NCBI GenBank assembly: GCA_964440655.1
Contig: CAYTTA010000004.1
Coordinates: 30,700-94,699 of the forward strand
DNA: 64,000 bases
From: an uncultured Balneolaceae bacterium
GTDB taxonomy: Bacteria; Bacteroidota; Rhodothermia; Balneolales; Balneolaceae
Reading direction: 5' to 3'
How positions within the stretch are numbered: position 1 is the first letter of the stretch; every line of letters starts with the position of its first letter. Below are positions 1-64,000 of the stretch, piece by piece. Under the pieces are notes generated by a model. That model ran no database searches, was not told the DNA's origin, and was given only the letters and a program-made list of their open reading frames with translations. The position numbers were made by a program, and so were the translations under genes.

Positions 1-245
1 GCGAGGAGGATGCTAAGGGAGCAGGAGGCACGGAAAGCGTTCCTCACGAGATCCTGGAACGGACGATCTTTGTCGATCATGAACCTTTGGAAATATCATC
101 AACCGATATACGTAAACAGTTTGGCAGCAAGGCAATGGGTGTCTCCGGGCAAAAGCAGGAATCGACCCGGCAAACAGCCCTTCCTGCCATACCCATACCG
201 GAGAAGGTGAGACTCTATCTGGAGGAGCACGACCTCTACCGTTAA
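1..245 (+). CDS. nadD: nicotinate-nucleotide adenylyltransferase, C-terminal fragment (5' end lies outside the window)
   Basis: Frame 3 is open from the window edge to TAA at 243-245. The translation ...HEPLEISSTDIRKQF...EKVRLYLEEHDLYR* resembles the NadD C-terminus (LEISSTxIR and YIxEHxLY). It is absent from the ORF track because there is no in-window start. Confidence 0.6.
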   Translation, partial: EEDAKGAGGTESVPHEILERTIFVDHEPLEISSTDIRKQFGSKAMGVSGQKQESTRQTALPAIPIPEKVRLYLEEHDLYR

Positions 246-259
246 TCCTGGATTCGCTT

Positions 260-1285
260 ATGAATCGTAAAAACTTTCTGTTTCAGGCGGGTGCGCTCCT
301 GTCGGGAGGGCTGCTGATCCGTCCATCAGCCAGCGGTTCACCATTGAGCCGTGCGGATTCTCTGCCGCTGCTTAAACCTCCTCGTCTAAAGGAAGGAGAT
401 ACGATCGGCATGATCGCACCGGCGGGAATTGTCTACGATGAGGAGCAGTACAAACGGATGAAGAGCGTACTCGAGGAGCTGGGGTTCCGCGTCCGGTTCG
501 CCCCCCATGTAAGAAATCGTCACGGTTACCTGGCCGGCCGCGACGAAGAGAGAGCAGAGGATCTGAACCGCTTTTTTGCCGATCCGGAGATCCGGGGTAT
601 CGTCACTGTCCGAGGCGGATGGGGAAGCAACCGGATCCTGTCGCTCGTCGATTACTCCCTGATCCGGGACAATCCAAAATTTTTCTGTGGATTCAGCGAT
701 ATCACCTCACTCCATCTGGCCATACACCGCAAAACGGGGCTGGTCACCTTCCACGGGCCGAACGGAACCTCCGACTGGACGATCTTCACACAGGAGCAGT
801 TTCACGGGATGGCAACGGGATCTCACTCTCTTATGCTGGTCAATCCGCCTGTGGAGAAGGCCGACATCCGGACCATCCGCCCCGGGAGGGCCACCGGTCC
901 TCTTCTTGGAGGAAACCTTACTCTGGTCACCTCACTGATCGGCAGTGAGTACCTGCCTTCGATGGACGGAGCCATACTCTTTCTGGAGGATATCGGTGAG
1001 GAGATCTACCGGGTGGACCGGATGTTCTCCCAGCTTGAGCTGAGTGGAATTCTGGGCCGGCTCGGGGGAGTGGTCTTCGGCCGCTGCACCGACTGCAAAG
1101 TCTCAAATCCTGGTTTTACTCTCGACGATGTGCTGAAACGCTATCTCGATCCGCTCGGAATACCGGCATTTACGGGGTCGATGATCAGCCACGAACCCAA
1201 CATTTTTACGCTTCCTGTCGGTGTAAATGCAGAGATGGATGCGGAGAAGGGGACCCTCCGCCTGCTGGAAGCACCCGTAAGCTGA
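260..1285 (+). CDS. LD-carboxypeptidase (peptidase S66 family), probably exported
   Basis: 341-aa ORF. It has the GFSDITSLH nucleophile-serine motif and an S66-like layout. The N-terminus is hydrophobic (MNRKNFLFQAGALLSGGLLIRPSASG). Confidence 0.8.
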   Translation: MNRKNFLFQAGALLSGGLLIRPSASGSPLSRADSLPLLKPPRLKEGDTIGMIAPAGIVYDEEQYKRMKSVLEELGFRVRFAPHVRNRHGYLAGRDEERAEDLNRFFADPEIRGIVTVRGGWGSNRILSLVDYSLIRDNPKFFCGFSDITSLHLAIHRKTGLVTFHGPNGTSDWTIFTQEQFHGMATGSHSLMLVNPPVEKADIRTIRPGRATGPLLGGNLTLVTSLIGSEYLPSMDGAILFLEDIGEEIYRVDRMFSQLELSGILGRLGGVVFGRCTDCKVSNPGFTLDDVLKRYLDPLGIPAFTGSMISHEPNIFTLPVGVNAEMDAEKGTLRLLEAPVS

Positions 1286-1310
1286 TGCTGCAAGAGTGAT
1301 GGCAGATCGT

Positions 1311-1559
1311 CTAGGCGCCCGGCTCACCGCCATCGCGCATGGACCGGCTCTGGGTGATAAGGTCGCGGATCATCCAGAGAAAAGGGTAGAGGGGGATCAG
1401 GACAGCTATCACAACCCGGATCCATTTTTTCCCTTCCTCCTCCTCGATATGGCAGATGCCGGAGAGCCCTGATATCCAGAAGAGGAAAAAGAGAAACAGG
1501 AGGTAGGAGATGGCCAGCGAGCCGATGAATCCGAAGGTGTTATAGAAGGTTTCCAGCAT
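1311..1559 (-). CDS. small hypothetical membrane protein (2 predicted TM segments)
   Basis: 82-aa ORF that fills the ldcA-der gap. It has two hydrophobic stretches (FGFIGSLAISYLLFLFFLFWISGL and WIRVVIAVLIPLYPFLWMI). No family was recognised. Confidence 0.4.
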   Translation of the reverse strand: MLETFYNTFGFIGSLAISYLLFLFFLFWISGLSGICHIEEEEGKKWIRVVIAVLIPLYPFLWMIRDLITQSRSMRDGGEPGA

Positions 1560-1611
1560 GGTGAAATAGAAAATCCGTATCTTGGGCGATTCTTAAATAT
1601 AGTTTTTTTCA

Positions 1612-2919
1612 ATGAATCCAACCGTATCCATCGTCGGCAGACCCAACGTCGGCAAGTCGACCCTTTTCAACCGCCTGGTGGGCCAGAGGGAGGCCATTGT
1701 CCACGATGAGGTGGGGGTGACCCGCGACCGCCACTATGGCGAGAGTTTCTGGAACGGGGTGGAGTTCAGTGTGATCGACACAGGCGGATACCTGCCCGAC
1801 GATATGGACGTCATTGTCCGGGGCATCCGCGAGCAGGTTCTCATTGCCATCGAAGAGTCCGATCTGGTTCTTTTCGTGGTTGATGTGGAGGCGGGAATCC
1901 ATCCGCTTGACGAGGCGGTCGCCGCGCTTCTCCGGCAGCAGAAGAAACCGGTGATCGTGGTGCCCAATAAGGCGGACAACGAAGAGAGAAGGCTCCAGGC
2001 CGTCGAATTCTACGGGCTTGGATTCGAAGATCTCTATCCGGTCTCCTCGCTCAGCGGATCGGGCAACGGGGATCTTCTGGACCGGATCGTGGAGCTGCTC
2101 CCGGAAAAAGAGCCGGCGGAGAAGAGTGATACACCGAAGCTGGCCTTTATCGGCCGTCCCAATGTGGGGAAGAGCAGTCTGGTGAACGCGCTTCTGAAAA
2201 GCAACCGCTGCATTGTGACCGATATCCCCGGAACCACCCGAGACTCCATAAATACCTTGCTGGAATATGATGGCCGGAACTACGAGCTGATCGATACGGC
2301 CGGTCTGCGTAAAAAGGCACGGGTATCGGAGAATATCGAATTTTACAGTACAATCCGGACTGCCCGGGCCCTGAGAGAGTGCGATGTTGCCATTCTGATT
2401 CTGGATGCCACGAGAGGATTCGAGGTTCAGGACAAGCGGATATTGAGGGAGGCGGAGCAGTTCAACAAGGGGATCCTTCTGGTTCTGAACAAATGGGATC
2501 TGGTTCCCGACAAGGTTACCCATCTCTTCCGGGAGTTTCAGAAGACGATTTATGATCAGGTTCCAACCATGAGATATGTTCCGATTGTATCGGTCTCGGC
2601 CCTGACCCGCAAGCGGGTGGAGAGGGTGCTCGATCTGGCCGAAGAGGTGATCCGTGAAAGAGCCAGAAAGATCCCGACCCCGGAGCTGAATGATTTTATA
2701 CAGAGGATCACGCAAGACCGGCCCCTGCCGGTGAAACGGGGAAAGCAGCTCCGGATCCACTACGCCACCCAGGTAAAGTCCTCTCCTCCGGTCTTCAAGT
2801 TCTTCATGAACAGTCCGGAGGAGATGCCGCCCAATTACCGTCGTTATCTTGAGAACCGTTTCCGGGAAGAGTACGGTTTTACGGGTGTTCCCCTTACCTT
2901 CATCTTCCGGCAGAAATAA
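1612..2919 (+). CDS. der: ribosome biogenesis GTPase Der (EngA), tandem GTPase domains
   Basis: 435 aa with two P-loops (GRPNVGKST and GRPNVGKSS), two DTAG/DTGG motifs, NKxD motifs and a KH-like C-terminus. Confidence 0.95.
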   Translation: MNPTVSIVGRPNVGKSTLFNRLVGQREAIVHDEVGVTRDRHYGESFWNGVEFSVIDTGGYLPDDMDVIVRGIREQVLIAIEESDLVLFVVDVEAGIHPLDEAVAALLRQQKKPVIVVPNKADNEERRLQAVEFYGLGFEDLYPVSSLSGSGNGDLLDRIVELLPEKEPAEKSDTPKLAFIGRPNVGKSSLVNALLKSNRCIVTDIPGTTRDSINTLLEYDGRNYELIDTAGLRKKARVSENIEFYSTIRTARALRECDVAILILDATRGFEVQDKRILREAEQFNKGILLVLNKWDLVPDKVTHLFREFQKTIYDQVPTMRYVPIVSVSALTRKRVERVLDLAEEVIRERARKIPTPELNDFIQRITQDRPLPVKRGKQLRIHYATQVKSSPPVFKFFMNSPEEMPPNYRRYLENRFREEYGFTGVPLTFIFRQK

Positions 2920-3058
2920 GGGGGTGACGGCTTTGAACCCTATTGTACAAACGGTTATTTTACGTTTTTGAAACGCACGTCAGGAGCCGGCTCGAACGGC
3001 CCGACCACGCAGGAAGATATCAAGCAAAATCCAAGCAACCGACGATCCGGGTGATTCC

Positions 3059-3748
3059 ATGAGTGTAAACCTAGAGAAACGGGTACTGAACGCACTGAAC
3101 AAAAACCACGACCGGGAGCGAAAACTCTCCTTCCTGGAGAAGATCTACCTTCCGGAGGTATTCAGAGGGCTCTGGTACAGTTTCAAGCAGATGCTGGCTC
3201 CCAAATTCACCATGCAGTATCCGGAGGAGCAATGGGATCCCCCCGCCATCTTCCGCGGAAGGCCGGTTCTGGTCGAGGACAACGGTCAGGAGCGATGTGT
3301 CGCCTGTGGTCTCTGCGCCCGTGCATGTCCGCCTCTTGCCATCAGCATGCAGGCTGCCGAGAAGGATGATCCGAAGGAGCGCTATCCCACCATTTTTGAG
3401 ATCAACATGCTCCGGTGCATCTACTGCGGCTACTGCGAAGAGGTCTGCCCGGAAGAGGCCATTGTGATGAGCGATGATTATGATATCGTCTTCCATTCCA
3501 GAGAAGAGGCGATCTACGACAAGCAGCGGCTTCTGGTCCCCAAGGAGGAGCTGAAGGAGCGACTCGACTATCTGCGGGAGTACCGCAATCCCCAGTTCGG
3601 TCAGTTCTGGGATTTCCAGGAGGAGAACAACATCCACTCTGTCAGAGACCGGGATCGGGACTGGAACACCGGACTCTCTCTGGTTGACATGCTGGAGCGG
3701 CAGAAGGAGATTGATGCCACCAAAGCGGATTCATCAGCCTGGGCCTGA
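3059..3748 (+). CDS. nuoI: NADH-quinone oxidoreductase subunit I-like 2x[4Fe-4S] protein with a C-terminal extension
   Basis: Two CxxCxxCxxxCP motifs ([12 protein letters not shown] and [12 protein letters not shown]) plus the NuoI-type N-terminal TMQYPEE motif. No other nuo genes lie in the window. Confidence 0.8.
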
Positions 3749-3759
3749 TTCGGGACGTC

Positions 3760-4311
3760 ATGGCAAAAGAGATATCCCAGGGGCAGCTCAACGAAATTCT
3801 TCAGGATGCCACCTATATAGGGGATGAGGCGGAGGCTCTCCGCTATGTGATCGACACTGTACCGTACGATCAGGCGATCCCCGGAAACAGTTCCATCCTG
3901 GAGAAGCTTCTCTTGCTCGACCATCTCCAGCTGAACTTTTTCCGCCCTGTTTTTGAGCGGGTCGAGTCGGAACCGGGGCAGCCTGTCCGTACCGGCGATC
4001 TGGCTGTTATCAGCCAGACGTTCGAAATCGGTGAGGATGCAGGTCCGTTCGATATTCAGAAGGTGCTTGGGAAACTCTCCAAGCATCGAGCCGCCCTGGT
4101 CAGTATCCTGAAACGGATTCCTCTCATCGATTGGGAGCGCGAACTTCAGAACGGTTCGAAACGGATCACACTTTATGATTTCGTTCAGGAGATGATCTAC
4201 AACGACCGCAAAGTACTGAAGGAGATCGCCGATCTGGTTGCCATTTTCCAGCAGGATAGTCATACGCAACGGGAGATTCAGGCAAAAGCCCGCAAACAGA
4301 CACTCAACTAA
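3760..4311 (+). CDS. hypothetical protein
   Basis: 183-aa ORF starting 11 nt after nuoI with compatible codon usage. No family was recognised. Confidence 0.5.
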   Translation: MAKEISQGQLNEILQDATYIGDEAEALRYVIDTVPYDQAIPGNSSILEKLLLLDHLQLNFFRPVFERVESEPGQPVRTGDLAVISQTFEIGEDAGPFDIQKVLGKLSKHRAALVSILKRIPLIDWERELQNGSKRITLYDFVQEMIYNDRKVLKEIADLVAIFQQDSHTQREIQAKARKQTLN

Positions 4312-4323
4312 CCGGAGTTCGTT

Positions 4324-4914
4324 TTGTGGAGTGAAATCCTGATTGTGACCTGTTCACTTGCGGCCATGGTCCCGCTCTGGTATGAATCAGGAAGGGGGCA
4401 TGTCACGGTTAAATCGCTCTTATCCATTACGCTGGCGAGCATTCTTCTGATCTTTCTCCCTCACATTCGTGAACACATTCCCACAGACTGGGGAATGATC
4501 ATCGGCATCACCTCGCTCCTGATTTCACTGGCCGTCATCATCCACTATCTCAAGCCGGTCCATCTTCGTTTTCCGGTTGCCTTCTCTTTTACGCCGGCCG
4601 TCATCATACTTTTCTATCCGCTCATAGAAGGGGCATACATTCTGAAAGAATTGCTGAATCAGTTGCTGCAGGGTGGGGCGCTCTTTATCGGTGCGATGCT
4701 CTATCCAACCCTTCATAAAAAATTGCGGTACTCATTTATTCTGTTGTCAGGTCTCATACTGCTTTTAGCAGCCTACGTGATCTACTGGTTTACCGGGATC
4801 GGACAGTTGAACGGCTGGATCTGGCATCTCTGTCTGGCTGGCGGCCTGGTGGTGACTGCCTTCGGGATTCGCCAGATCCTGGGTCTGATGTCTCCTGAAA
4901 GGAGGGAGCCGTAG
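4324..4914 (+). CDS. hypothetical polytopic membrane protein
   Basis: 196-aa ORF with a TTG start per the ORF track and about 6 hydrophobic segments. It is tightly spaced with its neighbours. Confidence 0.55.
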   Translation: MWSEILIVTCSLAAMVPLWYESGRGHVTVKSLLSITLASILLIFLPHIREHIPTDWGMIIGITSLLISLAVIIHYLKPVHLRFPVAFSFTPAVIILFYPLIEGAYILKELLNQLLQGGALFIGAMLYPTLHKKLRYSFILLSGLILLLAAYVIYWFTGIGQLNGWIWHLCLAGGLVVTAFGIRQILGLMSPERREP

Positions 4915-4915
4915 C

Positions 4916-5428
4916 GTGTTGAGTGGTTTGAACAGGCTGAAGCCGGGTGATATCTTGCCAGACTGGAATCTGCAGGGGCCTGATGGAGAGACGGTTTCAC
5001 TGAAGAGGTGGTTCGATCAAGGACCTCTGTTGCTCCTTGTTCTTCCTCCATTTGCGGATCCAGATTCAGACCCAGGTTCTGGAAGTGAAGATCCTGCCTC
5101 CGCCAGATGGGCCCGGAATCTGGCCTCCACCATCCGCGACAACATGAAACTCTATCGCACCCTCCGGACCGAGGTGGTGGCGATTCTTCCGATAAAGCCT
5201 TCCGATCTTGAGACGTTCCGAAAAGCAGAAAATCTCCCGTATGAGTTGTTGAGCTTCCAAGGTGAACTGGAAATAAGCGGAAAAGACTCAAAACTTGAAA
5301 AAGAGGACGAAAAGAGAGCGGCAGTGGTTGTCATTCAGAGAGATGGAACAGTGCATCATCTTCAGATTCTTGCCGGACCCGATGACAAGCTTGATCTGAT
5401 CGGGCTGATGATGGCGCTTCGGGCATAG
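4916..5428 (+). CDS. thioredoxin-fold, peroxiredoxin-like protein with no cysteine
   Basis: 170 aa. The N-terminal pattern PDWNLQGPDGETVSLKRW..PLLLLVLPP and the C-terminal VVVIQRDGTVHHL resemble the AhpC/TSA layout. The protein contains no Cys, and an acidic Gly/Ser/Asp insert sits where the peroxidatic Cys is expected. Confidence 0.45.
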   Translation: MLSGLNRLKPGDILPDWNLQGPDGETVSLKRWFDQGPLLLLVLPPFADPDSDPGSGSEDPASARWARNLASTIRDNMKLYRTLRTEVVAILPIKPSDLETFRKAENLPYELLSFQGELEISGKDSKLEKEDEKRAAVVVIQRDGTVHHLQILAGPDDKLDLIGLMMALRA

Positions 5429-6000
5429 ATAAAGATCCGGGTCTGTCTGGTGGGCCGGGTTTGAATGCGCTCAAAATCGTGATTGATGCTCCGAGGCTAA
5501 AGGGTTCCTGATCCCAGACTTCCATTTTCCATTCGTTTCTAATCGAGTGACCTGACCGATCTCCTGGTCGGAGGTTCGTATAGAAATCCGGTAGCGGAGG
5601 AGTGCTACTCAACCAGATTTTCGATCGGCTCCTTAAGCAATTAGCGCAACCCCGATGTAACTGAATCGGTCCAACTATAATTGATTTGCAGGGTAGGTTC
5701 CTGAATCTGCGGGTCTCTCCAATCCCTACTTAACATAATATATATTATACGCCCAAGGGGCGACCGGGAATTGAGCGGTGCACATGATCACAGATTTGGG
5801 CTTGGTCGTTTATTTAGATTCCAGCTCGCTCGAACCATCCCATGGGTGCTGGATGTAATGTCAAGGGCTGTCAAGCGCCAATGGCGCTATTGGAGTTTAT
5901 TCCGATTCAGGCCGTTTAATTGGAATAACAACCCTAAAGTCAAGAGTATGATGTTCAGCTCTATGGCCGCTTATTCTGTTATTGTCTCTCTTATTGGAAT

Positions 6001-6024
6001 AACTGTCCAACTGTCCAACTGTCC
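6001..6024. repeat. three perfect tandem copies of the 8-mer AACTGTCC
   Basis: Read directly from the sequence: aactgtcc aactgtcc aactgtcc. It lies inside the low-GC non-coding stretch 5429-6207. Confidence 0.95.
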
Positions 6025-6207
6025 AAACGATCAAGCGAATACAACCTGGTTGGATAGTTGAGATAAATATTGGCACCAGAACAAGATAGAATCTAGATCT
6101 AGAACTGATCTCAACCATCGGGTTGCATCCCTTTTCCCATTCCGATACAATCACTCTCTCACTTTCATTCTCTCATTTTGCCATATTATTTTCCCGCCCC
6201 AGCCGAA

Positions 6208-6564
6208 CTAATTCTCTTCTACCGCCACCTCAAATCTCCCATCCGTATTAGGTGTCAGATCGATTTTGTCGATGATGGCATCCAGATTGATTTTCTCGCT
6301 TATTTCCGGTGATTTTCCATCCTCCGACCAGGAGATCGGACTGGACACTCGATGGGTATTGATAACCAGCAGCAGTACTTTTCTTCTACCATCAAATTTC
6401 CGGTTTGCCACCTCCTGAATCTCGGAACCAAGGCAGCAGGGAATCACTTGGGATCTCTCTTCACCGGGACTATCCGCATAGTAAAATCCCTCCCGAAGGC
6501 GATTCTTCCAGTTTCTATTAGAAACCAGGTGAAATATCAAGTCCGGTGTATTCCGTCTATTCAT
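6208..6564 (-). CDS. DUF952-like protein
   Basis: 118 aa. The IFHLVSxxxW...FYYADSPGEE...IPCC...EVANRKF...LLLVI pattern resembles the DUF952 family. Confidence 0.6.
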   Translation of the reverse strand: MNRRNTPDLIFHLVSNRNWKNRLREGFYYADSPGEERSQVIPCCLGSEIQEVANRKFDGRRKVLLLVINTHRVSSPISWSEDGKSPEISEKINLDAIIDKIDLTPNTDGRFEVAVEEN

Positions 6565-6748
6565 TAAAGATTGATTGTATCACTGGTTCAGCCCCGCGGA
6601 AATGAATGCTGCGGTCGGCTTAACAAATTCGATTTGCAGTTCAATATACGGCTCTTCCCAACCTCCTGCCTTCTTGACGTTTTGCCGTAAACCACTTTAA
6701 ACTCCGCATCAGTCCGTATCAGACCGACATGCGCATCAGGCCGCCATT

Positions 6749-7687
6749 TCAAGCGTCACTCTTGATCCGTCTTCTCCGTTCCGGTCTCTTTCTTGCTGCC
6801 AGGACCTTGCTTTCGATAAATTCAATTATGATGCCTGCGATATCTTTCCGGGTTGTTTTTTCAATTCCCTCCAAACCCGGAGAAGAGTTCACCTCGAGTA
6901 CCAGAGGACCCCGGTCCGACTGGAGCATGTCCACGCCCGCAATGGAGAGTCCCATTGCTTTCGCGGCAGTAAGTGCTGTAGTCCGCTCCTGCCGGGTCAG
7001 CTTGATGAGTTCGCTGCTTCCCCCCTTGTGCAGATTGGCCCGGAACTCCCCATCCTTGCCCTGCCGTTTCATGGCACCCACGACCTTGCCATTGACAATA
7101 AATACCCGGATATCGGCCCCTTTCGCCTCCTGAATGAATTCCTGGACAATGACCCGGGCCTTCATACTGTGAAAAGCCTCGATGATCGATTCTGCCGCTT
7201 TTTTGGTCGGTGCAAGTACCACTCCGTACCCCTGTGTTCCCTCCAGGAGCTTGACAATCAAGGGAGCTCCACCCACACTTTCAATAATCTTCTTCACCTC
7301 TTTTGAGTAGTTCGTGAAGACCGTTTTGGGCAGTCCGACGCCTGCACTGGAGAGTATCTGAAGGCTGCGCAGTTTGTCTCTTGATCGTACCAGGGCCTGG
7401 GAGTCGACCGAGGTGAAGACATCCATCATCTCAAACTGGCGCACCACGGCAGCTCCGTAGAAGGTCATGGAAGCGCCGATTCTTGGGATCACGGCATCCA
7501 CATCCCGGATCGGTTCTCCGAAGTAGTAGATCGCGGGATTGTCCTTCTCAATAACGATGTCACATTTAAGGTGGTCCAGCACCAGTGCCTCATGACCTCT
7601 CTGTTCAATCGCTTCTATCAGTCGGGATGTAGAATAAAGCGTTCGATCTCTGGAGAGGATGGCAATCTTTAATTTGTTGTCCTGCAT
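6749..7687 (-). CDS. rimK: RimK-family ATP-grasp alpha-L-glutamate ligase (ribosomal protein S6 modification type)
   Basis: 312 aa. [17 protein letters not shown] at the N-terminus, an ATP-grasp core ([45 protein letters not shown]) and a basic C-terminal tail. Confidence 0.9.
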
Positions 7688-8129
7688 TAAGATACTCGTT
7701 ACTCATGATGTATTTTCTGGATACGTCCACCACAAATCGGTTCTGTATGAACTTCCGCCCCAACAGGACCGGATACTTCATCTCCGAGCGGTCGCTCAGA
7801 GAAAACTCAACCTCGTACCTCTGGCCCGCAAGTTCGAGCAGAGTCTGAATGATGATCCGTTTTTCACTCATCCCGTTCGAGCTGCGGATCTTCCGGATAT
7901 CATGAACAGGATAGGTGAACCGGCGGTCGGAGAACTCCGGATGAGACGGATCGAGCACATTAAAGGAGACCGTCCTGCCGTCTTCAGACACTTCGATCCC
8001 GTTGCAGTGCAGACTTGAGGTGTAGGCGCCGGTATCGATTTTCGCATCCAGGTTCGTCAGGTCCCATTCAGGGAAATCAACTTTTTCGATGCGTCCGATC
8101 CAGCTTTTTTCCTTTTTCCCTGTTTTCAT
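7605..8129 (-). CDS. retropepsin-like aspartic endopeptidase (DUF785, 'ATP-dependent zinc protease', RimB-like)
   Basis: 174 aa with the [13 protein letters not shown] (DTGA) motif and ...[20 protein letters not shown] typical of the family that accompanies rimK. The frame stays open 83 nt into rimK. Confidence 0.75.
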
Positions 8130-8219
8130 ATCTCCGTATTATAATCGCACCGACGGGTTTGGGGTGAATGCCCTCCGAACCGATGATTAAACGGACAATG
8201 ATCGCCTTTCTTGTTGCCC

Positions 8220-8753
8220 ATGAAACAGTTCCCCGAACCCTCAGACCTGCTCATTGCTGAAGAAAAGTACTCACGCCACTGGAAAAAGATCAGCCTTGCC
8301 GGATTGATCCTCTCCCTGACCCTGGTGCTCTTCTGGCTTCATGCCGATTCCGATCCGGACAAGATCGTCCTGGCAGGAGTTCTCCGATTGGGCGCTTTCC
8401 TCTGTTTTGCACTCTTTCTGCTGAGCTGGTTCAAGGTACGGCAAGGGCAGATCCGGGTTGAACTCCACTCTGAAGGTCATCATCTGCGGATCCGGTACCG
8501 GTTGCGGGACCGGATCGTTTCTGAAGAACGACTCGATCTACGCCGGATAAAAGATATCGAAATCTCCGGAATGCCGGATCGGACGGTGGCTGATGAGTTC
8601 AAACGAGCCTCTTTCACCCTCCGCTACCGCCTGAAAGACTCCGCCGACCCGATCTGGCTGTTTGATGTTGGTGACCGGATCCTCCCTTTCGACCGGGCCA
8701 CATCAGCTGAAATCCTGGAATTCCTCCGAACACGGCTGAATCAGAACAAATGA
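8220..8753 (+). CDS. hypothetical membrane protein (2 TM segments plus a soluble C-terminal domain)
   Basis: The ORF track begins at TTG 8211, and the first ATG is at 8220. Two hydrophobic helices are followed by a charged beta-rich domain. No family was recognised. Confidence 0.5.
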   Translation: MKQFPEPSDLLIAEEKYSRHWKKISLAGLILSLTLVLFWLHADSDPDKIVLAGVLRLGAFLCFALFLLSWFKVRQGQIRVELHSEGHHLRIRYRLRDRIVSEERLDLRRIKDIEISGMPDRTVADEFKRASFTLRYRLKDSADPIWLFDVGDRILPFDRATSAEILEFLRTRLNQNK

Positions 8754-8786
8754 GCCGACCTGAACAGATGAACTGAACAGAACAGA

Positions 8787-9638
8787 TCACTCGCCGAGTA
8801 TCTCCCGCACAAAACCGGGAAGTGCAAAGGCCCCCTGGTGAACAGCACTATTGTAGTACCGGAGTCCCTCCAGGCGTGCCCCCCCCTCCTTCACCCTCTT
8901 CAGTACAGACTTGTCGAGGGGCCCCTCTCCTTTCGAAGCGATCATCATCGACCACATGCCACCCGGATAGAGTGGAATGTAACTGAGATACATCTCTGTA
9001 TGCCGGAAGAGCCCCTTCAGGGTCTGCCAGGTATCCCGGATCCCCTTGTGGTAGGACTCCACCCACGGACTTTCCGTCTGGGCTGCAAGCACTCCATTGT
9101 CTACCAATGCATTACGGCAATCTTCATAAAAAGATCTGCTGAAAAGACCCTCCGCGGGTCCGACCGGATCCGACCCGTCCACGATTATCACATCGTAGGG
9201 GTCGGTCACATTTTTGACAAATGCGATCCCGTCCTCACACAGAACACGCAGTTTCGGATTCTCAAAATCGCCAACCTGCGGCAGATACTCCCGGGATGCA
9301 TCGATGACCACCTTGTCAATTTCAACCAGATCGACCTGTTCGACAGTTGGATGTTTCATCACCTCGCGGGCAGTCCCCCCGTCACCCCCGCCGATAATGA
9401 GAACGCGGCGGGGTGCAGGGTGTACGAACAGAGCGGGATGGCTGAGCATCTCATGGTAGACAAATTCATCTTTTTCCGAGAGCATTACCATGCCGTCGAT
9501 GGTGAGAAGATTTCCCCAGGTATCGGTCTCAAAGACCTCAACCCGCTGATAATCGCTCTGTCGGGAGAATAGAATCCGTCTGATTCCGACCGTCAGGCCG
9601 GTTTTCCCGTGATAGAACTCCTGATACTGGATAGGCAT
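8787..9638 (-). CDS. speE: spermidine synthase / polyamine aminopropyltransferase
   Basis: SpeE motifs: QRVEVFET..GNLLTIDG, VLIIGGGDGGTAREV and DVIIVDGSDPVGPAEGLF. The start was moved to ATG 9638 (MPIQYQEFYH...) because the longer ORF would overlap pdaD. Confidence 0.9.
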   Translation of the reverse strand: MPIQYQEFYHGKTGLTVGIRRILFSRQSDYQRVEVFETDTWGNLLTIDGMVMLSEKDEFVYHEMLSHPALFVHPAPRRVLIIGGGDGGTAREVMKHPTVEQVDLVEIDKVVIDASREYLPQVGDFENPKLRVLCEDGIAFVKNVTDPYDVIIVDGSDPVGPAEGLFSRSFYEDCRNALVDNGVLAAQTESPWVESYHKGIRDTWQTLKGLFRHTEMYLSYIPLYPGGMWSMMIASKGEGPLDKSVLKRVKEGGARLEGLRYYNSAVHQGAFALPGFVREILGE

Positions 9639-9651
9639 GATGATCTGTCGT

Positions 9652-10134
9652 TTATCCCTCTCTGTACCAAAGGACCACGGCCGCGAATGTGGAACCGCAT
9701 TTCTCCACAGTGTGCTCGGCTCCAACCGTTTTGATCTCCCGCAGTTTCCGGCCGCGATAGGAAAAAGCGTCCCGAACCATCTGTTCGACAGCCGCTTTCA
9801 CTTCGGCCAGAGGCGCTGTATCGGAGTGCTCCATGATCACGCCCGGCTCCGTGTCATCCTCCGGGATGCCAGCGGCAACAGCCGAGGAGATGATCTGACC
9901 CGGTGTGGACTCCACGATGTTCGCGTAGGCGAGTGGGATGAGTCCCCCTTTCGGAAGATTCATGCTCTCGATCTCCACCTGTCCGGCCGACGGTGGCAAG
10001 ATACTGCTCATTCTCATCAGGTTGGTGTCACCCACCCCGGCTTCAAGAAGTGCGTTGTCGAATGCATTCAGTGGGGAATTCCCTTCTGCCGCGCCTGTAA
10101 CGAGGGCATAGATATCAGGTGTTTTAACCATCAT
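9652..10134 (-). CDS. pdaD: pyruvoyl-dependent arginine decarboxylase
   Basis: 160 aa. The pattern GAAEGNSPLNAFDNALLEAGVGDTNLMRMSSILPP contains the characteristic Ser-Ser self-cleavage region. Confidence 0.85.
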   Translation of the reverse strand: MMVKTPDIYALVTGAAEGNSPLNAFDNALLEAGVGDTNLMRMSSILPPSAGQVEIESMNLPKGGLIPLAYANIVESTPGQIISSAVAAGIPEDDTEPGVIMEHSDTAPLAEVKAAVEQMVRDAFSYRGRKLREIKTVGAEHTVEKCGSTFAAVVLWYREG

Positions 10135-10171
10135 CTGATAAAACCTAAGTCTGTGAAATTAATAAATAAAG

Positions 10172-10585
10172 TCAGTTCTCCCGGACGGTGGGTTCCGGTT
10201 TGAAACGCAGTTTTTCGCCTGCCGGAACCTTGAATACTCCCCGCTTCATCTCCATGCTGGAGACATTGGCCGATTCAAAGTTCTCCTTAAGCCTCTCTTG
10301 AATGATCCAGGGATCGATGGTCTCCCCGCAGGTAAAGATGTCAACGGCAGCGTACCGGTACTCAGGCCAGGTATGGATGGCGACGTGAGATTCGGCAATA
10401 ACAACCACACCGCTTACCCCGAATGGACTGAAAGTGTGGAAATTGTGAGAAATGATTGTTGCCCGGGCCTCTCTGGTTGCTCCGAGAACCGCCTGTTCAA
10501 TGAAGTGGGCGTCGTTTAGTCTGGCCTCGTTGCAGTCATAAAATTCAACAAGAATCTGCCGGCCGAGTGCTTCCATCTTTACCAT
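10172..10585 (-). CDS. speH: S-adenosylmethionine decarboxylase proenzyme (small bacterial/archaeal type)
   Basis: 137 aa: LGRQILVEFYDC..., the VVVIAESHVAIHTWPE self-processing ES site, and AAVDIFTCG. Confidence 0.85.
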   Translation of the reverse strand: MVKMEALGRQILVEFYDCNEARLNDAHFIEQAVLGATREARATIISHNFHTFSPFGVSGVVVIAESHVAIHTWPEYRYAAVDIFTCGETIDPWIIQERLKENFESANVSSMEMKRGVFKVPAGEKLRFKPEPTVREN

Positions 10586-10834
10586 TCCAGCTCTTTCCTC
10601 TACAGTTATTGGGAATCATGACGTTTGGGGTGTTTGGTTATTTAATCTGCTACGCTCTCCGGAGGCCGGATATTGCTTCGGTCAGAAAGGTTTTCGACCG
10701 GTTGACAAGCAGAAAAATAAATTACACAGAATTTGCATTGGAATGATACACCCCGGTAAAAAAATTTTCACCCGAAAAAAGGATACTCTGTCAGGGTTCC
10801 GCTCTCGGGGTCTGCGGTCAGGGTTCCACATCAG

Positions 10835-10873
10835 AGTCTGAGGTCAAAGTCTGCAGTCAGAGTCTGAGGTCCA
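10835..10873. repeat. three tandem 13-nt repeats (AGTCTGAGGTCAA / AGTCTGCAGTCAG / AGTCTGAGGTCCA)
   Basis: Read directly from the sequence. A degenerate fourth copy (GGTCTGCGGTCAG) lies at 10809-10821, and the 10-mer TCAGGGTTCC is repeated at 10791 and 10818. Confidence 0.9.
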
Positions 10874-11115
10874 CGACCGGGCCGTCATGGGCAGAGTGAA
10901 AGAGTTGAGAGAGCGAATTTTGAATGAAGAAGAATCAGCGATCGGACCGAATGAAAGAATAAAGACCAGGTGACTGAGAAGTGACTTGGAAGTGACTGAA
11001 CTGAGAAGTGGCGGGACGGGGAAGTGATGGGGTGATACAAGGCACGTTTTTGAAGAGCATCCCCCGACATTATCCGAATCAGACAGGAAACACCCGTCCC
11101 GGCAATCCGGTTGGA

Positions 11116-11361
11116 TCAGGAGTGTGTCTCCCGCTCCAACCGTTCTGCCAGTCTTTGCTCAAATCCATGGGACACAGTGTATTTGGGAAGGGATTTGAGC
11201 TTCAGTCGAATATTTCGGTTGATCCTGGCCATCATGGAATATTCCGGCCTTACCTTCAGGAGCATCTCAAATTTTACGACATCCCGGATGCCCATTCTCT
11301 CGTCTGAATATTTCAGGATCATCTCATTGATCGACTCCTCGGAAAACAGATCATCGTGCAT
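11116..11361 (-). CDS. hypothetical protein, possible anti-sigma factor (by position only)
   Basis: 81-aa ORF 57 nt downstream of the ECF sigma gene on the same strand. It has no TM segment and no recognised motif. Confidence 0.4.
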   Translation of the reverse strand: MHDDLFSEESINEMILKYSDERMGIRDVVKFEMLLKVRPEYSMMARINRNIRLKLKSLPKYTVSHGFEQRLAERLERETHS

Positions 11362-11418
11362 GGGTATGGTGAGAATCCAATCATCATTGATTACACAGGT
11401 TTCATAACCTGTACTATC

Positions 11419-12057
11419 TCATAATACCGCTGCACGTTCATTTTGTTTCCCTGCCGTCGTCGCGTTCATGTAGCCGTCAAGGATGGTCTGGAGCTGAAGG
11501 CGGCCCCTGTTGATCCGCGACTTGACGGTTCCCATTGCCGTATCGGTGATTTCGGCAATCTCTTCGTAGGTCAGCTCCTGGATATCACGAAGAACAATCG
11601 CTTCGCGGAACTCCTCGTTCAGCTCCATGAGCGCCTTCTCAAGCTGCTGGATGCAAAGTTTCTGATGAAGCTCCTCATCCTGGAGGATGTTTCCATCCTC
11701 GAAATCCATTTCTCGGGATTCGGAATCCCCGGCATCCTCATGGATGGAGATTTTCTGCATCCGCTGTTTCTTTTTATAGAGACTCTTGGCCAGATTCAGG
11801 GCGATGGTATACATCCAGGTGGAGAACTTTGCGATCCGCTCGTAGGAGTGACGGCTGCGATGAACCCGAAGAAAGGTCTCCTGAACCAGATCCTCACAAT
11901 CCTCATGATTGTGTGTATAGCGATAGAGAAAGTTGTGGAGTCTGTTTTTGTACCTGGAAACCAGAATGTTGAAAGCCTGAACGGTTCCCTGCTGGAACTG
12001 TTCCATAAGGTCCTCGTCGTTCAGATGGTACAACTTTGCACTCGAAATGACTTTCAT
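11419..12057 (-). CDS. ECF-type RNA polymerase sigma-70 family factor
   Basis: 212 aa. Region 2 reads DCEDLVQETFLRVHRS...FSTWMYTIALNLAKS, and region 4 reads LRDIQELTYEEIAEITDTAMGTVKSRINRGR. Confidence 0.85.
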   Translation of the reverse strand: MKVISSAKLYHLNDEDLMEQFQQGTVQAFNILVSRYKNRLHNFLYRYTHNHEDCEDLVQETFLRVHRSRHSYERIAKFSTWMYTIALNLAKSLYKKKQRMQKISIHEDAGDSESREMDFEDGNILQDEELHQKLCIQQLEKALMELNEEFREAIVLRDIQELTYEEIAEITDTAMGTVKSRINRGRLQLQTILDGYMNATTAGKQNERAAVL

Positions 12058-12114
12058 TGCTTCTCCTGTCAGATGTTGATGATTGCGTGCCGGTCAGCCC
12101 GGCTGCATTGCCGT

Positions 12115-13170
12115 CTAACCGGCGATGCGTCTGATCAACAGGAGAAATACGGTGGGGATATCGAGTGTGCTGTAGCCTTTGGCTGCCATGTCGGCATCCA
12201 GAAGGGCTTCAAAAATCTGAGGAATCTCTGCCAGATGAAACCGGGATGCGTCTTTCCAGATCTGATCAAAATACCAGCTGCTGGAAATTCCCATCTCCTG
12301 CTGAATCCGGGTTTTGCTCATCCCTTTTTCAGCGAGGCGGCGAACCTGCCAGATGTTGCCAAACACACTGTAAAAGAATCCCACGGTCCGAATTACTTCT
12401 CCCGCGTCTGATCTTGTTTTAAGCAACATCTGTTCCACGATGGCCATCGCGCGCTCACGATCCCGCCGCATGACCGCTTCTTTGAGCTCAATCGTCGAAT
12501 ATTCGCGATATGAGCCGGTAACCTTCACCACATCCTCTGCGGTGACCCTCTCCCGGGTGTCCACAAAAGTGCACACCTTATCTATTTCTGTAGACAGTAG
12601 CTGAAGGTTGTTGCCGACCAGCTGGCCCAGTATCTGGGCGCCGTTCGGCTCGATCGACTTGCCGTAATGCTGTTCAGCCCACTGGCTGATCCAGTCCGGG
12701 ATTCTCTCTTCCCTGAGCCGCGGAAAGGAGCGTGACCAGAGGTGCTCCGATCTTGCCGTGAGGGCTTTGCCCAGGGCGGTTCTCTTGTCTATCGGTTTCT
12801 CGTCGATCAGAAGGAGAATGGTGGATGGATTGGGCTGCTTCAGGTAGGAAAGCAGATCGGCAGGCTCTCCTCCTCCGTCCGCTCCGCGACGCAGCTTTCG
12901 AAAATCGCGGACCACCACAATCCGCCGCTCGGACATCATGGGATAGCTGCGGGCAATCCGCAGGACATCATCCGGCGAGACTTCATCGGCGTAGAGCAGG
13001 TCCAGATTGAAATCTCTCATTTCGGGAGGCAGCAGGCGGATGATCTCCTCCTGAAGGAGATCCAGGAAGAAACTCTCCTCTCCGTGAAGATAGTAGACGG
13101 GCTTCCTCTGATTACTGCGGATGTTCTGCAGTGTCTCCCGGTAAGATTCTATGCTGCTCTTCTCTGCCAA
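12115..13170 (-). CDS. holA: DNA polymerase III subunit delta
   Basis: 351 aa with the PVYYLHGEESFFLD N-terminal motif and a length and helical C-terminal domain typical of HolA. Confidence 0.8.
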   Translation of the reverse strand: MAEKSSIESYRETLQNIRSNQRKPVYYLHGEESFFLDLLQEEIIRLLPPEMRDFNLDLLYADEVSPDDVLRIARSYPMMSERRIVVVRDFRKLRRGADGGGEPADLLSYLKQPNPSTILLLIDEKPIDKRTALGKALTARSEHLWSRSFPRLREERIPDWISQWAEQHYGKSIEPNGAQILGQLVGNNLQLLSTEIDKVCTFVDTRERVTAEDVVKVTGSYREYSTIELKEAVMRRDRERAMAIVEQMLLKTRSDAGEVIRTVGFFYSVFGNIWQVRRLAEKGMSKTRIQQEMGISSSWYFDQIWKDASRFHLAEIPQIFEALLDADMAAKGYSTLDIPTVFLLLIRRIAG

Positions 13171-13314
13171 CCGCGCAGTTAATTCATGAAAGCTTGTGAA
13201 ATCTCCTTGCCACCGCCTCGGCTGCCGTACGGCCGGCTCGCCACACTACCGTATCGCCAGTCCGAACCATCAAAACGAACAGAGACCTGACCGACGCCGC
13301 CGGTACCGCCTCCC

Positions 13315-14811
13315 CTAGGGAGTGAGTCGGCCAAGCATCCGTGGAAAAGGAACGGTTTCCCGTACATGGTGAAGTCCGCTTATCCAGGCTACGGCCCGCT
13401 CGAGACCCAGACCGAAACCGGAATGGGGAACGGTGCCGAATCGTCTCAGGTCAAGATACCACTCAAAAACCTCTTCCGGCAGTTTATGTTCCTCCAGCCT
13501 TTGACAAAGGACCTCCAGACTCTCCTCCCTCTGGCTCCCTCCGATGATCTCTCCGTACCCTTCCGGTGCGAGCAGGTCCATGGCCAGTGCCAGTTCCTCA
13601 TTCTCCGGATCCCGTTTCATGTAAAAAGCTTTGACACGGGCCGGATAGCGATGGACGAATACGGGGGCATCAAACTGCATCGTCAGAAGGGTTTCATCAC
13701 TTCCTCCGAAATCCTCTCCCCATTCAAAATCATGGACCGATCTTCTCCAGACGGGAATGTTCCGAAGGTCTTCCTCAATCTGGTCGAGCCGTGACTGAAT
13801 CTCCCGGCTCCTCTCGGCGATCTCTCCCTTTCGACCCTTTTTAGCCGAACCCTGCTCCCGTTTCAGTTCATCCAGCTCCGTGACCAGCGAATCCCGCTCC
13901 AGATGCCGCTCCTCCTCCATCCGGTCGAGTTGTTTCAGCGTCTTTTCCCCTTTTAGAATCTCGACGGCATCGCTGTAGGAGATGCGGTGAAATTCCCTCT
14001 CCACCGCCTCACGAAGGGGTGTGGTGTCCCTCTGCAGAATCTGCAGTTCGGTGCTGCGGTTTGCAAGGACCCGGCGGAGGATCGACTTGACCATCGCCTC
14101 GGCAAGGTCCATGTCCATCTTCAGATCGTAGAAGGCCATCTCCGGTTCCACCATCCAGAATTCAGCCAGGTGGCGGCGTGTCTTGCTCTTTTCAGCCCGG
14201 AAGGTGGGACCGAACGTGTAGACCTTCCCGTGTGCCATCGCCATCGCTTCGGCATAGAGCTGGCCCGACTGTGTCAGGTAAGCTTTCTCATCAAAAAAAT
14301 CGGTTTCGAAAAGAGTGGTGGTCCCTTCACTGGCATTGCCGGTAAAGATCGGGGCATCAAGCTGCAGAAATCCCTGCTCATGGAAAAAGGAGTGGATGGC
14401 AAAGACGATCTCACTCCGGATCCTCATGGCGGCCCACTGACGCCGGCTCCGCAGCCAGAGATGCCGGTTGTCCATCAGAAATTCCACCCCGTGTTCTTTG
14501 GGAGTGATGGGATAGTTTTCTGCAATTTGCAGGATCTTCAGACCGCTTGCATGAAGCTCCACCCCACCCTGACTCCGCTCATCCCGGACAACGGTACCGG
14601 TGATCTCCAGGGAGCTTTCCCGGGCGAGCTGCAGGGCTTCCTCCCAGATCAGATCGGAGACATCCTGCCTGGAGATGATGCACTGGCAGAATCCTGTTCC
14701 GTCCCTCAGTTCGATAAACTGCATCGATTTGCTGCTCCGATGATGGACAACCCATCCCCGAAGGGTTACCTCCTTGCCGGTAAAAGAATCGAGATGTTCA
14801 ATGGTAGTCAT
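13315..14811 (-). CDS. asnS: asparagine--tRNA ligase with an internal charged insertion
   Basis: 498 aa with an OB-fold N-terminus, class IIb motif 2 FRAEKSKTRRHLAEFWMVEPEMAF, and motif 3 GFGLGLERAVAWISGLHHVRETVPFPR. Confidence 0.9.
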   Translation of the reverse strand: MTTIEHLDSFTGKEVTLRGWVVHHRSSKSMQFIELRDGTGFCQCIISRQDVSDLIWEEALQLARESSLEITGTVVRDERSQGGVELHASGLKILQIAENYPITPKEHGVEFLMDNRHLWLRSRRQWAAMRIRSEIVFAIHSFFHEQGFLQLDAPIFTGNASEGTTTLFETDFFDEKAYLTQSGQLYAEAMAMAHGKVYTFGPTFRAEKSKTRRHLAEFWMVEPEMAFYDLKMDMDLAEAMVKSILRRVLANRSTELQILQRDTTPLREAVEREFHRISYSDAVEILKGEKTLKQLDRMEEERHLERDSLVTELDELKREQGSAKKGRKGEIAERSREIQSRLDQIEEDLRNIPVWRRSVHDFEWGEDFGGSDETLLTMQFDAPVFVHRYPARVKAFYMKRDPENEELALAMDLLAPEGYGEIIGGSQREESLEVLCQRLEEHKLPEEVFEWYLDLRRFGTVPHSGFGLGLERAVAWISGLHHVRETVPFPRMLGRLTP

Positions 14812-14835
14812 TGCAGCTCTTGATATTACATTAAA

Positions 14836-16176
14836 CTATCTTTCTGCAGAGGATTCCGTCTTTTCTCCCTCCGCCGTTTTATCTTCAGGTCTGGATCCCT
14901 CTGCTTCTGCAGCGGGGACCTCTCCGTTCTCCGGAAGAAGCAGCGCTTCGGAGAAGATCTCCTTATTGAAGAACTCACGGGAGAACTCCTGAATATCCCC
15001 GCTCGTCACCCGGTCGATGTTCTCAACCAGTTCGTCGAGAGAGACAAAACGGTCATAGTAGAGCTCACTCCGGGCCAGACGCGTCATCCGGTTGCTCATG
15101 CTCTCCTGAGAGAGCAGCAGTTTCCCCTTGAGCTGGGATTTTGCTTCGGACAGCTCTTTTTCAGGCACAGCTTCCTCGATCATCCGATCGAATTCGGCAA
15201 AGATCAGTTCACGGACATGATCCACATAGTTGCGGTCGGTTCCGATATAGACTCCGAACAGGCCCGAGTCGATGTAGGACTGATTGAACGTCCCGATCGA
15301 GTAGCAGTACCCATATTTCTCTCGAACATTCTGGTGCAGCCGTGAACTCATCCCTCCTCCAAGAACCGTATTTGCCAGGAGCAGGCGATAGCGATCATTG
15401 TGATCGTAATGGAGACCTCTCCGGCCGATAATCATGTGGGTCTGTTCGATCGGCTTTGTAACCACCAGTTTGTCCGGCTCGTAGGCAGGAAGGTGGTTGG
15501 TGGCCAAGCCTGACTCCCGCTCGGTGGCGGGACCGTTCAGCAGCTTTCCGGCCAGTTCCACGACCCGTTCGTGCTCTACATTTCCCGCCACGGAGACCAG
15601 TAGATTCCAGGGCTGATAGCGCTCCTCAATGTAGCGGAAGAGGTCTTCCCGGGTAAATGCATTGACCGTCTCCTCGTATCCGATAATGGGCCGGCCCAGG
15701 GGGTGTCCTTTGAAGACGTGCCCGCTGAAGGACTCGAAAAGGTAATCTTCGGGACTGTCGCGATACATCTTCATCTCCTCGATCACCACCTTTTTTTCTT
15801 TCTCCAGCTCCTCTTCGGGGAAGATGGAGTTCTGAACCATGTCGGAGAGAACCTCCAGTGCCCGCTCCAGCTCGCTGTCCAGGGAGCGGGTGTAGTAGCA
15901 GGTGTATTCGCTGGAGGTGAAGGCATTCATATAGCCGCCCACCGACTCCATGCTCAGGGCGATGTCGTACGCCGAGCGGGTTTCGGTCCCCTTGAAGAGC
16001 ATATGTTCCAGAAAATGGGTGATCCCCGCCTTCTCATCGGGTTCATTCCGACTTCCGGTTTTAACCCAGATACCGACCGAGACGCTTTTCACGCTGTCGA
16101 CCTGTTCGGTCACCACCTTCAGCCCATTGTCAAGTCGGGTTTTCTGTACCGTCTCCATCTCATTCCAGTTCTTCAT
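14836..16176 (-). CDS. M16 family (pitrilysin-like) zinc peptidase
   Basis: Inverted zincin motif HFLEHMLFKGT. The start was set at ATG 16176 (MKNWNEMETVQK...) because the longer ORF (to 16368) overlaps the pnp 3' end. Confidence 0.85.
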   Translation of the reverse strand: MKNWNEMETVQKTRLDNGLKVVTEQVDSVKSVSVGIWVKTGSRNEPDEKAGITHFLEHMLFKGTETRSAYDIALSMESVGGYMNAFTSSEYTCYYTRSLDSELERALEVLSDMVQNSIFPEEELEKEKKVVIEEMKMYRDSPEDYLFESFSGHVFKGHPLGRPIIGYEETVNAFTREDLFRYIEERYQPWNLLVSVAGNVEHERVVELAGKLLNGPATERESGLATNHLPAYEPDKLVVTKPIEQTHMIIGRRGLHYDHNDRYRLLLANTVLGGGMSSRLHQNVREKYGYCYSIGTFNQSYIDSGLFGVYIGTDRNYVDHVRELIFAEFDRMIEEAVPEKELSEAKSQLKGKLLLSQESMSNRMTRLARSELYYDRFVSLDELVENIDRVTSGDIQEFSREFFNKEIFSEALLLPENGEVPAAEAEGSRPEDKTAEGEKTESSAER

Positions 16177-16312
16177 GCCGATACGATTTTCTGTTGTCGC
16201 CGTTGTAATCGGTCCCTGACGGACCCGGTGAGTCTGTAGCCAAAAATGCCGTCTGATTAAAAAAAAAGCGCCATCCGGGGGGACAGCGCTTTCACAGGAT
16301 GGTTCTGCACGG

Positions 16313-18427
16313 TTACTCCCCCTCTTTGGGAAGCAGTGCCTTCCGGCTGAGCCGGAGTTTGTTGCCATGCTCGATCTTCAGGAGTTTCACCTCGATCTCG
16401 TCTCCCACAGAAAGCTCATCATTGATATCTTTCACGCGGGTGTGGTTCAGTTCCGAGATGTGCAGCAGACCCTCCCGGCCCGGAGCAATCTCTACAAAGG
16501 CACCGTACTCCTTGATCGCCTTCACCACTCCGTGATAGACACCCCCTTCATCGAGCTGTCCGGTAATCGCCTTGATCCGCTCCTCAGCCTTGCGGGCATT
16601 ATCCAGGTTTTCGGAGGAGATGGTGATGATTCCGTTCCCTTTCTCATCCTCCTCTACCAGGATCTCCGTACCGGTTTCCCTCTGCAGGGTTTGAATCACC
16701 TTCCCGCCCGGGCCGATTACGGCACCGATCATGTCGCCGTCAATCTGCATTTTGAGGAACTGGGGCGCATATCTGGAGAGCTCCTTGCGGGGTTCGGAGA
16801 TGGTTTTTGCCATCTCTTGCAGAATATGGAGGCGGCCTTCTCTCGCCTGCTCCACAGCCTGGGCAAGAATTTCGAGAGAGATGCCCTTCACCTTCATATC
16901 CATCTGGGTGGCAGTCAGCCCGTCGGCCGTACCGGCCATCTTAAAGTCCATGTCTCCCATAAAATCTTCTTCACCACGGATGTCCGAGAGTACAACATGG
17001 TTGTTCTCTTTGATCACGATTCCCATCGCGATTCCGGCTACCGGCTTGCGGAGCGGAACTCCGGCATCCATCAGTGCCATGGAACCCCCACAGACAGAAG
17101 CCATGGAGGAGGAGCCGTTGGACTCGAGAATATCGGAAATGACCCGGACCACGTAGCTGAACTCCTCGAATGTGGGCATCATCGGTTTGAGCGCCCGTTC
17201 GGCCAGTGCACCGTGACCGATCTCTCTCCGGCCGGGTCCGCGCAGGAATCCGGCTTCTCCCACGCTGAAGGGGGGGAAGTTGTAATGGAGCATGAACTGC
17301 TTGGGTTCCTCATGGAAGAGGGTATCGACATTCTGCTCATCGCGACGGGTTCCCAGTGTAACGGAAACCAGTGCCTGGGTTTCACCACGGGTGAAGATGG
17401 CCGATCCGTGTGTACGGGGCAGATACCCCACACGGGTCCAGATCTCCCGGATGTCGGTCGGGCCGCGGCCGTCGATCCGCCGTTTGTTCTCCAGAATCTG
17501 ATTGCGGACAGCCTCTTTCTCCAGATTGCTGATCAGGGAGCGTACCGTCAGCTCCTGCTCTTCAAACCCTTCCTCCTGTGAGATCTGCTCGATTACCTGG
17601 TTGCGGATCTCACTGATGCGGTCGCCGTAAGCCTCCTTGCCAAGTCCGGTGGAGACCACTTCGGAAATCGGTCCCTCTGCAAGTTCACGGACCCGGGCCT
17701 GCAGCGCTTCATCAACAGCCGGCGGAGTGAACGGACGCTTCTCCTTTCCGAACTCACGGCGGAGTTCTTCCTGAAAATCGCACAGTTTCTTGATCGCCTC
17801 ATGACCCGCACGGATGGCGTCCAGCATCTCCTGTTCGGAGATCTCCTGCATCTCTCCTTCAATCATCAGGACGCTGTCGGTGGTCCCGCCGATGATCATG
17901 TCGATGTCACTCTCTTTGAGCTCGGAGATGGTGGGGTTGATGACAAACTCCCCGTTAACACGACCGACCCGGACCTCGGCCATCGGGCCGTTGAAGGGAA
18001 TATCGGAGATATGGAGGGCAGCGGATGCCCCCACTCCGCCAAGCACATCCGCTTCGTTCTGCCGGTCGGCAGAGATGACCTGACAGATGATCTGGGTGTC
18101 ATTGTAATATCCTTCCGGAAAGAGGGGGCGCAGACTGCGGTCGATGAGCCGGCTCGCGAGCACTTCCAGTTCCGATGGACGCCCTTCCCTTTTCATGAAT
18201 CCGCCCGGGAAGCGCCCCACTGCGGAGAAGCTCTCTCGCAGATCGACGGTGAGCGGGAAAAAGTCCTGACCCGGTTTGGGTTCTTTGGAGCTCACTGCGG
18301 TGCAGAGCACCATCGTCTCCCCCATTCTGACGACAACGGCACCGTCTGCCTGCTTGGCGAGCCGGCCTGTTTCGATCGACAGGGTTTTACCGGGCGCAAA
18401 TTCAACACTTCTGAAATCTTCGTTCAT
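16313..18427 (-). CDS. pnp: polyribonucleotide nucleotidyltransferase (PNPase)
   Basis: 704 aa with two RNase PH domains, a KH domain (GAVIGPGGKVIQ) and a C-terminal S1 domain (GAFVEIAPGREGLLHISEL). Confidence 0.97.
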   Translation of the reverse strand: MNEDFRSVEFAPGKTLSIETGRLAKQADGAVVVRMGETMVLCTAVSSKEPKPGQDFFPLTVDLRESFSAVGRFPGGFMKREGRPSELEVLASRLIDRSLRPLFPEGYYNDTQIICQVISADRQNEADVLGGVGASAALHISDIPFNGPMAEVRVGRVNGEFVINPTISELKESDIDMIIGGTTDSVLMIEGEMQEISEQEMLDAIRAGHEAIKKLCDFQEELRREFGKEKRPFTPPAVDEALQARVRELAEGPISEVVSTGLGKEAYGDRISEIRNQVIEQISQEEGFEEQELTVRSLISNLEKEAVRNQILENKRRIDGRGPTDIREIWTRVGYLPRTHGSAIFTRGETQALVSVTLGTRRDEQNVDTLFHEEPKQFMLHYNFPPFSVGEAGFLRGPGRREIGHGALAERALKPMMPTFEEFSYVVRVISDILESNGSSSMASVCGGSMALMDAGVPLRKPVAGIAMGIVIKENNHVVLSDIRGEEDFMGDMDFKMAGTADGLTATQMDMKVKGISLEILAQAVEQAREGRLHILQEMAKTISEPRKELSRYAPQFLKMQIDGDMIGAVIGPGGKVIQTLQRETGTEILVEEDEKGNGIITISSENLDNARKAEERIKAITGQLDEGGVYHGVVKAIKEYGAFVEIAPGREGLLHISELNHTRVKDINDELSVGDEIEVKLLKIEHGNKLRLSRKALLPKEGE

Positions 18428-18542
18428 ACTGGTCTATAATGTTTGGTCCTGATTGGAATCTTCCCGGCCGTTTTACCGGGGCGGGTCCTCCTTCTCCGGG
18501 CGGATTGACCGGAGAGTGCCTCCTGGCAGAAGAACCCATATA

Positions 18543-18571
18543 GAAAAAAGGCACGTCAATACAACGTGCCT
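18543..18571 (-). terminator. Rho-independent terminator/attenuator between rpsO and pnp
   Basis: Minus strand reads AAAAGGCACG-TTGTATTGA-CGTGCC followed by TTTTTT. It starts about 18 nt after the rpsO stop, the classic rpsO-pnp position. Confidence 0.7.
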
Positions 18572-18588
18572 TTTCTTGAAAGCCGGTT

Positions 18589-18858
18589 TTATTTACGAAT
18601 GCCGAGTTCCTGGATGAGAGTCCGGTACTTCTCAATATCCGTCTTCATCAGATAGTCCAGAAGGCGACGACGCTTTCCAACCAGAAGCAAAAGTCCTCTC
18701 CTCGAAGCGTGATCTTTTTTGTGCTCTTTCAGATGCCCGGTCAAGTGGTTGATCCGCTCGGTCATGATCGCGATCTGGGCTTCTGTCGATCCCGTGTTTC
18801 CGGAAGATCCGCCAAACTTTTCAATAATTTCTTGTTTTCTTTCCTTCGTCAGAGTCAT
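18589..18858 (-). CDS. rpsO: 30S ribosomal protein S15
   Basis: 89 aa: [16 protein letters not shown]...[33 protein letters not shown]. Confidence 0.95.
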
Positions 18859-18920
18859 TTTATCGTTGCATTAACTGTAGGCTGTTCTTAATAACCCGTC
18901 AAGTTACATCATTTTCATAT

Positions 18921-19868
18921 TTATGGCAATCCATTCCGCTCTTCAAGAAGGTGCCGAGTCGCCTCCCTGTCCCGCTCGATCTGACGGACAAGCTCCTCGG
19001 TGCGGTCAAATTTCTTCTCATCACGGATCCGCTCCACAAAGCGTATTCCGATGGCGGTTCCGTAGAGATCCCCCTTGAAATCGAGCAGATGAACCTCCAG
19101 TGTCTCGCCGGTACCGTGAAAGGTGGGCCGGACACCGATATTCATCATTCCGTTGAAGCCTCCCCGGTCCGTGTCCACCCGCACGGCATAGACACCCGTT
19201 CCGGGAATCACCTTTTCCGGTGAGTCCGGAAGGATGTTCGCGGTGGGAAAGCCGATCGACCGTCCTCTCCCGTCTCCATGCACAACGGTCCCTCTCAACA
19301 GATAGGGCCTTCCGAGCAGACGCGCTGCGAGGGAGACATCACCCTCTTCCTGCAGCGCCCTCCGGATGGCAGAACTGCTGATGGTGTGCACTCCATACTC
19401 CTGCCGGGAGACCACTTCAACCCGGAAACCCAGCTCATTGCCCAGCTTCCGGACGGTCTCGATCGTTCCCTCCCGGTTTTTTCCGAACTGGTGATCATAT
19501 CCGACCACCAGTTCCGATACTCCGATCCGCTCCCACAGCACCTGCTCAATGAACTCACGAGATCCGAGAAGGGAGAAATCACGATCGAACGGGATGACCA
19601 CCATCTCGTCAATTCCCATCTCTGAGAGAAGTTCCGCCCGCTCCTCCAGAGTTGTGAGCAGCCGGATGCCCGGTTCGCCGGGATGGATGATGGATCGGGG
19701 ATGGGGATGAAAGGTGACAACCACACTTCGGGCATTGCGGGCTGCGGCCCGCTCCAGGACACGGGAGACCAGCACACGGTGACCGGTGTGGATTCCGTCA
19801 AACGTGCCGACGGTCACCACAGAGTTATCATCCCGGCGGACATTCTCCAGATGTACAATGCGGCTCAT
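18921..19868 (-). CDS. ribF: bifunctional riboflavin kinase / FMN adenylyltransferase
   Basis: VTVGTFDGIHTGH motif with a riboflavin kinase C-terminal half. The start was set at ATG 19868, which forms an ATGA overlap with the truB stop. Confidence 0.92.
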   Translation of the reverse strand: MSRIVHLENVRRDDNSVVTVGTFDGIHTGHRVLVSRVLERAAARNARSVVVTFHPHPRSIIHPGEPGIRLLTTLEERAELLSEMGIDEMVVIPFDRDFSLLGSREFIEQVLWERIGVSELVVGYDHQFGKNREGTIETVRKLGNELGFRVEVVSRQEYGVHTISSSAIRRALQEEGDVSLAARLLGRPYLLRGTVVHGDGRGRSIGFPTANILPDSPEKVIPGTGVYAVRVDTDRGGFNGMMNIGVRPTFHGTGETLEVHLLDFKGDLYGTAIGIRFVERIRDEKKFDRTEELVRQIERDREATRHLLEERNGLP

Positions 19869-20596
19869 TCGTCCCACTCCCTTATGCTCTCGATGTTCCA
19901 GGCATCGGACAGGTCAAAAATACCGATCGCCGTGCGGCGAAGAAAACTGAGATAGCCCAGCGTGCCAGCAGCTCTTGCCAGATCGTTGGCAAGAGAACGG
20001 ACATAAAATCCTTTTCCGCACCGTACCAGAAGGCGTACCCGCGGGAAGTCGGCTTCGACAATCCGGATTTCATGGAGTTCCACAGGCCGCGATTCCGGCT
20101 CCACATCCACCCCTTTCCGGGCCAGTTCATAGAGCCTTCTCCCCTCTTTCTTGAGTGCGGAGTAGACAGGCGGCACCTGTTGGATCACTCCGCTGAACCG
20201 TTCCCGGATCAGCTCTTCCAGCATCTCTACGGTAAGGTGTTCCCAGGGAGCACTCTCCACGACCGGCGTGCCGGCATCGAAACTGGGTGTGGTGCCGCCG
20301 AAAGTGATCTCGGCCAGATAGGTTTTTTCCATCTCCTGGATCCGGCTGATCGACCGGGTCGCCCTTCCGAAGCAGAGTATCAGCAGACCGGTCGCCAGTG
20401 GATCAAGGGTTCCGGCATGGCCGGTCTTGCGGACACCGATCCTGCGGCGCACAAATTTGACGACATCGAAACTGGTCCACTCGATCGGCTTGTCTACCGG
20501 AATGATCCCCCCTTCTTCCAGAGAGACCGAACCGGGAAACCCGCTCATTCCGTTTCCATAGACGGGAAAATTCTCAAACAGGACCGGACGGGTCAT
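19865..20596 (-). CDS. truB: tRNA pseudouridine(55) synthase
   Basis: 243 aa: GIIPVDKPIEWTSFDVV...GHAGTLDPLATGLL, which contains the catalytic Asp motif. Confidence 0.93.
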   Translation of the reverse strand: MTRPVLFENFPVYGNGMSGFPGSVSLEEGGIIPVDKPIEWTSFDVVKFVRRRIGVRKTGHAGTLDPLATGLLILCFGRATRSISRIQEMEKTYLAEITFGGTTPSFDAGTPVVESAPWEHLTVEMLEELIRERFSGVIQQVPPVYSALKKEGRRLYELARKGVDVEPESRPVELHEIRIVEADFPRVRLLVRCGKGFYVRSLANDLARAAGTLGYLSFLRRTAIGIFDLSDAWNIESIREWDE

Positions 20597-20602
20597 GTGG
20601 GC

Positions 20603-21082
20603 CTACTCCTCCCCACTCTTCTCTTGGCCTTCTCCTCTCGGCTCCTCTCCCTCTTCTCCTCTCGGCTCCTCTCCCCCTTCCGGACCCTTTTCATCTCCTT
20701 CATCCTCCGTTCCGGCATCCGGAAGATTGCGGCTCTTCCTCTCCTCCTCAATCTTGCTGAAGAGGGACTCGATCCGGCTCACATATTCGGCCGAATCATC
20801 CATATGAAAAAGAATTTCAGGAATTCTCCGGACCTGATGACGGATACGAGTGGCCAGTTCATATCGGATCTCGGCGGTGTGATCCTCGATATTCTGGAAC
20901 ACCGAGTCGACGTTGCGCCCCGGGGCGAGGATACTGATATAAGCCCGGGCAATGGAGAGATCCGGTGAGACCCGGATTCCGGTCACCGTGATGATGCTCC
21001 CTTCCGTCTGATATTTCTGCTGCAGGATCTCACCAAGATCCCGCTGGATGACGGCGCCCAAACGTTCGGTCCGAATGCTCAT
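20603..21082 (-). CDS. rbfA: ribosome-binding factor A with an acidic repeat tail
   Basis: RbfA core (RTERLGAVIQRDLGEIL...P.L.F). The C-terminal tail GEEPRGEEGEEPRGEG is encoded by a 20-nt direct repeat at 20631-20650 and 20655-20674. Confidence 0.9.
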   Translation of the reverse strand: MSIRTERLGAVIQRDLGEILQQKYQTEGSIITVTGIRVSPDLSIARAYISILAPGRNVDSVFQNIEDHTAEIRYELATRIRHQVRRIPEILFHMDDSAEYVSRIESLFSKIEEERKSRNLPDAGTEDEGDEKGPEGGEEPRGEEGEEPRGEGQEKSGEE

Positions 21083-21096
21083 GGTCTTCCCTTATC

Positions 21097-23946
21097 TCAG
21101 TGAGGGTTGGCATCCTCGAGTTTTCTCTTCTCCTCGACGATCTCATAGCATTCGATCTCGTCGCCCACCTTGATATCGTTGTATCCGGCGATGCTGATTC
21201 CGCACTCGTAGCCGGCCGAAACTTCGCGGACATCGTCCTTGAACCGTCTCAGGGTATCTATCTCCCCGTCGAAGATCACCACTCCGTCGCGGATCACCCG
21301 GATCGGCTGGTTGCGATGAATCTTCCCTTCGGTCACATAGCAGCCGCCAATGGTTCCGACGCGGGAAACCCTGAAGATCTCCCGTACTTCGGCAATCCCC
21401 AGCATCTCCTCCCGGATCTCCGGACTGAGCATTCCTTCGAGCGCATCCCGCACCTCATCAACCGCATCGTAGATGACGCTGAAGAGGCGGATATCGATAT
21501 CCTCCTGCTCGGCCAGCTTCCGTGCCCCGGCTGTGGGCCGGACCTGGAATCCGATGATGATTCCGTCGGAGGCGGATGCAAGAAGCACGTCGGATTCGGT
21601 GATCGCTCCGGATCCGGTGTGGATGATCTTGACAGCCACTTCATCGGTACTGAGTTTCTGCAGTGCACCGGAAAGTGCCTCGATCGAGCCGTCCACATCG
21701 GCCTTGATGATAAGGTTGAGTTCAGAGATCTCACCCAGTGCCATCCTTCTGGAGAGCTCATCCAGAGTGAGGTGTTTAACCGATCTGAGGGCCTGCTCCC
21801 TGCGGATCTGCTGCCGCTGGACGGCGATCTCCTTGGCTGTCTTTTCATCTCTGGGAACGATCAGCCTGTCTCCAGCCTGGGGAATGTCATCAAAGCCCAT
21901 AAGCTGAATGGGAGTGGAGGGGCCGGCTTCCTCCAGTCGTTTTCCTTTTTCGTTCTCCATTGCGCGGACTCTTCCGAATGCGGCACCGGCCACAAAGGGA
22001 TCCCCGATACGGAGGGTTCCGTTCTGGATAAGGACATTGGCCACGGTCCCTTTCCCCTTGTCCACCCGCGAGTCGAGGACGACCCCGGTGGCACGGCGGT
22101 TGGGATTGGCCTTCAGTTCCATCAGTTCCGCCTCGATCAGGACCTTCTCCAGCAGCTCCTCGATCCCGAATCCGGTCAGGGCAGAGACCTCCGCACATTG
22201 GGTGGTTCCACCGTACTCCTCGACGATCACCCCCTGTTCAGCCAGCTGCTGCTTGATCTTGTCCGGATTGGCGGTCGGCTTGTCAACTTTGTTGATCGCC
22301 ACCACGATGGGCACACCGGCCGCTTTCGAGTGGTTGATCGCCTCCACGGTCTGGGGCATCACCGAATCGTCGGCTGCAACGACCAGAATAACAATATCCG
22401 TTGCCTGTGCACCCCGGCTCCTCATGGCGGTGAACGCCTCGTGGCCCGGAGTATCCAGGAAAGTGATCTTCCGTCCATCGGACGTTTTCACCGCATAGGC
22501 ACCCACATGCTGGGTGATCCCGCCGGCCTCCCCGGCCGCCACCTTGCTCTCCCGGATATGGTCAAGCAGCGAGGTCTTTCCGTGGTCGACGTGCCCCATC
22601 ACTGTGATGATGGGGGCTCTCGGAATGAGATCTTCCGGATCATCCTCCTCTTCCTCGATCTCGTCGATCATCTCGTCGGCATCGATAAACTCAACCTCCT
22701 TGCCGAACTCCTCGGCAACCAGCTCGATCGTCGCCGCATCGAGTCTCTGGTTGATCGAGACCATGATGCCAAGGGTCATGCAGGTGGTGATCACCGCGGT
22801 GGGACTGACGTCCAGCAGGTCGGCCAGATCACTTACTGTGATAAACTCGGACACTTCAAGGACCGCATCTTCCTGCTGAGCCTCCAGATGGAGAAGTTCC
22901 TCTTCCCTCTCTTCACGCCGCTGGCGTCGTCGTTTCTGTCGGCGGCTTCCGGCTGTACCTGCAGACTGCATCATCTGCATGGTCTCTCTCATTTTCTTCT
23001 CGACATCCTCCTCGTCGACCCCGACAGCCCTTCCTTTTCGTTTCTTTTTGCCTTTGGCCGGTTCGGCGGACTTTCGCTTGCTTTCTGCCGCCGGTGCTGC
23101 CGCCTGCTTCTCCTCTTCAGGGTCGCGATCCTTGCGCCGTTTCCGTTTCTTGAGTTTTCTTCCGGTCTCCTCTGTAGTGAAGGTGACTTTTCCGATCACC
23201 TTCGTCCCTTTCAGACGGGTGGCTGTTCCGCGGATCACGGACTCTTTCTCCTCATCCTCCTCCTCGACCTTCTCCGTCTCGTTGTCGGATTCCCCGGCTT
23301 CGGCATGAGCAGCGGCTGCCGCGGCAGGCACTTCCTCACTCTCAGGTTCCGGAGCGGGAGTTTCCTCTGCGGAGGCAACCTCTGCTGCCCTCTCTGCGGG
23401 CTCGGCCGGCTCTTCCGTCTCCTCAGCCTCCATCTCTTCCTGCGCTTCCTGCGGTGCAGCTTCCACGCTCTCTGCGGACTCCGAAACATCAGGGATGGCA
23501 GCGGCTTCGGTGGGCAGCGGCTCTTCACTCTCTTCCGGCCCCTCATCCACCGCTTCCAGATCCATCGGTTCCAGAAGATCCTCCTCCGGCATGATCAGTT
23601 CCTCCGGACCGGCTGTTCGCGGCTCCGGTTTTTCATCGAGGGGTTCCAGGGGAATGTCGTCGAGAGGCTCCAGAAAATGATCGATCGTCACGCTCTCATT
23701 GCGCTGCGACAGGATCTGATTTCGACGTGATTCATACTCTTCTCTCGTTCTTTCCTGCTCAAGGCTTCTCTCCTTGTCCTTTCCGTAGAGATCGTCCAGA
23801 ACCTGATACATTTCCGGCGTAACCCGGCTGTTGGGTTTGTTGGAGATCTCAAACCCCGCCGATGCCAGTGCATCGACGATCGTCTGCGTGGTTACATTAA
23901 ATTCCGAAGCGACTTTAAAGAGCTTTTTCGGTTTGCTTTCTGTCAT
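21097..23946 (-). CDS. infB: translation initiation factor IF-2
   Basis: 949 aa. It has an acidic then basic low-complexity N-terminal region, a GTPase domain (VMGHVDHGKTSLLD, DTPGHEAF, NKVD) and C-terminal domains. Confidence 0.97.
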   Translation of the reverse strand: MTESKPKKLFKVASEFNVTTQTIVDALASAGFEISNKPNSRVTPEMYQVLDDLYGKDKERSLEQERTREEYESRRNQILSQRNESVTIDHFLEPLDDIPLEPLDEKPEPRTAGPEELIMPEEDLLEPMDLEAVDEGPEESEEPLPTEAAAIPDVSESAESVEAAPQEAQEEMEAEETEEPAEPAERAAEVASAEETPAPEPESEEVPAAAAAAHAEAGESDNETEKVEEEDEEKESVIRGTATRLKGTKVIGKVTFTTEETGRKLKKRKRRKDRDPEEEKQAAAPAAESKRKSAEPAKGKKKRKGRAVGVDEEDVEKKMRETMQMMQSAGTAGSRRQKRRRQRREEREEELLHLEAQQEDAVLEVSEFITVSDLADLLDVSPTAVITTCMTLGIMVSINQRLDAATIELVAEEFGKEVEFIDADEMIDEIEEEEDDPEDLIPRAPIITVMGHVDHGKTSLLDHIRESKVAAGEAGGITQHVGAYAVKTSDGRKITFLDTPGHEAFTAMRSRGAQATDIVILVVAADDSVMPQTVEAINHSKAAGVPIVVAINKVDKPTANPDKIKQQLAEQGVIVEEYGGTTQCAEVSALTGFGIEELLEKVLIEAELMELKANPNRRATGVVLDSRVDKGKGTVANVLIQNGTLRIGDPFVAGAAFGRVRAMENEKGKRLEEAGPSTPIQLMGFDDIPQAGDRLIVPRDEKTAKEIAVQRQQIRREQALRSVKHLTLDELSRRMALGEISELNLIIKADVDGSIEALSGALQKLSTDEVAVKIIHTGSGAITESDVLLASASDGIIIGFQVRPTAGARKLAEQEDIDIRLFSVIYDAVDEVRDALEGMLSPEIREEMLGIAEVREIFRVSRVGTIGGCYVTEGKIHRNQPIRVIRDGVVIFDGEIDTLRRFKDDVREVSAGYECGISIAGYNDIKVGDEIECYEIVEEKRKLEDANPH

Positions 23947-24149
23947 ACTGTATCAGGTAATTCAACTCTGTCTGTTCTGCGCGCAAACCCACTCTTTCTG
24001 GTCAGGTAGCGGGAGTGCTGTCTCGGGGATCTACCATATGGAATGATAGGCCGGGTCGTTTACCGGCGTGCGCAATTTCCATCCCGCTTCCGCTCAGGTC
24101 CTGACCAAAAAGTGCCGGTTCCGGAAGACCCGGATGGTGTAAGTTACAA

Positions 24150-25406
24150 TCAATCCTGGTCGTCCTCAAATTCATAGGAGATGATGTCCATGATCTTCTC
24201 CGCCTCCTCGCGGGTGATCTTCCCTTCGGTTCGGCTCACCAGTTCATCCTCATTGAGGGCCAGTACCGCACGTGCGGTATCCAGTCCGATCTCATGGAGC
24301 ATCCGGATGGTTTCGGCACCGAAATCGACCTCGAATTCATCCAGATCGATATCATCCTCTTCGTCCACCTCCCGGTAGACGTCGATCTCACAGTCGGTCA
24401 GCCGGGAAGCCAGACGGATGTTGACTCCCCCCTTTCCGATCGCCTTGGAGACCTCATCGGCGGGGACCAGCACGTTGGCATGCCTTCCGTCCTCGCTCAG
24501 CTCCACTTTCAGGACCGTTGCCGGCTGAAGAGCCCGCTTGATGAACTCCACCTTGTCGTCGGTGTAGTTGATCACATCGATGTTCTCATTCTGCAGTTCA
24601 CGGACAATGGCGTGGATTCGCACCCCTTTCATCCCTACACAGGCCCCTACAGGATCGACCCGCTCATCGTGGGACATGACCGCCACCTTGGAGCGGTCTC
24701 CCGGTTCCCTGGCGATCTTCACGATTTCAATAATACCGTCGAACACTTCAGGGATCTCGTTCTCAAAGAGCCGCTCCAGGAAAAGCGGGGAAGTACGCGA
24801 GATGATGACGGTCGGATTGCCGTTGTGACGTTTCACCTCCACGACAACCGCACGGATGGTATCCCCTTTCCGGTAGCGGTCCTTGTAGATCTGCTCGCTC
24901 TTGGGCATGACCAGTTCCACGCCGTTGTGATTTACCAGCATGTCCCGGTTCCGTACCTGGTAGACATCTCCCAGAATGATCTCTCCGACCCGTTCGGAGT
25001 ACTCTTCAAAAATGTTGTCCTTTTCGATCTCCCGGATCCGCTGGGTCAGCTGCTGGTGTGCCATGGTGACCGTTCTGCGGTCGAAATCGGCAAGCTGGAC
25101 CTCCTGGGCGAACTCGTCATATAGCTCAATGTCGGGATCGATCTTGCGGGCATCTTCAAGCGAAATTTCAGAAACCGGATTGATCAGCTCTTCCGCCGGT
25201 ACCACTTCACGGATATGCCAGATCTGGATTTCTCCCCGGTCGGGGTTGAGAATGACCTGAAAACTCTCGTCCGATCCATATTTCTTCCGGATCATGGTCC
25301 GGAAAACGTCCTCCAGAATGGTCAGCAACAGATCCCGGTCAATATCCTTGTCTTTGGCAATCTCGGCAAAAGACTGAACAATCAGTTTTGAAATGTCATT
25401 CTGCAT
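24150..25406 (-). CDS. nusA: transcription termination/antitermination factor NusA
   Basis: 418 aa with an N-terminal domain, an S1 domain, two KH domains (GACVGMKGVRI and AIGKGGVNIRLA) and an acidic tail. Confidence 0.97.
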   Translation of the reverse strand: MQNDISKLIVQSFAEIAKDKDIDRDLLLTILEDVFRTMIRKKYGSDESFQVILNPDRGEIQIWHIREVVPAEELINPVSEISLEDARKIDPDIELYDEFAQEVQLADFDRRTVTMAHQQLTQRIREIEKDNIFEEYSERVGEIILGDVYQVRNRDMLVNHNGVELVMPKSEQIYKDRYRKGDTIRAVVVEVKRHNGNPTVIISRTSPLFLERLFENEIPEVFDGIIEIVKIAREPGDRSKVAVMSHDERVDPVGACVGMKGVRIHAIVRELQNENIDVINYTDDKVEFIKRALQPATVLKVELSEDGRHANVLVPADEVSKAIGKGGVNIRLASRLTDCEIDVYREVDEEDDIDLDEFEVDFGAETIRMLHEIGLDTARAVLALNEDELVSRTEGKITREEAEKIMDIISYEFEDDQD

Positions 25407-25436
25407 CTGGAAACCCTGTTTAAGCTGCTGTTGCGA

Positions 25437-25916
25437 CTATATTTTGGGGATGATCTTCGCCTCTTCGATCTGGTCAAACCGGACGGTGGCATCGCCCTTT
25501 CCGGACCGGATCATCAGTTCCTCCTCCCTCACCTCTTCCAGTATCCCCTCCAGCTTCTCATACCCGTCCTCTCCGCGGTAGCGCACCCGAATGGTCCTCC
25601 CTTTGTTTTTCGGATACTGCCTGCGGTCCGTCAGGGGCCTGCTCAATCCTGGTGAGGAGACGTTGAGCCGGTATCCGGACGGATAAACTTCATGGGCATC
25701 GAGCACAAATCCCAGTTCCCGGCTGACCCGGGTACAGGCGTCAAGGCCGACATTCTGTTTTTCAGAATCGATATAGATCCAGAGGATGGTCTCTTTGCCC
25801 CTCTTCTCCTCGACATCCACAAGAAACAGATCCTCTTGCTCCACAATGGGTTCGGCAAGATTCCTGATCAAATCTATCTGACTCCTGTCCATGTCGTGGT
25901 CTGTTTTCAGGTACAA
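25437..25916 (-). CDS. rimP: ribosome maturation factor RimP
   Basis: 159 aa located immediately upstream of nusA, with RimP-like LVDVEE...SSPGLSRPL motifs. An alternative start is at ATG 25892. Confidence 0.85.
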   Translation of the reverse strand: MYLKTDHDMDRSQIDLIRNLAEPIVEQEDLFLVDVEEKRGKETILWIYIDSEKQNVGLDACTRVSRELGFVLDAHEVYPSGYRLNVSSPGLSRPLTDRRQYPKNKGRTIRVRYRGEDGYEKLEGILEEVREEELMIRSGKGDATVRFDQIEEAKIIPKI

Positions 25917-26063
25917 AAAAAAGCGAGAACCTTCCGGCGCTCACTCCAGTAAACTAAAATAGCCTGAATCATGGAGAATAACAAGACACCGTGCCAGTGA
26001 TTAAACGGACAGATTTCCATATTATGATAACGTTGATCCCATGAAACCATCCTCCGATTCCTT

Positions 26064-26576
26064 ATGTCCAGGTCTCCTGTTTCTTTCAAATTCTTTCTGA
26101 TGACGGGTCTTGCTCTGGTGCTCATCTCTGCGGGCTGTTCGGACGACAGAAGCGTGCGGCCGGAGCCTGAAAAAAGGGGAAGAGAGCTGGATTACACCGC
26201 ACGGATCATCTTTCAGGACTCCGACGGGCAGGAAGTCGCCACGCTCAGGGCTGCCGTTGCGGAGGATGATGCGTCTCGTTCCACCGGTCTGATGGAGGTC
26301 TACGATATGCCGGCCGACGCAGGCATGCTCTTCATCTTTCCGGACGAGGAGCCGCGAAGCTTCTGGATGGCCAATACACCCCTGCCGCTCGATATCATCT
26401 TTGTCAATGCCCGGAGAGAGATTGTCCGGATCCATCCCGATGCCCGTCCCTTTACCGACCGAAACATTCTCTCCCACTCCCCTGCCATGTATGTGGTGGA
26501 AGCTCATGCCGGATATGCCATGCAGCATGACATCCTGGAAGGGATGACGATCCGGATCGAACGGAATGGAGAGTGA
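26064..26576 (+). CDS. DUF192 domain lipoprotein
   Basis: 170 aa with a lipobox (LISAGC) and the DUF192-like pattern GLMEV..MP.DAGMLFIF....FWMANTPLPLDIIF. Confidence 0.7.
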   Translation: MSRSPVSFKFFLMTGLALVLISAGCSDDRSVRPEPEKRGRELDYTARIIFQDSDGQEVATLRAAVAEDDASRSTGLMEVYDMPADAGMLFIFPDEEPRSFWMANTPLPLDIIFVNARREIVRIHPDARPFTDRNILSHSPAMYVVEAHAGYAMQHDILEGMTIRIERNGE

Positions 26577-26625
26577 ATGGCCCTCTTCCTGAGAAGAGAG
26601 ATCCGGATGAAACGGACTGAAAAAA

Positions 26626-27666
26626 CTACGCCTTTACGGTCTTGTCTTCGGGAGTCTGCTCCTCGTCCATCTCCAGAAATTCCATCGCCTTGAGCACGTT
26701 CTGCCGTGATCCGATATAGATGGGTGTGGTCTGATGGATTGTATCGGGCCGGATCTCCATGATCCGTCTTTTTCCATCCACCGCCATCCCTCCCGCCTGT
26801 TCGATGATGAAGCTGAGCGGATTGCACTCATACATCAGACGCAGCTTTCCGTTCGGGTAGCGGCTGCTGGCCGGGTAGATGAAAATACCGCCCTGCATCA
26901 GCGTCCTGTGGATGTCGGCCACCATGGAGCCGATGTAGCGTGCCTTGTAGGGACGCTGTTCGGAGGGATCCTCCTTCTGGCAATATTTGATGTACTTTTT
27001 CAGGCCAGCCGACCAGGAGTTGTAGCTCCCTTCATTGATGCTGTAGATGGAACCGTGATCCGGAATCCGGACCTTCTTTTCCGCCAGGATGAACTCTCCG
27101 ATACTGGGATCGAGCGTAAAGTAGCTCACACCCATGCCGGTTGTGTAGGCCAGGATGGTGCTGGAACCGTAGAGGACATAGCCGGCCGCCACCTGGCGGA
27201 TCCCCTTCTGAAGAGCATCCTTCTCTCTGAGCTTGCCGTTGTAGATGGTGGGTCTCATGTAGATGGAGAAGATGCTTCCCACCGAGACGTTCACATCGAT
27301 GTTGCTCGATCCGTCCAGCGGGTCAAGATAGACGATATACTTGCCTCCCTGATGATTCAGGCGGACCACGCCGTCGTTCTCCTCCGAGATGACCATGCAG
27401 GTGATGAGCGAGCGGTCCAGCGCCGATATAAGCTGCTGGTCCGCGAACCGGTCCAGCTTCTTGACCGATTCACCGTGAACATTCTGGGATCCTTCACTGC
27501 CGAGAATATTGGTTATTCCGGCCTGACGAACCTCTCTTGAGATGATTTTGGCCGCAAGTCCGATGTCCCGCAACAACTGGGAAAGTTCGCCGGTTGCTCC
27601 GGGAAAGCGGTTCTGAGACTGAATGATGTTCTCTTCAAGAGTGATAAGCTGTTTGGGACGAATCAT
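26626..27666 (-). CDS. fbp: class 1 fructose-1,6-bisphosphatase
   Basis: 346 aa: GELSQLLRDIGLAAKIISREV, ISEEND, LDPLDGSSNIDVNVSVGSIF and GKLRLMYECNPLSFIIEQAGG. Confidence 0.93.
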   Translation of the reverse strand: MIRPKQLITLEENIIQSQNRFPGATGELSQLLRDIGLAAKIISREVRQAGITNILGSEGSQNVHGESVKKLDRFADQQLISALDRSLITCMVISEENDGVVRLNHQGGKYIVYLDPLDGSSNIDVNVSVGSIFSIYMRPTIYNGKLREKDALQKGIRQVAAGYVLYGSSTILAYTTGMGVSYFTLDPSIGEFILAEKKVRIPDHGSIYSINEGSYNSWSAGLKKYIKYCQKEDPSEQRPYKARYIGSMVADIHRTLMQGGIFIYPASSRYPNGKLRLMYECNPLSFIIEQAGGMAVDGKRRIMEIRPDTIHQTTPIYIGSRQNVLKAMEFLEMDEEQTPEDKTVKA

Positions 27667-27986
27667 CTGTCTGATCTGTTCTGATCTGTCGCGTTTGTTT
27701 CCCGGTCTGTCCGTAAAGAGTAAAGAGCTGTCCGCAAAGAACGGAAAGAAGCAAAGCTGAAAGTTCCGGTTCCCGTTCCGGCCCGGAATCTGCAGGTGCG
27801 GAACCGTTTACCGCACCCTGCCGCTCCCTCCGGGCCGGAGTCCCGGCAAGATACGAAACCGTTACCAAAGAAGACCGCTGAATGCGCATCCGCAGCCTCT
27901 CCCCCTGCAGGGAATCAGCAGCCTTACTCAGGAGAACTCACTTGGGGCCCGCTTTGCCTCCTACGGTCCGGATCGGTCCTTTTCGG

Positions 27987-28601
27987 TTATTTCCTTTCGG
28001 TCTTGCCTTTCCGCCGGATCATCTCATGCCAGACCTCACGCGCTTTCTGTTCCAGCTCCGCCCGGCTTCCATTGTTGTCGATGATGAAATCGCTCCACTT
28101 GCGAAGCTCTTCGGGCGGTTTCTGCTTCTGCATTCTCGACAGGACCGCATCGGATGAAACTCCGTCTCTTTCCATCACCCGCTGCAACCGCTGCTGCGGA
28201 TCGGCCTCCACCAGAACGATGAAATCGAAGAGGTCGGGGCGGCCACGGTCCAGAAGCAGGGCAGCCTCTTCCACAAACATGGTCTCCCCTCTCTCTTCCG
28301 CTTCCCGGATCTTCTGCCGTATACTCCGGATAACCGCCGGATGGACCAGAGCGTTCAATTTGCCCACCTCTCCCCTCTGGAAAGCCGCCTCGGCAAGCCA
28401 AGAGCGGTTAAGGGTGCCATCCTCCCGGTAGGCCTGCCCGCCAAAGGCGGAACGGATCGCCGAAACAAGCTCCGGGTCGGTGACCATCAGCTCCTTGGCC
28501 AGATCGTCGGCATAGACCACCACCGCTCCCATCTCTTCCCAGATTTTACAGACGGTACTCTTTCCGCTTCCGATACCGCCCGTGATTCCGACCTTGATCA
28601 C
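27987..28601 (-). CDS. coaE: dephospho-CoA kinase
   Basis: The CoaE sequence begins VIKVGITGGIGSGKSTV. A GTG start at 28601 overlaps the prfB TGA (GTGA). The ORF-track ATG at 28898 would lie inside prfB. Confidence 0.85.
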   Translation of the reverse strand: MIKVGITGGIGSGKSTVCKIWEEMGAVVVYADDLAKELMVTDPELVSAIRSAFGGQAYREDGTLNRSWLAEAAFQRGEVGKLNALVHPAVIRSIRQKIREAEERGETMFVEEAALLLDRGRPDLFDFIVLVEADPQQRLQRVMERDGVSSDAVLSRMQKQKPPEELRKWSDFIIDNNGSRAELEQKAREVWHEMIRRKGKTERK

Positions 28602-29726
28602 GAACCGGACTCCGCAGCTGAATTGGCCATCAGATAACTTTTGATGAACCCGTCCAGATCGCCGTCCATCACCCCATCCACATCGGATGTCTCGTAACCG
28701 GTACGGTGATCCTTCACCAGGGTGTAGGGCTGGAAGACATAGGAGCGGATCTGGGACCCCCACTCTATCTTGCTCTTCGAATCCTGAAGCTTCTGCATCT
28801 CTGCCTCCCGGATGTTCTTCTCCAGCTCGTAGATCTTTGACTTGAGCAGGACCAGGGCTTTCTCCCGGTTCTGAAGCTGTGAACGCTCCTGCTGGCACTC
28901 GGCGACTACCCGTTGCGTTGATCCGTCCGAAAGCGTCCCCTCCCAGATAAGCCGGACGCCGGTCTCCACCTTGTTCACGTTCTGACCGCCTGCTCCTCCG
29001 GAGTGGAACCGCTGCATCTCGATCTCGCTCTCGTTGATATCCACCTCTATGCTCTCGTCGATCAGAGGTGAGACAAAGATGGAGCTGAAGGAGGTGTGCC
29101 TTCGGGCGTTGCTGTCGAAGGGAGAGATCCGTACCAGTCGGTGCACACCGCTCTCTGCCCGGAGAAAACCATAGGCATTGGGGCCGCTCACCTGGATGGT
29201 TGCACTCTTGATACCGGCCACCTCTCCGCTCTGGTACTCGAGCACAGAGACCTGGTAGCCGTTCTGTTCGGCCCAGCGGGTGTACATCCGGAAGAGCATC
29301 CCCGCCCAGTCCTGGCTCTCGGTTCCGCCTGCTCCCGAGTTAATGGTCAGGATGGCATCCCGGTGGTCATCCTCCCCGGTAAGCATGCTCTGCAGTTCAA
29401 GAGCCTCAAGTTTCTTCAGAAAAACTTCCAATTCACGGCGGATCTCCTCCTCAACAGGCTCCCCCTCCTCCAGAAACTGCTGGTAGACGAGTATGCTCTC
29501 GCGCAGTTCATCCAGCTCATCCCAACTGCCGACCACCGATTTCTCCTGGTTGAGCTGCCTCATGATTCCGCCGGCACGATCCGGGTCGTTCCAGAACTCC
29601 GGATCCTGAACCTGCTCCTCCAGTTCGATGATCTTTATTTTCCGACGATCGTAGTCAAAGATACCTCCTGAGCAGATCGAGCCGCTCGAAATATTCTTTA
29701 ATCCTCTCGGAAGTCACATGATCCAT
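28598..29726 (-). CDS. prfB: peptide chain release factor 2, requires a programmed +1 frameshift
   Basis: ATG at 29726 encodes MDHVTSERIKEYFERLDLLRRYL, followed by an in-frame TGA. The +1 frame continues DYDRRKIKIIELEEQVQDPEFWND... into the 321-aa ORF, which carries the SPF and GGQ motifs. Confidence 0.93.
29654..29672 (-). other. prfB: programmed +1 ribosomal frameshift site of prfB (SD-like AGGAGG, then CTT TGA C)
   Basis: Minus strand reads CTC AGG AGG TAT CTT TGA C. This is the canonical RF2 autoregulatory shift site with an internal Shine-Dalgarno-like element a short distance upstream of CUU UGA C. Confidence 0.9.
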
Positions 29727-29727
29727 A

Positions 29728-31521
29728 TCAGGCTGTTCTTGTTTTGAGTTTCCGATTGTTCTGATCCTTGTACTGAAGTTCGTAAAGCCGGCGATAAATT
29801 CCCTTCTCCATTTGAAGCAGTTCCCGGTGGGAACCCATCTCCCGGATCTCCCCTTTATGCATCACCAGAATCTTATCAGCCCCCTGGATGGTGGAGAGCC
29901 TGTGGGCGATCACGATCGATGTTCTCCCCTCCATCAAGGTTTCAAATGCCTCGGTCACAAGCTGTTCGGTGGAGGAGTCGACGCTCGAGGTGGCCTCATC
30001 CAGCACCATAATGGCGGGATTGTGTACCATGGCCCGCACAAAACAGATCAGCTGCCTCTGCCCCATCGAGAGGGAGAGTCCTCTCTCGCGGAGGCGGTAG
30101 TGATAACCTCCCGGCAGCTTCCGGATAAACTGGTGAGCACGGACCTGCCGCGAGGCCTCCTCCACCTGTTCAAACGTGATGGATGGGTTGCCGAGTGTGA
30201 TATTCTCCAGAATTGTACCGGAGAAGAGCGCGCTGTCCTGCAGCACGAGTCCGAAGTGAGATCGAAGCTGCCGGAGTCTCAGATCCCGGATATCGACGCC
30301 GTCCAGAAGAATCCTTCCCTTCTGCAGATCGTAGAATCGCAGCAGAAGATTGATAATGGTGGTCTTGCCCGATCCGGTTGCCCCCACGATCGCCACATTC
30401 TCGCCCGGCCGGACCTCGAACGACACATCTTTCAGTACGTCCGCCTGGTCGGGGTGGTAACGGAACCAGACATTTTCAAACCGGATCTCCCCTTCCACCT
30501 TCTCCAGCGGAACAGGTCGGGCGGGCTCCTTCACCCGGTTTTCAGTGTCCAGCACATGGAAGATCCGTTCGGAGGAGGCCAGTGCCGACTGCAGGGTGTT
30601 GTACTTCTCACTCAGTCCCCGGATCGGCTGGAAGAACTGGCGGACATACTGGATGAAGGCGACCAGTACCCCGAAGGTCACCTGGCCGGTAAGCGCCCGG
30701 CCGCCTCCGTACCAGATCACCAGCGCCATCGCCAGACTGGCCAGCACCTCCACCACGGGCCAGAAAAGGGCAAAATAGAAAACAGTCCGGATGTGGGCTT
30801 TCCGGTGGGAGGCGTTGATCGACTCGAACTTCTCCTCCTGTTTCTTCTGCCGGTTGAAGAGTTGAACGATCGCCATTCCCTGAATATGCTCCTGGACAAA
30901 GGAGTTGAGGCGGGCGATCTGATCCCGCACCTCCAGAAAGGCCCCGCGTACCCTGGCACGGAAGAGAAAGGTGGCATAGAAGAGCAGGGGCAGCACCAGG
31001 ATCGAGACCAGGGTGAGCTCCCAGCTCATCGCCAGCATGAACCAGAGGATGAAAACGATCCGGAACAGGTCTCCGACCATGTTGACCACCCCGTCGGAGA
31101 GCAGTTCACTGAGCGCCTCGATATCACTCGTGGTCCGGGTGATGAGTCGTCCGATCGGATTCCGGTCGAAGAACTGGATATGAAGGGACTGGATCTTCCG
31201 GAACACCTCGTTCCGGAGATGATAGAGGGTCCCCTGTCCAAACCACCGGGTCAGATAGGTGTTCAGGACAAGCAGGATGAACTCAAAAATCAGCGCTCCG
31301 ACCAGGAGAAGGATGATCCGCCAGAGCCCCTCGTAGTCCCCCGTGGCCATGTAGTCGTCGACGGCAACCTGGGTGAGTTTCGGTCGCACCGTACCCAGCC
31401 AGGAGGCCATCAGGGTCAGGACGATCGCCAGGACGACATACCAGCGGTAGGGTCTAAGAAACTGCCAGAGCCGACGGATCAGCCGGGAATCGACCGATTT
31501 GGAATCCTTCTCGTTGCTCAA
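29728..31521 (-). CDS. ABC exporter, fused permease/ATPase half-transporter (MsbA/MdlB-like)
   Basis: 597 aa with 6 TM segments, Walker A GATGSGKTT, signature LSMGQRQ and Walker B MVLDEATS. Confidence 0.9.
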   Translation of the reverse strand: MSNEKDSKSVDSRLIRRLWQFLRPYRWYVVLAIVLTLMASWLGTVRPKLTQVAVDDYMATGDYEGLWRIILLLVGALIFEFILLVLNTYLTRWFGQGTLYHLRNEVFRKIQSLHIQFFDRNPIGRLITRTTSDIEALSELLSDGVVNMVGDLFRIVFILWFMLAMSWELTLVSILVLPLLFYATFLFRARVRGAFLEVRDQIARLNSFVQEHIQGMAIVQLFNRQKKQEEKFESINASHRKAHIRTVFYFALFWPVVEVLASLAMALVIWYGGGRALTGQVTFGVLVAFIQYVRQFFQPIRGLSEKYNTLQSALASSERIFHVLDTENRVKEPARPVPLEKVEGEIRFENVWFRYHPDQADVLKDVSFEVRPGENVAIVGATGSGKTTIINLLLRFYDLQKGRILLDGVDIRDLRLRQLRSHFGLVLQDSALFSGTILENITLGNPSITFEQVEEASRQVRAHQFIRKLPGGYHYRLRERGLSLSMGQRQLICFVRAMVHNPAIMVLDEATSSVDSSTEQLVTEAFETLMEGRTSIVIAHRLSTIQGADKILVMHKGEIREMGSHRELLQMEKGIYRRLYELQYKDQNNRKLKTRTA

Positions 31522-32738
31522 AACCGGTCAAAATCATCAAACGGAGTCCGGGGAGTGATGTGGCGCGGTTTTCTTGTGTCGTCCCGCCGGTCGTTTCTCC
31601 GTACCCGCTCCATGCGGTCGGAGTCGCTCCTTCTCACCCGGTGGTCCATCCGGTCGGAATCGTTCCTTCGCCGTGGACGGAAGTTGACGTTGCCTCCGGT
31701 ATCGCGGCGCTTGCGGAACCGTTTCTGCTTGTCATGCTTCCGGGGACCTTTTCCGGTGTCGGCAGCTCTGGCATCGATCTCCTTGAGATAGACTTTCGGG
31801 GTGATGATCCCCTTCTCATGTGCCGGATCGGTGTAGATCGGACGGAGCTCGGTCGCCAGCCAGGCGGGGAAGAACTCCCTGCGGACCTCGCGGAGCAGGA
31901 CGAACGGATTGGTGTACCGGGCTGAAAAATGGGTGATGACCAGAAGCTTGGTCTGCGCCTCGTTTGCGACCCTTGCCGCATCGATGGAGGTGCAGTGGCC
32001 TGTTTCGGCCGCCTTGTCGGCCAGGTTCTCGCTGAAGGTCGCTTCGTGAACCAGGATGTTGGTGTTCATCGCCAGCTTGACCGCATTGGGACTGTAGCTG
32101 GTATCGGTGATGTAGGCGAAACTGTCTCCCGGTCTGGGGTGCCCGACAATATCGGAAGAGCGGACAAGTGTGCCGTCCTCGAGCTCGACATCTTCGCCCG
32201 CCTTGAGGGCCTTGTACTGCCAGTCTTCGGTAATTCCCTTCTGCCGGGCCAGATCGGCATCCACTTTCCCCGGCTTGTCCTTCTCCTGGAACCGGAAGCC
32301 GGCACAGAACTTGTTGTGCTTGAGCGGACGTGCCTCCACAAAGAACTCCTCTTCGTCGATCACACGTCCCCCCTCGAAATCGGGTTCCAGTTCGACGTAG
32401 CGGATTTCGAAGGTGAGTTCAATCCCCGCAAAGCGGAAGTTCCACTCCACATATTCCCGGATCCCCTCGGGACCCACGATCGTAAGCGGTTTCTCCCTTC
32501 TCTGAAGCTGAAGGGTGGAAAGAAGCCCGATCAGTCCTGAGTAGTGGTCGATGTCGAAGTGACTGATGAAGATGTAGTCCACTTTGGAGCGCTTCAATCC
32601 CGCCTGAAGCATTCTCATCTGGGTATTCTCACCGCAGTCAAAAAGGCTGATGCTGCCTTCTCTCCACAGTGCAATGGACGGCAAGTGACGGGTTGCCGTG
32701 GGGGTAGCCGACGCAACACCTAATGGAATAATGATCAT
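31518..32738 (-). CDS. MBL-fold hydrolase, RNase Z-like, with an Arg/Asp-rich repetitive C-terminal tail
   Basis: 406 aa with an N-terminal metallo-beta-lactamase motif (ISHFDIDHYSG) and an RNase Z-like layout. The last ~100 aa are basic with repeats (RRNDSDRMDHRV / RRSDSDRMERV / RRNDRRDD). Confidence 0.65.
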   Translation of the reverse strand: MIIIPLGVASATPTATRHLPSIALWREGSISLFDCGENTQMRMLQAGLKRSKVDYIFISHFDIDHYSGLIGLLSTLQLQRREKPLTIVGPEGIREYVEWNFRFAGIELTFEIRYVELEPDFEGGRVIDEEEFFVEARPLKHNKFCAGFRFQEKDKPGKVDADLARQKGITEDWQYKALKAGEDVELEDGTLVRSSDIVGHPRPGDSFAYITDTSYSPNAVKLAMNTNILVHEATFSENLADKAAETGHCTSIDAARVANEAQTKLLVITHFSARYTNPFVLLREVRREFFPAWLATELRPIYTDPAHEKGIITPKVYLKEIDARAADTGKGPRKHDKQKRFRKRRDTGGNVNFRPRRRNDSDRMDHRVRRSDSDRMERVRRNDRRDDTRKPRHITPRTPFDDFDRF

Positions 32739-32822
32739 TCTGTTCTCCCGCAGTCTTGTTTTTACAGGGGGTTTACCGGTCAGGCAAACCGTACCCTCGG
32801 GTTTCGGTTAGATTACTGTCGA

Positions 32823-34622
32823 TCAGATTTCTGCCAGCTCTTTTTCAAGCAATTGTTTGCGATACATCTCTGCATAGGCTCCGTTGAGTTTCAGGAGCTC
32901 TTCATGCGACCCTTTCTCCAGGAGGAACCCGTCCTCAATATAAAAAATTGTATCGGCGTTTATAATGGAGGAAATCCGGTGGCTGATCATGATGGTCGTG
33001 CGGTTCTCCAGCTCCTTGCGCAGATGCTGCATGATGTCAGCTTCCGTCTTCGTATCCACTGCGCTCAGCGAATCATCCAGAATCAGAATATCCGGATCCT
33101 TGATCAATGCCCGGGCTATGGCTGTCCGCTGTTTCTGTCCCCCGGAAAGAGTGATCCCCCTCTCTCCAACCATAGTCTCGAATTTTTTCTCAAAATCCAA
33201 AATATTCTCCAGAAGCTGTGCCTTCCGGGCGGCTGTCTCGATCTGTTCGGGGAGTGCTTCTTCCACTCCGAAAGCGATGTTCTCCCCGATCGTGGTCGAG
33301 AACAGAAAGGTATCCTGTGGTACAAACCCGATTTTTCGCCGGAGAATTCGGACGGGCCATTTTCTGATCTCCACACCGTCAATCCGGATCTCCCCTTCCT
33401 CCGGGTCGAACAGGCGGGGAATGAGCTGGACAAGGGTGGACTTGCCGGAACCGGTCGGACCGGTGATCGCGACCGTCTGCCCCTCTTCGATCCGGAAAGA
33501 GATGTTCTGCAGTGCGGGAACCGATGCGCCTGGATAGGTGAAGGTTACATCGCGGAATTTAATCTCTCCGCGCATCTTCTGAAGCGTGGAATCGGTCTGG
33601 TCATCATCCGCAATCTCAATCTCCTCCCCGAGCAGCTCTTGGATCCGGTTCCAGGAGGCAAGCGATTTCTGGAACATGTTCACTGTATAGCCGAGCGATG
33701 CGACCGGCCAGGTCAGGTAGGCGACGTAGATAATATACTCGGCGATGTTTCCCACAGTGATCTCCCCGCTCATCACCATGGTCCCCCCCTGCCAGACTAC
33801 AATGATCACCGACACACCGATAAGCAGGTTGAGTGCCGGATGAAAGAGCGATTCCACCAGGTCGAGCCGGAGTTTCTTCTTCCGGTAGGAGTCGCTCTCC
33901 CGTTCAAACCGCTCCTGCTCGTAGGGTTCCCTGTTGTAGGCCTTGATAAGTCGGATGGAGCTGAAGGCCTCGGTCGCCCTGCCGGCAAGTTCCGAATACT
34001 GCTCCTGGATGATCACCTGGTATTTGTGGATGAATCCGCTCACCCAGTAGGCAAAGGCGGAGAGAAACGGGAGCGGAAGCAGCGACCAGAGAGTAAGACG
34101 GGGGTTGACGATCACCATCATGGTGAGAATGAACCCGGCCCGTGTAAGGGTGTTGACCGTATACATGTAGACCGGTCCGAAATATTCCCGTACCCGGACC
34201 ACATCCTCTGTCGCCCGCACATAGATGTCCCCGGAAGGCCGCTCGGCAAAGTAGCGTTGCGGGAGCCGGAGCAGCTTGCGGATGATGTCGTTTCGGATGT
34301 CATACTCGATCTTTCGGGAGGTGACGATGAGTGTCTGTCTCGTGGCGAAGAGCAACACGCCGTAGAGCAGGACCGTCCCGATGAGCAGAAGGGAGTTGCG
34401 GGCGAGAATCGCTCCCGCCTGGGAGTGGAAAAAAACTTCCGACAGGCTCCCGTAGCTGAAACCCTCCAGTTCCCTCAGAGCCTCCACCTGGTCCATGGTC
34501 CGTCGGATCAGCACCGGAATCCAGACCAGGAAGAAATTGGAGGCCGTCAGGAGGACCGATCCGAGGAGGATGGTCCCGCGGTATTTTTTAAAGTAGCGGT
34601 TGAGCTGCGAGAGACTGTTCAA
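32823..34622 (-). CDS. ABC exporter, fused permease/ATPase half-transporter (MdlA-like partner)
   Basis: 599 aa with Walker A GPTGSGKST, signature LSGGQKQR and Walker B LILDDSLS. Confidence 0.9.
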   Translation of the reverse strand: MNSLSQLNRYFKKYRGTILLGSVLLTASNFFLVWIPVLIRRTMDQVEALRELEGFSYGSLSEVFFHSQAGAILARNSLLLIGTVLLYGVLLFATRQTLIVTSRKIEYDIRNDIIRKLLRLPQRYFAERPSGDIYVRATEDVVRVREYFGPVYMYTVNTLTRAGFILTMMVIVNPRLTLWSLLPLPFLSAFAYWVSGFIHKYQVIIQEQYSELAGRATEAFSSIRLIKAYNREPYEQERFERESDSYRKKKLRLDLVESLFHPALNLLIGVSVIIVVWQGGTMVMSGEITVGNIAEYIIYVAYLTWPVASLGYTVNMFQKSLASWNRIQELLGEEIEIADDDQTDSTLQKMRGEIKFRDVTFTYPGASVPALQNISFRIEEGQTVAITGPTGSGKSTLVQLIPRLFDPEEGEIRIDGVEIRKWPVRILRRKIGFVPQDTFLFSTTIGENIAFGVEEALPEQIETAARKAQLLENILDFEKKFETMVGERGITLSGGQKQRTAIARALIKDPDILILDDSLSAVDTKTEADIMQHLRKELENRTTIMISHRISSIINADTIFYIEDGFLLEKGSHEELLKLNGAYAEMYRKQLLEKELAEI

Positions 34623-34637
34623 AACGGACGAACCAAA

Positions 34638-35663
34638 TCAGCGATACCTTTCAATCCAGTCCCGGGCTAGTTTCACACCCGAACTGTATGCATGGTCAAC
34701 AAGATTGCCGCCGAAATAATCTCCGACCACAGCCAGGGGAGCTCCATCCACGGCAAATTCCATATAGGGCCGGTCGATAAACCGGTCTGTTCGGGCAAAT
34801 CTCCAGTAGTGGAGCTTGTTCCACTGCGGCCGGCCGGCCCAGCCGCCGATCACCCCGGCAGCTCTCTCCAACATCAGAGAGGCGACTTTCGACGGGTCGC
34901 TGTAGCGGTGCTCCCGGGCAAATTCAGCGGAAGAGTGGATCACCAGAGCCGTCTCCGGCAGATCTCTTTTTGAGTTTTCATTGACGATGGTCTCCAGAAC
35001 CGGATCCAGGCACCGGATCGCATCCCACTCGGGGAGCTCCAGATCTCCGTATCCGGCCATCAGGGTCCAGACCGGGTCGTACTGGATCTCGTCAATCTCA
35101 CGGATGATGGTGAACGCTTCGGTCTCATCACGGGTGGTCATCACGATGCTGTGCGCCTGGGGGGCCGGAGCGGCTACGATCACCGCATCCACCTGCAAAG
35201 TGTCAAAGTTGGTAAGGTTGATCACCCACGGTTTTTTCCGGATCCGGCCCGGACCGAAAAAGGTGACACCTCCTGCTTTCACCTCGGGGAGGATGTCCAC
35301 CCAGCGGGAGAGGTGTGTGGCGATGCGGTTCATTCCTTCGGGAGCCACATACTTGATCTGCTCATCCTGGTTCGGACCGGTCGGAGTGAGCCCTCCCTCA
35401 TCGTAGTGCCAGATTGCATCCCCCCATACCTTTACAAGGTTTTCCTCCAGAAGCTCTGCCATCAGGGCCCGGAACTCATCCGTACGGGCGGTAACCCAGG
35501 AGAGACCGTAATCGAGAATCAGGCCGTTCTCCTGCGAAACGGTTGCCAGACGCCCTCCCGGCTTGTGGGTTTTTTCTATAACGGTGACATGGTGCCCGGC
35601 ACGGGCAAGTTCTCTTCCCGCTGCCAGACCTGCTATTCCGGCGCCGATAATACCAATCTTCAT
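34638..35663 (-). CDS. NAD(P)/FAD-dependent oxidoreductase (amine oxidase / renalase-like fold)
   Basis: 341 aa with the N-terminal dinucleotide-binding motif KIGIIGAGIAGLAAGRELARAGHHVTVIEK..KPGGR. Confidence 0.75.
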   Translation of the reverse strand: MKIGIIGAGIAGLAAGRELARAGHHVTVIEKTHKPGGRLATVSQENGLILDYGLSWVTARTDEFRALMAELLEENLVKVWGDAIWHYDEGGLTPTGPNQDEQIKYVAPEGMNRIATHLSRWVDILPEVKAGGVTFFGPGRIRKKPWVINLTNFDTLQVDAVIVAAPAPQAHSIVMTTRDETEAFTIIREIDEIQYDPVWTLMAGYGDLELPEWDAIRCLDPVLETIVNENSKRDLPETALVIHSSAEFAREHRYSDPSKVASLMLERAAGVIGGWAGRPQWNKLHYWRFARTDRFIDRPYMEFAVDGAPLAVVGDYFGGNLVDHAYSSGVKLARDWIERYR

Positions 35664-35810
35664 AGAGAGCTCAGTTGTCGGTTACAATTATTCGGTAAAA
35701 GATTCGGTAAAAAAGGTAAAGTGATGAATCCGCCGATCCGGAGTTGCCACGCAAGTTACGGGGTTCCGACCGGTGAAGTTACGGGGATAATCCGGCCGCT
35801 TAATGTACGA

Positions 35811-36683
35811 TTAAACGCGACCATCCGGTACCTGGCTTTCGGCGATTGCCGGCTCTTTCCGAAACTCCTTCCCCGTGGACTTTCTCCGGTCGAGAATCCA
35901 CTGCTCCAGAACCATCGCCACGGGCCCGATCAGAAAGAGTGCATAGAACGGAGCGTAGACAAATTCGGCAAGGCGGAAGAAGAATTCGAGCAGTGCGATG
36001 AGAAAAGCGACCAGAGTCTGCCCTTTTCTGGAGGAGACGGTGGTTTTGGGATCCGTGATCATGAAGAGCACAAAGAGCTGATACATGGGGCCGGTGATGG
36101 GCGCCACTTCGGCGAGCCAGGGGTCCCCCGTGATCAGGCTTCTAAGCCAGGAGAAGGCAAAAAAGGAGAGGACATAGGTCGCGCTGATGTTGAAGCGGTT
36201 CACCCTCCAGATGGTGATGAACCCGATGATCCAGATCACCAGCATCGGCCACATGAAGCTTCCCCACTGAATGCTCAGAACCGCGGTGTGACCGGGTGCA
36301 AGAAGAAGAGTGGCGACCACTCCGAAATTGGTGGGGTTCCAGATGTGGCGCCCCTTGTAGCGGAGCACATATTTTGAGGTGATGGAGACCATCGCGCAGT
36401 AGGCGAACGGCCAGAAGTAGGGAGAGCGGATCAGGATTCCGGTGCTGATCCCGGAAATGTAGGCACTGCTCAGGTTCCGCCATCCGCCATGAACAAGACG
36501 GTAGAGGACCAGTTCGGTCAGGATGCTGGCGCTGATTGCCAGCAGCAGTTTCTGCCAGCTGTCAAGGATTCCGAAGGTGAGATGGGAGGCGAGCAGGATC
36601 CCTGTGATGACCAGCGGAGAGGTGTAGCTTTTCAGGAACTGAAGGCTGAATCTGCGTTCTGTAGATGCAAGGACGTTGTTCAT
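35811..36683 (-). CDS. polytopic membrane protein with RnfD/NqrB-like motifs (possibly UnbU-type)
   Basis: 290 aa with about 8 hydrophobic segments and the motifs HIWNPTNFG and FMITDPKT, which recall RnfD/NqrB. It lies 25 nt downstream of the CRTAC1/ASPIC gene. The UnbU assignment comes from remembered annotations, not from a search. Confidence 0.5.
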   Translation of the reverse strand: MNNVLASTERRFSLQFLKSYTSPLVITGILLASHLTFGILDSWQKLLLAISASILTELVLYRLVHGGWRNLSSAYISGISTGILIRSPYFWPFAYCAMVSITSKYVLRYKGRHIWNPTNFGVVATLLLAPGHTAVLSIQWGSFMWPMLVIWIIGFITIWRVNRFNISATYVLSFFAFSWLRSLITGDPWLAEVAPITGPMYQLFVLFMITDPKTTVSSRKGQTLVAFLIALLEFFFRLAEFVYAPFYALFLIGPVAMVLEQWILDRRKSTGKEFRKEPAIAESQVPDGRV

Positions 36684-36708
36684 GGGTCGGATCTGGTGGG
36701 GCGATGAA

Positions 36709-38607
36709 TTATGGTCCGGTGTCGGCTCCGGCCGGTCGGGAACGGCTCTTTCCTGAAACGTCTGTGGGATCTGTCGTTACGGCACGGGCCGCTTCATCCG
36801 CCGCGAAGGCTCCGGGTTCCCGGATCCGGTGAGCGCGGTTGGGCTCGGGCCGGTCGATCTGCTGCCGGATTCCGGAAGGCCAGATGATCTCGGCACGCTC
36901 GATCCGGGCATCTCTGCCGAGCCCGAAATGGAGCGGCCTCTGACTCTGGGAACTGAAGGCATCCCCTCCTGCAACGGTTTTCACCTGCACCTGTCCGCCC
37001 CTTTCCGGGGTGCTCCAGTAGAGCCGGAGAGCAGCCCCGATGGCACTTCGGTTGCTCCCGGTTCCCTCCAGGTGAAAAGAGATCCAGTCGTTCTCTTCCC
37101 GGGCATGGTTCCGGTAGATCCGGACCGGTCCGTTCTGGTTGGCCACGATCAGATCCAGAGAGCCATCCCCGTCCAGATCCCCGAAAGCCACCGCCCGGCT
37201 GTCCAGATTGAGCATTCCCCCCACCGCTGCGGCCACCTCTCGAAATCTTCCGGCACCGTCGTTGATCCAGATTTTGTTGTTTTGATACCCGGAGAAGGTG
37301 CGTCCGTTCATGGCCGGCCAGTTCATCGCATCGATGATCACATTCCGGTGCCCGCCCACCACCTTGGCGTAATCGTACCAGTAATCGGTACCCGGTTCGT
37401 CCGATACATAGCCGTTGGCCACATAGAGATCCAGAAAGCCGTCATTGTTCAGATCGGCAAACTGACCGCCATACCCCCAGTCTCCGATCTCCACCCCCAT
37501 GCCGGGAGCGAGGTTTCGGTAACGGATGGTCCCCTCATCACTCCGTCGGGAAGGAACCCAGAGGTTGTTTCCCTGCATCAGCACCCCGGCTTCGGAGATA
37601 TTGGTCACATAGATGGAGAACTCTCCCCGATTCATGATATCCCCGAAGGCAACGCTCATTCCGCTCTTGGGAATGAATCCGATTCCGCTTTCTTCGCTCA
37701 CATTCCGGAATCTGCCTCCTTCATTGAGAAAGAACTCGTCCGCACCGTAGTCATTGGCGATGACCAAATCGGGATAGCCGTTCCCGGTAAGATCAGCCGC
37801 AGCGGCTGCAAGTGTCCATTTTCGGGTGGTCAGACCTGCCTGTTCGGTCACATCGGCGAACCTACCGTCCCCCCTGTTTTCCAGCAGCCAGTTCCGTCCT
37901 CCGTTGGTGGCATACTCATAGCTGTCGGGCATGATCCGGGTTGTGGTGAGATTCCACAGGTCCACATCCTCATGGTAATAGCCGCCGATGAAGAGATCGA
38001 GGAGTCCGTCACCATTGTAATCCAGCCAGACTGCCGTGTTGGCATTGACCCAGTCGGGAAGGCCGGCATTCTCCACGCGGGAGAATCCCTCTCCCCGCTC
38101 ATTCCGCCAGAGCTCCGGACGCCCCCATTTGTAGAGAAAAAGATCCTCGAACCCGTCGTTGTCGAAATCACCCCAGACCGCGCCCATGGAAACCCCGGTC
38201 CCTTCACGGTTCAGGTCCGCGATCCCCAGCTCCCCGGCCACATCACGAAACCCTCCCTCTCCCAGATTGAGATAAAGAGCGTTGTGCGAACCGGACCGGC
38301 TGTTGGTCAGATATAGATCGGGAAGGCCGTCGTTGTTGAAATCAACAATGGAGACCGAGGCCCCTACGGATGCAATCTGGGGAAGGATGTGGTCCAGCCG
38401 TGGGTCGAGCTGCGGCCGCTCGTGAACGAATGTTACACCCCACTCCTCTGAAACCTCCTCCAGATAGAATCCATACCGCTCGATTGCCTGCTCCCGCAAT
38501 TCGAAAATCTCGGGTGCACGGACCTTCTCCAGCCATCGGATCCCGGCAGGAGCCGATAGCAGCAGCAGGAAAAATAGTGTGACCCCTAACTGTTTGATCT
38601 GTAGCAT
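36709..38607 (-). CDS. CRTAC1-family protein (FG-GAP/VCBS repeats plus ASPIC/UnbV C-terminal domain), exported
   Basis: 632 aa with an N-terminal signal/anchor. It has repeated D.NNDG..DL/Y..N motifs (FNNDGLPDLYLTN, DFDNDGFEDLF, DYNGDGLLDLF, DLNNDGFLDLYVAN, DLDGDGSLDLIVAN). The C-terminus (SNRSAIGA.L....G.......GG.FSSQS...LHFGLG) is typical of ASPIC/UnbV. Confidence 0.8.
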   Translation of the reverse strand: MLQIKQLGVTLFFLLLLSAPAGIRWLEKVRAPEIFELREQAIERYGFYLEEVSEEWGVTFVHERPQLDPRLDHILPQIASVGASVSIVDFNNDGLPDLYLTNSRSGSHNALYLNLGEGGFRDVAGELGIADLNREGTGVSMGAVWGDFDNDGFEDLFLYKWGRPELWRNERGEGFSRVENAGLPDWVNANTAVWLDYNGDGLLDLFIGGYYHEDVDLWNLTTTRIMPDSYEYATNGGRNWLLENRGDGRFADVTEQAGLTTRKWTLAAAAADLTGNGYPDLVIANDYGADEFFLNEGGRFRNVSEESGIGFIPKSGMSVAFGDIMNRGEFSIYVTNISEAGVLMQGNNLWVPSRRSDEGTIRYRNLAPGMGVEIGDWGYGGQFADLNNDGFLDLYVANGYVSDEPGTDYWYDYAKVVGGHRNVIIDAMNWPAMNGRTFSGYQNNKIWINDGAGRFREVAAAVGGMLNLDSRAVAFGDLDGDGSLDLIVANQNGPVRIYRNHAREENDWISFHLEGTGSNRSAIGAALRLYWSTPERGGQVQVKTVAGGDAFSSQSQRPLHFGLGRDARIERAEIIWPSGIRQQIDRPEPNRAHRIREPGAFAADEAARAVTTDPTDVSGKSRSRPAGADTGP

Positions 38608-38629
38608 GGCCGGTCTGTTTTCGGACCCT

Positions 38630-41600
38630 TCAATCCACTCTGGCGAGTCTTTCGAGGCTCCGGTCTGCCGGATCCCGATTCAGGACTTCAGGATCCGTTT
38701 CTCCACTCCCCCGCCCGACAGACAAAAGCTTTGCGGATCCAGGTTCTGCGGTCTCTTCGGCCAAACCCTGACTCTTCCGGTCGAACAGAAGAGTGTTGCG
38801 GAATGGACGGGGAGAGACATATCGTGTATGATAATATACCCAATCATCCCGAAACCTCTGAAAAACCGGGTCCTCAAAAAGTGACGTCCCCGAGGGATAA
38901 TCGTAATCGGCCTGCCCGTGCCAGGGAAGCGGCTCCACGGTTGCCGAGGCCTGGGTGTTGATGTCGCCATCCTTGACCCAGCCGTCCGAGATGAAGATAA
39001 AGGTCCGCTTCCACCCCTCTTCCGGCGGCTCCGGTGCCTCATACTCCAGATGAAGCTCATCCCCTGCATTCATGATCACATAGCGGTCATCAATCCCGGC
39101 CAGAAGTTCATCCACCTCGCCGAACCGGGTGTGGAAACCGCGCAGGTCGAGCCATCGCGGGGTGGTCCCGGAGAGAGTGCTGTAGTCGGGCAGCATCGGC
39201 GATCGTTCATCCGGCCGGTACCACCTGGAAAAGCCTCTGTACCTCAATTCCTGCCGGACCGGCCGGAGCGGCCGCTCGACAAAGGAGGCGTCGGGGAGTT
39301 TCTTAGCCCATTCGATGGAGTCCCAATAGATCTCCGACGTGGTGTAAAACCGGATCCGCCGGTCGGAAGGGTCAGGAAACACTCCTTCCAGGTCAAGCAG
39401 GATCGTTTTCAGCTTCCCGGCCGGAACTCCATATTGGTCATGAAGCCTTTTCCAGCCTCCCCTTCCATCGGCCACCTCGATCCTCAGTCCGGAAGGGGGA
39501 TCATGACTCCCCTGGCTCAGGGCAAGGTTGATGGAGCTGTCGGTTGGACGGAGCCAGCCGTAGGCCAGCAGCCAGAGAGGGGCATCCTCCGGAGCTTCAC
39601 TGCCGATCTCAATTTCGATGAAGTGCTCCTCCACCAGCCCCTGCCATTGTGTTTTCCGGAAAGGAGCCAGAAAATCCCCGTCCCTCTTCTCTACATACCG
39701 GGTCACATCCCGTCCTGCGGTGTCGGTCACCCGGCTCACCGGCCGTGGCGTTCCCATGATCCGGGTCGAGAGATCGGGCGAGGGGAAAGCAAAACGCTCA
39801 TCGACAAAAACTTCGGTTCCTTCCGGATGATCGACCGCGATCAGGGAGGTGTGGTCAAAAAAGTGTGTCTCCCAGAGTTCAGCGGTGATTCTCAGGTCGT
39901 AGACACCGTTCACAGGCGCGAGCTTCTCTCCGGGAATCCTGACGCGGTCCAGAGTCTGGACCACCCCGGCGGTCTCCAGGGCATTGATCCGGAGGCCCAA
40001 AGGTGCACGCCAGAGTGCATCGGTGATGAAATGAATCTGCTCGCCATCGTTGGTGAAGAGCCAGGGGCAGGATCCTTTCAGAATCTGCTCATTCTGGATG
40101 GTGGAGCCGACGCCCAGTTCGGCAAATCCGGTCTGGGTCGATCCGTTCGGCCAGATGATGCGGACCAGATCTGCCTCCTCCTGCAGGCCGATCCCGAAAT
40201 GGACGATGGGAGAGCCGATGGGCTGTTTCCGGTAGAGAAGCCCTGCACGGATCTCCATCTCCCCGCCGATCCCGAAAGAGTTGATCCTTCCGTCCCCTTC
40301 CGTGCCGGATGCCCGGGCACGCAGGGAGAGCCCCCGGTAGTCGGGATTTCCGCGGTTCATCAGCCCGAAGGGATTTCCATCGGGATCCACCCCGATCAGG
40401 TCGAGCCGCTCATCCCCGTCCAGATCGAAAACCGAACGAATCCCCCCCGGAAGGGAGATGGCGGCGTGATCGAAGCGGAAACGACTGCTACCCGGATGGA
40501 GCATGCTCCACTCCGGGGTGGCAAGCAGCAGATCGAATGCGCCGTTGTTGTCCAGGTCCTGTACAAAGAGGGAAACCGATCCCCGTCTGTACTCATCCGC
40601 ATCCCGGCCGCTCTCACTCCCGCTCTCTCCCGGAGCCGGGGTGCGCTGGCCTGGAGTTTCCACCAGCCGCTCCTCCGGCCACGGCTCGCCGGGGGGGCGC
40701 GGCAGATAACGGACAATGGAAAGATCCTCGTGGACGGCCAGAACCTCATACTCACCGTCCCCATCCAGGTCGGCTACAGCCACCGTACGAATCCCTCTGA
40801 TCCTGGGGAATGAGGCGATCCGTTCGAAGCGGAGGCCCCGCAGATTGCGAAAGTGAAGAAGCTCTCCCTCATCGGTCAGGAAGAGAGCATCGGTGGCTCC
40901 CTCACCGTCCAGATCCGCCCAGTGAAACTCCACAACGGAGGGGGTGTCCGGAAAGGGAGTGATCGGCGTGAAGGTCCCGTCACCGTTGTTGCGCAGAACC
41001 TGAACATCCCTTCCGGCCGAGGCGAGCAGCAGGTCGAGATCTCCGTCCTGATCCAGATCGGCGGCCCACACCCCGCTCCAGGGGCGATTTCTGATCGATG
41101 CAGGGACTCCGGTATCGGAGGTCACATCGGTGAACGTGCGGTCCGGGTTCTGCCGCCAGAGATGAAAACCGCCTTCCCACGCCATTGCCAGATCATTCAG
41201 AAAATCGTTGTTGTAATCGATCTCGGTCAGGGCGGACGAAGGGATCGGTTCCGGCCCTCCGGCTCTCCCTGAGCTGTCCGTGGATCCCAGCGGGAAAGGC
41301 AGCTGCGTTCCGGCATCGATGTAGAGCCGGGAGTCGTGAAGGGCAACCGGGATGGGAGGAAGCTCTTCCAGCAGGGTCACCGACTGCAGGAGGGCAACCG
41401 GTCCCTCAACGTCGGCAAGAAGATCTGCAGGGTCAAAGGCAATGCCTGTATCGGCTTCGGCTGCAATAAATTCAGGCTGTGGAAGAATAAGAAATCGAGT
41501 AACGGGATACCCCACCTCACCCGGGGGTGGGCGGAGATCCTCCACGCCTGCCTGAAATGAAGGGACCGGCTCAAGCATGTTCCGGAGAAAAGAGAGTTCC

Positions 41601-42328
41601 AGCCGGATCTCATTGAAATCCCCTCTCCCGGCAGCCTCCTCCAGCAGGGAAAGCTGCTCTTGTGCTTCCGGGCTCCAGGATCCGGAAAAGGTCGTCAATG
41701 TTTCGAGCCATCGACGGAATCCGGACAGATCCTCCTCCTTGGCGGTTATACGGGCCAGTTCATAGAGAACCGGCTGATTCTCCGGATCGAGCCGGTGGAG
41801 ACGGAGCAGCTGTTCGCGAATCTCTTCGGCATGTGCGGTGTCATCTTCCCGCTCCAGCTCGGTGGCCAGCGAGTAGAGAATCATTCTGTTATCCGGATCG
41901 GACTCCGCGGCGCGACGGAAATAATCGATCGCGGGTCCTGTGCGGCCCCACCGGCTCTGGAGAAGGCCTGCAAGATGAAGAAGATCGGGGTGATCGGGTG
42001 CCAGTCGGAGAGCCCGTGTGAAGTGCTCCTCCGCCTGTTCAAAGGCGCCCTGCCGCATTGCAAAGAGGCCGAGATTGGCCCAGGCGGCCGCTTCTTCGGG
42101 GAAGGCTTCGGCGACCTGATTCATTTTCTCAAAGGCGAAGAACGCCTCATCGGTCTGCGCGGCCGCCAGACTGATATAGAAATCGGAGACCGCCTGTCTG
42201 TATCTCTCCGAACCGGGATCCACCTCCCCGCTCCGGGAACATCCTGCCGGAATCAACAGAATGAAAAGAAAAAAGATCAGCAACGGCGGGGTGCCGGCAG
42301 GGGGTACAGATAGAAAACGGTTGGTCAT
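38630..42328 (-). CDS. large lipoprotein: TPR region, FG-GAP/VCBS repeats, ASPIC/UnbV-like segment and a ~450-aa uncharacterised C-terminal region
   Basis: The start was set at ATG 42328 (MTNRFLSV...LLIPAGCSRS, with a lipobox) because the longer ORF overlaps eboF. TPR-like helices span roughly aa 60-300. FG-GAP motifs include DYNNDFLNDLA, DLDQDGDLDLLLA, DLDGDGEYEVLAV, DLDNNGAFDLLLA and DLDGDERLDLIGV. An ASPIC-like segment reads NSFGIGGEMEIRAG...VHFGIG...IIWPNG. Confidence 0.8.
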   Translation of the reverse strand: MTNRFLSVPPAGTPPLLIFFLFILLIPAGCSRSGEVDPGSERYRQAVSDFYISLAAAQTDEAFFAFEKMNQVAEAFPEEAAAWANLGLFAMRQGAFEQAEEHFTRALRLAPDHPDLLHLAGLLQSRWGRTGPAIDYFRRAAESDPDNRMILYSLATELEREDDTAHAEEIREQLLRLHRLDPENQPVLYELARITAKEEDLSGFRRWLETLTTFSGSWSPEAQEQLSLLEEAAGRGDFNEIRLELSFLRNMLEPVPSFQAGVEDLRPPPGEVGYPVTRFLILPQPEFIAAEADTGIAFDPADLLADVEGPVALLQSVTLLEELPPIPVALHDSRLYIDAGTQLPFPLGSTDSSGRAGGPEPIPSSALTEIDYNNDFLNDLAMAWEGGFHLWRQNPDRTFTDVTSDTGVPASIRNRPWSGVWAADLDQDGDLDLLLASAGRDVQVLRNNGDGTFTPITPFPDTPSVVEFHWADLDGEGATDALFLTDEGELLHFRNLRGLRFERIASFPRIRGIRTVAVADLDGDGEYEVLAVHEDLSIVRYLPRPPGEPWPEERLVETPGQRTPAPGESGSESGRDADEYRRGSVSLFVQDLDNNGAFDLLLATPEWSMLHPGSSRFRFDHAAISLPGGIRSVFDLDGDERLDLIGVDPDGNPFGLMNRGNPDYRGLSLRARASGTEGDGRINSFGIGGEMEIRAGLLYRKQPIGSPIVHFGIGLQEEADLVRIIWPNGSTQTGFAELGVGSTIQNEQILKGSCPWLFTNDGEQIHFITDALWRAPLGLRINALETAGVVQTLDRVRIPGEKLAPVNGVYDLRITAELWETHFFDHTSLIAVDHPEGTEVFVDERFAFPSPDLSTRIMGTPRPVSRVTDTAGRDVTRYVEKRDGDFLAPFRKTQWQGLVEEHFIEIEIGSEAPEDAPLWLLAYGWLRPTDSSINLALSQGSHDPPSGLRIEVADGRGGWKRLHDQYGVPAGKLKTILLDLEGVFPDPSDRRIRFYTTSEIYWDSIEWAKKLPDASFVERPLRPVRQELRYRGFSRWYRPDERSPMLPDYSTLSGTTPRWLDLRGFHTRFGEVDELLAGIDDRYVIMNAGDELHLEYEAPEPPEEGWKRTFIFISDGWVKDGDINTQASATVEPLPWHGQADYDYPSGTSLFEDPVFQRFRDDWVYYHTRYVSPRPFRNTLLFDRKSQGLAEETAEPGSAKLLSVGRGSGETDPEVLNRDPADRSLERLARVD

Positions 42329-42359
42329 TCGCTCGCTTCGCTCACGTGGTTGCGGACTG

Positions 42360-43736
42360 TCAGGATGTGACGTGGTTATAGATAATATCGTAGATCCCGG
42401 TCGGATCCACCACCGGAATGTCCGGCAGGAATTCGGGATTCCCGGTGGCAACAAGGGGACCGGCTCCCTCTGCGATATCCGCTCTCCCGTGGGAACCCTT
42501 CACGCCGGATCCCTCGATCGGAACGAGATCCATCCGGTAACGGAACCCGAGCTTTTTCCCCAAAACCTTCCGGGCGACTTTGAGCCGCGGGAAGCGGATC
42601 GACGGATTGAGGAGGAGTTCGGCCGGATCGTACCCCGGTTTGGTGTGAATATCCACGGTCGGGGCGAAGTCGGGAGCTTTGGAGTCCGACAGCCAGTAGT
42701 AGTAGGTGAACCAGGCATCCGGTTCGGCAATGGCGACAAGCTCTCCGGCACGCGGGTGGTCCAGGTGGTGGTGCCTTTTTCCCTCCTGGTCGAGGACCTT
42801 CTCCACACCGGGGACCTTCTCGATCAGCTCTTTTACAGGTCCGATCTGCTCATTGTCCCGGATGTAGATGTGTGCGATCTGATGGTCTGCAACCGCAAAG
42901 GCGCTGCTTGATCCGGGAATGAGGACCTCCCCTCCCACCTCCTCCCGGACGGTAATGTAGCCGTGTTTCCGGAGTACTCTGTTCAGGGAGACCGGCCGGC
43001 GGACCGGGGCGATGCCATATTCGGAGAGGAGGATGATCCGGTGTCCAAGCTCCTCATAGAAGCGGATAAGATCCCCACAGACAGCGTCCACCTGGCGAAG
43101 GTCTCTCGTGATGCCGGGATCTTCCGGCCCGATCCTCTGCAGGTTGTAATCCAGATGCGGAATGTAGATCAGCGTCAGAGTGGGATCGAACTCGCGGGTA
43201 ACCCGCCGGGCTGCCTGTGCGATCCATTCACTCGATCGGATGGAGGTGAATGGCCCCCAGAAATCAAAAAGCGGAAAGGTGCCCAGCTCCTTTTGCAGTT
43301 CGTCGCGCAGCGAGGCAGGCTGGGTGAGGATATCGGGGATCTTGACACCGTCCGCCCGGTAGATCGGCCGCGGGGTGATGAGATAATCCACGGTGGAGTT
43401 CATGTTGTACCACCAGAAAAGGTTGGCGCAGGTGAAGCCGGGATCGGCCTCTTTAAGCACCTCCCAGATCTTGGGTGCCTGGATGAGGCGATTGGACTGC
43501 CGCCAGAATTTTATCTCATCCATCTCGCGGAAGTACCACCCGTTTCCGACAATTCCATGGACATCGGGCATCATACCGGTAAGATAGGTCGCCTGTACCG
43601 AGCAGGTGACGGCGGGAAGCATGGGCCGGACCGGACGCATTGCCCCGTTCTTTACCCACTTCTCCAGAAAGGGGGTGTTGCGTCCGATCAGATCGGGGGT
43701 CAGGCCGACCACATTGAGTACGACTGTTCTCTTCAT
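42360..43736 (-). CDS. eboF: alkaline-phosphatase-superfamily nucleotide pyrophosphatase/phosphodiesterase (EboF-type)
   Basis: 458 aa with an NPP-like N-terminus (VVLNVVGLTPDLIG...PAVTCSVQATYLTGMMPDVHGIVGNGWY) that includes the catalytic-Thr context. It has a 4-nt overlap with eboE. Confidence 0.75.
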   Translation of the reverse strand: MKRTVVLNVVGLTPDLIGRNTPFLEKWVKNGAMRPVRPMLPAVTCSVQATYLTGMMPDVHGIVGNGWYFREMDEIKFWRQSNRLIQAPKIWEVLKEADPGFTCANLFWWYNMNSTVDYLITPRPIYRADGVKIPDILTQPASLRDELQKELGTFPLFDFWGPFTSIRSSEWIAQAARRVTREFDPTLTLIYIPHLDYNLQRIGPEDPGITRDLRQVDAVCGDLIRFYEELGHRIILLSEYGIAPVRRPVSLNRVLRKHGYITVREEVGGEVLIPGSSSAFAVADHQIAHIYIRDNEQIGPVKELIEKVPGVEKVLDQEGKRHHHLDHPRAGELVAIAEPDAWFTYYYWLSDSKAPDFAPTVDIHTKPGYDPAELLLNPSIRFPRLKVARKVLGKKLGFRYRMDLVPIEGSGVKGSHGRADIAEGAGPLVATGNPEFLPDIPVVDPTGIYDIIYNHVTS

Positions 43737-45058
43737 CGCTTCTCCCGAAGTCTGTCCAGATTATAGATAATCTGCCCGCATGCCCAGCGAAGCTCCCGTT
43801 CCAGCGAAGAGAGCAGGTTGGGGCCATGCTCCCCGGAGTTTGCCTGTCCCTCTTGTCCGGCCCGTTGTACACCCGTCTCTTCCCTTCCGTTTGCCGCCGG
43901 ACCGGGAAGAACCTCCCAGGTATAGGTCTCCACCTCGTAGTGGCTGCAGCCGCTCTGCTCCAGCAGGACCGGCAAACCCTTTTCGATCTGGTCACGGGTT
44001 GTTTCCAGCTCTCCGAACCGGTCCCGATAGACCGGCAGGTGAAAATGGACCCGCCACTCCTCCGGACGGGCCCTGCCCTCACCCTCTTCTCCGAGCCGGG
44101 AGAGGGCCTCGGGCAGATCACGGTACCGGCAAAGAGTGCCGTTACTGCGCCTCTCCACAACCTGGTGCAGGTAGACTGGTTCATCAAACCGGGAGATGTT
44201 TTCCGAAAATCTTTCTGCCGCAATAGATTTCGACTTCGCTTTCAGAGCGGCGCTTATCTGGACCTTGCCGATCCCGATCCCCTCACGAAGTATCCGCCCG
44301 ATCGCCTCTTCGGGCTCTTCATACCCCACCGCCAGATGGCAGGTGTCGTAGCAGATCCTCACATGCCTCCGCAGGATGGCTTCCGCTGCCGCAGGTGAAA
44401 CTCCCTTCTCGCGGCTCATAAACATGCTTCCGACAGGGAAAAGCTTCTCCGTGAAAAAAACGACCGTCTCCCTGCTCTGCTCCAGTATGCAATCCGGTTC
44501 GGGTTCGATATCCAGATGTAGTTCCCTTCCCGATCTCTGTTCGACAAGGTGCATCTGCCAGGCCACTTCCGCAAGCCGGTGGCAGCACTCCCGGTAGTAC
44601 GCTTCCGGAACAGGCCGGGGAATCTTTCCATACTTGTAGCCGAGCGGGGAGGTGGAGATCCCACCGTCCACCCCCTCCGGAAGGAGCTCTTCCAGGATCC
44701 GTGTCAGATTCAGGGTGTACTCGAGCCTCTGATCGGTGCTCCAGTCCGGTTCATAGACCTGCTCCTTCACCCTGCCGCGATGGAATTGACCGTAGGGAAA
44801 TCCATTGATCGTGAAAAGGTAGAGTCCGTTCTCCTTCATCCAGTCGGAAAACTTCTCCAGACGCCCTTCCTTCAACAGGTCCCGGGCCGCCCGGTCCGAA
44901 ATCCGGACACCCAGCCCGAAAGGTGCATCGGGAGCCAGCCTCTCCCTGAGCGGAGGGATCCAGGTTTTCAGTTCCCCAAAATGTTCGTCCCACTCCTCGC
45001 CAGGATGAACGTTGCTGCAATAGGTCAGATGGAGTGCCGGATTTCCTTCAAGTTTCAT
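43733..45058 (-). CDS. eboE: xylose-isomerase-like TIM-barrel protein (EboE-type)
   Basis: 441 aa with an N-terminal LTYCSNVHPGEEW motif, as I recall for the EboE family. It has 4-nt overlaps with both eboD and eboF. Confidence 0.7.
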   Translation of the reverse strand: MKLEGNPALHLTYCSNVHPGEEWDEHFGELKTWIPPLRERLAPDAPFGLGVRISDRAARDLLKEGRLEKFSDWMKENGLYLFTINGFPYGQFHRGRVKEQVYEPDWSTDQRLEYTLNLTRILEELLPEGVDGGISTSPLGYKYGKIPRPVPEAYYRECCHRLAEVAWQMHLVEQRSGRELHLDIEPEPDCILEQSRETVVFFTEKLFPVGSMFMSREKGVSPAAAEAILRRHVRICYDTCHLAVGYEEPEEAIGRILREGIGIGKVQISAALKAKSKSIAAERFSENISRFDEPVYLHQVVERRSNGTLCRYRDLPEALSRLGEEGEGRARPEEWRVHFHLPVYRDRFGELETTRDQIEKGLPVLLEQSGCSHYEVETYTWEVLPGPAANGREETGVQRAGQEGQANSGEHGPNLLSSLERELRWACGQIIYNLDRLREKR

Positions 45059-46227
45059 GAGTTGAACTGTTTAAGCTCTTCGCATGCAGCCAGATAGATC
45101 TCTTCATCCACCTGGTTCACCTCCAGGCCGGTTCCGATTGCCTGAAGGAGCATGATGGTGAGCTCACCACCCAGATGTTCACGGAACTCCTCCAGTCCTT
45201 CCAGTAGCGGCGCCTTTCCGTTTCGATTGCCGCATCCCTCCATCCCGGGGTGATGAAGCCGGAATCCCAGGCTTGCGAGCAGACGGAGGATCCTCCTCTT
45301 GCTCTCTTCCGGCAGCAGACCGGCGAGAGCGGAGTAGGTCACATCCAGAGCGATTCCGATCGCCACCGCCTCTCCGTGACGAAGATCGTATCCGCTGAGC
45401 TGCTCCAGTTTGTGGGCCGCCCAGTGCCCGAAATCGAGCGGACGGGAGGAACCGGACTCAAACGGATCCCCCGAACCGGAGATATGTTCCAGATGAAGTT
45501 CGGCGCAGCGGTAGATCAGCTCCTCCATCGCTTCCATTCTTCGCTCTCCCAGTGCCTCCCTCAGCTCCTCAATCCGGTTGAAAAAACCTGCATCACGGAT
45601 CAGAGCGACTTTTACTGCTTCGGAAATCCCCGAGATCCAGTCCCGCTCTTCCAGCGTGGTCAGGAACGAAGAGTCGTTCAACACGGCATGGGGAGGTACA
45701 AACGTTCCGAGAAAATTTTTTTTCCCATAGGCGTTGATTCCGTTCTTCACCCCGATCGATGCATCGTTCTGTGCCAGAACCGTCGTAGGGATGCGGATCA
45801 GCCGGATGCCGCGATGTGCGATCGCCGCGGCGAATCCCACGGTATCGATCAGGGATCCTCCCCCGACCGCCGCCACAAAGGAGTGCCGGTCCATCCGGTT
45901 TCGCTCAATGGCATCGAGTATCCGCCTAAGCTGTTCCGGATCGTTTTTGGACTGCTCCCCGCCCGGAACAAGAAGCGGAGGATCCACCAGTTCGAAGAGC
46001 GGTTCCCCCCTCCGCTCCCACTCTTCACCATAGTTCCGGATCTTCCGGAACAGGTCCGGATGATGCCGGGCCATTCCCTCATCCAGGACCACCAGCAGGC
46101 GCGGCAGCGCCCGGCCGGATCGGCGGAACGAACCGGCAAGTACCGGATTGGCAGGATTGAAAAGATCCCTTGTAAAATGAACCGGATAGTGAAAGGAGAC
46201 GGCAATGTTCTGCTGGATGATCTTCAT
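45055..46227 (-). CDS. eboD: 3-dehydroquinate-synthase-like sugar phosphate cyclase (EboD-type)
   Basis: DHQS core: VAAVGGGSLIDTVGFAAAIAHRGIRLIRIPTTVLAQNDASIGVKNGIN plus metal-binding His residues (HWAAHKLE). The start was set at ATG 46227 (MKIIQQNIAVSFHYPV). Confidence 0.8.
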   Translation of the reverse strand: MKIIQQNIAVSFHYPVHFTRDLFNPANPVLAGSFRRSGRALPRLLVVLDEGMARHHPDLFRKIRNYGEEWERRGEPLFELVDPPLLVPGGEQSKNDPEQLRRILDAIERNRMDRHSFVAAVGGGSLIDTVGFAAAIAHRGIRLIRIPTTVLAQNDASIGVKNGINAYGKKNFLGTFVPPHAVLNDSSFLTTLEERDWISGISEAVKVALIRDAGFFNRIEELREALGERRMEAMEELIYRCAELHLEHISGSGDPFESGSSRPLDFGHWAAHKLEQLSGYDLRHGEAVAIGIALDVTYSALAGLLPEESKRRILRLLASLGFRLHHPGMEGCGNRNGKAPLLEGLEEFREHLGGELTIMLLQAIGTGLEVNQVDEEIYLAACEELKQFNS

Positions 46228-46345
46228 GCTGATGTCAGACAGAATAGACAGTTCGCGATAAATCAACGGAAGATGACCGGCCAAACTCCTATTTTTGCCT
46301 CTTTCAACGGTCACTCTTCACCCCACTCCTGAAATCGCCAACCCT

Positions 46346-47308
46346 ATGAGTACCCGGATTATATACAGAAAAAATACACATTTTCTAAGCTGTGACTGGG
46401 GAACCAGTTCATTCCGGCTGCTGCTCGCCGGGCGAGACAGCGGCGAAGTGGCCGCTGCTCTCTCCTCGGCCAACGGTGCAAAAGAGGTCTACGGAAGATG
46501 GAAGGAGCAGAAGAAGGTTGATCAGACAACCTGGTTTCTCCGGTTTCTGGAGGAGAAAATCGGGGAAATGGAACGGCAGGTTTCAGCCGATCTGAGTGAG
46601 ATACCTGTCATCGTCTCCGGCATGGCATCCTCCACCATCGGCATCAAGAGCCTCCCCTACTCGCCGGTTCCTCTGGATCTGGCCCGTCCCCGCCTGCAGT
46701 ACGAGAGATTCTCCGGCGATGAGATCTCCAATCCGGTGCTGCTCGTCTCGGGAGTCTCCACTCCGGAGGATGTGATGCGTGGGGAGGAGGTCCAGCTGAT
46801 GGGACTGCATCGGGTCTACGGCCTGGACTCAGCCCTCTATCTGCTTCCCGGCACACACAGCAAGCATCTTTTCGTTGAAAAGGGAAAGCTGACCGGTTTC
46901 CGGACCTATATGACGGGGGAGATCTATCAGATCATCGGAACACACTCTATTCTGCAGGCCGGCCTGGACCGGCCGGAGAAGGGGCCCGACCGGGAGAGCT
47001 TCCTGCAGGGAGTTCGTGAGGCAAGGGAGGGCAATCTTCTGAACTCGCTTTTTGCCATCCGGGCCCGCGAGCTGGTCGGCAGTCCGGACGATCCCGCTTC
47101 ACGCTCCGACTATCTCAGCGGACTGCTGATCGGAACCGAACTCCGGGATCTCTCCTCCGCCGGTGAGGTGATTGTCTCGGGCGGAAGCTCACTGCAGGCA
47201 TACTATACCCTTGCACTGGAAGAGCTTGGCATCCCCTTCCGGACCGATCCCGATCCCGCCCGCCGCACTCTGGACGGGCATCTTCAGCTGCTTCCAATGC
47301 TGGAATAA
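46346..47308 (+). CDS. dgoK: 2-dehydro-3-deoxygalactonokinase-like sugar acid kinase
   Basis: The DgoK-type N-terminus FLSCDWGTSSFRLLL and a length of about 320 aa. The start was set at ATG 46346. Confidence 0.7.
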   Translation: MSTRIIYRKNTHFLSCDWGTSSFRLLLAGRDSGEVAAALSSANGAKEVYGRWKEQKKVDQTTWFLRFLEEKIGEMERQVSADLSEIPVIVSGMASSTIGIKSLPYSPVPLDLARPRLQYERFSGDEISNPVLLVSGVSTPEDVMRGEEVQLMGLHRVYGLDSALYLLPGTHSKHLFVEKGKLTGFRTYMTGEIYQIIGTHSILQAGLDRPEKGPDRESFLQGVREAREGNLLNSLFAIRARELVGSPDDPASRSDYLSGLLIGTELRDLSSAGEVIVSGGSSLQAYYTLALEELGIPFRTDPDPARRTLDGHLQLLPMLE

Positions 47309-47391
47309 TAAGGTCTGCACCAAACACTTTCCCGGATCTGAATCCATCAGGCCTGCAATGGATCGAGTGGCTCCAGCCGGGCCTGAACCGG

Positions 47392-48036
47392 TCATGCCTG
47401 AACCAGGTCCAGCGACTGGCGAACAATCTTGCGGATCCCTTCAAAATCCCGGTTCTCCAGAAGCTTCGAAGGCACCAGCCAGGAACCACCCAGAGCGGCC
47501 ACCATCGGATACCCGAGATACTCTTCCAGATTGGAGAGATTGATCCCTCCCATCGGGATGAAGAGAACCCCCGTATGGCGATAGGGTCCCTGGAGGCTCC
47601 GGATAAAATCGGTTCCGCCCAGATTATTGACCGGGAAGAGTTTCTGAAGGAGCAGATTCCGTTCCAGTGCCGCCTCGATCTCGGAAGGGGTCATCACCCC
47701 CGGAATGAATGGAAAATCGAGTTCCTCCGCCTTGTCGAGGACCGTTGGATTGAAACCGGGAGCCAGACCGTAGCGGGCACCCGCCCCGATCGCCTCCTCC
47801 ACCTGCCGGGGGGAAAGGATGGTTCCGGCACCCAGATTCATCTCGGGAAAACGGCTGGAGATGGCCCGTATCGCTTCTGCCGTCGCTTCGGTGCGGAAAG
47901 CCACTTCCATGGTATCCAGCCCCTCTTCCAGCAGGAGTTCGGCCAAGGGGACGGCCAGTTCGGGATCATGCAGGGTCACTGCGGGCAGGAGTTTCTTTTC
48001 AAACGTGAGGGGCATCTTTTTTTCCTGTTGTTTCAC
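47392..48036 (-). CDS. eda: KDPG / KDPGal / 4-hydroxy-2-oxoglutarate aldolase (Eda family)
   Basis: 214 aa with an Eda-like pattern: LPAVTLHDPELAVPLAELLLEEGLDTMEVAFRT, GAGTILSP.Q and FIPGVMTPSEI. A Schiff-base Lys context lies near KLFP. Confidence 0.85.
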   Translation of the reverse strand: MKQQEKKMPLTFEKKLLPAVTLHDPELAVPLAELLLEEGLDTMEVAFRTEATAEAIRAISSRFPEMNLGAGTILSPRQVEEAIGAGARYGLAPGFNPTVLDKAEELDFPFIPGVMTPSEIEAALERNLLLQKLFPVNNLGGTDFIRSLQGPYRHTGVLFIPMGGINLSNLEEYLGYPMVAALGGSWLVPSKLLENRDFEGIRKIVRQSLDLVQA

Positions 48037-48090
48037 TTATGGTGGTGACGGGAGCGAGAATCCGGAACGAATTCATCTTCTCTCAACGGT

Positions 48091-49101
48091 TTGAAAGTTT
48101 ATACCGAATCCTCCATTTTTACAAACCGATCCGGCTCCATCCTCCAACCAAATCCTCCCGATGTGATTAACCTCCCCGATCCACCACCCGATCCCGGTCC
48201 TTCCGGTCCGGACCATCCCCGGGACAGCGTCGATGAACTGAAGAAGCGGATGCTTGTCTGGCTCGGGGAGCGGCTCGATTCCCCGGCATTCGAGAAGATT
48301 GAAACGGCTGCACGGAGGATGGAGGGCGCGGAGGAGTGGGAACTCTTCACCTCATTCAGCTCGGTACCCCGCTGGACCGGAAAGAGTCTGCTTGGACTCT
48401 CCTCTACCGAGGAGGACGAGGCGGATCGGCTTGTGAACGGGTGGAAACCCGGCAGATGGAGCCTGGACCAGCTGGGCCGTACACTTCTGGTACTCTCCCT
48501 GGCACGCAGAGGAAAAGAGAAGTTTTTTGATCTGCTGGAGAAACTTTTCCTTTCGGCCGATGCGGGAGAACAGGTTGCTCTCTATCAGGCTCTTGCCGTA
48601 CTTCCCTGGCCGGAAGAGCATCAGAGGCGGGCGGCCGAAGGGATCCGCAGCAACATGAGTCCGGTTTTTCAGGCGGTCGCTCTCCACAATCCCTGGCCTG
48701 CCCTCTACTTTCCGGAGGATGCATGGAATCAGATGATTCTCAAGGCTCTCTTTATCGGTGTGCCGCTCTGGCAGGTGGAGGGGATCGACCGCAGACGGAA
48801 CGAAAAACTGGCCGGAATGCTGATCGACTTTGCCCAGGAACGATGGTCGGCCGGAAGAGAAGTTCCCCCCGAACTCTGGCGTATGGTGGCTCCTTTCATG
48901 GATGATGACCGTGTCCGGGACATTGCCAGGCTTCTGCATCATCCGGAAGAGCTCCAGAGGCAGACGGCCCTTCTGGCTCTTACCGCCTCCGAACTGCCTT
49001 CTGCACGGACCCTGCTGGAAGCGGCCTCCCGAAGCGGCCAGCTGAAGAATCTTCCCGACTGGGATGAAATCGGCCGGAGGGCGGCGGCTCTTTCCGGATG
49101 A
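48091..49101 (+). CDS. eboA: EboA-like protein (start uncertain: TTG 48091 or ATG 48250)
   Basis: An alpha-helical ORF immediately upstream of the TatD-type and UbiA-type genes, which is the position EboA takes in ebo clusters. The call rests mainly on synteny. Confidence 0.5.
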   Translation: MKVYTESSIFTNRSGSILQPNPPDVINLPDPPPDPGPSGPDHPRDSVDELKKRMLVWLGERLDSPAFEKIETAARRMEGAEEWELFTSFSSVPRWTGKSLLGLSSTEEDEADRLVNGWKPGRWSLDQLGRTLLVLSLARRGKEKFFDLLEKLFLSADAGEQVALYQALAVLPWPEEHQRRAAEGIRSNMSPVFQAVALHNPWPALYFPEDAWNQMILKALFIGVPLWQVEGIDRRRNEKLAGMLIDFAQERWSAGREVPPELWRMVAPFMDDDRVRDIARLLHHPEELQRQTALLALTASELPSARTLLEAASRSGQLKNLPDWDEIGRRAAALSG

Positions 49102-49153
49102 TGGAAAGTGCCGTTCCACTTCAGATAACCTCCAACTTATCCTTCTGCACGTC

Positions 49154-50107
49154 ATGACAGCCTCCAGATCCTCCGACCCGATGATTTTCATTGATCCCCA
49201 TATCCATATGATCTCCCGCACCACCGACGATTACCGGGCTCTTCAGCAGGCGGGTGTGGTGGCGCTCATTGAGCCTGCCTTCTGGATCGGACAGCCCCGG
49301 ACCAACGTCGGGTCGATGATGGATTACTTCAGCACGATTGTGGGGTGGGAACGGTTCCGTGCCAGTCAGTTCGGCATCCTCCACTACTGCACGATCGGGC
49401 TCAATGCCAAGGAGGCGAACAATGAAGAGCTGGCGGAGGCCACCATGGAGCTGCTGCCACGCTATGCGGCAAAGGAGGGTGTGGTGGCGATCGGGGAGAT
49501 CGGATTTGATGACATGACCTCTCTGGAGGAGCGTTATTTTCGCCTTCAGCTCGATCTGGCCCGTAAGATGGAGATGGTGGTGATGGTCCACACCCCCCAC
49601 AGGAACAAGAAAGAGGGCACGCTTCGCAGTATGGAGATCTGTCTGGAGCAGGGGCTGGACCCATCGATGGTGGTGATCGATCACAACAACGAGGAGACCG
49701 TAAGGGAAGTGCTCGACCGGGGATTCTGGGCCGCTTTTTCCATCTATCCCGGTACCAAGATGGGCAATGAGAGGATGGTCGAGATTGTCCGGACCTATGG
49801 AAGTGAACGGATCATGGTGGACAGTGCCGCCGACTGGGGCCAGAGCGATCCTCTGGCGGTTCCGAAAACTGCACGGCTTATGCTTCAGCGGGGTATACCG
49901 GAAAAGGATGTGCGGAATGTATGCTACCGGAATGCCCTGGATGCCTACAGCCAGGGCGGACGGATGAGTGAAAAGGATTGGCTGAACCGCCCCCCGATCG
50001 ATCAGAGAGATACCTGGAACGGAAATTCCATACTGAGAGGCGGTGTGGAACCCTATGTCGAAAGCATGGACCCCGGCAGAGAAAGCGACGACCTGATCAT
50101 CCGCTGA
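49154..50107 (+). CDS. eboB: TatD-family metal-dependent hydrolase (EboB-type)
   Basis: MIFIDPHIHMISRT (the HxH metal motif of the amidohydrolase/TatD fold), VAIGEIGFD and MVHTPH. The start was set at ATG 49154. Confidence 0.75.
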   Translation: MTASRSSDPMIFIDPHIHMISRTTDDYRALQQAGVVALIEPAFWIGQPRTNVGSMMDYFSTIVGWERFRASQFGILHYCTIGLNAKEANNEELAEATMELLPRYAAKEGVVAIGEIGFDDMTSLEERYFRLQLDLARKMEMVVMVHTPHRNKKEGTLRSMEICLEQGLDPSMVVIDHNNEETVREVLDRGFWAAFSIYPGTKMGNERMVEIVRTYGSERIMVDSAADWGQSDPLAVPKTARLMLQRGIPEKDVRNVCYRNALDAYSQGGRMSEKDWLNRPPIDQRDTWNGNSILRGGVEPYVESMDPGRESDDLIIR

Positions 50108-50151
50108 TCATCCGCTTATCTTCAACCGATCATCAACACAACCGTCGCACC

Positions 50152-51174
50152 ATGGAGTCGACTCAAACCGGCAGCAGGAAGCTCTCTTTTTCCCTCAGGG
50201 CCTGTCTGGAGCTGATGCGCCCGGCGAATATTGTCACCGCCTTTGCCGACATACTGGCGGGCTATTTTGTCGCCCGGGGCGTTCTCCTGTCGGGGCGGAA
50301 CCTCCTGTTTTCCAGCGGGATGAACCCTTCCGGAGCCTCCCTGTCGGAGAGCCTCTCGGAATCTTCCATTCCTGCTCTATTCACCGACATCGGAGAAATG
50401 ATGCCCGGGGCTTTGCCCTGGCTCCTGCTCGCCACATTGGGTCTTTATGGGGGCGGGATAGTCTGGAATGATGTGATGGACAGCGAAATCGACCGGATTG
50501 AACGACCGGAACGGCCGATTCCCTCGGGACGGATTCCGCGATGGGGAGCCGCCTTTCTGGGCACCTCTCTTCTTCTGACGGGGATCGCGGCGGCCTGTCG
50601 GGTTCATCCCGGTGCCGGCGGGATTGCTCTGGCTGTTGCGTTGCTCTCTCTGACGTACAACCGGTATGCCAAGCACTCCTCTGTTGCAGGTCCGCTTGTA
50701 ATGGGACTCTGCCGGGGAGGAAACCTCCTTTTGGGGATGGCCGCTGTGCCAGGCATGCCGGCAGGAATGTGGCCGGTCGTCCTGCTGCCGGTGATCCACA
50801 TCTCCGCGGTCACCCTTGTCAGCCGGGGGGAGGTCTCCGGCGGGAGCCGGGTCTCCGGAATGCTCGCAACCGCTCTTGTCCTGACCACCGGGTTCTTGCT
50901 GATCCTTCTCACTCTGGTTTTGCGTTCCGGTGCGTCGCCAACCGCCCTTCCCTTCGCCCTGCTCTTTCTTGCGGCGCTGCTCCCCCCATTCTGGCGTTCT
51001 GCACGTGATCCGAAACCCGACCGGGTCCGGAGGGCAGTGAAACGGGGTGTTCTGGGGCTGATTCTTCTGAACAGTTCTCTGGCTGCCACCTGGTCGGGTC
51101 CTCTAGCGGGGCTGCTGGTGATCCTGCTCCTGCCGGTCTCCCTGCTGCTGGCCAGGTATTTTGCCGTAACCTGA
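50152..51174 (+). CDS. eboC: UbiA-family prenyltransferase (EboC-type)
   Basis: 340 aa and polytopic, with the first Asp-rich motif NDVMDSEIDRIERPERPIPSG. The start was set at ATG 50152 (MESTQTGSRKLSF...). Confidence 0.8.
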   Translation: MESTQTGSRKLSFSLRACLELMRPANIVTAFADILAGYFVARGVLLSGRNLLFSSGMNPSGASLSESLSESSIPALFTDIGEMMPGALPWLLLATLGLYGGGIVWNDVMDSEIDRIERPERPIPSGRIPRWGAAFLGTSLLLTGIAAACRVHPGAGGIALAVALLSLTYNRYAKHSSVAGPLVMGLCRGGNLLLGMAAVPGMPAGMWPVVLLPVIHISAVTLVSRGEVSGGSRVSGMLATALVLTTGFLLILLTLVLRSGASPTALPFALLFLAALLPPFWRSARDPKPDRVRRAVKRGVLGLILLNSSLAATWSGPLAGLLVILLLPVSLLLARYFAVT

Positions 51175-51190
51175 CTTCAACCACCCCCGG

Positions 51191-51781
51191 TCAGGTGGCC
51201 CAGGTCCTGCCGATCTCCTCAAAGGGAACACAGCCGTCATACCGGCCGGGGACCGCCTCATATCTCAGGACCTGCGTCGCCCCCGGTTCACTGGTGAAAT
51301 AACCGAGCATGGTCAGCTCCTTCATGGTGAGGAAGAAGCGATCCACCGGCTCTCTGCCACCCGTTACGGCTGCACGGTTGCATTGGGAGGCTACCTCAAA
51401 CTGCAGTTCCGAAGAGAGATCGATGAAGGAGTCTCCCTGCTCTTCACGTACTTTGCGGTCAAAGAGATCGAGCCCCTCGACAAACCGCTCTCTTGCATCT
51501 TCCGTATAGATTTCGGTAATCATCTGCTCGATAAATGAGGGCACCCCCGCCTCTGAAGCTCCCGGTGTCTCGCCGGAAGGAATGATGACGTCGGCGAGAC
51601 GTGTAAGCAGTCGGGCTTGCTGCGGATTGAAAAACCGCGGAGACCACTCCACTCCAGGACGGGCCTTGCATCCGCTCATCACGCCCAGAATATGGGGTGT
51701 TAAAAGCAGTCCGCCCATCAGGAGAGCAGTGCGCCGTATCGCTTCCCTCCTGCCGAGAAGCTCCCCCTTCAAGGCATTCAT
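51191..51781 (-). CDS. gluconate 2-dehydrogenase subunit 3-family small subunit with a twin-arginine signal
   Basis: MNALKGELLGRREAIRRTALLMGGLLLTPHILGVMSGC is a TAT-like signal. The small size and adjacency to the GMC flavoprotein fit the family. An alternative upstream start is at 51910. Confidence 0.7.
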   Translation of the reverse strand: MNALKGELLGRREAIRRTALLMGGLLLTPHILGVMSGCKARPGVEWSPRFFNPQQARLLTRLADVIIPSGETPGASEAGVPSFIEQMITEIYTEDARERFVEGLDLFDRKVREEQGDSFIDLSSELQFEVASQCNRAAVTGGREPVDRFFLTMKELTMLGYFTSEPGATQVLRYEAVPGRYDGCVPFEEIGRTWAT

Positions 51782-51922
51782 TTCGGCACCGTTGTTTTCG
51801 GAATCCGTTCCTCCAGAAATGTCATGGCCGGTTGCGGATGAAATTTGCCGGGGTGTTGCGTTATCCGGATCATTTTCCGGTCGGAGTTCAGGTCGGAGAT
51901 GTCTCTTCATGATCAGGAAAGG

Positions 51923-53620
51923 CTACAGGTTCAGTCTGTTCAGTTCTTTGACGGCATGATCGACCGCCCGCGCGGTGAGTGCCATGTAGGTGAGGGAAGG
52001 ATTCTGGCAGGCGGATGAGGTCATGCAGGCTCCGTCTGTTACAAAGACGTTGGGTACGGAGTGAATCTGGTTCCAGCTGTTGAGAACGGAGGTGCGGGGA
52101 TCTCTGCCCATCCGGGCGGTGCCCATTTCATGGATTCCGTGACCGGGCGGAACGGCGTTGTCGTAGGTGGTGACATTGCGGAATCCGGCAGCCTCCAGCA
52201 TCTCGGCTGCATCGTTGGCCATATCCTTCCGCATGCGTCGTTCATTCTCCCCGAACTCACATTCGATCACCAGCGTCGGTTGACCCCACTTGTCCTTCCG
52301 GTCATGATTGAGCCAGACCCGGTTCCTGTGATCGGACAGCATTTCACCGAAAGCGGTCATTCCGACCGACCACTGGCCCGGCCGGGTCACGAGCTCCTTG
52401 AGCTCCTCTCCGATCGCCATCTCCCGTACTCCTCGCCACCACCCTTCCCGGCTCGCCCCGCCCTGGTAGCCGAAGCCACGCAGATAGTCGCGGTCGTTCC
52501 GTTCCACGTTGCGGTATCTCGGGATGTAGAAGCCGGCCGGCCGGCGACCGTAATAGTAGCGGTCGGGATAGAGGTCGCTGGTGGCATTGGCCCCCACACG
52601 AAAATGGTGATCCATCAGATTGTGTCCCAGCTCCCCGGAGTCATTGCCCAACCCATGAGGAAACCGGTCGCAGGTGGAGTTGAGAAGGATGAGTGTGGTG
52701 TTGAGGCAGGATGCGTTCAGGAAGATGATACGGGCATAGAACTCCATCTCCTCGAGGGTCTCGGCATCGATCACTCTCACACCGGTGGCCCTGCCAAGCT
52801 CCCGGTCATAGATGACGGAGCTGACCACCGAGTGAGGTCTCAGTGTCATCTTACCGGTCTTCTCCGCCGCAGGCAGCGTTGCCGCATTGCTGCTGAAATA
52901 GGCGCCATAGGGACAGCCCCGCATGCAGAGATTCCGATACTGACAGGAGCCCCTTCCCATATGGGGGCGGGTCAGATTGGCCACCCTTCCGGGGGTCAGG
53001 ACCCGGCCGAATTTCTCTGCCATACTCTGCCTGAGGTAATTCTCCAAACAGTTCAGGCCGATGGGAGGCAGAAACTCTCCGTCCGGCAGCTGGGGTAGTC
53101 CTTCCGCCTGACCTGAAATACCGGCAAACTTCTCCACGTAGTCATACCAGGGCGCCAGGTCTCGGTAGCGGATCGGCCAGTCGACGCCAATGCCGTCCCG
53201 CAGGTTGGCTTCGAAGTCGAGATCGCTCCATCGGTAGCTGTGGCGGCCCCACATGATCGAGCGGCCGCCGACATGGTAGCCGCGGAACCAGTCGAACGGT
53301 TTGGCCTCCTCGTAGGGCTGGTCGGCATCCTTGAGCCACCAGTGTCTGGTCGACTGCCTCAGGGTGTATCCTGCACGTTGCTGAACCGGATACTCTTTCA
53401 GCTCTTCCGCGGTGAGCCGGTCGTTGTAAGGAAGCTCCCAGGGGGCTTTGGTTGCCGTCGGATAATCAAGAACATGACGGACATTCCTCCCTCGCTCCAG
53501 AACCAGAGTATTCAGTCCCTTCTCCGTGAGCTCTTTCGCAGCCCAGCCTCCGCTGATCCCGGTACCCACAACGATCGCATCGTAGCTGTTCTGTTTGCGG
53601 GCTTTCAGGTTGAGATTCAT
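51923..53620 (-). CDS. GMC-family FAD oxidoreductase, no signal peptide of its own
   Basis: YDAIVVGTGISGGWAAKEL is the FAD GxGxxG motif, and C-terminal HEMGTARMG is the GMC active-site His region. The start was set at ATG 53620 so that the upstream terminator stays intergenic. Confidence 0.85.
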   Translation of the reverse strand: MNLNLKARKQNSYDAIVVGTGISGGWAAKELTEKGLNTLVLERGRNVRHVLDYPTATKAPWELPYNDRLTAEELKEYPVQQRAGYTLRQSTRHWWLKDADQPYEEAKPFDWFRGYHVGGRSIMWGRHSYRWSDLDFEANLRDGIGVDWPIRYRDLAPWYDYVEKFAGISGQAEGLPQLPDGEFLPPIGLNCLENYLRQSMAEKFGRVLTPGRVANLTRPHMGRGSCQYRNLCMRGCPYGAYFSSNAATLPAAEKTGKMTLRPHSVVSSVIYDRELGRATGVRVIDAETLEEMEFYARIIFLNASCLNTTLILLNSTCDRFPHGLGNDSGELGHNLMDHHFRVGANATSDLYPDRYYYGRRPAGFYIPRYRNVERNDRDYLRGFGYQGGASREGWWRGVREMAIGEELKELVTRPGQWSVGMTAFGEMLSDHRNRVWLNHDRKDKWGQPTLVIECEFGENERRMRKDMANDAAEMLEAAGFRNVTTYDNAVPPGHGIHEMGTARMGRDPRTSVLNSWNQIHSVPNVFVTDGACMTSSACQNPSLTYMALTARAVDHAVKELNRLNL

Positions 53621-53714
53621 CGGCTTGATCCGTTTCCGTGGTTTGCTGCGGACAAGGGATCCACAGCGATACGCAAATCCCACAATCGGAAAGAAAAGGA
53701 AAAGAAACAATATC

Positions 53715-53749
53715 AAAAAAAAAGCCCGTCACTGGGATCAGGACGGGCT
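53715..53749 (-). terminator. Rho-independent terminator downstream of the RidA/CBM9/BASS gene string
   Basis: Minus strand reads AGCCCGTC-CTGATCCCAGT-GACGGGCT followed by TTTTTTTTT. It lies about 45 nt after the stop of the RidA gene at 53795. Confidence 0.7.
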
Positions 53750-53794
53750 CTTCAGATTCCGTGGATGCTCTTGAAGCACCCAAAGATCCTGTTC

Positions 53795-54355
53795 TTAATC
53801 CTCCACTTCCACCACGATGGCGATCTCGACAGCGATATTGTTGGGAAGGGAGCTCATTCCGACCGATGCACGGGAGTGGGCACCGCTTTCACCAAAAATC
53901 TCCACCATCAGGTCGGAGAAGCCGTTGATCACCTGCGAGTGCTGGGTGAAGGAGGGGTCGGCATTGACCATACCCATGACAGAGACGATTCTCTTCACCT
54001 TGTTGAGGTCCCCGATCTCCTGCCGGAGGGAGGAGAGAAGGGAGATTCCGGTAAGGCGGGCCGCTTCCTGCCCCTCTTCCAGGGTCAGATCGCCGCTGCC
54101 CAGCTTGCCCTGTACCTGGCCGCCTTCAGGCCGATCGGGTCCATGTCCGGAGAGGTAGACCAGGTTTCCGGTCCGGACAGCCAGTACGAAGTTGGCTGTT
54201 GGAGCCGGCGGATCTTTCAGCTCAATACCAAGCTCTGCCAGGCGCTCATTTACATCGTATCCGCGATCGTTCGATACCTGGCGGTTCCCTGAATCGGGAC
54301 CTGCACAGGAGATAAAAAAGAGTGTGGCGAGCAGAGATGCGAATATCTTTTTCAT
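53795..54355 (-). CDS. RidA/YjgF-family protein with a lipoprotein-type signal (paralog 1)
   Basis: MKKIFASLLATLFFISCAG, followed by a RidA-fold sequence (GNLVYLSGHGP...GAHSRASVGMSSLPNNIAVEIAIVVEV). The Arg equivalent to the RidA catalytic Arg is retained. An alternative start is at 54376. Confidence 0.8.
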   Translation of the reverse strand: MKKIFASLLATLFFISCAGPDSGNRQVSNDRGYDVNERLAELGIELKDPPAPTANFVLAVRTGNLVYLSGHGPDRPEGGQVQGKLGSGDLTLEEGQEAARLTGISLLSSLRQEIGDLNKVKRIVSVMGMVNADPSFTQHSQVINGFSDLMVEIFGESGAHSRASVGMSSLPNNIAVEIAIVVEVED

Positions 54356-54413
54356 GTTCATCAAAGTGTTCATCAATTATCCGGTTAACAGTAAGAATTT
54401 CGATTGGGCAGGT

Positions 54414-54974
54414 TTACTCTTCGATCTCGACGATCATGGAGATTTCTACCGGGATGTTGCCGGGCAGGGAACTCATTCCGACCGATGCACGGGTATGCTT
54501 GCCCCGCTCCCCGAATACCTCCACCATGAGATCGGAAAAGCCGTTCATCACCTGAGAGTGCTGAGTAAAGGAGGGGTCCGCCTTGACCATTCCCATCACG
54601 GAGACAATCTGCTTCACCTTGTTGAGGTCCCCGATCTCTGCCTTGAGGGAGTTAAGCAGAGAGATTCCGGTAAAGCGGGCCGCCTCCTGCCCTTCCTCAA
54701 GGGTCAGTTCACCGGTTCCCATCGTTCCATGCACCTGGCCTCCTTCCGGTCTGTCCGGGCCGTGGCCGGATAGGAAAACGAGATTGCCGCTGCGTACGCT
54801 TCTCCTGTAGTTGGCGGTGGGAGGAGTGGGTGCGCGAAGCTCGATCCCCAGTTCGGCCAGACGCTCCTCCACATCATAATCGGTATTCTGAAGGAGCTCA
54901 TCCATGGCATCCCGTTCGGGAGGCAACAGGAAGAAGAACAATGGAAAGAGCAGTGAGATCAAAAAGGGTTTCAT
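54414..54974 (-). CDS. RidA/YjgF-family protein with a hydrophobic N-terminus (paralog 2, tandem duplicate of paralog 1)
   Basis: 186 aa. By eye it is roughly four-fifths identical to the previous gene over the mature region (ERLAELGIEL...GNLVFLSGHGPDRPEGGQV...HTRASVGMSSLPGNIPVEI). Confidence 0.8.
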   Translation of the reverse strand: MKPFLISLLFPLFFFLLPPERDAMDELLQNTDYDVEERLAELGIELRAPTPPTANYRRSVRSGNLVFLSGHGPDRPEGGQVHGTMGTGELTLEEGQEAARFTGISLLNSLKAEIGDLNKVKQIVSVMGMVKADPSFTQHSQVMNGFSDLMVEVFGERGKHTRASVGMSSLPGNIPVEISMIVEIEE

Positions 54975-55037
54975 AACGGTCTTTTTTGGATTGCGGTTAG
55001 TGACTGATATTCATGATAACACCATTCGGAGGGAAAC

Positions 55038-56192
55038 TCACTCCTTCCACACTTTTCCATCGGTCCGGATGTACCAGGTCGACTCGTCATCCCATCCCGG
55101 CAGAGAAGCTTCAAACTGGGTCTGTGTAATCCGAAGTTCCGGAACGGCATCCATCCCATCAAGCTGAATCGATTCCATTCCCAGAAGCGACGGGTCGTCC
55201 GTGAAGGATCCGTGTCGCCGCTGATGGTCCCGCTGCAGATAATAGACCTGCCTGAGCACCCACTTGATCTCCTCATCCCGGTTCCAGACAAACAGATCGC
55301 TCCCCTCTCCTGCAGATTTGCCCGAGAACTGGACAAATCCCCACATCTCGGGATAGTGCATGTTGACAAGCCCCTGTGGAGACCAGACCCAGTTGTCTTC
55401 CGGGAAGGGGCGGCCGGTTTCGGGGTTGATTCTCTTGCGGTACTCTCCATCCACGATATCCGCCTGCCACTGCACCCTGGAGAAGTTGACTCTCCACTGA
55501 TCGCCCGGTTGCGGTGCCCGGTTTCCGGTGGCTCCCCTTCGCAGGGTGCTCATGGGGAGGGCCACTTCCACGGTCCATCCCCGATCCTCCCCTTCCGGAT
55601 TGTTCAGTTCTCCATCCACATGGACCGCCGACTGGAAATCGGTCATGTTCCAGGAATTGATTGCACGGGTTCCATCCCGGTAGGGACGGGGAAGGAAAAG
55701 GTCCCACATGGTTCCGAGAGGGTTGATCTCGAATTCAAAGTAGTTGTGGGTATCTCCGTCCGGGTCGATGAAGATCTCGAAATCGTTGTCATGGAAAATC
55801 ACCGCATCCCGCTCGGTCAGGGTGCCCCAGACATGAGGCTCGACCAGTTCTGCCGCAAAGTAGAAATAGTCGTCATCCCAGAGCATTTTCACCCGGGTGC
55901 GCCAGGTCGGCAGAGGTCTGAGGGGACCTTCGATATCGACAAAATCCTCCGTCCAGGGAACGAGATCCCAGACCTCCTCATCCAACCGGCCGTCCACCGT
56001 AATGGGCTTGTCGGTCCGGTAAGCAATGTAGTGAAGCGGCTCGAAAGAAATTTGCGGAACGGGAAAAGGAGTGATCTGCCGCCCCTCTTCGGGAAGATCC
56101 GGTCGGTCACACTGGATCAGAGATAGTACTGCCAGCAGAGAGAGAAGAATGAGAGGGTTCCTCTTCAGCATAAAAGAGCGATGTGAAGTCAT
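55038..56192 (-). CDS. carbohydrate-binding family 9-like (DOMON-like) exported protein
   Basis: The signal and lipobox-like LLAVLSLIQC, then ITVDGRLDEEVWDLVPWTEDFVDIEG...MLWDDDYFYFAAEL...FEIFIDPDGD...YFEFEINPLGT, which is typical of CBM9-like domains. The start was set at ATG 56192. Confidence 0.65.
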   Translation of the reverse strand: MTSHRSFMLKRNPLILLSLLAVLSLIQCDRPDLPEEGRQITPFPVPQISFEPLHYIAYRTDKPITVDGRLDEEVWDLVPWTEDFVDIEGPLRPLPTWRTRVKMLWDDDYFYFAAELVEPHVWGTLTERDAVIFHDNDFEIFIDPDGDTHNYFEFEINPLGTMWDLFLPRPYRDGTRAINSWNMTDFQSAVHVDGELNNPEGEDRGWTVEVALPMSTLRRGATGNRAPQPGDQWRVNFSRVQWQADIVDGEYRKRINPETGRPFPEDNWVWSPQGLVNMHYPEMWGFVQFSGKSAGEGSDLFVWNRDEEIKWVLRQVYYLQRDHQRRHGSFTDDPSLLGMESIQLDGMDAVPELRITQTQFEASLPGWDDESTWYIRTDGKVWKE

Positions 56193-56265
56193 GGCCGGAA
56201 CGGTGGAATCACCGCCCGGCATCTGACTTTTTTTAGGGCATTCATGCCGATTGGACGGCCGACCA

Positions 56266-57423
56266 TTACTGATTGACGGAATCCGGACGGACAAGGATCT
56301 CTTCCGGACCTGCTTCCACTCCATCAAAATCGTCGTCATCTTCACCGGTTGGCTTGTCTTTCCACCAGTTGGCCAGAACGGAGCCGGAAATGTTCATCCA
56401 GGGTCCGAAGACAGCCGGTGCAAGTCCCATGGTCGCCTCTCGCCCTAGTTGTACAGCGATGCCGGATGCCATCCCGCCATTCTGCATCCCCACTTCGATC
56501 GCCACGGTGCGACTGTCGCGTTCGCTCATTCCGAAGAGTCGGGCGCCCCAGTAGCCGAGCAGATAGCCCAGACCGTTGTGGAGGATGGCCGCTAGGATCA
56601 GAAGCGGACCGATAACGAGCAGGTTGTTCCGGCCGGAAGCGGTGATGACGCCGATAATCACGACGATCCCGAGCATGGAGAGGGTCGGCATCCAGTCGTG
56701 AAGCCACTGGGCGCGTCCCTTGAAGATGGCGTTGAAGATCAGACCGGCGACGACAGGTATGATGATCATGTTGAAGATGCTGATCATCATCTCAACAAAA
56801 TTGATTTCGATGAACTGTCCGGCAAGAGTTTTCATCATGAACGGGGTCATGATCGGAGAGATCAGTGTGGAAACTGTGGTGAGGGTAACGGAGAGAGCGA
56901 CGTTTCCACGGGCAAGAAAGGCGATCACATTGGAGGCGACTCCGCCGGGACAGGAACCGATCAGGACTACGCCGGCTGCGATTTCAGCAGGAAATCCGAA
57001 AACGGTCGCCAGACCGATACCGATCAGGGGCATGACGGTGAACTGAAGACCGCTTCCGATCAGTACCCCTTTGGGCATCTTGAGTACGTTGGTGAAATCC
57101 TCCACACTCATCGATGTCCCCATTCCGAACATGATGATCTGAATTAGAGGAACAATGAGTCCAACGGTTTTATACCCCCCCACATCAACAATATATTGAG
57201 GGTAGAACATGGCCAGGGTGACTGCGGAAAAGACCCAGACCGTAAAGGACATCCCCTTCAGAGTGGGATATTGCCGGATTCCGATTGCCAAAAATGCAAA
57301 CATCGCCACTAGGGGGATTCCGGTTAGCGATCCTGCACCGGCCACAATCATGATCAGGGAGACCACAGCCATCGCCCCCGCCAGCATCAGAGATATCTTG
57401 TAAAGCTTGTCGGATTGGTTCAT
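56266..57423 (-). CDS. bile acid:sodium symporter (BASS) family transporter
   Basis: About 10 TM segments with BASS-like motifs (GLLIGSCPGGVASNV-type: LIGSCPGGVASNVIAFLARGNVALSV) and an acidic C-terminal tail. The start was set at ATG 57423, and the ORF extends to 57531. Confidence 0.8.
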   Translation of the reverse strand: MNQSDKLYKISLMLAGAMAVVSLIMIVAGAGSLTGIPLVAMFAFLAIGIRQYPTLKGMSFTVWVFSAVTLAMFYPQYIVDVGGYKTVGLIVPLIQIIMFGMGTSMSVEDFTNVLKMPKGVLIGSGLQFTVMPLIGIGLATVFGFPAEIAAGVVLIGSCPGGVASNVIAFLARGNVALSVTLTTVSTLISPIMTPFMMKTLAGQFIEINFVEMMISIFNMIIIPVVAGLIFNAIFKGRAQWLHDWMPTLSMLGIVVIIGVITASGRNNLLVIGPLLILAAILHNGLGYLLGYWGARLFGMSERDSRTVAIEVGMQNGGMASGIAVQLGREATMGLAPAVFGPWMNISGSVLANWWKDKPTGEDDDDFDGVEAGPEEILVRPDSVNQ

Positions 57424-57537
57424 CAATGTATGAGGTGTAATCTGTAGAGAGGTTTTATATTCCGGCCCCTGGTTCAGAACCGGTGAAACAGAGGGCGGTC
57501 CCGATGGCCGCCCACTGTTCGTTTCTTGCAACCGGTG

Positions 57538-58494
57538 TTACCAGGTTCGCTGCTCGAGATAGGGACCCATCTCTTCGAGCGGTACCGGCAGACGATGAAT
57601 TCGGCTGGGGTGCTGGATCCATTGCAGGAAATCCTCTTCGATCTCATCGGTCCACTTGGTGTCGATCTGACCTCCGGTGTAGACACCGGCCTGGATCCGT
57701 TCGTGGGCGAACTCATCCCGCAGAGCAACCAGTTCGGCGGTGATCACAACGTGCTCCACCATGTGGGCCGGAATAAAGAGGACGCCGATTTTTTTGGCCA
57801 GGATCACATCACCCGGGAAGACCGTTACATTACCAATCTGCAGAGGGACGTTGATGCCCAGCAGCATCACCTCCTCCAGGAATGAGGGGTGGAAATCCCG
57901 TGCAAAGACGTTGAACCCATCGATCTGCTCCAGCCCTTCGGCATCCCGGATGGAGGAGTCAAAGACGACTCCGGTTCCGGTACGGTTGAAGATGGTGGTT
58001 CCCAGGTTGTCCCCGATCATCGTTCCCTGGGCAATTTTTCCGAATGCATCGGCTACATAGACATCGCCTTTCTGCAGCATGTCGATGGGCCAGGAGTTCT
58101 GCGGGCCGATATGCCCCAGATTATGACCATCCTCAAGCAGTTTCTCCTGAACATCGGGACGACGGGGCACATAGAGTGCCGTCAGTGCACGGCCCACAAA
58201 AGCCTCATCCTCTTTCAGGATGCGCCAGTTTCCTTCAAACTGATTGCGGTAGCCCATTTCGTTCAGAAGCTGCCATGCATCTTCCAACTTGAGATTCTTG
58301 AGCCGTTCCAGCAGGTCATCCGACACATAAGGACGACCGTCAGGCAGCCGTTCCCCTTCCCACATATAGGTGTAGTATTCCACCTGATCGGGAGAGGCGA
58401 CAACGGGATCCTGCATCACACGAGTCTGTGCACAGGCTGATGTCGTGATCACCAGCGACAGGACGAGGAGTGGAATCGAACGTTTGAACATCAT
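57538..58494 (-). CDS. RraA-family protein (HMG/CHA-aldolase or oxaloacetate-decarboxylase fold) with a signal peptide and an N-terminal extension
   Basis: MMFKRSIPLLVLSLVITTSACAQT is the signal. The core GDVYVADAFGKIAQGTMIGDNLGTTIFNRTGTGVVFDSSIRD matches the RraA-family pattern (GDVlVvD...G..aa..rGv.GvViDG.vRD). Confidence 0.7.
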   Translation of the reverse strand: MMFKRSIPLLVLSLVITTSACAQTRVMQDPVVASPDQVEYYTYMWEGERLPDGRPYVSDDLLERLKNLKLEDAWQLLNEMGYRNQFEGNWRILKEDEAFVGRALTALYVPRRPDVQEKLLEDGHNLGHIGPQNSWPIDMLQKGDVYVADAFGKIAQGTMIGDNLGTTIFNRTGTGVVFDSSIRDAEGLEQIDGFNVFARDFHPSFLEEVMLLGINVPLQIGNVTVFPGDVILAKKIGVLFIPAHMVEHVVITAELVALRDEFAHERIQAGVYTGGQIDTKWTDEIEEDFLQWIQHPSRIHRLPVPLEEMGPYLEQRTW

Positions 58495-58769
58495 GTTTCC
58501 AGATTTAAAAAAAAGTTTGATGGATGGATCTTCCAAGGGTGCTTGTTTCTGACCGGTGCGGTATTTCCGCTACTTTCCAACGTACCCGCATCGGTTTCCC
58601 GGGATCTCCTGTTCTTTCCGGTCCGTCCGGCCCGCGCCCTACCGATCCGGAGGCGCGGGTCTTGACGAACGCCTGAAGTTATAGGAAATCACCCGTCAGG
58701 TCAAAAACAAAACCGCCTGAAACCGGACCGACAGATCAAAAACAATTCCCTGCGGCCGCATTCTCCCGT

Positions 58770-60128
58770 TTATTCTCCCCACGGGGTGGAAGCGATTCCG
58801 TTCAGATCCCAGACGACCCTGCCGGCACGGATGGTCAGTTCAACTTCCAGTTTCTCGTTCCCCGGGATTACGAACCGGCGGGAGTCCTGAAACCCGAAGT
58901 TCCCCTGCCGCACTGCGATGACGGCGATATCTGCTTCGGCTCCTTCACTCAGGTTGCCGAGATCTTCTCGCTTGATGACCTGGGCAGGCTTCCAGGTAGA
59001 AGCTTCAATGACATCCTGAAGGCTCATTCCCATGTTCATAAGCGTGGAAGCGGCGTTGATCATCGTTTTCATCCCGCCATTCATGCTTCCGGTGTGCAGG
59101 TCCGTACTGATGGTGTTCGGCCAGAGTCCCTGCTGTGTTGCAGGAACAGCGTACTCATAGAAGAAGCTTCCGCCCCCGAAACCGACGTCAAAGATGATAC
59201 CATGCTCTTTCGCCTCCAGCATCCGCGGACGGAGCCGGCCATTGTCGTCCACCACGGCGAAGCGGCCGCCATGACCCGTCCCAACCGCCTGTCCGCCGTA
59301 TGCGTGCGTATAGATATCACCCGGCCGGAGTACATTGAAGAAGAGATCTTCAAGCGGCAGAGGCGGATTGGCTCCACCAAAGTCGACCATGACAGGAATT
59401 CCTCCGGCCCGTTCACCGGCTTCGACAGCCCGCCGATAGGGCTCCCAATCATGTCCCGAGTAGTGGGCAATCTTGATTCCCACAATCTCCCTGTGCCGGT
59501 TGGCAACCAGCGCGGTCATTTTGGGATCCATATCATCGAGGTTCTGCTCATACGGAACGACCCCTCTCATTCCGGAGCCCACGATGTTCAAAAAGGAGAG
59601 AACTCGTGTCTGGGAACGGTCGATCACCTGCCGTTTGAAAACGTCAAAATTTCTCCAGCCTGCACCGCCCGCATCGACAGCGGTGGTCACTCCGGAACGG
59701 AATGTGAATCCGTCGGGAGCGAGAGCGGTGAAGCTGTCACTCAGGTAGTGGTCGGGCTTGGTTCCGAAAAAGTGGTGCCCGTGAATGTCGATCAGTCCCG
59801 GAACAACATAGAGACCGCTCACATCCACCACCCTTTCGGCGCTCGATTCGGAAATGTTCGATGCTACCCGGGCGATCTTGTCACCCTGAATGGCCACGTC
59901 CATCTGGCCGTCAATTCCATTTTTGGGGTCGATCACATGCCCCCCTTTCAGAAGGATGTCATACCGGCCGTCGGATGATCCCTGCAGGCCCTGGGTACTG
60001 GAACAGCCGGCTGCGACCAGCATCACCAGTAAAAGTGCAAAGAGTGAGAGAGCGTTGAATTTACCGGTAAACCCGGCTCTGGAAATCGCCGGAAGAGCGG
60101 TCTTCTTGTGCAACATGGACTTTTTCAC
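58770..60128 (-). CDS. amidohydrolase-superfamily metallohydrolase (deacylase/dihydroorotase-like), lipoprotein (paralog A)
   Basis: Lipobox LVAAGCSS, then DILLKGGHVIDPKNG...PGLIDIHGHHF (the HxH metal motif), with the later metal ligands conserved. Confidence 0.8.
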   Translation of the reverse strand: MKKSMLHKKTALPAISRAGFTGKFNALSLFALLLVMLVAAGCSSTQGLQGSSDGRYDILLKGGHVIDPKNGIDGQMDVAIQGDKIARVASNISESSAERVVDVSGLYVVPGLIDIHGHHFFGTKPDHYLSDSFTALAPDGFTFRSGVTTAVDAGGAGWRNFDVFKRQVIDRSQTRVLSFLNIVGSGMRGVVPYEQNLDDMDPKMTALVANRHREIVGIKIAHYSGHDWEPYRRAVEAGERAGGIPVMVDFGGANPPLPLEDLFFNVLRPGDIYTHAYGGQAVGTGHGGRFAVVDDNGRLRPRMLEAKEHGIIFDVGFGGGSFFYEYAVPATQQGLWPNTISTDLHTGSMNGGMKTMINAASTLMNMGMSLQDVIEASTWKPAQVIKREDLGNLSEGAEADIAVIAVRQGNFGFQDSRRFVIPGNEKLEVELTIRAGRVVWDLNGIASTPWGE

Positions 60129-60196
60129 AGTTTGAGTGATGGGTAAGTAAAAAAAGAGAAGCCGGGTCTGCTTTCGCCGGGCCCGGCTTCAAAAAA

Positions 60197-60571
60197 TCAT
60201 TCTTCAATCGCCGCGATGCAGTCGATCTCGACGATGGAGTCGCCCGGAATGCCACCGTAGCAGGCCACGGTGGATCGGACCGGGGGATTGTTGCCGAACC
60301 GGCCGCGATAGGCCTCGTTCATCCCGCTGAAATCCCGGAGGTCATCAAGGAAAACAGTGACCTTCAATACCTTGTTCATGGAAGATCCGGCATTGACCAG
60401 GTCCCGTTCAATGGCGTCCAGACAGGCTGTGGTCGCCTTCCGGATATCCCGCTCGCCACGGGCACCTTTTCCGGAAACATAGACGAGCCCGTTGTGGACA
60501 ACCGCAGCAGACATAAGCGGTGCTCTGCCCTGCTCGATTTCTTCAGTGTCAGGAATTCGTTTGATAGCCAT
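60197..60571 (-). CDS. RidA-family protein, no signal peptide (paralog 3)
   Basis: 124 aa: VVHNGLVYVSGKG...VTVFLDDLRDFSGMNEAYRGRFGNNPPVRSTVACYGGIPGDSIVEIDCIAA. The catalytic-Arg equivalent is present. Confidence 0.85.
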   Translation of the reverse strand: MAIKRIPDTEEIEQGRAPLMSAAVVHNGLVYVSGKGARGERDIRKATTACLDAIERDLVNAGSSMNKVLKVTVFLDDLRDFSGMNEAYRGRFGNNPPVRSTVACYGGIPGDSIVEIDCIAAIEE

Positions 60572-60618
60572 AGATGGTAGTGTCTGAGAGTTGAGTGGAA
60601 CAGTTCAAGAATAGTGGA

Positions 60619-61125
60619 TCAGAGGGCTGCGATGCAATCCATCTCCACGAGGGAATTGCCCGGCACCCCGCCGTAGACAGCCACCGTGGTACGCGCAGGA
60701 GGATTGTTGCCGAAGCGGCCCCTGTACGCTTCATTCATCCCCGCATAGTCCCGGAGATTGTGAAGATAGACCGTCACAAGAAGCGCCTTGTCCATGGAGG
60801 AGCCGACACGGTTCAATTCAGCCTCGATCTTGTCGAGCACCTTCTCGGTATGGACACGGATATCCCCTTCCCCATGCTCTCCTTTCCCGGCAACAAAAAC
60901 GAGCCCCTTGTGCACCGTGACGCCCGAGAAGAGAGGTGTCTGATTCTGGTCATCCCAGTGAAGATCGGGAAGCTTGACGGGAGCCTCTTCCAGTCTGCGG
61001 GTGGCAGCCACAGCGCTCGACCGCGCGGCGGAGAGTCCGAAAAGTCCTGCACCGGCGGCGGCAATGGCACTGAACATCGATTTGATCGCCGACTTTCTGG
61101 TTTGTTTGGTGTTGATCAGATCCAT
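60619..61125 (-). CDS. RidA-family protein with an N-terminal export signal (paralog 4)
   Basis: 168 aa. The N-terminus KQTRKSAIKSMFSAIAAAGAGLFGLSAARSSAVAA looks like a degenerate TAT/Sec signal. The core is closely related to paralogs 3 and 5. Confidence 0.8.
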   Translation of the reverse strand: MDLINTKQTRKSAIKSMFSAIAAAGAGLFGLSAARSSAVAATRRLEEAPVKLPDLHWDDQNQTPLFSGVTVHKGLVFVAGKGEHGEGDIRVHTEKVLDKIEAELNRVGSSMDKALLVTVYLHNLRDYAGMNEAYRGRFGNNPPARTTVAVYGGVPGNSLVEMDCIAAL

Positions 61126-61166
61126 TGAAGACGATGGTTAATGGTTCAGATGAGTGAGTTCATGGA

Positions 61167-61658
61167 TCAGAGAGCCGCGATGCAGTCGATCTCAAGCAGT
61201 GAGCCGCCGGGAATCCCGCGGTAGCAGGCGACCGTCGTCCTTACGGGAGGATTGTTGCCGAACCGTCCACGGTAGGCGGCATTCATGGCGTCGTAATCGC
61301 GCAGGTTGCTCAGGAAGACATTCACCTTCAGAGCCTTGTCCATGGAGGTACCGGCGGCGACCAACTGCTGCTCGATCTTGTCGAGAACCGAGTGTGTGGC
61401 CTTGGTGATGTCGGTTTCGTCATGCTCCCCCATCCCCTTGACGAAGACAAATCCGTCGTGAACCTTGAACTGGGAGATGAGCGGCTGGCGTGCGGACATG
61501 TTGATAAAATCCGGCACTTCGGTTACGGACGGTTTTCTAGATGCCGCCTGGGCGATACCAAGAGATCCGGCAACGGATGCCACCATGGAGGCGAAGACCG
61601 TCTTGAGCATTTTACGCCGGGAGCTTTTCATGCCAGCGTTATGATTCAGATTGTCCAT
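61167..61658 (-). CDS. RidA-family protein with a twin-arginine signal (paralog 5)
   Basis: 163 aa. SSRRKMLKTVFASMVASVAGSLGIAQAAS fits the S/T-R-R-x-F/L-L-K TAT consensus, followed by a RidA core with PPVRTTVACY. Confidence 0.8.
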   Translation of the reverse strand: MDNLNHNAGMKSSRRKMLKTVFASMVASVAGSLGIAQAASRKPSVTEVPDFINMSARQPLISQFKVHDGFVFVKGMGEHDETDITKATHSVLDKIEQQLVAAGTSMDKALKVNVFLSNLRDYDAMNAAYRGRFGNNPPVRTTVACYRGIPGGSLLEIDCIAAL

Positions 61659-61789
61659 ATTCGATTTCCTTTGACTTGATTGCAGTTACAGCCGTTGTAG
61701 AAATCGGGCGGACTCCGGTGGCCGGAGTTGATCCGGCACCGGTGGAGTCCGTTTCCGATTCATCGGTGGAAAATCCTGAATCCACCTGC

Positions 61790-63082
61790 CTAGTTGGGGT
61801 TCCAGCGGGGAGAAGCGATCCCGTTCAGATCCCATACCACCCGGCCGGCACGCAGGGTGAGTTCTGCCTCCAGCTTCTGATTGCCGGGGATGACAAAACG
61901 GCGGGAATCCTGGAATCCGAACTCTCCTTCCTGCAGGCTGAAGACAGCGACGTCTGCCACTGCTCCTTCGCTCAGATGCCCCAGCTCCTCACGCTGAATC
62001 ACCTGGGCAGGTTTCCAGGTGGAAGCCTCGATCGCCTTGTCGAGCGGCATGCCCAGGTTCATCATGGTCGATACAGCGTTAAGCATGTTTTTCATGCCGC
62101 CATTCATGCTTCCCGTGTGGAGGTCGGTGCTGATGGTGTTGGGCCAGAGTCCCTGCTCGATGGCGGGCAGAGCCACCTCATAAAAGAAGCTGCCGCCTCC
62201 GAATCCGACGTCAAAGATGATACCACGCTCCTGTGCTTCCAGCATACGCGGTCGGAGTCTTCCGTTCTCGTCCGTTACAGCCTGCCGTCCGGAGGTTCCG
62301 CCGCCATAGGCGTGGGTGTAGATATCTCCCGGGCGGAGGATGTCGAAGAAGAGGGTCTCGAGAGCCAGAGCGGGCCGGGCGCTTCCGAAGTCCACCATTA
62401 CCGGAATGCCGGCTGCCTCGGCGGCCTGTACAGCGCGTCGGTAGGGCTCCCAGTCATGACCGTTGTAGTGGGCGATCTTTACCCCTACAATGTGGTTTCG
62501 GTAGCGGTTGGCCACCAGACCTGTCATCTTGGGATCGAAATCGTTGAGGTTCTGCTCGTGAATCCCGCTCATCCCCTCACCGGTGATGTTGATGAACGCG
62601 AGTACCCGGGTCTGAGAGCGGTCGATCACCTGCTCCTTGAAGTGAGCGAAGTTTCTCCATCCGGAACCACCCACATCCACGACTGTGGTCACACCGGCAC
62701 GGAAGGTAAATCCGTCGGGAGGAAGAGCGTTGAAGCTGTTGCTGTATCCGCGTCCCGGAACGGTTCCGTGGTAGTTGTGGGAGTGAATGTCGATCAGACC
62801 GGGAGTGACATACATTCCGCGGGCGTTGACCACACGACGTGCACTCCGCTCGGAGATGTTGGAGGCCACCCGGGCGATGACACCGTCACTGATGGCGACA
62901 TCCATCCTGCCGTTGATTCCGTTTTTCGGGTCGATCACATGCCCTCCTTTGATCAGGATGTCGTACTCCTGGGCCTGTGCCGTTGCCGGTGAGAAGATCA
63001 GAACACCCAGAAGCAGCGCCAGCGGCATCGCGCCGCCCAGCTTCCGGACGAATTGATGAACAATGTGAAGAATGTGGTTCAT
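61790..63082 (-). CDS. amidohydrolase-superfamily metallohydrolase, Sec signal (paralog B)
   Basis: 430 aa, collinear with paralog A and about three-quarters identical by eye. It has a signal ending ATAQAQ and the HxH motif PGLIDIHSHNY. Confidence 0.8.
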   Translation of the reverse strand: MNHILHIVHQFVRKLGGAMPLALLLGVLIFSPATAQAQEYDILIKGGHVIDPKNGINGRMDVAISDGVIARVASNISERSARRVVNARGMYVTPGLIDIHSHNYHGTVPGRGYSNSFNALPPDGFTFRAGVTTVVDVGGSGWRNFAHFKEQVIDRSQTRVLAFINITGEGMSGIHEQNLNDFDPKMTGLVANRYRNHIVGVKIAHYNGHDWEPYRRAVQAAEAAGIPVMVDFGSARPALALETLFFDILRPGDIYTHAYGGGTSGRQAVTDENGRLRPRMLEAQERGIIFDVGFGGGSFFYEVALPAIEQGLWPNTISTDLHTGSMNGGMKNMLNAVSTMMNLGMPLDKAIEASTWKPAQVIQREELGHLSEGAVADVAVFSLQEGEFGFQDSRRFVIPGNQKLEAELTLRAGRVVWDLNGIASPRWNPN

Positions 63083-63165
63083 AATGAGTGGATGTTTAGC
63101 TGAACTGAATTGATATTTTAGTTGGGTAAATTCTGCAACCCTTTGCAGGTCATTTGATTCAATTA

Positions 63166-64000
63166 TCAGGCAGAAGCTTTTTCGAGCTCCTCCCGGATCC
63201 GCCGCCCGACAATCTCCGCTTCATTGGGCTGCATCATCGCCACGTTGAGATTGAGTCCGTCACGGCCGCCTGAAGTTTCAATGGAGGGGTATCCGTTGCG
63301 GAGTGCCTGGACCATTTCGCCCGGTGTAATGCGGATGCGGTTCTGGTCCCAGGTGATCCGGCTTCCTGGAAAGACGTTGGAGGGTCCTTCCGGAATCACC
63401 AGCTCGGTCTGGACATGCGGGACAGATGCAGCCTGCCGGTTGATGGTCTCCACCCGGTCGAGCCACTCCTGCCACTCCGCCTCATGATCCTTGTTGATGT
63501 AGTTCTCCAGAGCGACCATCATGGCGACCATCTCCTCCTTGTTCACTTTCATTCCGCGGCCGATGGTGTCGCCGTTCGGTGAGTGGTTCATCTTGGCCGC
63601 TTCGATCAGATCTTTGCGTCCATAGAGAAGACCGGCACTCTGCGGTCCCCGGATTCCCTTACCTCCGGAGAAGGTAACCAGGTCGAAGCCCATCTTCAGG
63701 TATTTGAACAGATTCTCCACCGGAGGCACATCCGCGGCCGCATCAATAAAGCTGACGATGTTGTGCTTCCGGCAGATCTCGACAAACTGCTCACGGGAGA
63801 TCAGGTGTTCCCTGGCCGCATTGAAGTTCAGGGCCATCACGGTATTCTCATTGATCTTCCTCTCCATATCCCGGGCGGAGTCCACCTCGACAATCTTCAC
63901 GCCGCAATTACGGACCGCATGGTCATAACCGAAGCGGTGGGTCCGCTGCATGATCACCTCTCTTCGCGGGCCGGGAATATCGGGAAGAGCCCGGATCAGC
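63166..64000 (-). CDS. SelA-like (L-seryl-tRNA selenium transferase-related, DgaE-like) PLP-dependent enzyme, 5' end outside the window
   Basis: FSGGKGIRGPQSAGLLYGRKDLI matches the SelA-family PLP-lysine motif (FSGdK.lGGPQaG). The frame stays open to the window edge. Confidence 0.7.
   Translation of the reverse strand, partial: LIRALPDIPGPRREVIMQRTHRFGYDHAVRNCGVKIVEVDSARDMERKINENTVMALNFNAAREHLISREQFVEICRKHNIVSFIDAAADVPPVENLFKYLKMGFDLVTFSGGKGIRGPQSAGLLYGRKDLIEAAKMNHSPNGDTIGRGMKVNKEEMVAMMVALENYINKDHEAEWQEWLDRVETINRQAASVPHVQTELVIPEGPSNVFPGSRITWDQNRIRITPGEMVQALRNGYPSIETSGGRDGLNLNVAMMQPNEAEIVGRRIREELEKASA

Follow-up and report, generated by a model that had tools for sequence, protein, structure and literature searches.

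The six genes that run on the minus strand from 46227 to 35811 (10.4 kb, ORF coordinates) of the window, by which we mean the whole 64,000-nucleotide stretch of DNA analysed here, are best explained, with about even confidence, as the juxtaposition of two independently conserved modules: eboDEF, and a cassette whose role would be generic and not ebo-specific. The three genes downstream of eboDEF (hereafter TPRFG, ASPIC and E5mem) are a stand-alone, widespread three-gene envelope cassette. The linkage between ebo and this cassette is recurrent but optional, and is confined to Balneolaceae-type genomes among the groups sampled.

The six-gene string and the split ebo cluster

The first gene of the string is eboD (45055..46227, minus strand; Pfam DHQ_synthase and DHQS_C; NCBIfam NF004852, 556 bits), which has a called length of 390 aa in the sister contig L167. 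It is followed on the same strand by eboE (43733..45058), a xylose-isomerase-like TIM barrel (NCBIfam equivalog NF035939 TIM_EboE, 449 bits against a cut-off of 250), and by eboF (42360..43736), a member of the type I phosphodiesterase / nucleotide pyrophosphatase family (Pfam PF01663, Phosphodiest, 221 bits). The overlaps eboD/eboE and eboE/eboF are of 4 nt each; the eboF stop (42360) is 31 nt from the ATG of the lipoprotein gene TPRFG (42328), the stop of the latter (38630) is 22 nt from the ATG of the CRTAC1-like gene ASPIC (38607), and the stop of ASPIC (36709) is 25 nt from the ATG of the membrane-protein gene E5mem (36683), in agreement with the tight same-strand packing described in an earlier note on this DNA. 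That note had also seen no hairpin plus T-tract in the 31-, 22- and 25-nt gaps; a terminator scan detected no terminator-like structure in them, and their RNA folds were not more stable than those of shuffled sequence (z = 0.49, -0.43 and 1.45, respectively), pointing in the same direction. A sigma-70-like promoter candidate (46358..46387, minus strand, read 46387-46358; TAGAAA-18-TATAAT, 10/12 positions, a consensus match only) is placed upstream of eboD, in the divergent region common to eboD and dgoK. Co-transcription of eboDEF with the cassette in this genome is plausible as a prediction from the sequence: the eboD promoter probably reads through into the cassette here.

The name ebo stands for eustigmatophyte/bacterial operon. 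All six ebo families (EboA, EboB, EboC, EboD, EboE, EboF) are encoded within the window, and the set is complete but split in two divergent halves: eboA, eboB (TatD) and eboC (UbiA prenyltransferase) on the plus strand (48091..51174; Pfam TatD_DNase and UbiA; start codons uncertain), and eboDEF on the minus strand (42360-46227), about 2 kb away. Between the halves (46295..48036) are dgoK (plus strand, ATG near 46340; Pfam DGOK, 202 bits) and an eda/KDPG aldolase gene (47392-48036, minus strand; NCBIfam TIGR01182 eda, 206 bits). The presence of eboABC in the same window was absent from the earlier note; identical eboABC genes (PF28008 EboA, TatD, UbiA) are present in L166 and L167, and eboABC was also matched by tblastn in many loci. 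ebo clusters commonly have the order eboD-eboE-eboF, each stop codon overlapping the next start; what departs from the usual cluster is the split and the three non-ebo genes that begin 31 nt after eboDEF. Gene order in ebo clusters of other taxa is likewise varied (locus survey; also PMC5133447).

According to a recent preprint (10.64898/2026.05.21.724671), EboD converts mannose-6-phosphate into a cyclitol by ring closure, later steps fall to EboE and EboF, and prenylation by EboC precedes the end products saccharoquinoline and thallusin, the latter a metal chelator; the oxidative ring-opening has no known enzyme, and the ebo core genes suffice in confirmed thallusin producers. Elsewhere, ebo was tied to the transfer of a metabolite (the scytonemin precursor) to the periplasm (PMC6282210, accessible portion).

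A three-gene envelope cassette

TPRFG (38630..42328, minus strand; Pfam TPR, FG-GAP_3 and a weak UnbV_ASPIC match) encodes a 1232-aa lipoprotein. In it, TPR repeats are joined to an FG-GAP beta-propeller and an ASPIC-like segment, and the C-terminal 450 aa or so (roughly residues 745-1190) are all-beta. The N-terminus carries a lipobox (MTNRF...LLIPAG-C); a signal peptide followed by Cys was found in 43 of 66 homologues. The homologues encoded in the cassette loci surveyed below are 38-59% identical to it over 93-95% coverage. The C-terminal region, which the earlier note could match to nothing recognised, indeed has no Pfam family and no solved relative: its model (pLDDT 74) is all-beta, matches no PDB fold (TM < 0.2 over the whole region), and contains about three beta-sandwiches weakly like CBM and discoidin folds. 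The region is nonetheless conserved, its profile retrieving 1607 to 4390 representative proteins, nearly all of them 1100-1250 aa long and ending in this domain.

ASPIC (36709..38607, minus strand) encodes an exported protein of 632 aa in which an FG-GAP beta-propeller (Pfam FG-GAP_3, 148 bits) is followed by an ASPIC/UnbV domain (UnbV_ASPIC, PF07593, 59.7 bits), the combination that places it in the CRTAC1 family together with cartilage acidic protein 1 and the bacterial proteins so named. Human CRTAC1 is its sole PDB relative by sequence (9etn_A, E=2.5e-15). In contrast to CRTAC1, the bacterial genes belong to a fixed operon of three, one of them for a membrane protein, and the first gene of the cassette adds the TPR repeats and the C-terminal region described above.

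E5mem (35811..36683, minus strand) encodes a polytopic membrane protein of 290 aa. The earlier note had labelled it both UnbU-type and RnfD/NqrB-like. The first label is corroborated by the names given to its homologues at JGI ('enediyne biosynthesis protein E5'); the second stands for the fold and falls for the FMN motif and the partner subunits. Thus, Pfam PF03116 (NQR2_RnfD_RnfE) is just over its gathering cut-off (29.7 bits vs 27.7, C-terminal half only), the top 15 Foldseek matches of the AF2 model (pLDDT 82) are all RnfD or NqrB (TM 0.57-0.68; 8rbq_D, 9eri_D, 7xk3_B), and several homologues are named 'RnfABCDGE type electron transport complex subunit D' by NCBI, which would imply a working RnfD/NqrB-type redox or ion-pump subunit. 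RnfD and NqrB attach FMN covalently at the threonine of a [ST]GA[TS] motif, and this motif is present in none of the 39 aligned E5mem family members. Neither the window nor the 80 cassette loci surveyed have any other Rnf/Nqr subunit beside E5mem, which is instead always paired with exported propeller proteins; the protein is also shorter than the matched RnfD/NqrB chains (304-412 aa), and its only sequence similarity to them lies in the C-terminal 'TDP' helix region (E=0.008). Since both the FMN-attachment motif and the Rnf/Nqr partners are missing, a role as a redox-pump subunit is very improbable.

The three genes keep their order well beyond this genome. Among loci from 80 species-representative genomes, TPRFG was upstream in 63 of the 64 testable cases, and in 66 of 73 ASPIC immediately preceded the E5-type gene, with a median intergenic distance of -4 nt. 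The hosts were Balneolales and Acidobacteriota (Pyrinomonadaceae, Terriglobales), plus single loci labelled Planctomycetaceae, Vicinamibacterales and Casimicrobiaceae; among the genes recurring around the 80 cassettes, no other was found conserved with the cassette across phyla. Nearly all these cassettes had no ebo nearby, so that the three genes are not ebo accessories in general, as the earlier note might have led one to suppose.

The ASPIC/E5mem pairing echoes that of E4 and E5 in enediyne clusters, which we take to be UnbV and UnbU, respectively. The likeness to the enediyne polyketide synthase cassette E3/E4/E5/E/E10 (PMC5181780), based on the JGI names and PF07593, is that of an UnbV_ASPIC protein beside an E5-type membrane protein; E4 and E5 themselves have no defined function (PMC9992847). 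In contrast to the enediyne cassette, there is no PKS, thioesterase (E10) or E3 among the genes scanned in the window (26.6 to 60.1 kb) or recurring around the 80 loci, a 1232-aa TPR lipoprotein is added here, and the hosts are Gram-negative Balneolales and Acidobacteriota instead of actinomycetes.

Recurrence of the ebo-cassette linkage

The earlier note had considered that the adjacency might be unique to this genome, and hence fortuitous. Ten or more Balneolaceae-type genomes or contigs have the two modules side by side, arranged in three gene orders and falling in three separate clades of an ASPIC+E5 neighbour-joining tree: eboDEF then cassette, only in the lineage of this organism (L166, L167); cassette then eboDEF (L086, L168 from Rhodohalobacter sp. 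8-1, L169, L171, L172), where ebo is flanked by the cassette and a further ASPIC protein of 1112 aa; and cassette plus two genes plus eboCBA on the other strand (L005, L008, L020, L170), the last of these loci, from Aliifodinibius salicampi, having eboDEF following too. The adjacency is therefore not unique to this genome, but the exact order seen here is not found beyond the organism's own lineage, nor the linkage outside Balneolaceae-type genomes among the groups sampled.

Even in this group the linkage is far from universal. Of the 14 Balneolales cassette loci in which 5.7 kb or more of downstream sequence was available, 3 had ebo, and the pairing recurred in about a quarter of the related Balneolaceae genomes sampled without bias; three cultured Balneolaceae (F. 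sediminis, F. roseus and Rhodohalobacter sp. SW132; L173-L175) have ebo with no cassette within 10 kb. None of the approximately 57 non-Balneolales cassette loci had ebo beside the cassette, and 79 of the 80 nearest metagenome ebo (EboF) loci had no cassette beside ebo (present in one); among those without a cassette nearby are the closest metagenome relatives' eboABCDEF operons. Altogether, about 70 cassettes and about 79 ebo loci are unlinked elsewhere.

The earlier note had held the arrangement of ebo with propeller proteins and an RnfD-like membrane protein to be undescribed, and our literature search likewise found no paper describing ebo with the cassette: FG-GAP, ASPIC or CRTAC1 neighbours are not mentioned in the ebo preprint (10.64898/2026.05.21.724671), in which Balneolales are not mentioned either, or in the accessible portion of PMC6282210.

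Possible meanings of the juxtaposition

In the two-module reading that we favour, eboDEF would be the cytoplasmic half of the ebo pathway. The second module would comprise the TPRFG lipoprotein (TPR repeats, a Ca-type beta-propeller, an ASPIC segment and, at the C-terminus, about three beta-sandwiches), another exported protein with a propeller and an ASPIC domain, and an inner-membrane protein of RnfD/NqrB fold presumably unable to carry covalent FMN. E5mem may anchor or feed a complex of both propeller proteins at the outer face of the inner membrane (a topology and a complex that we infer), and this complex would bind, translocate or modify an extracytoplasmic ligand, a generic role. In Balneolaceae, both modules would stay near each other as parts of a common regulatory and metabolic island of genes for periplasmic sugar oxidation and uptake, and any functional link between them would be at most facultative; a functional tie, for example a prenylated ebo product that would be handled outside the cytoplasm, is a minority hypothesis. 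Two observations go against simple juxtaposition. The three orders in three clades, always within 5 kb, are more than random placement predicts (the estimated chance of adjacency within 10 kb is roughly 0.5% per genome), and such non-random recurrence suggests more than a passive neighbourhood effect. Moreover, the 31-nt junction here is operon-like, and together with the flanking of ebo by the cassette and the 1112-aa ASPIC protein this speaks more for a dedicated functional link than for a loose one.

Such a dedicated coupling, in which the cassette is a true ebo accessory in Balneolaceae and the farnesylated product of EboC, a membrane enzyme, passes via E5mem to the propeller/ASPIC proteins, is unlikely on the whole, although it draws on more than the recurrence and the terminator-free junction. 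The proposed roles (export of the product, a late oxidative step from saccharoquinoline to thallusin, or recapture of the metal-bound product) are consistent with the unassigned ring-opening enzyme and the metal chelation by thallusin (10.64898/2026.05.21.724671), with the periplasmic metabolite transfer to which ebo was tied earlier (PMC6282210, accessible portion), and with the enediyne E4/E5 relatives, which act on a lipophilic polyene in concert with a PKS (PMC5181780, PMC9992847). However, most ebo clusters, including the nearest metagenome operons and those of the three cultured Balneolaceae, have no cassette, the non-Balneolales cassettes sampled have no ebo nearby, confirmed thallusin producers need just the ebo core genes (10.64898/2026.05.21.724671), and none of the cassette proteins has an evident redox cofactor motif.

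It is also rather unlikely that the locus serves nutrient uptake, with the cassette and its 1110-1130-aa ASPIC paralogues belonging to SusC/SusD-type (PUL-like) glycan or glycoside loci and ebo hitch-hiking in shared carbohydrate islands. Several neighbours point to this: a SusC/SusD pair follows the cassette in 8 Balneolales loci, and in L010 and L022 it lies between the cassette and the long ASPIC paralogue, the slot that eboDEF occupies in the cassette-then-eboDEF loci; two LacI regulators are upstream in L005, L008, L014 and L020; genes for a GMC oxidoreductase and its small subunit, for a 3-keto-disaccharide-hydrolase/PA14 protein and for a DUF7133/cupredoxin protein recur in the neighbourhood; and unlinked ebo clusters adjoin araBDA and a sugar symporter. 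The resemblance of the C-terminal beta-sandwiches to CBM and discoidin folds would fit as well, but the CBM-like matches are those with TM < 0.2 over the whole region. Furthermore, neither the genes scanned in the window (26.6 to 60.1 kb) nor most Acidobacteriota loci include a SusC/SusD pair near the cassette, the cassette has no glycoside hydrolase as a conserved neighbour, and, given how common TonB-dependent receptors are in these genomes, they would be expected to adjoin it in some cases.

More doubtful still is a broader proposal: UnbV/UnbU-type pairs would be a general, multi-phylum machine processing or moving lipophilic metabolites at the outer face of the cytoplasmic membrane, the Balneolaceae cassette supplying the missing late ebo/thallusin step (oxidative ring-opening or export). 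If true, it would hint at the roles of E4 and E5 in enediyne biosynthesis.

Other genes around the string were: a GMC oxidoreductase and a gluconate-2-dehydrogenase-subunit-3-like protein (51191..53716, minus strand; Pfam), a pair found immediately upstream of the cassette in L168, L169, L171 and L172; and a same-strand continuation past a 147-nt gap after E5mem (29728..35663, minus strand; all Pfam assignments), encoding an FAD/amine-oxidase-like protein (34638-35663), an ABC half-transporter (32823-34622), a metallo-beta-lactamase-fold protein (31518-32738) and a second ABC half-transporter (29728-31521). This continuation is directly beside the cassette only in the organism's own contigs (L001-L004 and L166); in L016, an FAD protein and an ABC gene lie about 8 kb from the cassette.

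The ebo gene string and its surroundings

The ORF map reproduced the coordinates first noted for six consecutive minus-strand genes: eboD (45055-46227; DHQ synthase, NF004852, 556 bits), eboE (43733-45058; equivalog NF035939, 449 bits vs a cut-off of 250), eboF (42360-43736; PF01663, 221 bits) and three genes, here called the cassette, encoding a 1232-aa protein (38630-42328; TPR repeats, FG-GAP_3 and a weak UnbV_ASPIC match), a 632-aa protein (36709-38607; FG-GAP plus UnbV_ASPIC, 59.7 bits) and a 290-aa membrane protein (35811-36683; PF03116 NQR2_RnfD_RnfE, 29.7 bits vs 27.7, a match restricted to the C-terminal half and barely above the cut-off). The family scans agreed with the labels proposed in the earlier note, and the map showed the same 4-nt overlaps (eboD/eboE and eboE/eboF) and the same gaps of 31, 22 and 25 nt between eboF and the 1232-aa, 632-aa and 290-aa genes in turn. 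These three gaps had been described as free of terminator-like sites, which a consensus scan confirmed; nor did any of them have a stable RNA fold beyond that of shuffled sequence (z = 0.49, -0.43 and 1.45). A promoter-like site, TAGAAA-18-TATAAT, was detected upstream of eboD (46387-46358, consensus scan), and the cassette in this genome is probably transcribed from this putative promoter. The Bacteroidetes-type -7 motif TANNTTTG was rarer than chance (4 matches vs 9.6 expected), with no match near the junctions of the gene string pointing to an internal promoter. Its copies were found at 19915, 25869, 29656 (minus strand) and 46290 (plus strand), three of the four directly upstream of gene starts, including those of dgoK and prfB.

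The other ebo half, unmentioned in the earlier note, is also inside the window, on the plus strand: eboA (48091-49101; PF28008 EboA, matched on the identical gene in sister contigs), and, from the family scan, eboB/TatD (49064-50107) and eboC/UbiA (49978-51174). The two halves are split by dgoK (2-keto-3-deoxygalactonate kinase, plus strand) and eda/KDPG aldolase (minus strand), at 46295-48036, unlike in other Balneolaceae (L170, L174, L175), where no gene separates the divergent eboCBA and eboDEF. Beyond eboC there is a GMC oxidoreductase with a gluconate-2-dehydrogenase-subunit-3-like gene (51191-54974 region), after which come two RidA/YjgF paralogues. At the other end, 147 nt past the membrane-protein gene, four more genes follow on the same minus strand (29728-35663): first one for a short FAD/amine-oxidase-like protein, then two ABC half-transporter genes flanking one for a metallo-beta-lactamase-fold protein. 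They look like an export or tailoring set. These four genes adjoin the cassette solely in the window's lineage; in another homologous locus, L016, an FAD protein and an ABC gene were found ~8 kb from the cassette. Searches for Rfam families and tRNAs across the window found none of either. Best-hit identities of 59-71% would place the source near Balneolales.

The cassette as an autonomous unit

Homologues of the membrane protein are abundant (at least 8000 scored). A profile built from 39 of them was used to collect 80 cassette loci from species-representative genomes: ~23 from Balneolales, ~55 from Acidobacteriota or unplaced (Pyrinomonadaceae, Terriglobales and one labelled Vicinamibacterales), one labelled Planctomycetaceae and one Casimicrobiaceae. 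Neighbouring genes were identified by tblastn with the window proteins: a homologue of the 1232-aa protein was present upstream in 63 of the 64 loci with enough DNA (38-59% identity, 93-95% coverage), and a homologue of the 632-aa protein directly upstream of the E5-type gene in 66/73 (53-70% identity). The gene order was constant throughout, with a median intergenic distance of -4 nt, and clustering of all the flanking ORFs in the 80 loci revealed no fourth gene conserved with the cassette across phyla, indicating that the cassette is a unit in its own right. The ebo-cassette finding is real and not trivial, and its notable object is this widespread, undescribed, E4/E5-related three-gene cassette, which combines relatives of the enediyne-cluster proteins E4 and E5 with a large lipoprotein as a fixed set in Balneolales, Acidobacteriota and occasional other lineages. 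As the lipoprotein family has thousands of representatives, the cassette allows E4/E5 relatives to be studied on a far broader and more accessible basis.

Optional linkage of ebo and the cassette in Balneolaceae

From the cassette side, eboDEF was upstream of the cassette in none of the 80 loci, and ebo was near it in none of the ~57 loci outside Balneolales. The eboCBA genes were located ~4 kb downstream of the cassette, on the opposite strand, in L008 (Aliifodinibius sp.), L020 (Halalkalibaculum sp.) and L005 (a Balneolaceae MAG fetched separately, outside the 80 loci); of the 14 Balneolales loci whose downstream sequence spans at least 5.7 kb, 3 were linked. From the ebo side, the 80 metagenome loci nearest to the window EboF (33 of them of at least 12 kb) included a single one with a cassette, the closest, L086 (71% identity), where the cassette is upstream of eboDEF on the same strand. 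Four other loci, L168 (Rhodohalobacter sp. 8-1), L169 (GCA_041686215), L171 and L172, showed the order GMC oxidoreductase and small subunit, cassette, eboD, eboE, eboF, and 1112-aa ASPIC paralogue (contig L169 stops just past eboF, before any ASPIC paralogue), followed in L168 and L171 by genes for a 3-keto-disaccharide-hydrolase/PA14 and a DUF7133/cupredoxin protein; they were chosen because EboE and E5 homologues came from contigs of equal length, a sign of shared contigs (L172 also through the lipoprotein search), and are therefore a biased sample. In Aliifodinibius salicampi (L170) the cassette is followed by two genes, eboCBA on the other strand and then eboDEF, and the sister contigs of the window's own lineage (L166, L167) have the same order as the window. 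The junction measured 125-276 nt where the cassette precedes eboDEF; the reverse order, with its 31-nt junction, is private to the window's lineage.

The earlier note had allowed for a juxtaposition unique to this genome; gene neighbourhoods showed that the adjacency recurs in other genomes, and thus is no accident of this one. Linked cassettes fell in three separate Balneolales clades of a neighbour-joining tree (ASPIC plus E5), and their sister loci in the same tree carry SusC/SusD in the slot held by ebo. About 1 in 4 Balneolaceae were linked in the unbiased picks (1/4 from the ebo side, 3/14 from the cassette side). The linkage is a single-family variant, optional within that family and variable in order, and constitutes a natural experiment in cultured strains: Rhodohalobacter sp. 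8-1 and Aliifodinibius salicampi are linked, and Rhodohalobacter sp. SW132, Fodinibius sediminis and F. roseus are unlinked, with ebo beside arabinose genes and no cassette within 10 kb (in F. sediminis the cassette membrane-protein gene is on another contig than ebo).

In Rhodohalobacter sp. 8-1 a HicB-like antitoxin gene (L168, 11577-11831) separates eboE from eboF. Several cassette and ebo genes are in pieces in L172 and L005 (4736-8187), which suggests either assembly-error frameshifts or decay.

The semi-regular neighbours of the cassette were all lineage-specific. In Balneolales they were SusC/SusD pairs, 1110-1130-aa ASPIC paralogues, two LacI genes, and the 3-keto-disaccharide-hydrolase/PA14 and DUF7133/cupredoxin proteins; the last two and the GMC pair together hint at an island for periplasmic sugar oxidation. 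In eight Balneolales loci (L007, L010, L014, L022, L023, L024, L039, L050) the cassette is followed by a SusC/SusD pair, which in L010 and L022 separates it from the long ASPIC paralogue and so takes the slot of eboDEF in the Rhodohalobacter-type loci. Two modules side by side, the cassette being a generic envelope unit that shares a sugar-oxidation/uptake island with ebo in Balneolaceae, is the reading we prefer, and we give it an even chance of being correct. A cassette dedicated to handling the prenylated ebo product would account for a linkage that recurs in three arrangements and for the operon-like junction in the window, but many ebo clusters lack the cassette and many cassettes lack ebo, making such a role rather unlikely. 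The SusC/SusD and LacI neighbours in Balneolales would also fit a nutrient role resembling that of a polysaccharide utilisation locus, with ebo as a passenger; the Acidobacteriota loci do not fit this reading, which is improbable. In ~17 Acidobacteriota loci (Terriglobia, including L030, L033, L034, L042, L045, L049, L061, L062 and L082) a common same-strand gene set directly precedes the cassette; it encodes a small exported protein, a porin of the alginate-export type, a YtkA-like protein, a membrane protein rich in His and a polytopic protein rich in Cys and bearing CxxC motifs. A family search of this Terriglobia-specific operon gave YtkA-like and alginate-export porin matches only. Five Pyrinomonadaceae loci (L019, L027, L028, L040, L041) encode a second, divergently oriented paralogue of the large TPR/FG-GAP protein (1160-1290 aa) just upstream of the cassette.

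Cassette proteins and known systems

The UnbV/UnbU proteins (E4/E5; we take E4 to be UnbV and E5 to be UnbU) are essential for enediyne antibiotics. E3, E4 and E5 are within a five-gene cassette common to all enediynes (PMC5181780), and are conserved genes of unknown function (PMC9992847). An enediyne-type cluster was ruled out here, there being no PKS, thioesterase or E3 among the window genes scanned (26.6-60.1 kb) or the genes that recur around the 80 cassettes. The arrangement had been thought undescribed, and the literature search indeed found no publication on a cassette of ASPIC and RnfD-like proteins. The 2016 paper naming the ebo operon (PMC5133447) says nothing of FG-GAP or ASPIC neighbours. 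A May 2026 preprint (10.64898/2026.05.21.724671) links ebo to thallusin and saccharoquinoline and describes farnesylation of hydroxyquinolines by EboC. It finds every one of eboB, C, E and F to be essential, cites EboD as cyclising mannose-6-phosphate, and calls the enzyme that oxidises saccharoquinoline to thallusin unknown; it is silent on FG-GAP/ASPIC-type neighbours and on Balneolales. Two long-standing unknowns meet here: the late oxidative step and export of ebo, and the role of UnbV/UnbU (E4/E5).

The sole solved relative of the 632-aa protein by sequence is human CRTAC1 (9etn_A, E=2.5e-15), and the protein has a hydrophobic N-terminal signal. The 1232-aa protein matched the PDB by sequence through its TPR only; its proposed lipoprotein nature was supported by a signal peptide followed by Cys in 43/66 homologues. 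The two exported propeller proteins of the cassette would probably form a complex that is anchored in the membrane and faces away from the cytoplasm. After the lipobox Cys, the Balneolales homologues of the 1232-aa protein (38630-42328) are Asp/Glu-rich (e.g. CSSEPEDIS, CQAPDDDVD), resembling the Bacteroidetes signal for lipoprotein surface export; this stretch is absent in the Acidobacteriota homologues.

As first noted, the C-terminal ~450 aa of the 1232-aa protein have no recognisable match (Pfam, or PDB by sequence). Homologues of this region are 48-66% identical among the matches listed; its profile matched 4390 representative proteins at E <=1e-3 (1607 at E <=1e-30), nearly all of them 1100-1250 aa long and ending in the domain. 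The AF2 model of the fragment (pLDDT 74, well-modelled core approximately residues 10-375 of the fragment) is all-beta and resembles about three sandwich domains, and the final ~65 residues of the protein are predicted to be disordered. Foldseek with the whole model found no relative (TM <0.2), and fragment-level likeness to jelly-roll, discoidin and CBM folds only.

The likeness of the 290-aa membrane protein to RnfD/NqrB, proposed from the sequence, held for the fold: the AF2 model (mean pLDDT 82, 11 helices) had RnfD or NqrB chains as its 15 best PDB matches (E 3e-7 to 1.6e-4, TM 0.57-0.68), with urea transporters ranking lower. The sequence aligned to RnfD in the C-terminal 'TDP' helix region only (E=0.008). 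The [ST]GA[TS] flavin-attachment motif was found in 0/39 family members and no Rnf or Nqr partner genes adjoined the membrane-protein gene in any locus surveyed, indicating that the protein shares the fold and lies outside the working RnfD/NqrB family; a genuine Rnf/Nqr subunit, lacking both the FMN motif and the partner subunits, is effectively excluded. JGI names the homologues 'enediyne biosynthesis protein E5' and NCBI often 'RnfD', many (e.g. P0017, P0023, P0073) as 'RnfABCDGE type electron transport complex subunit D'; the missing motif and partners argue that this NCBI naming is likely a systematic misannotation.

Follow-up and report, generated by a model that had tools for sequence, protein, structure and literature searches.

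The six ebo genes have been described as a collinear eboABCDEF operon in Bacteroidota, Cyanobacteria and eustigmatophyte plastids (Yurchenko et al., 2016; PMC5133447), and non-collinear, separated and insert-bearing layouts were catalogued at the same time. A preprint of May 2026 assigned the genes to the biosynthesis of thallusin, an algal morphogen (Kallscheuer et al.; 10.64898/2026.05.21.724671). That assignment used a planctomycete with scattered ebo genes, in which single-gene deletions have already been made. In the literature model, EboE, EboF, EboA and EboB together with L-aspartate would yield a hydroxylated quinaldic acid, which EboC would farnesylate and possibly cyclise to give saccharoquinoline and then thallusin. 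The product of EboD was published in 2024, as cited in PMC12904256. With these two reports, the statement in a preliminary description of the present locus that the ebo product is chemically undefined is outdated.

We analysed a stretch of 64,000 nucleotides (the window) from an uncultured Balneolaceae bacterium. Its locus holds the same six families as the collinear operon, in the same order inside ABC and inside DEF, whereas its two triplets face apart with two non-ebo genes, dgoK and eda, between them, and its EboA is about 300 aa long compared to a family model of 219 positions. The layout is unlike the operon termed 'Bacteroidota-type' by the authors of the thallusin preprint, although the gene content matches that of Bacteroidota-type producers; the main text of that preprint names no Balneolaceae strain tested. 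Neither PMC5133447 with its supplements nor the main text of 10.64898/2026.05.21.724671 mentions Balneolaceae or Rhodothermia. In Planctomycetota (Stieleria maiorica Mal15) the ebo genes are likewise not in one operon, but there the dispersal is complete and eboA is usually absent, whereas the window keeps its six genes together inside 9 kb, in two intact triplets. In Nostoc-type cyanobacteria (L083, L097; eboD< >eboABC-EF) the cluster is partly divergent, as in the window, although only eboD is inverted there. Non-ebo inserts at the C|D junction occur in cyanobacteria too, but these are scytonemin-related (tyrA, dsbA, a glycosyltransferase) rather than dgoK/eda (PMC5133447). Homologues of all six ebo genes are also found in the EDB cluster of Pseudomonas fluorescens NZI7 (PMC12904256), but in another gene order and with three extra genes; that cluster is tied to nematode repellence and indole derivatives.

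Identity and integrity of the six ebo genes

Six ORFs of the ebo families A to F were located at 42360-51174, all within 8.8 kb, as eboF<eboE<eboD on the minus strand and eboA>eboB>eboC on the plus strand (Table 1). ORFs and HMM matches thereby confirmed the gene content and orientation given in the preliminary description.

Table 1. Coordinates of the ebo genes and neighbouring features in the window.
Feature	Position	Strand	Product or description	Best-supporting match or detail
Three co-directional genes directly downstream of eboF	35811..42328	-	TPR/FG-GAP lipoprotein, 1232 aa; FG-GAP/ASPIC protein, 632 aa; RnfD-like membrane protein, 290 aa	gaps of 31, 22 and 25 nt
eboF	42360..43736	-	NPP/alkaline-phosphatase superfamily, 458 aa	Pfam PF01663 Phosphodiest, 221 bits
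eboE	43733..45058	-	xylose-isomerase-like TIM barrel, 441 aa	NF035939 TIM_EboE, 449 bits (cut-off 250)
eboD	45055..46227	-	DHQS-like sugar phosphate cyclase, 390 aa from ATG 46227	NF004852, 557 bits (cut-off 333)
eboD-dgoK divergent spacer	46228..46345		118 bp	
dgoK	46346..47308	+	2-keto-3-deoxy-galactonate kinase	PF05035, 202 bits; sole DGOK match in genome
eda	47392..48036	-	KDPG/KHG aldolase, convergent with dgoK	TIGR01182, 206 bits (cut-off 156)
eboA	~48163..49101	+	~312 aa from GTG 48163	NF035938 EboA_domain, 176 bits (cut-off 50)
eboB	49154..50107	+	TatD-like metallo-hydrolase, 317 aa from ATG 49154	PF01026 TatD_DNase, 66 bits
eboC	50152..51174	+	UbiA-type prenyltransferase, 340 aa from ATG 50152	NF035940 EboC, 334 bits (cut-off 250)

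The proposed assignment to ebo-specific families was upheld by models for EboE, EboC and the EboA domain. EboA scored 274 bits against the full-length family model NF035937, below its cut-off of 320, and no EboB- or EboF-specific HMM was matched in the libraries searched. EboB matched generic TatD models only; its predicted orthology is supported by ebo clusters from six phyla, in which the gene flanked by eboA and eboC is 63-77% identical to it. For the EboB of ebo clusters in several phyla, a collinear Maribacter operon among them, identity was 70-77%. The EboF subgroup was set by conserved columns and by an identity of 55-73% to EboF encoded in ebo clusters elsewhere. Compared to a collinear Maribacter operon, identity ranged from 34 to 70% across the six proteins (EboB, 70%; EboF, 56%). 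eboE is present as a single copy in the genome. The eboD ORF is open to 46314, with homologues aligning from ORF residue 30, and the eboA ORF is open from a TTG at 48091, with Balneolaceae homologues (~300 aa, with extensions) aligning from ORF residue ~40.

EboD proved distinct from AroB, and EboC from MenA and UbiA, as first described. EboD reached 219 bits against the aroB model TIGR01357, under its cut-off of 305, and a separate true aroB (306 bits) is located on contig 34 (G000:C34), so that EboD as the only DHQS of the genome was ruled out. EboC contains the Asp-rich motif NDVMDSEID, and all other UbiA-family or prenyltransferase models scored under their cut-offs; an identity as MenA or UbiA was rejected on these scores.

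Among the columns conserved at ≥95% in 34-37 homologues, 339 of 347 were kept across the six proteins, with no stops. None was lost from EboF (76/76), EboD (92/92, relative to cluster-encoded EboD) or EboA (20/20), while EboE kept 63/69 (all six changes conservative), EboB 66/67 and EboC 22/23. At EboC ORF residue 274, which falls in a conserved column, Tyr is replaced non-conservatively by His. Judged by these columns, the ebo set is complete and intact-looking.

Back-to-back triplets in the Balneolaceae

EboE was present in 36 of 201 Balneolaceae genomes, representing 13 of 43 genera. eboE and eboC shared a contig in 25 Balneolaceae genomes; 22 of these displayed the divergent layout, three a tandem DEF...ABC layout and none the collinear one. 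The eboE-eboC distance was 3.4-4.1 kb in 17 of the divergent genomes, two had dgoK inside and three carried inserts of 13-42 kb. A cultured member of the family, Fodinibius roseus DSM 21986 (L023), also has the divergent layout, with FED and ABC directly adjoining across a 470-bp spacer. Of 21 genomes sampled from the rest of the phylum, 19 were collinear (eboC preceding eboE by 1.2-1.5 kb on one strand), and the FED< >ABC layout occurred in 0/21. The back-to-back 3+3 arrangement is the standard Balneolaceae architecture, and the locus is therefore an ordinary lineage variant. The ebo genes are thus linked in related genomes, where the preliminary description had allowed that they might never be; the split it had highlighted is real, but it is not peculiar to this genome, and variant layouts have been known since 2016 (PMC5133447).

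The genome is an 80-contig MAG, and a split or insert created by assembly or binning would have to be considered for that reason. Such an artefact is extremely improbable, as the whole locus is inside one contig and far from its ends, the layout recurs in 21 further genomes, with an isolate and chromosome-scale contigs among them, and the insert and its flanks are repeated on a 540-kb contig of a second Balneolaceae genome (L022).

The patchy distribution of ebo in the family (36/201 genomes) indicates that losses do occur. A rearranged cluster could accordingly be a decaying remnant, with halves that are no longer co-expressed and are heading for loss; a Rhodohalobacter locus (L019) with ABC alone within 10 kb and the split matches in eboB, eboC and eboD of another genome (G104) are compatible with this. 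For the window, however, decay is improbable: the six ORFs are open with their conserved columns kept, the split layout with intact genes has been maintained across at least eight genera, and in planctomycetes the ebo genes function although scattered (10.64898/2026.05.21.724671).

The origin of the split was addressed with an unrooted IQ-TREE phylogeny of concatenated EboB, EboD, EboE and EboF (1521 columns). A branch supported at 100/100 separated the 13 Balneolaceae rows from the others; these rows grouped with Rhodothermales and Salinibacteraceae, which are collinear (98/98). The dgoK/eda insert is shared by the window and one other lineage, L022; the two were sisters (99/99), and the proteobacterial ebo genes were far from the window in the tree. 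The most parsimonious reading of this unrooted tree, and the most likely origin of the layout, is a single inversion: in an ancestor of the Balneolaceae ebo lineage, a collinear ABCDEF operon would have had one of its triplets inverted, and the resulting layout would have been passed down. The site where the triplets meet may then have turned permissive for insertions and further rearrangements, with the order within each triplet remaining fixed. Inserts at the ABC|DEF junction in Balneolaceae range from 0.2 to 42 kb and their content varies by genus, with the triplets never broken.

The dgoK/eda pair and the organisation of the two ebo units

The two ebo halves of the window are divergent, as preliminarily described, but they do not abut: 1.9 kb with dgoK (+) and eda (-), which went unmentioned in that description, lies between them. 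This leaves two divergent spacers, the second (eda-eboA) of about 55-125 bp, rather than a single shared one. The orientation and spacing of the genes suggest at least two transcription units, eboDEF and eboABC, pointing apart. eboD/eboE and eboE/eboF overlap by 4 nt, which suggests translational coupling. The three genes downstream of eboF may be co-transcribed with eboDEF. They are not conserved members of the ebo cluster, and the lipoprotein after eboF was found only in the window and L022 among the loci compared.

Scans of 42000-51500 returned four promoter-like sites with a sigma-70 model (2.3±1.5 expected) and seven intrinsic-terminator-like sites (8.8±3.1 expected), both at chance level, with Bacteroidota-type promoters outside the promoter model. 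Within the eboD-dgoK spacer the promoter signal of this sigma-70 model, which is not Bacteroidota-type, was not above chance. No significant regulatory motif was common to 14 Balneolaceae ebo spacers; the top 9-mer, TTTTTACAA, was present in five spacers and was judged non-significant because the spacers have a GC content of 25-32%.

Among the genomes compared, dgoK lies inside the ebo spacer only in the window and in genus g48 (G055, which carries L022, and G075). The dgoK> <eda sugar-acid catabolic pair would have landed in the junction in the common ancestor of the window genome and genus g48. Horizontal transfer was rejected as the source of the insert, with no GC or skew anomaly across the locus and dgoK/eda homologues native to the family. 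A second eda is located on contig 7.

Functional coupling of dgoK/eda to ebo was weighed against a passive insertion. Coupling could take the form of a bidirectional control region between each ebo half and a sugar-acid catabolic gene, so that the ebo metabolite would be made in step with the use of 2-keto-3-deoxy sugar acids (e.g., from algal polysaccharides), or of a kinase and aldolase that feed or drain a pathway intermediate. The insert has been retained in two diverged lineages (window and L022 are 42% identical in dgoK and 50% in eda, a divergence like that of the ebo genes), both spacers are very short, and the dgoK in the junction is the only copy in the genome. We nevertheless consider coupling unlikely, since neither the remaining 20 divergent Balneolaceae clusters nor the ebo clusters sampled from other phyla have the pair at this junction. 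Other genera carry unrelated genes in the same position. Elsewhere in the family the genes are found far from ebo, as a convergent dgoK>/<eda pair in G008 and within dgoD-dgoK-gntP loci with eda in G102 and G127. In addition, the pathway model, as published, draws on mannose-6-phosphate and aspartate instead of pyruvate or KDG-type units (10.64898/2026.05.21.724671). There is a slim chance that, through the eboD|dgoK and eda|eboA wiring, synthesis of a thallusin-type signal would be switched on alongside 2-keto-3-deoxy sugar-acid catabolism. If true, such wiring would be a built-in 'alga nearby' cue from algal polysaccharide sugar acids. More broadly, the ABC|DEF boundary, unbroken throughout the Balneolaceae, would perhaps separate two biochemical sub-modules (cyclitol formation, then condensation and prenylation). 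The dgoK/eda insert appears instead to be passive in nature. Overall, an intact ebo set in two opposed units, separated by an ancestral split and a passive dgoK/eda insert, is very probably the best explanation of the locus.

Predicted product and significance for the Balneolaceae

All four core genes on which thallusin/saccharoquinoline production would depend according to the preprint (eboB, eboC, eboE and eboF) are present in the window. Gene content, read together with the preprint, points to thallusin as the predicted product. We judge the ebo locus to be real and correctly identified, with low novelty. The suggestion that the split would offer a natural dissection of co-expression is weak, in that thallusin is made by planctomycetes whose ebo genes are fully scattered, and single-gene deletions have been done there (10.64898/2026.05.21.724671). 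As variant layouts are known and co-expression has already been addressed with planctomycetes, the locus raises no new question.

With this locus the Balneolaceae, halophilic and marine relatives of the Bacteroidota, join the predicted producers of the ebo compound, and a cultured member, F. roseus DSM 21986, is available. Across the family the six genes act as two stable triplets, ABC and DEF, that can be inverted, placed 2-42 kb apart or interrupted, yet are not lost. This stability provides a modest hint about which ebo genes may need tight coupling.

Gene content and identity of the locus

Eight genes were identified among the window ORFs between 42360 and 51174: six ebo genes, dgoK and eda. 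Homologues align with the eboD ORF from residue 30, where the start was placed at an ATG; for eboA, where the alignments begin near residue 40, the GTG at 48163 is the likely start. Overlaps of 4 nt each occur at eboD/eboE and eboE/eboF, and the convergent dgoK and eda are separated by 83 bp. The window (C4:30700-94699) belongs to a 2.4 Mb assembly of 80 contigs that is 96% complete.

Features of the ebo locus and its flanks (window coordinates)
Feature	Position	Strand	Evidence or context
TPR/FG-GAP lipoprotein (1232 aa), FG-GAP/ASPIC protein (632 aa), RnfD-like membrane protein (290 aa)	35811-42328	-	downstream of eboF
eboF	42360-43736	-	Pfam Phosphodiest
eboE	43733-45058	-	NCBIfam EboE model
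eboD	45055-46227	-	ORF open to 46314; NF004852
dgoK	46346-47308	+	PF05035, 202 bits; between ebo halves
eda	47392-48036	-	TIGR01182, 206 bits; between ebo halves
eboA	48163 (likely start)	+	ORF open from 48091; EboA domain model
eboB	49154-50107	+	Pfam TatD_DNase
eboC	50152-51174	+	NCBIfam EboC model
Gluconate-2-dehydrogenase-subunit-3-like gene, GMC oxidoreductase	51191-53716	-	convergent with eboC

EboE (449 bits) and EboC (334 bits) exceeded the cut-off of 250 of their NCBIfam models, and EboC scored far under the cut-off of every other NCBIfam prenyltransferase model. EboA reached 176 bits with the NCBIfam domain model (cut-off 50) and 274 bits with the full-length model (cut-off 320). EboD scored 557 bits against NF004852 (cut-off 333) and merely 219 bits against the aroB model (cut-off 305), with a separate aroB (306 bits) present on contig 34. 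EboB and EboF gave generic Pfam matches only; they have 70% and 56% identity, respectively, to their Maribacter counterparts and 63–77% and 55–73% identity to many other cluster-encoded homologues. The closest EboB-bearing records were from Balneolaceae MAGs, Rhodohalobacter and Fodinibius roseus DSM 21986. In alignments with 34–37 cluster-encoded homologues, 347 columns have a conservation of 95% or more; the window proteins kept 339 of them, the sole non-conservative change being Tyr to His in EboC. ORFs, model matches and identities to cluster-encoded homologues confirm the six families and the F<E<D / A>B>C split of the preliminary description, including its assignment of the DHQS-like protein to EboD over AroB and of the UbiA-type protein to EboC over other prenyltransferases.

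Gene order within and beyond Balneolaceae

The eight window proteins were mapped onto fetched loci, and EboE and EboC positions were compared across 201 Balneolaceae genomes. EboE was found in 36 of these (13 of 43 genera), with eboE and eboC sharing a contig in 25. Outside the family, 21 genomes of a 400-genome phylum sample carried both eboC and eboE. Tabulating ebo order across the phylum, as the preliminary description had proposed, gave a divergent layout in 22/25 Balneolaceae and a collinear one in 19/21 others (eboC 1.2–1.5 kb upstream of eboE, same strand); collinear ABCDEF was seen in 0/25 Balneolaceae.

Seventeen of the divergent genomes had an eboE-to-eboC distance of 3.4–4.1 kb, corresponding to FED<>ABC with a spacer of 0.2–0.5 kb. 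Two, the window genome and G055 (genus g48), contained dgoK inside, and three of genus g34 (G104, locus L098; G069, locus L104; G041) had 13–42 kb between eboE and eboC. In these three, the ABC|DEF junction has taken up 10–42 kb of unrelated genes, SusC/SusD-like and sigma/anti-sigma-like ORFs among them. The remaining 3/25 (genus g47) were tandem, DEF>...ABC>, with F and A 2–9 kb apart. G104 also showed split matches for eboB, eboC and eboD, which suggests frameshifts or long-read errors. G016, with a completeness of 71% and a contamination of 4%, has two eboE and two eboC copies on different contigs (C214, C171, C46), which in view of these values probably reflect a strain mixture and no true duplication.

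Of the two non-collinear genomes outside the family, one had eboC and eboE only 163 bp apart, too close to fit eboD, and one of the same class as the window genome (G549) had them 395 kb apart. An uncultured Rhodohalobacter locus (L019) showed eboABC alone within 10 kb either side; full separation of the halves is therefore possible in relatives. In a comparison of 80 loci drawn from many phyla, FED<>ABC was confined to Balneolales. Two loci of the same taxonomic order but another family (L012, G034; L016, G028) held a five-gene, single-strand eboD-B-E-C-F cluster in which no eboA was detected. Its branch in the Ebo tree is very long (0.72) and its EboC only 26% identical to that of the window; it represents a distinct ebo-like lineage.

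A tree of concatenated EboB, EboD, EboE and EboF (38 rows, 1521 columns; IQ-TREE LG+G4, 1000 ultrafast bootstraps and SH-aLRT), which is unrooted, placed 13/13 Balneolaceae rows on one side of a branch (100/100), grouped them with collinear Rhodothermales and Salinibacteraceae (98/98) and paired the window with the G055 locus, L022 (99/99). The tandem g47 clusters were nested within the Balneolaceae clade. The simplest history, with the direction of change inferred, would be a single inversion of one triplet at the base of the Balneolaceae ebo lineage, one dgoK/eda insertion before the window and g48 diverged, and a secondary re-inversion in g47.

The dgoK/eda insert and neighbouring genes

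Both dgoK and eda belong to ordinary sugar-acid catabolism. The same convergent arrangement, dgoK> <eda, lies remote from any ebo gene in G008; in G102 and G127, dgoK is part of a dgoD-dgoK-gntP string and eda is convergent. The window genome has a second eda (contig 7) and, on contig 17 (about 27400–32700), at least four tandem enolase-superfamily dehydratase paralogues, of which the closest to galactonate dehydratase (DgoD) has 49% identity; contig 54 holds another tandem set. The L022 insert additionally holds an Nramp-family transporter, and the same junction in other genera holds unrelated genes, e.g., HAD hydrolase, SusC/SusD-like proteins and oxidoreductases. No compositional anomaly was found across the locus. 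Because dgoK/eda also occur away from ebo, junction content varies by genus and composition is normal, we interpret the insert as a passive occupant of a permissive junction.

It is conceivable that ebo and dgoK/eda are instead co-regulated via two short bidirectional spacers. Gene orientation in 46228–48162 would require at least four promoters. A promoter scan of the locus with the sigma-70 consensus, a model that does not cover Bacteroidota-type promoters, gave chance-level matches, as did a scan for intrinsic terminators, and no convincing regulatory motif shared among ebo spacers emerged. TTTTTACAA (48112–48127) recurs in several AT-rich ebo spacers (L013, L020, L100, L022) and is of doubtful significance. 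Passive insertion remains our reading.

Downstream of eboF, gaps of 31, 22 and 25 nt separate successive genes through the lipoprotein and ASPIC genes to the RnfD-like gene, and together with eboDEF these may make up a transcription unit of 10 kb. L022 likewise has the lipoprotein after eboF, a position from which it is absent in other Balneolaceae loci. Beside eboC, the subunit-3-like and GMC genes both occur in L013, L026 and L106, and the subunit-3-like gene alone in L018 and L022; GMC was seen only where the contig reaches.

Product and significance

The preliminary description regarded the product as chemically undefined. This is outdated, since an EboD product was published in 2024 (as cited in PMC12904256) and a 2026 preprint tied the ebo genes to the algal morphogen thallusin (10.64898/2026.05.21.724671). 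The genes were present in 27/27 tested producers and missing from 8 non-producers, single deletion of eboB, eboC, eboE or eboF abolished production in Stieleria maiorica, aspartate was incorporated and EboC farnesylated hydroxyquinaldates (10.64898/2026.05.21.724671). No enzyme is assigned to the oxidation that turns the precursor saccharoquinoline into thallusin (10.64898/2026.05.21.724671), and the conserved eboC neighbours may therefore merit attention.

The operon was defined by Yurchenko et al. (2016), who already listed the orders ABDEFC, FABDEC and DECABF, single reversed genes, physically separated subsets, non-ebo inserts and unclustered planctomycete genes (PMC5133447); neither its text nor the supplements searched mention Balneolaceae. 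The preprint surveys the architecture of 3,403 clusters (10.64898/2026.05.21.724671). In contrast to the collinear eboABCDEF of Maribacter, the window has FED<>ABC with dgoK/eda between. The gene identities and the split stand. The split is a lineage-typical order; since earlier work had shown that a divided ebo cluster can still be functional, its proposed value as a natural dissection of co-expression is weak. The locus is a known ebo type with lineage-typical gene order. What remains of use is the modularity of ABC|DEF across the family, together with a cultured Balneolaceae strain that would allow expression and product to be checked.
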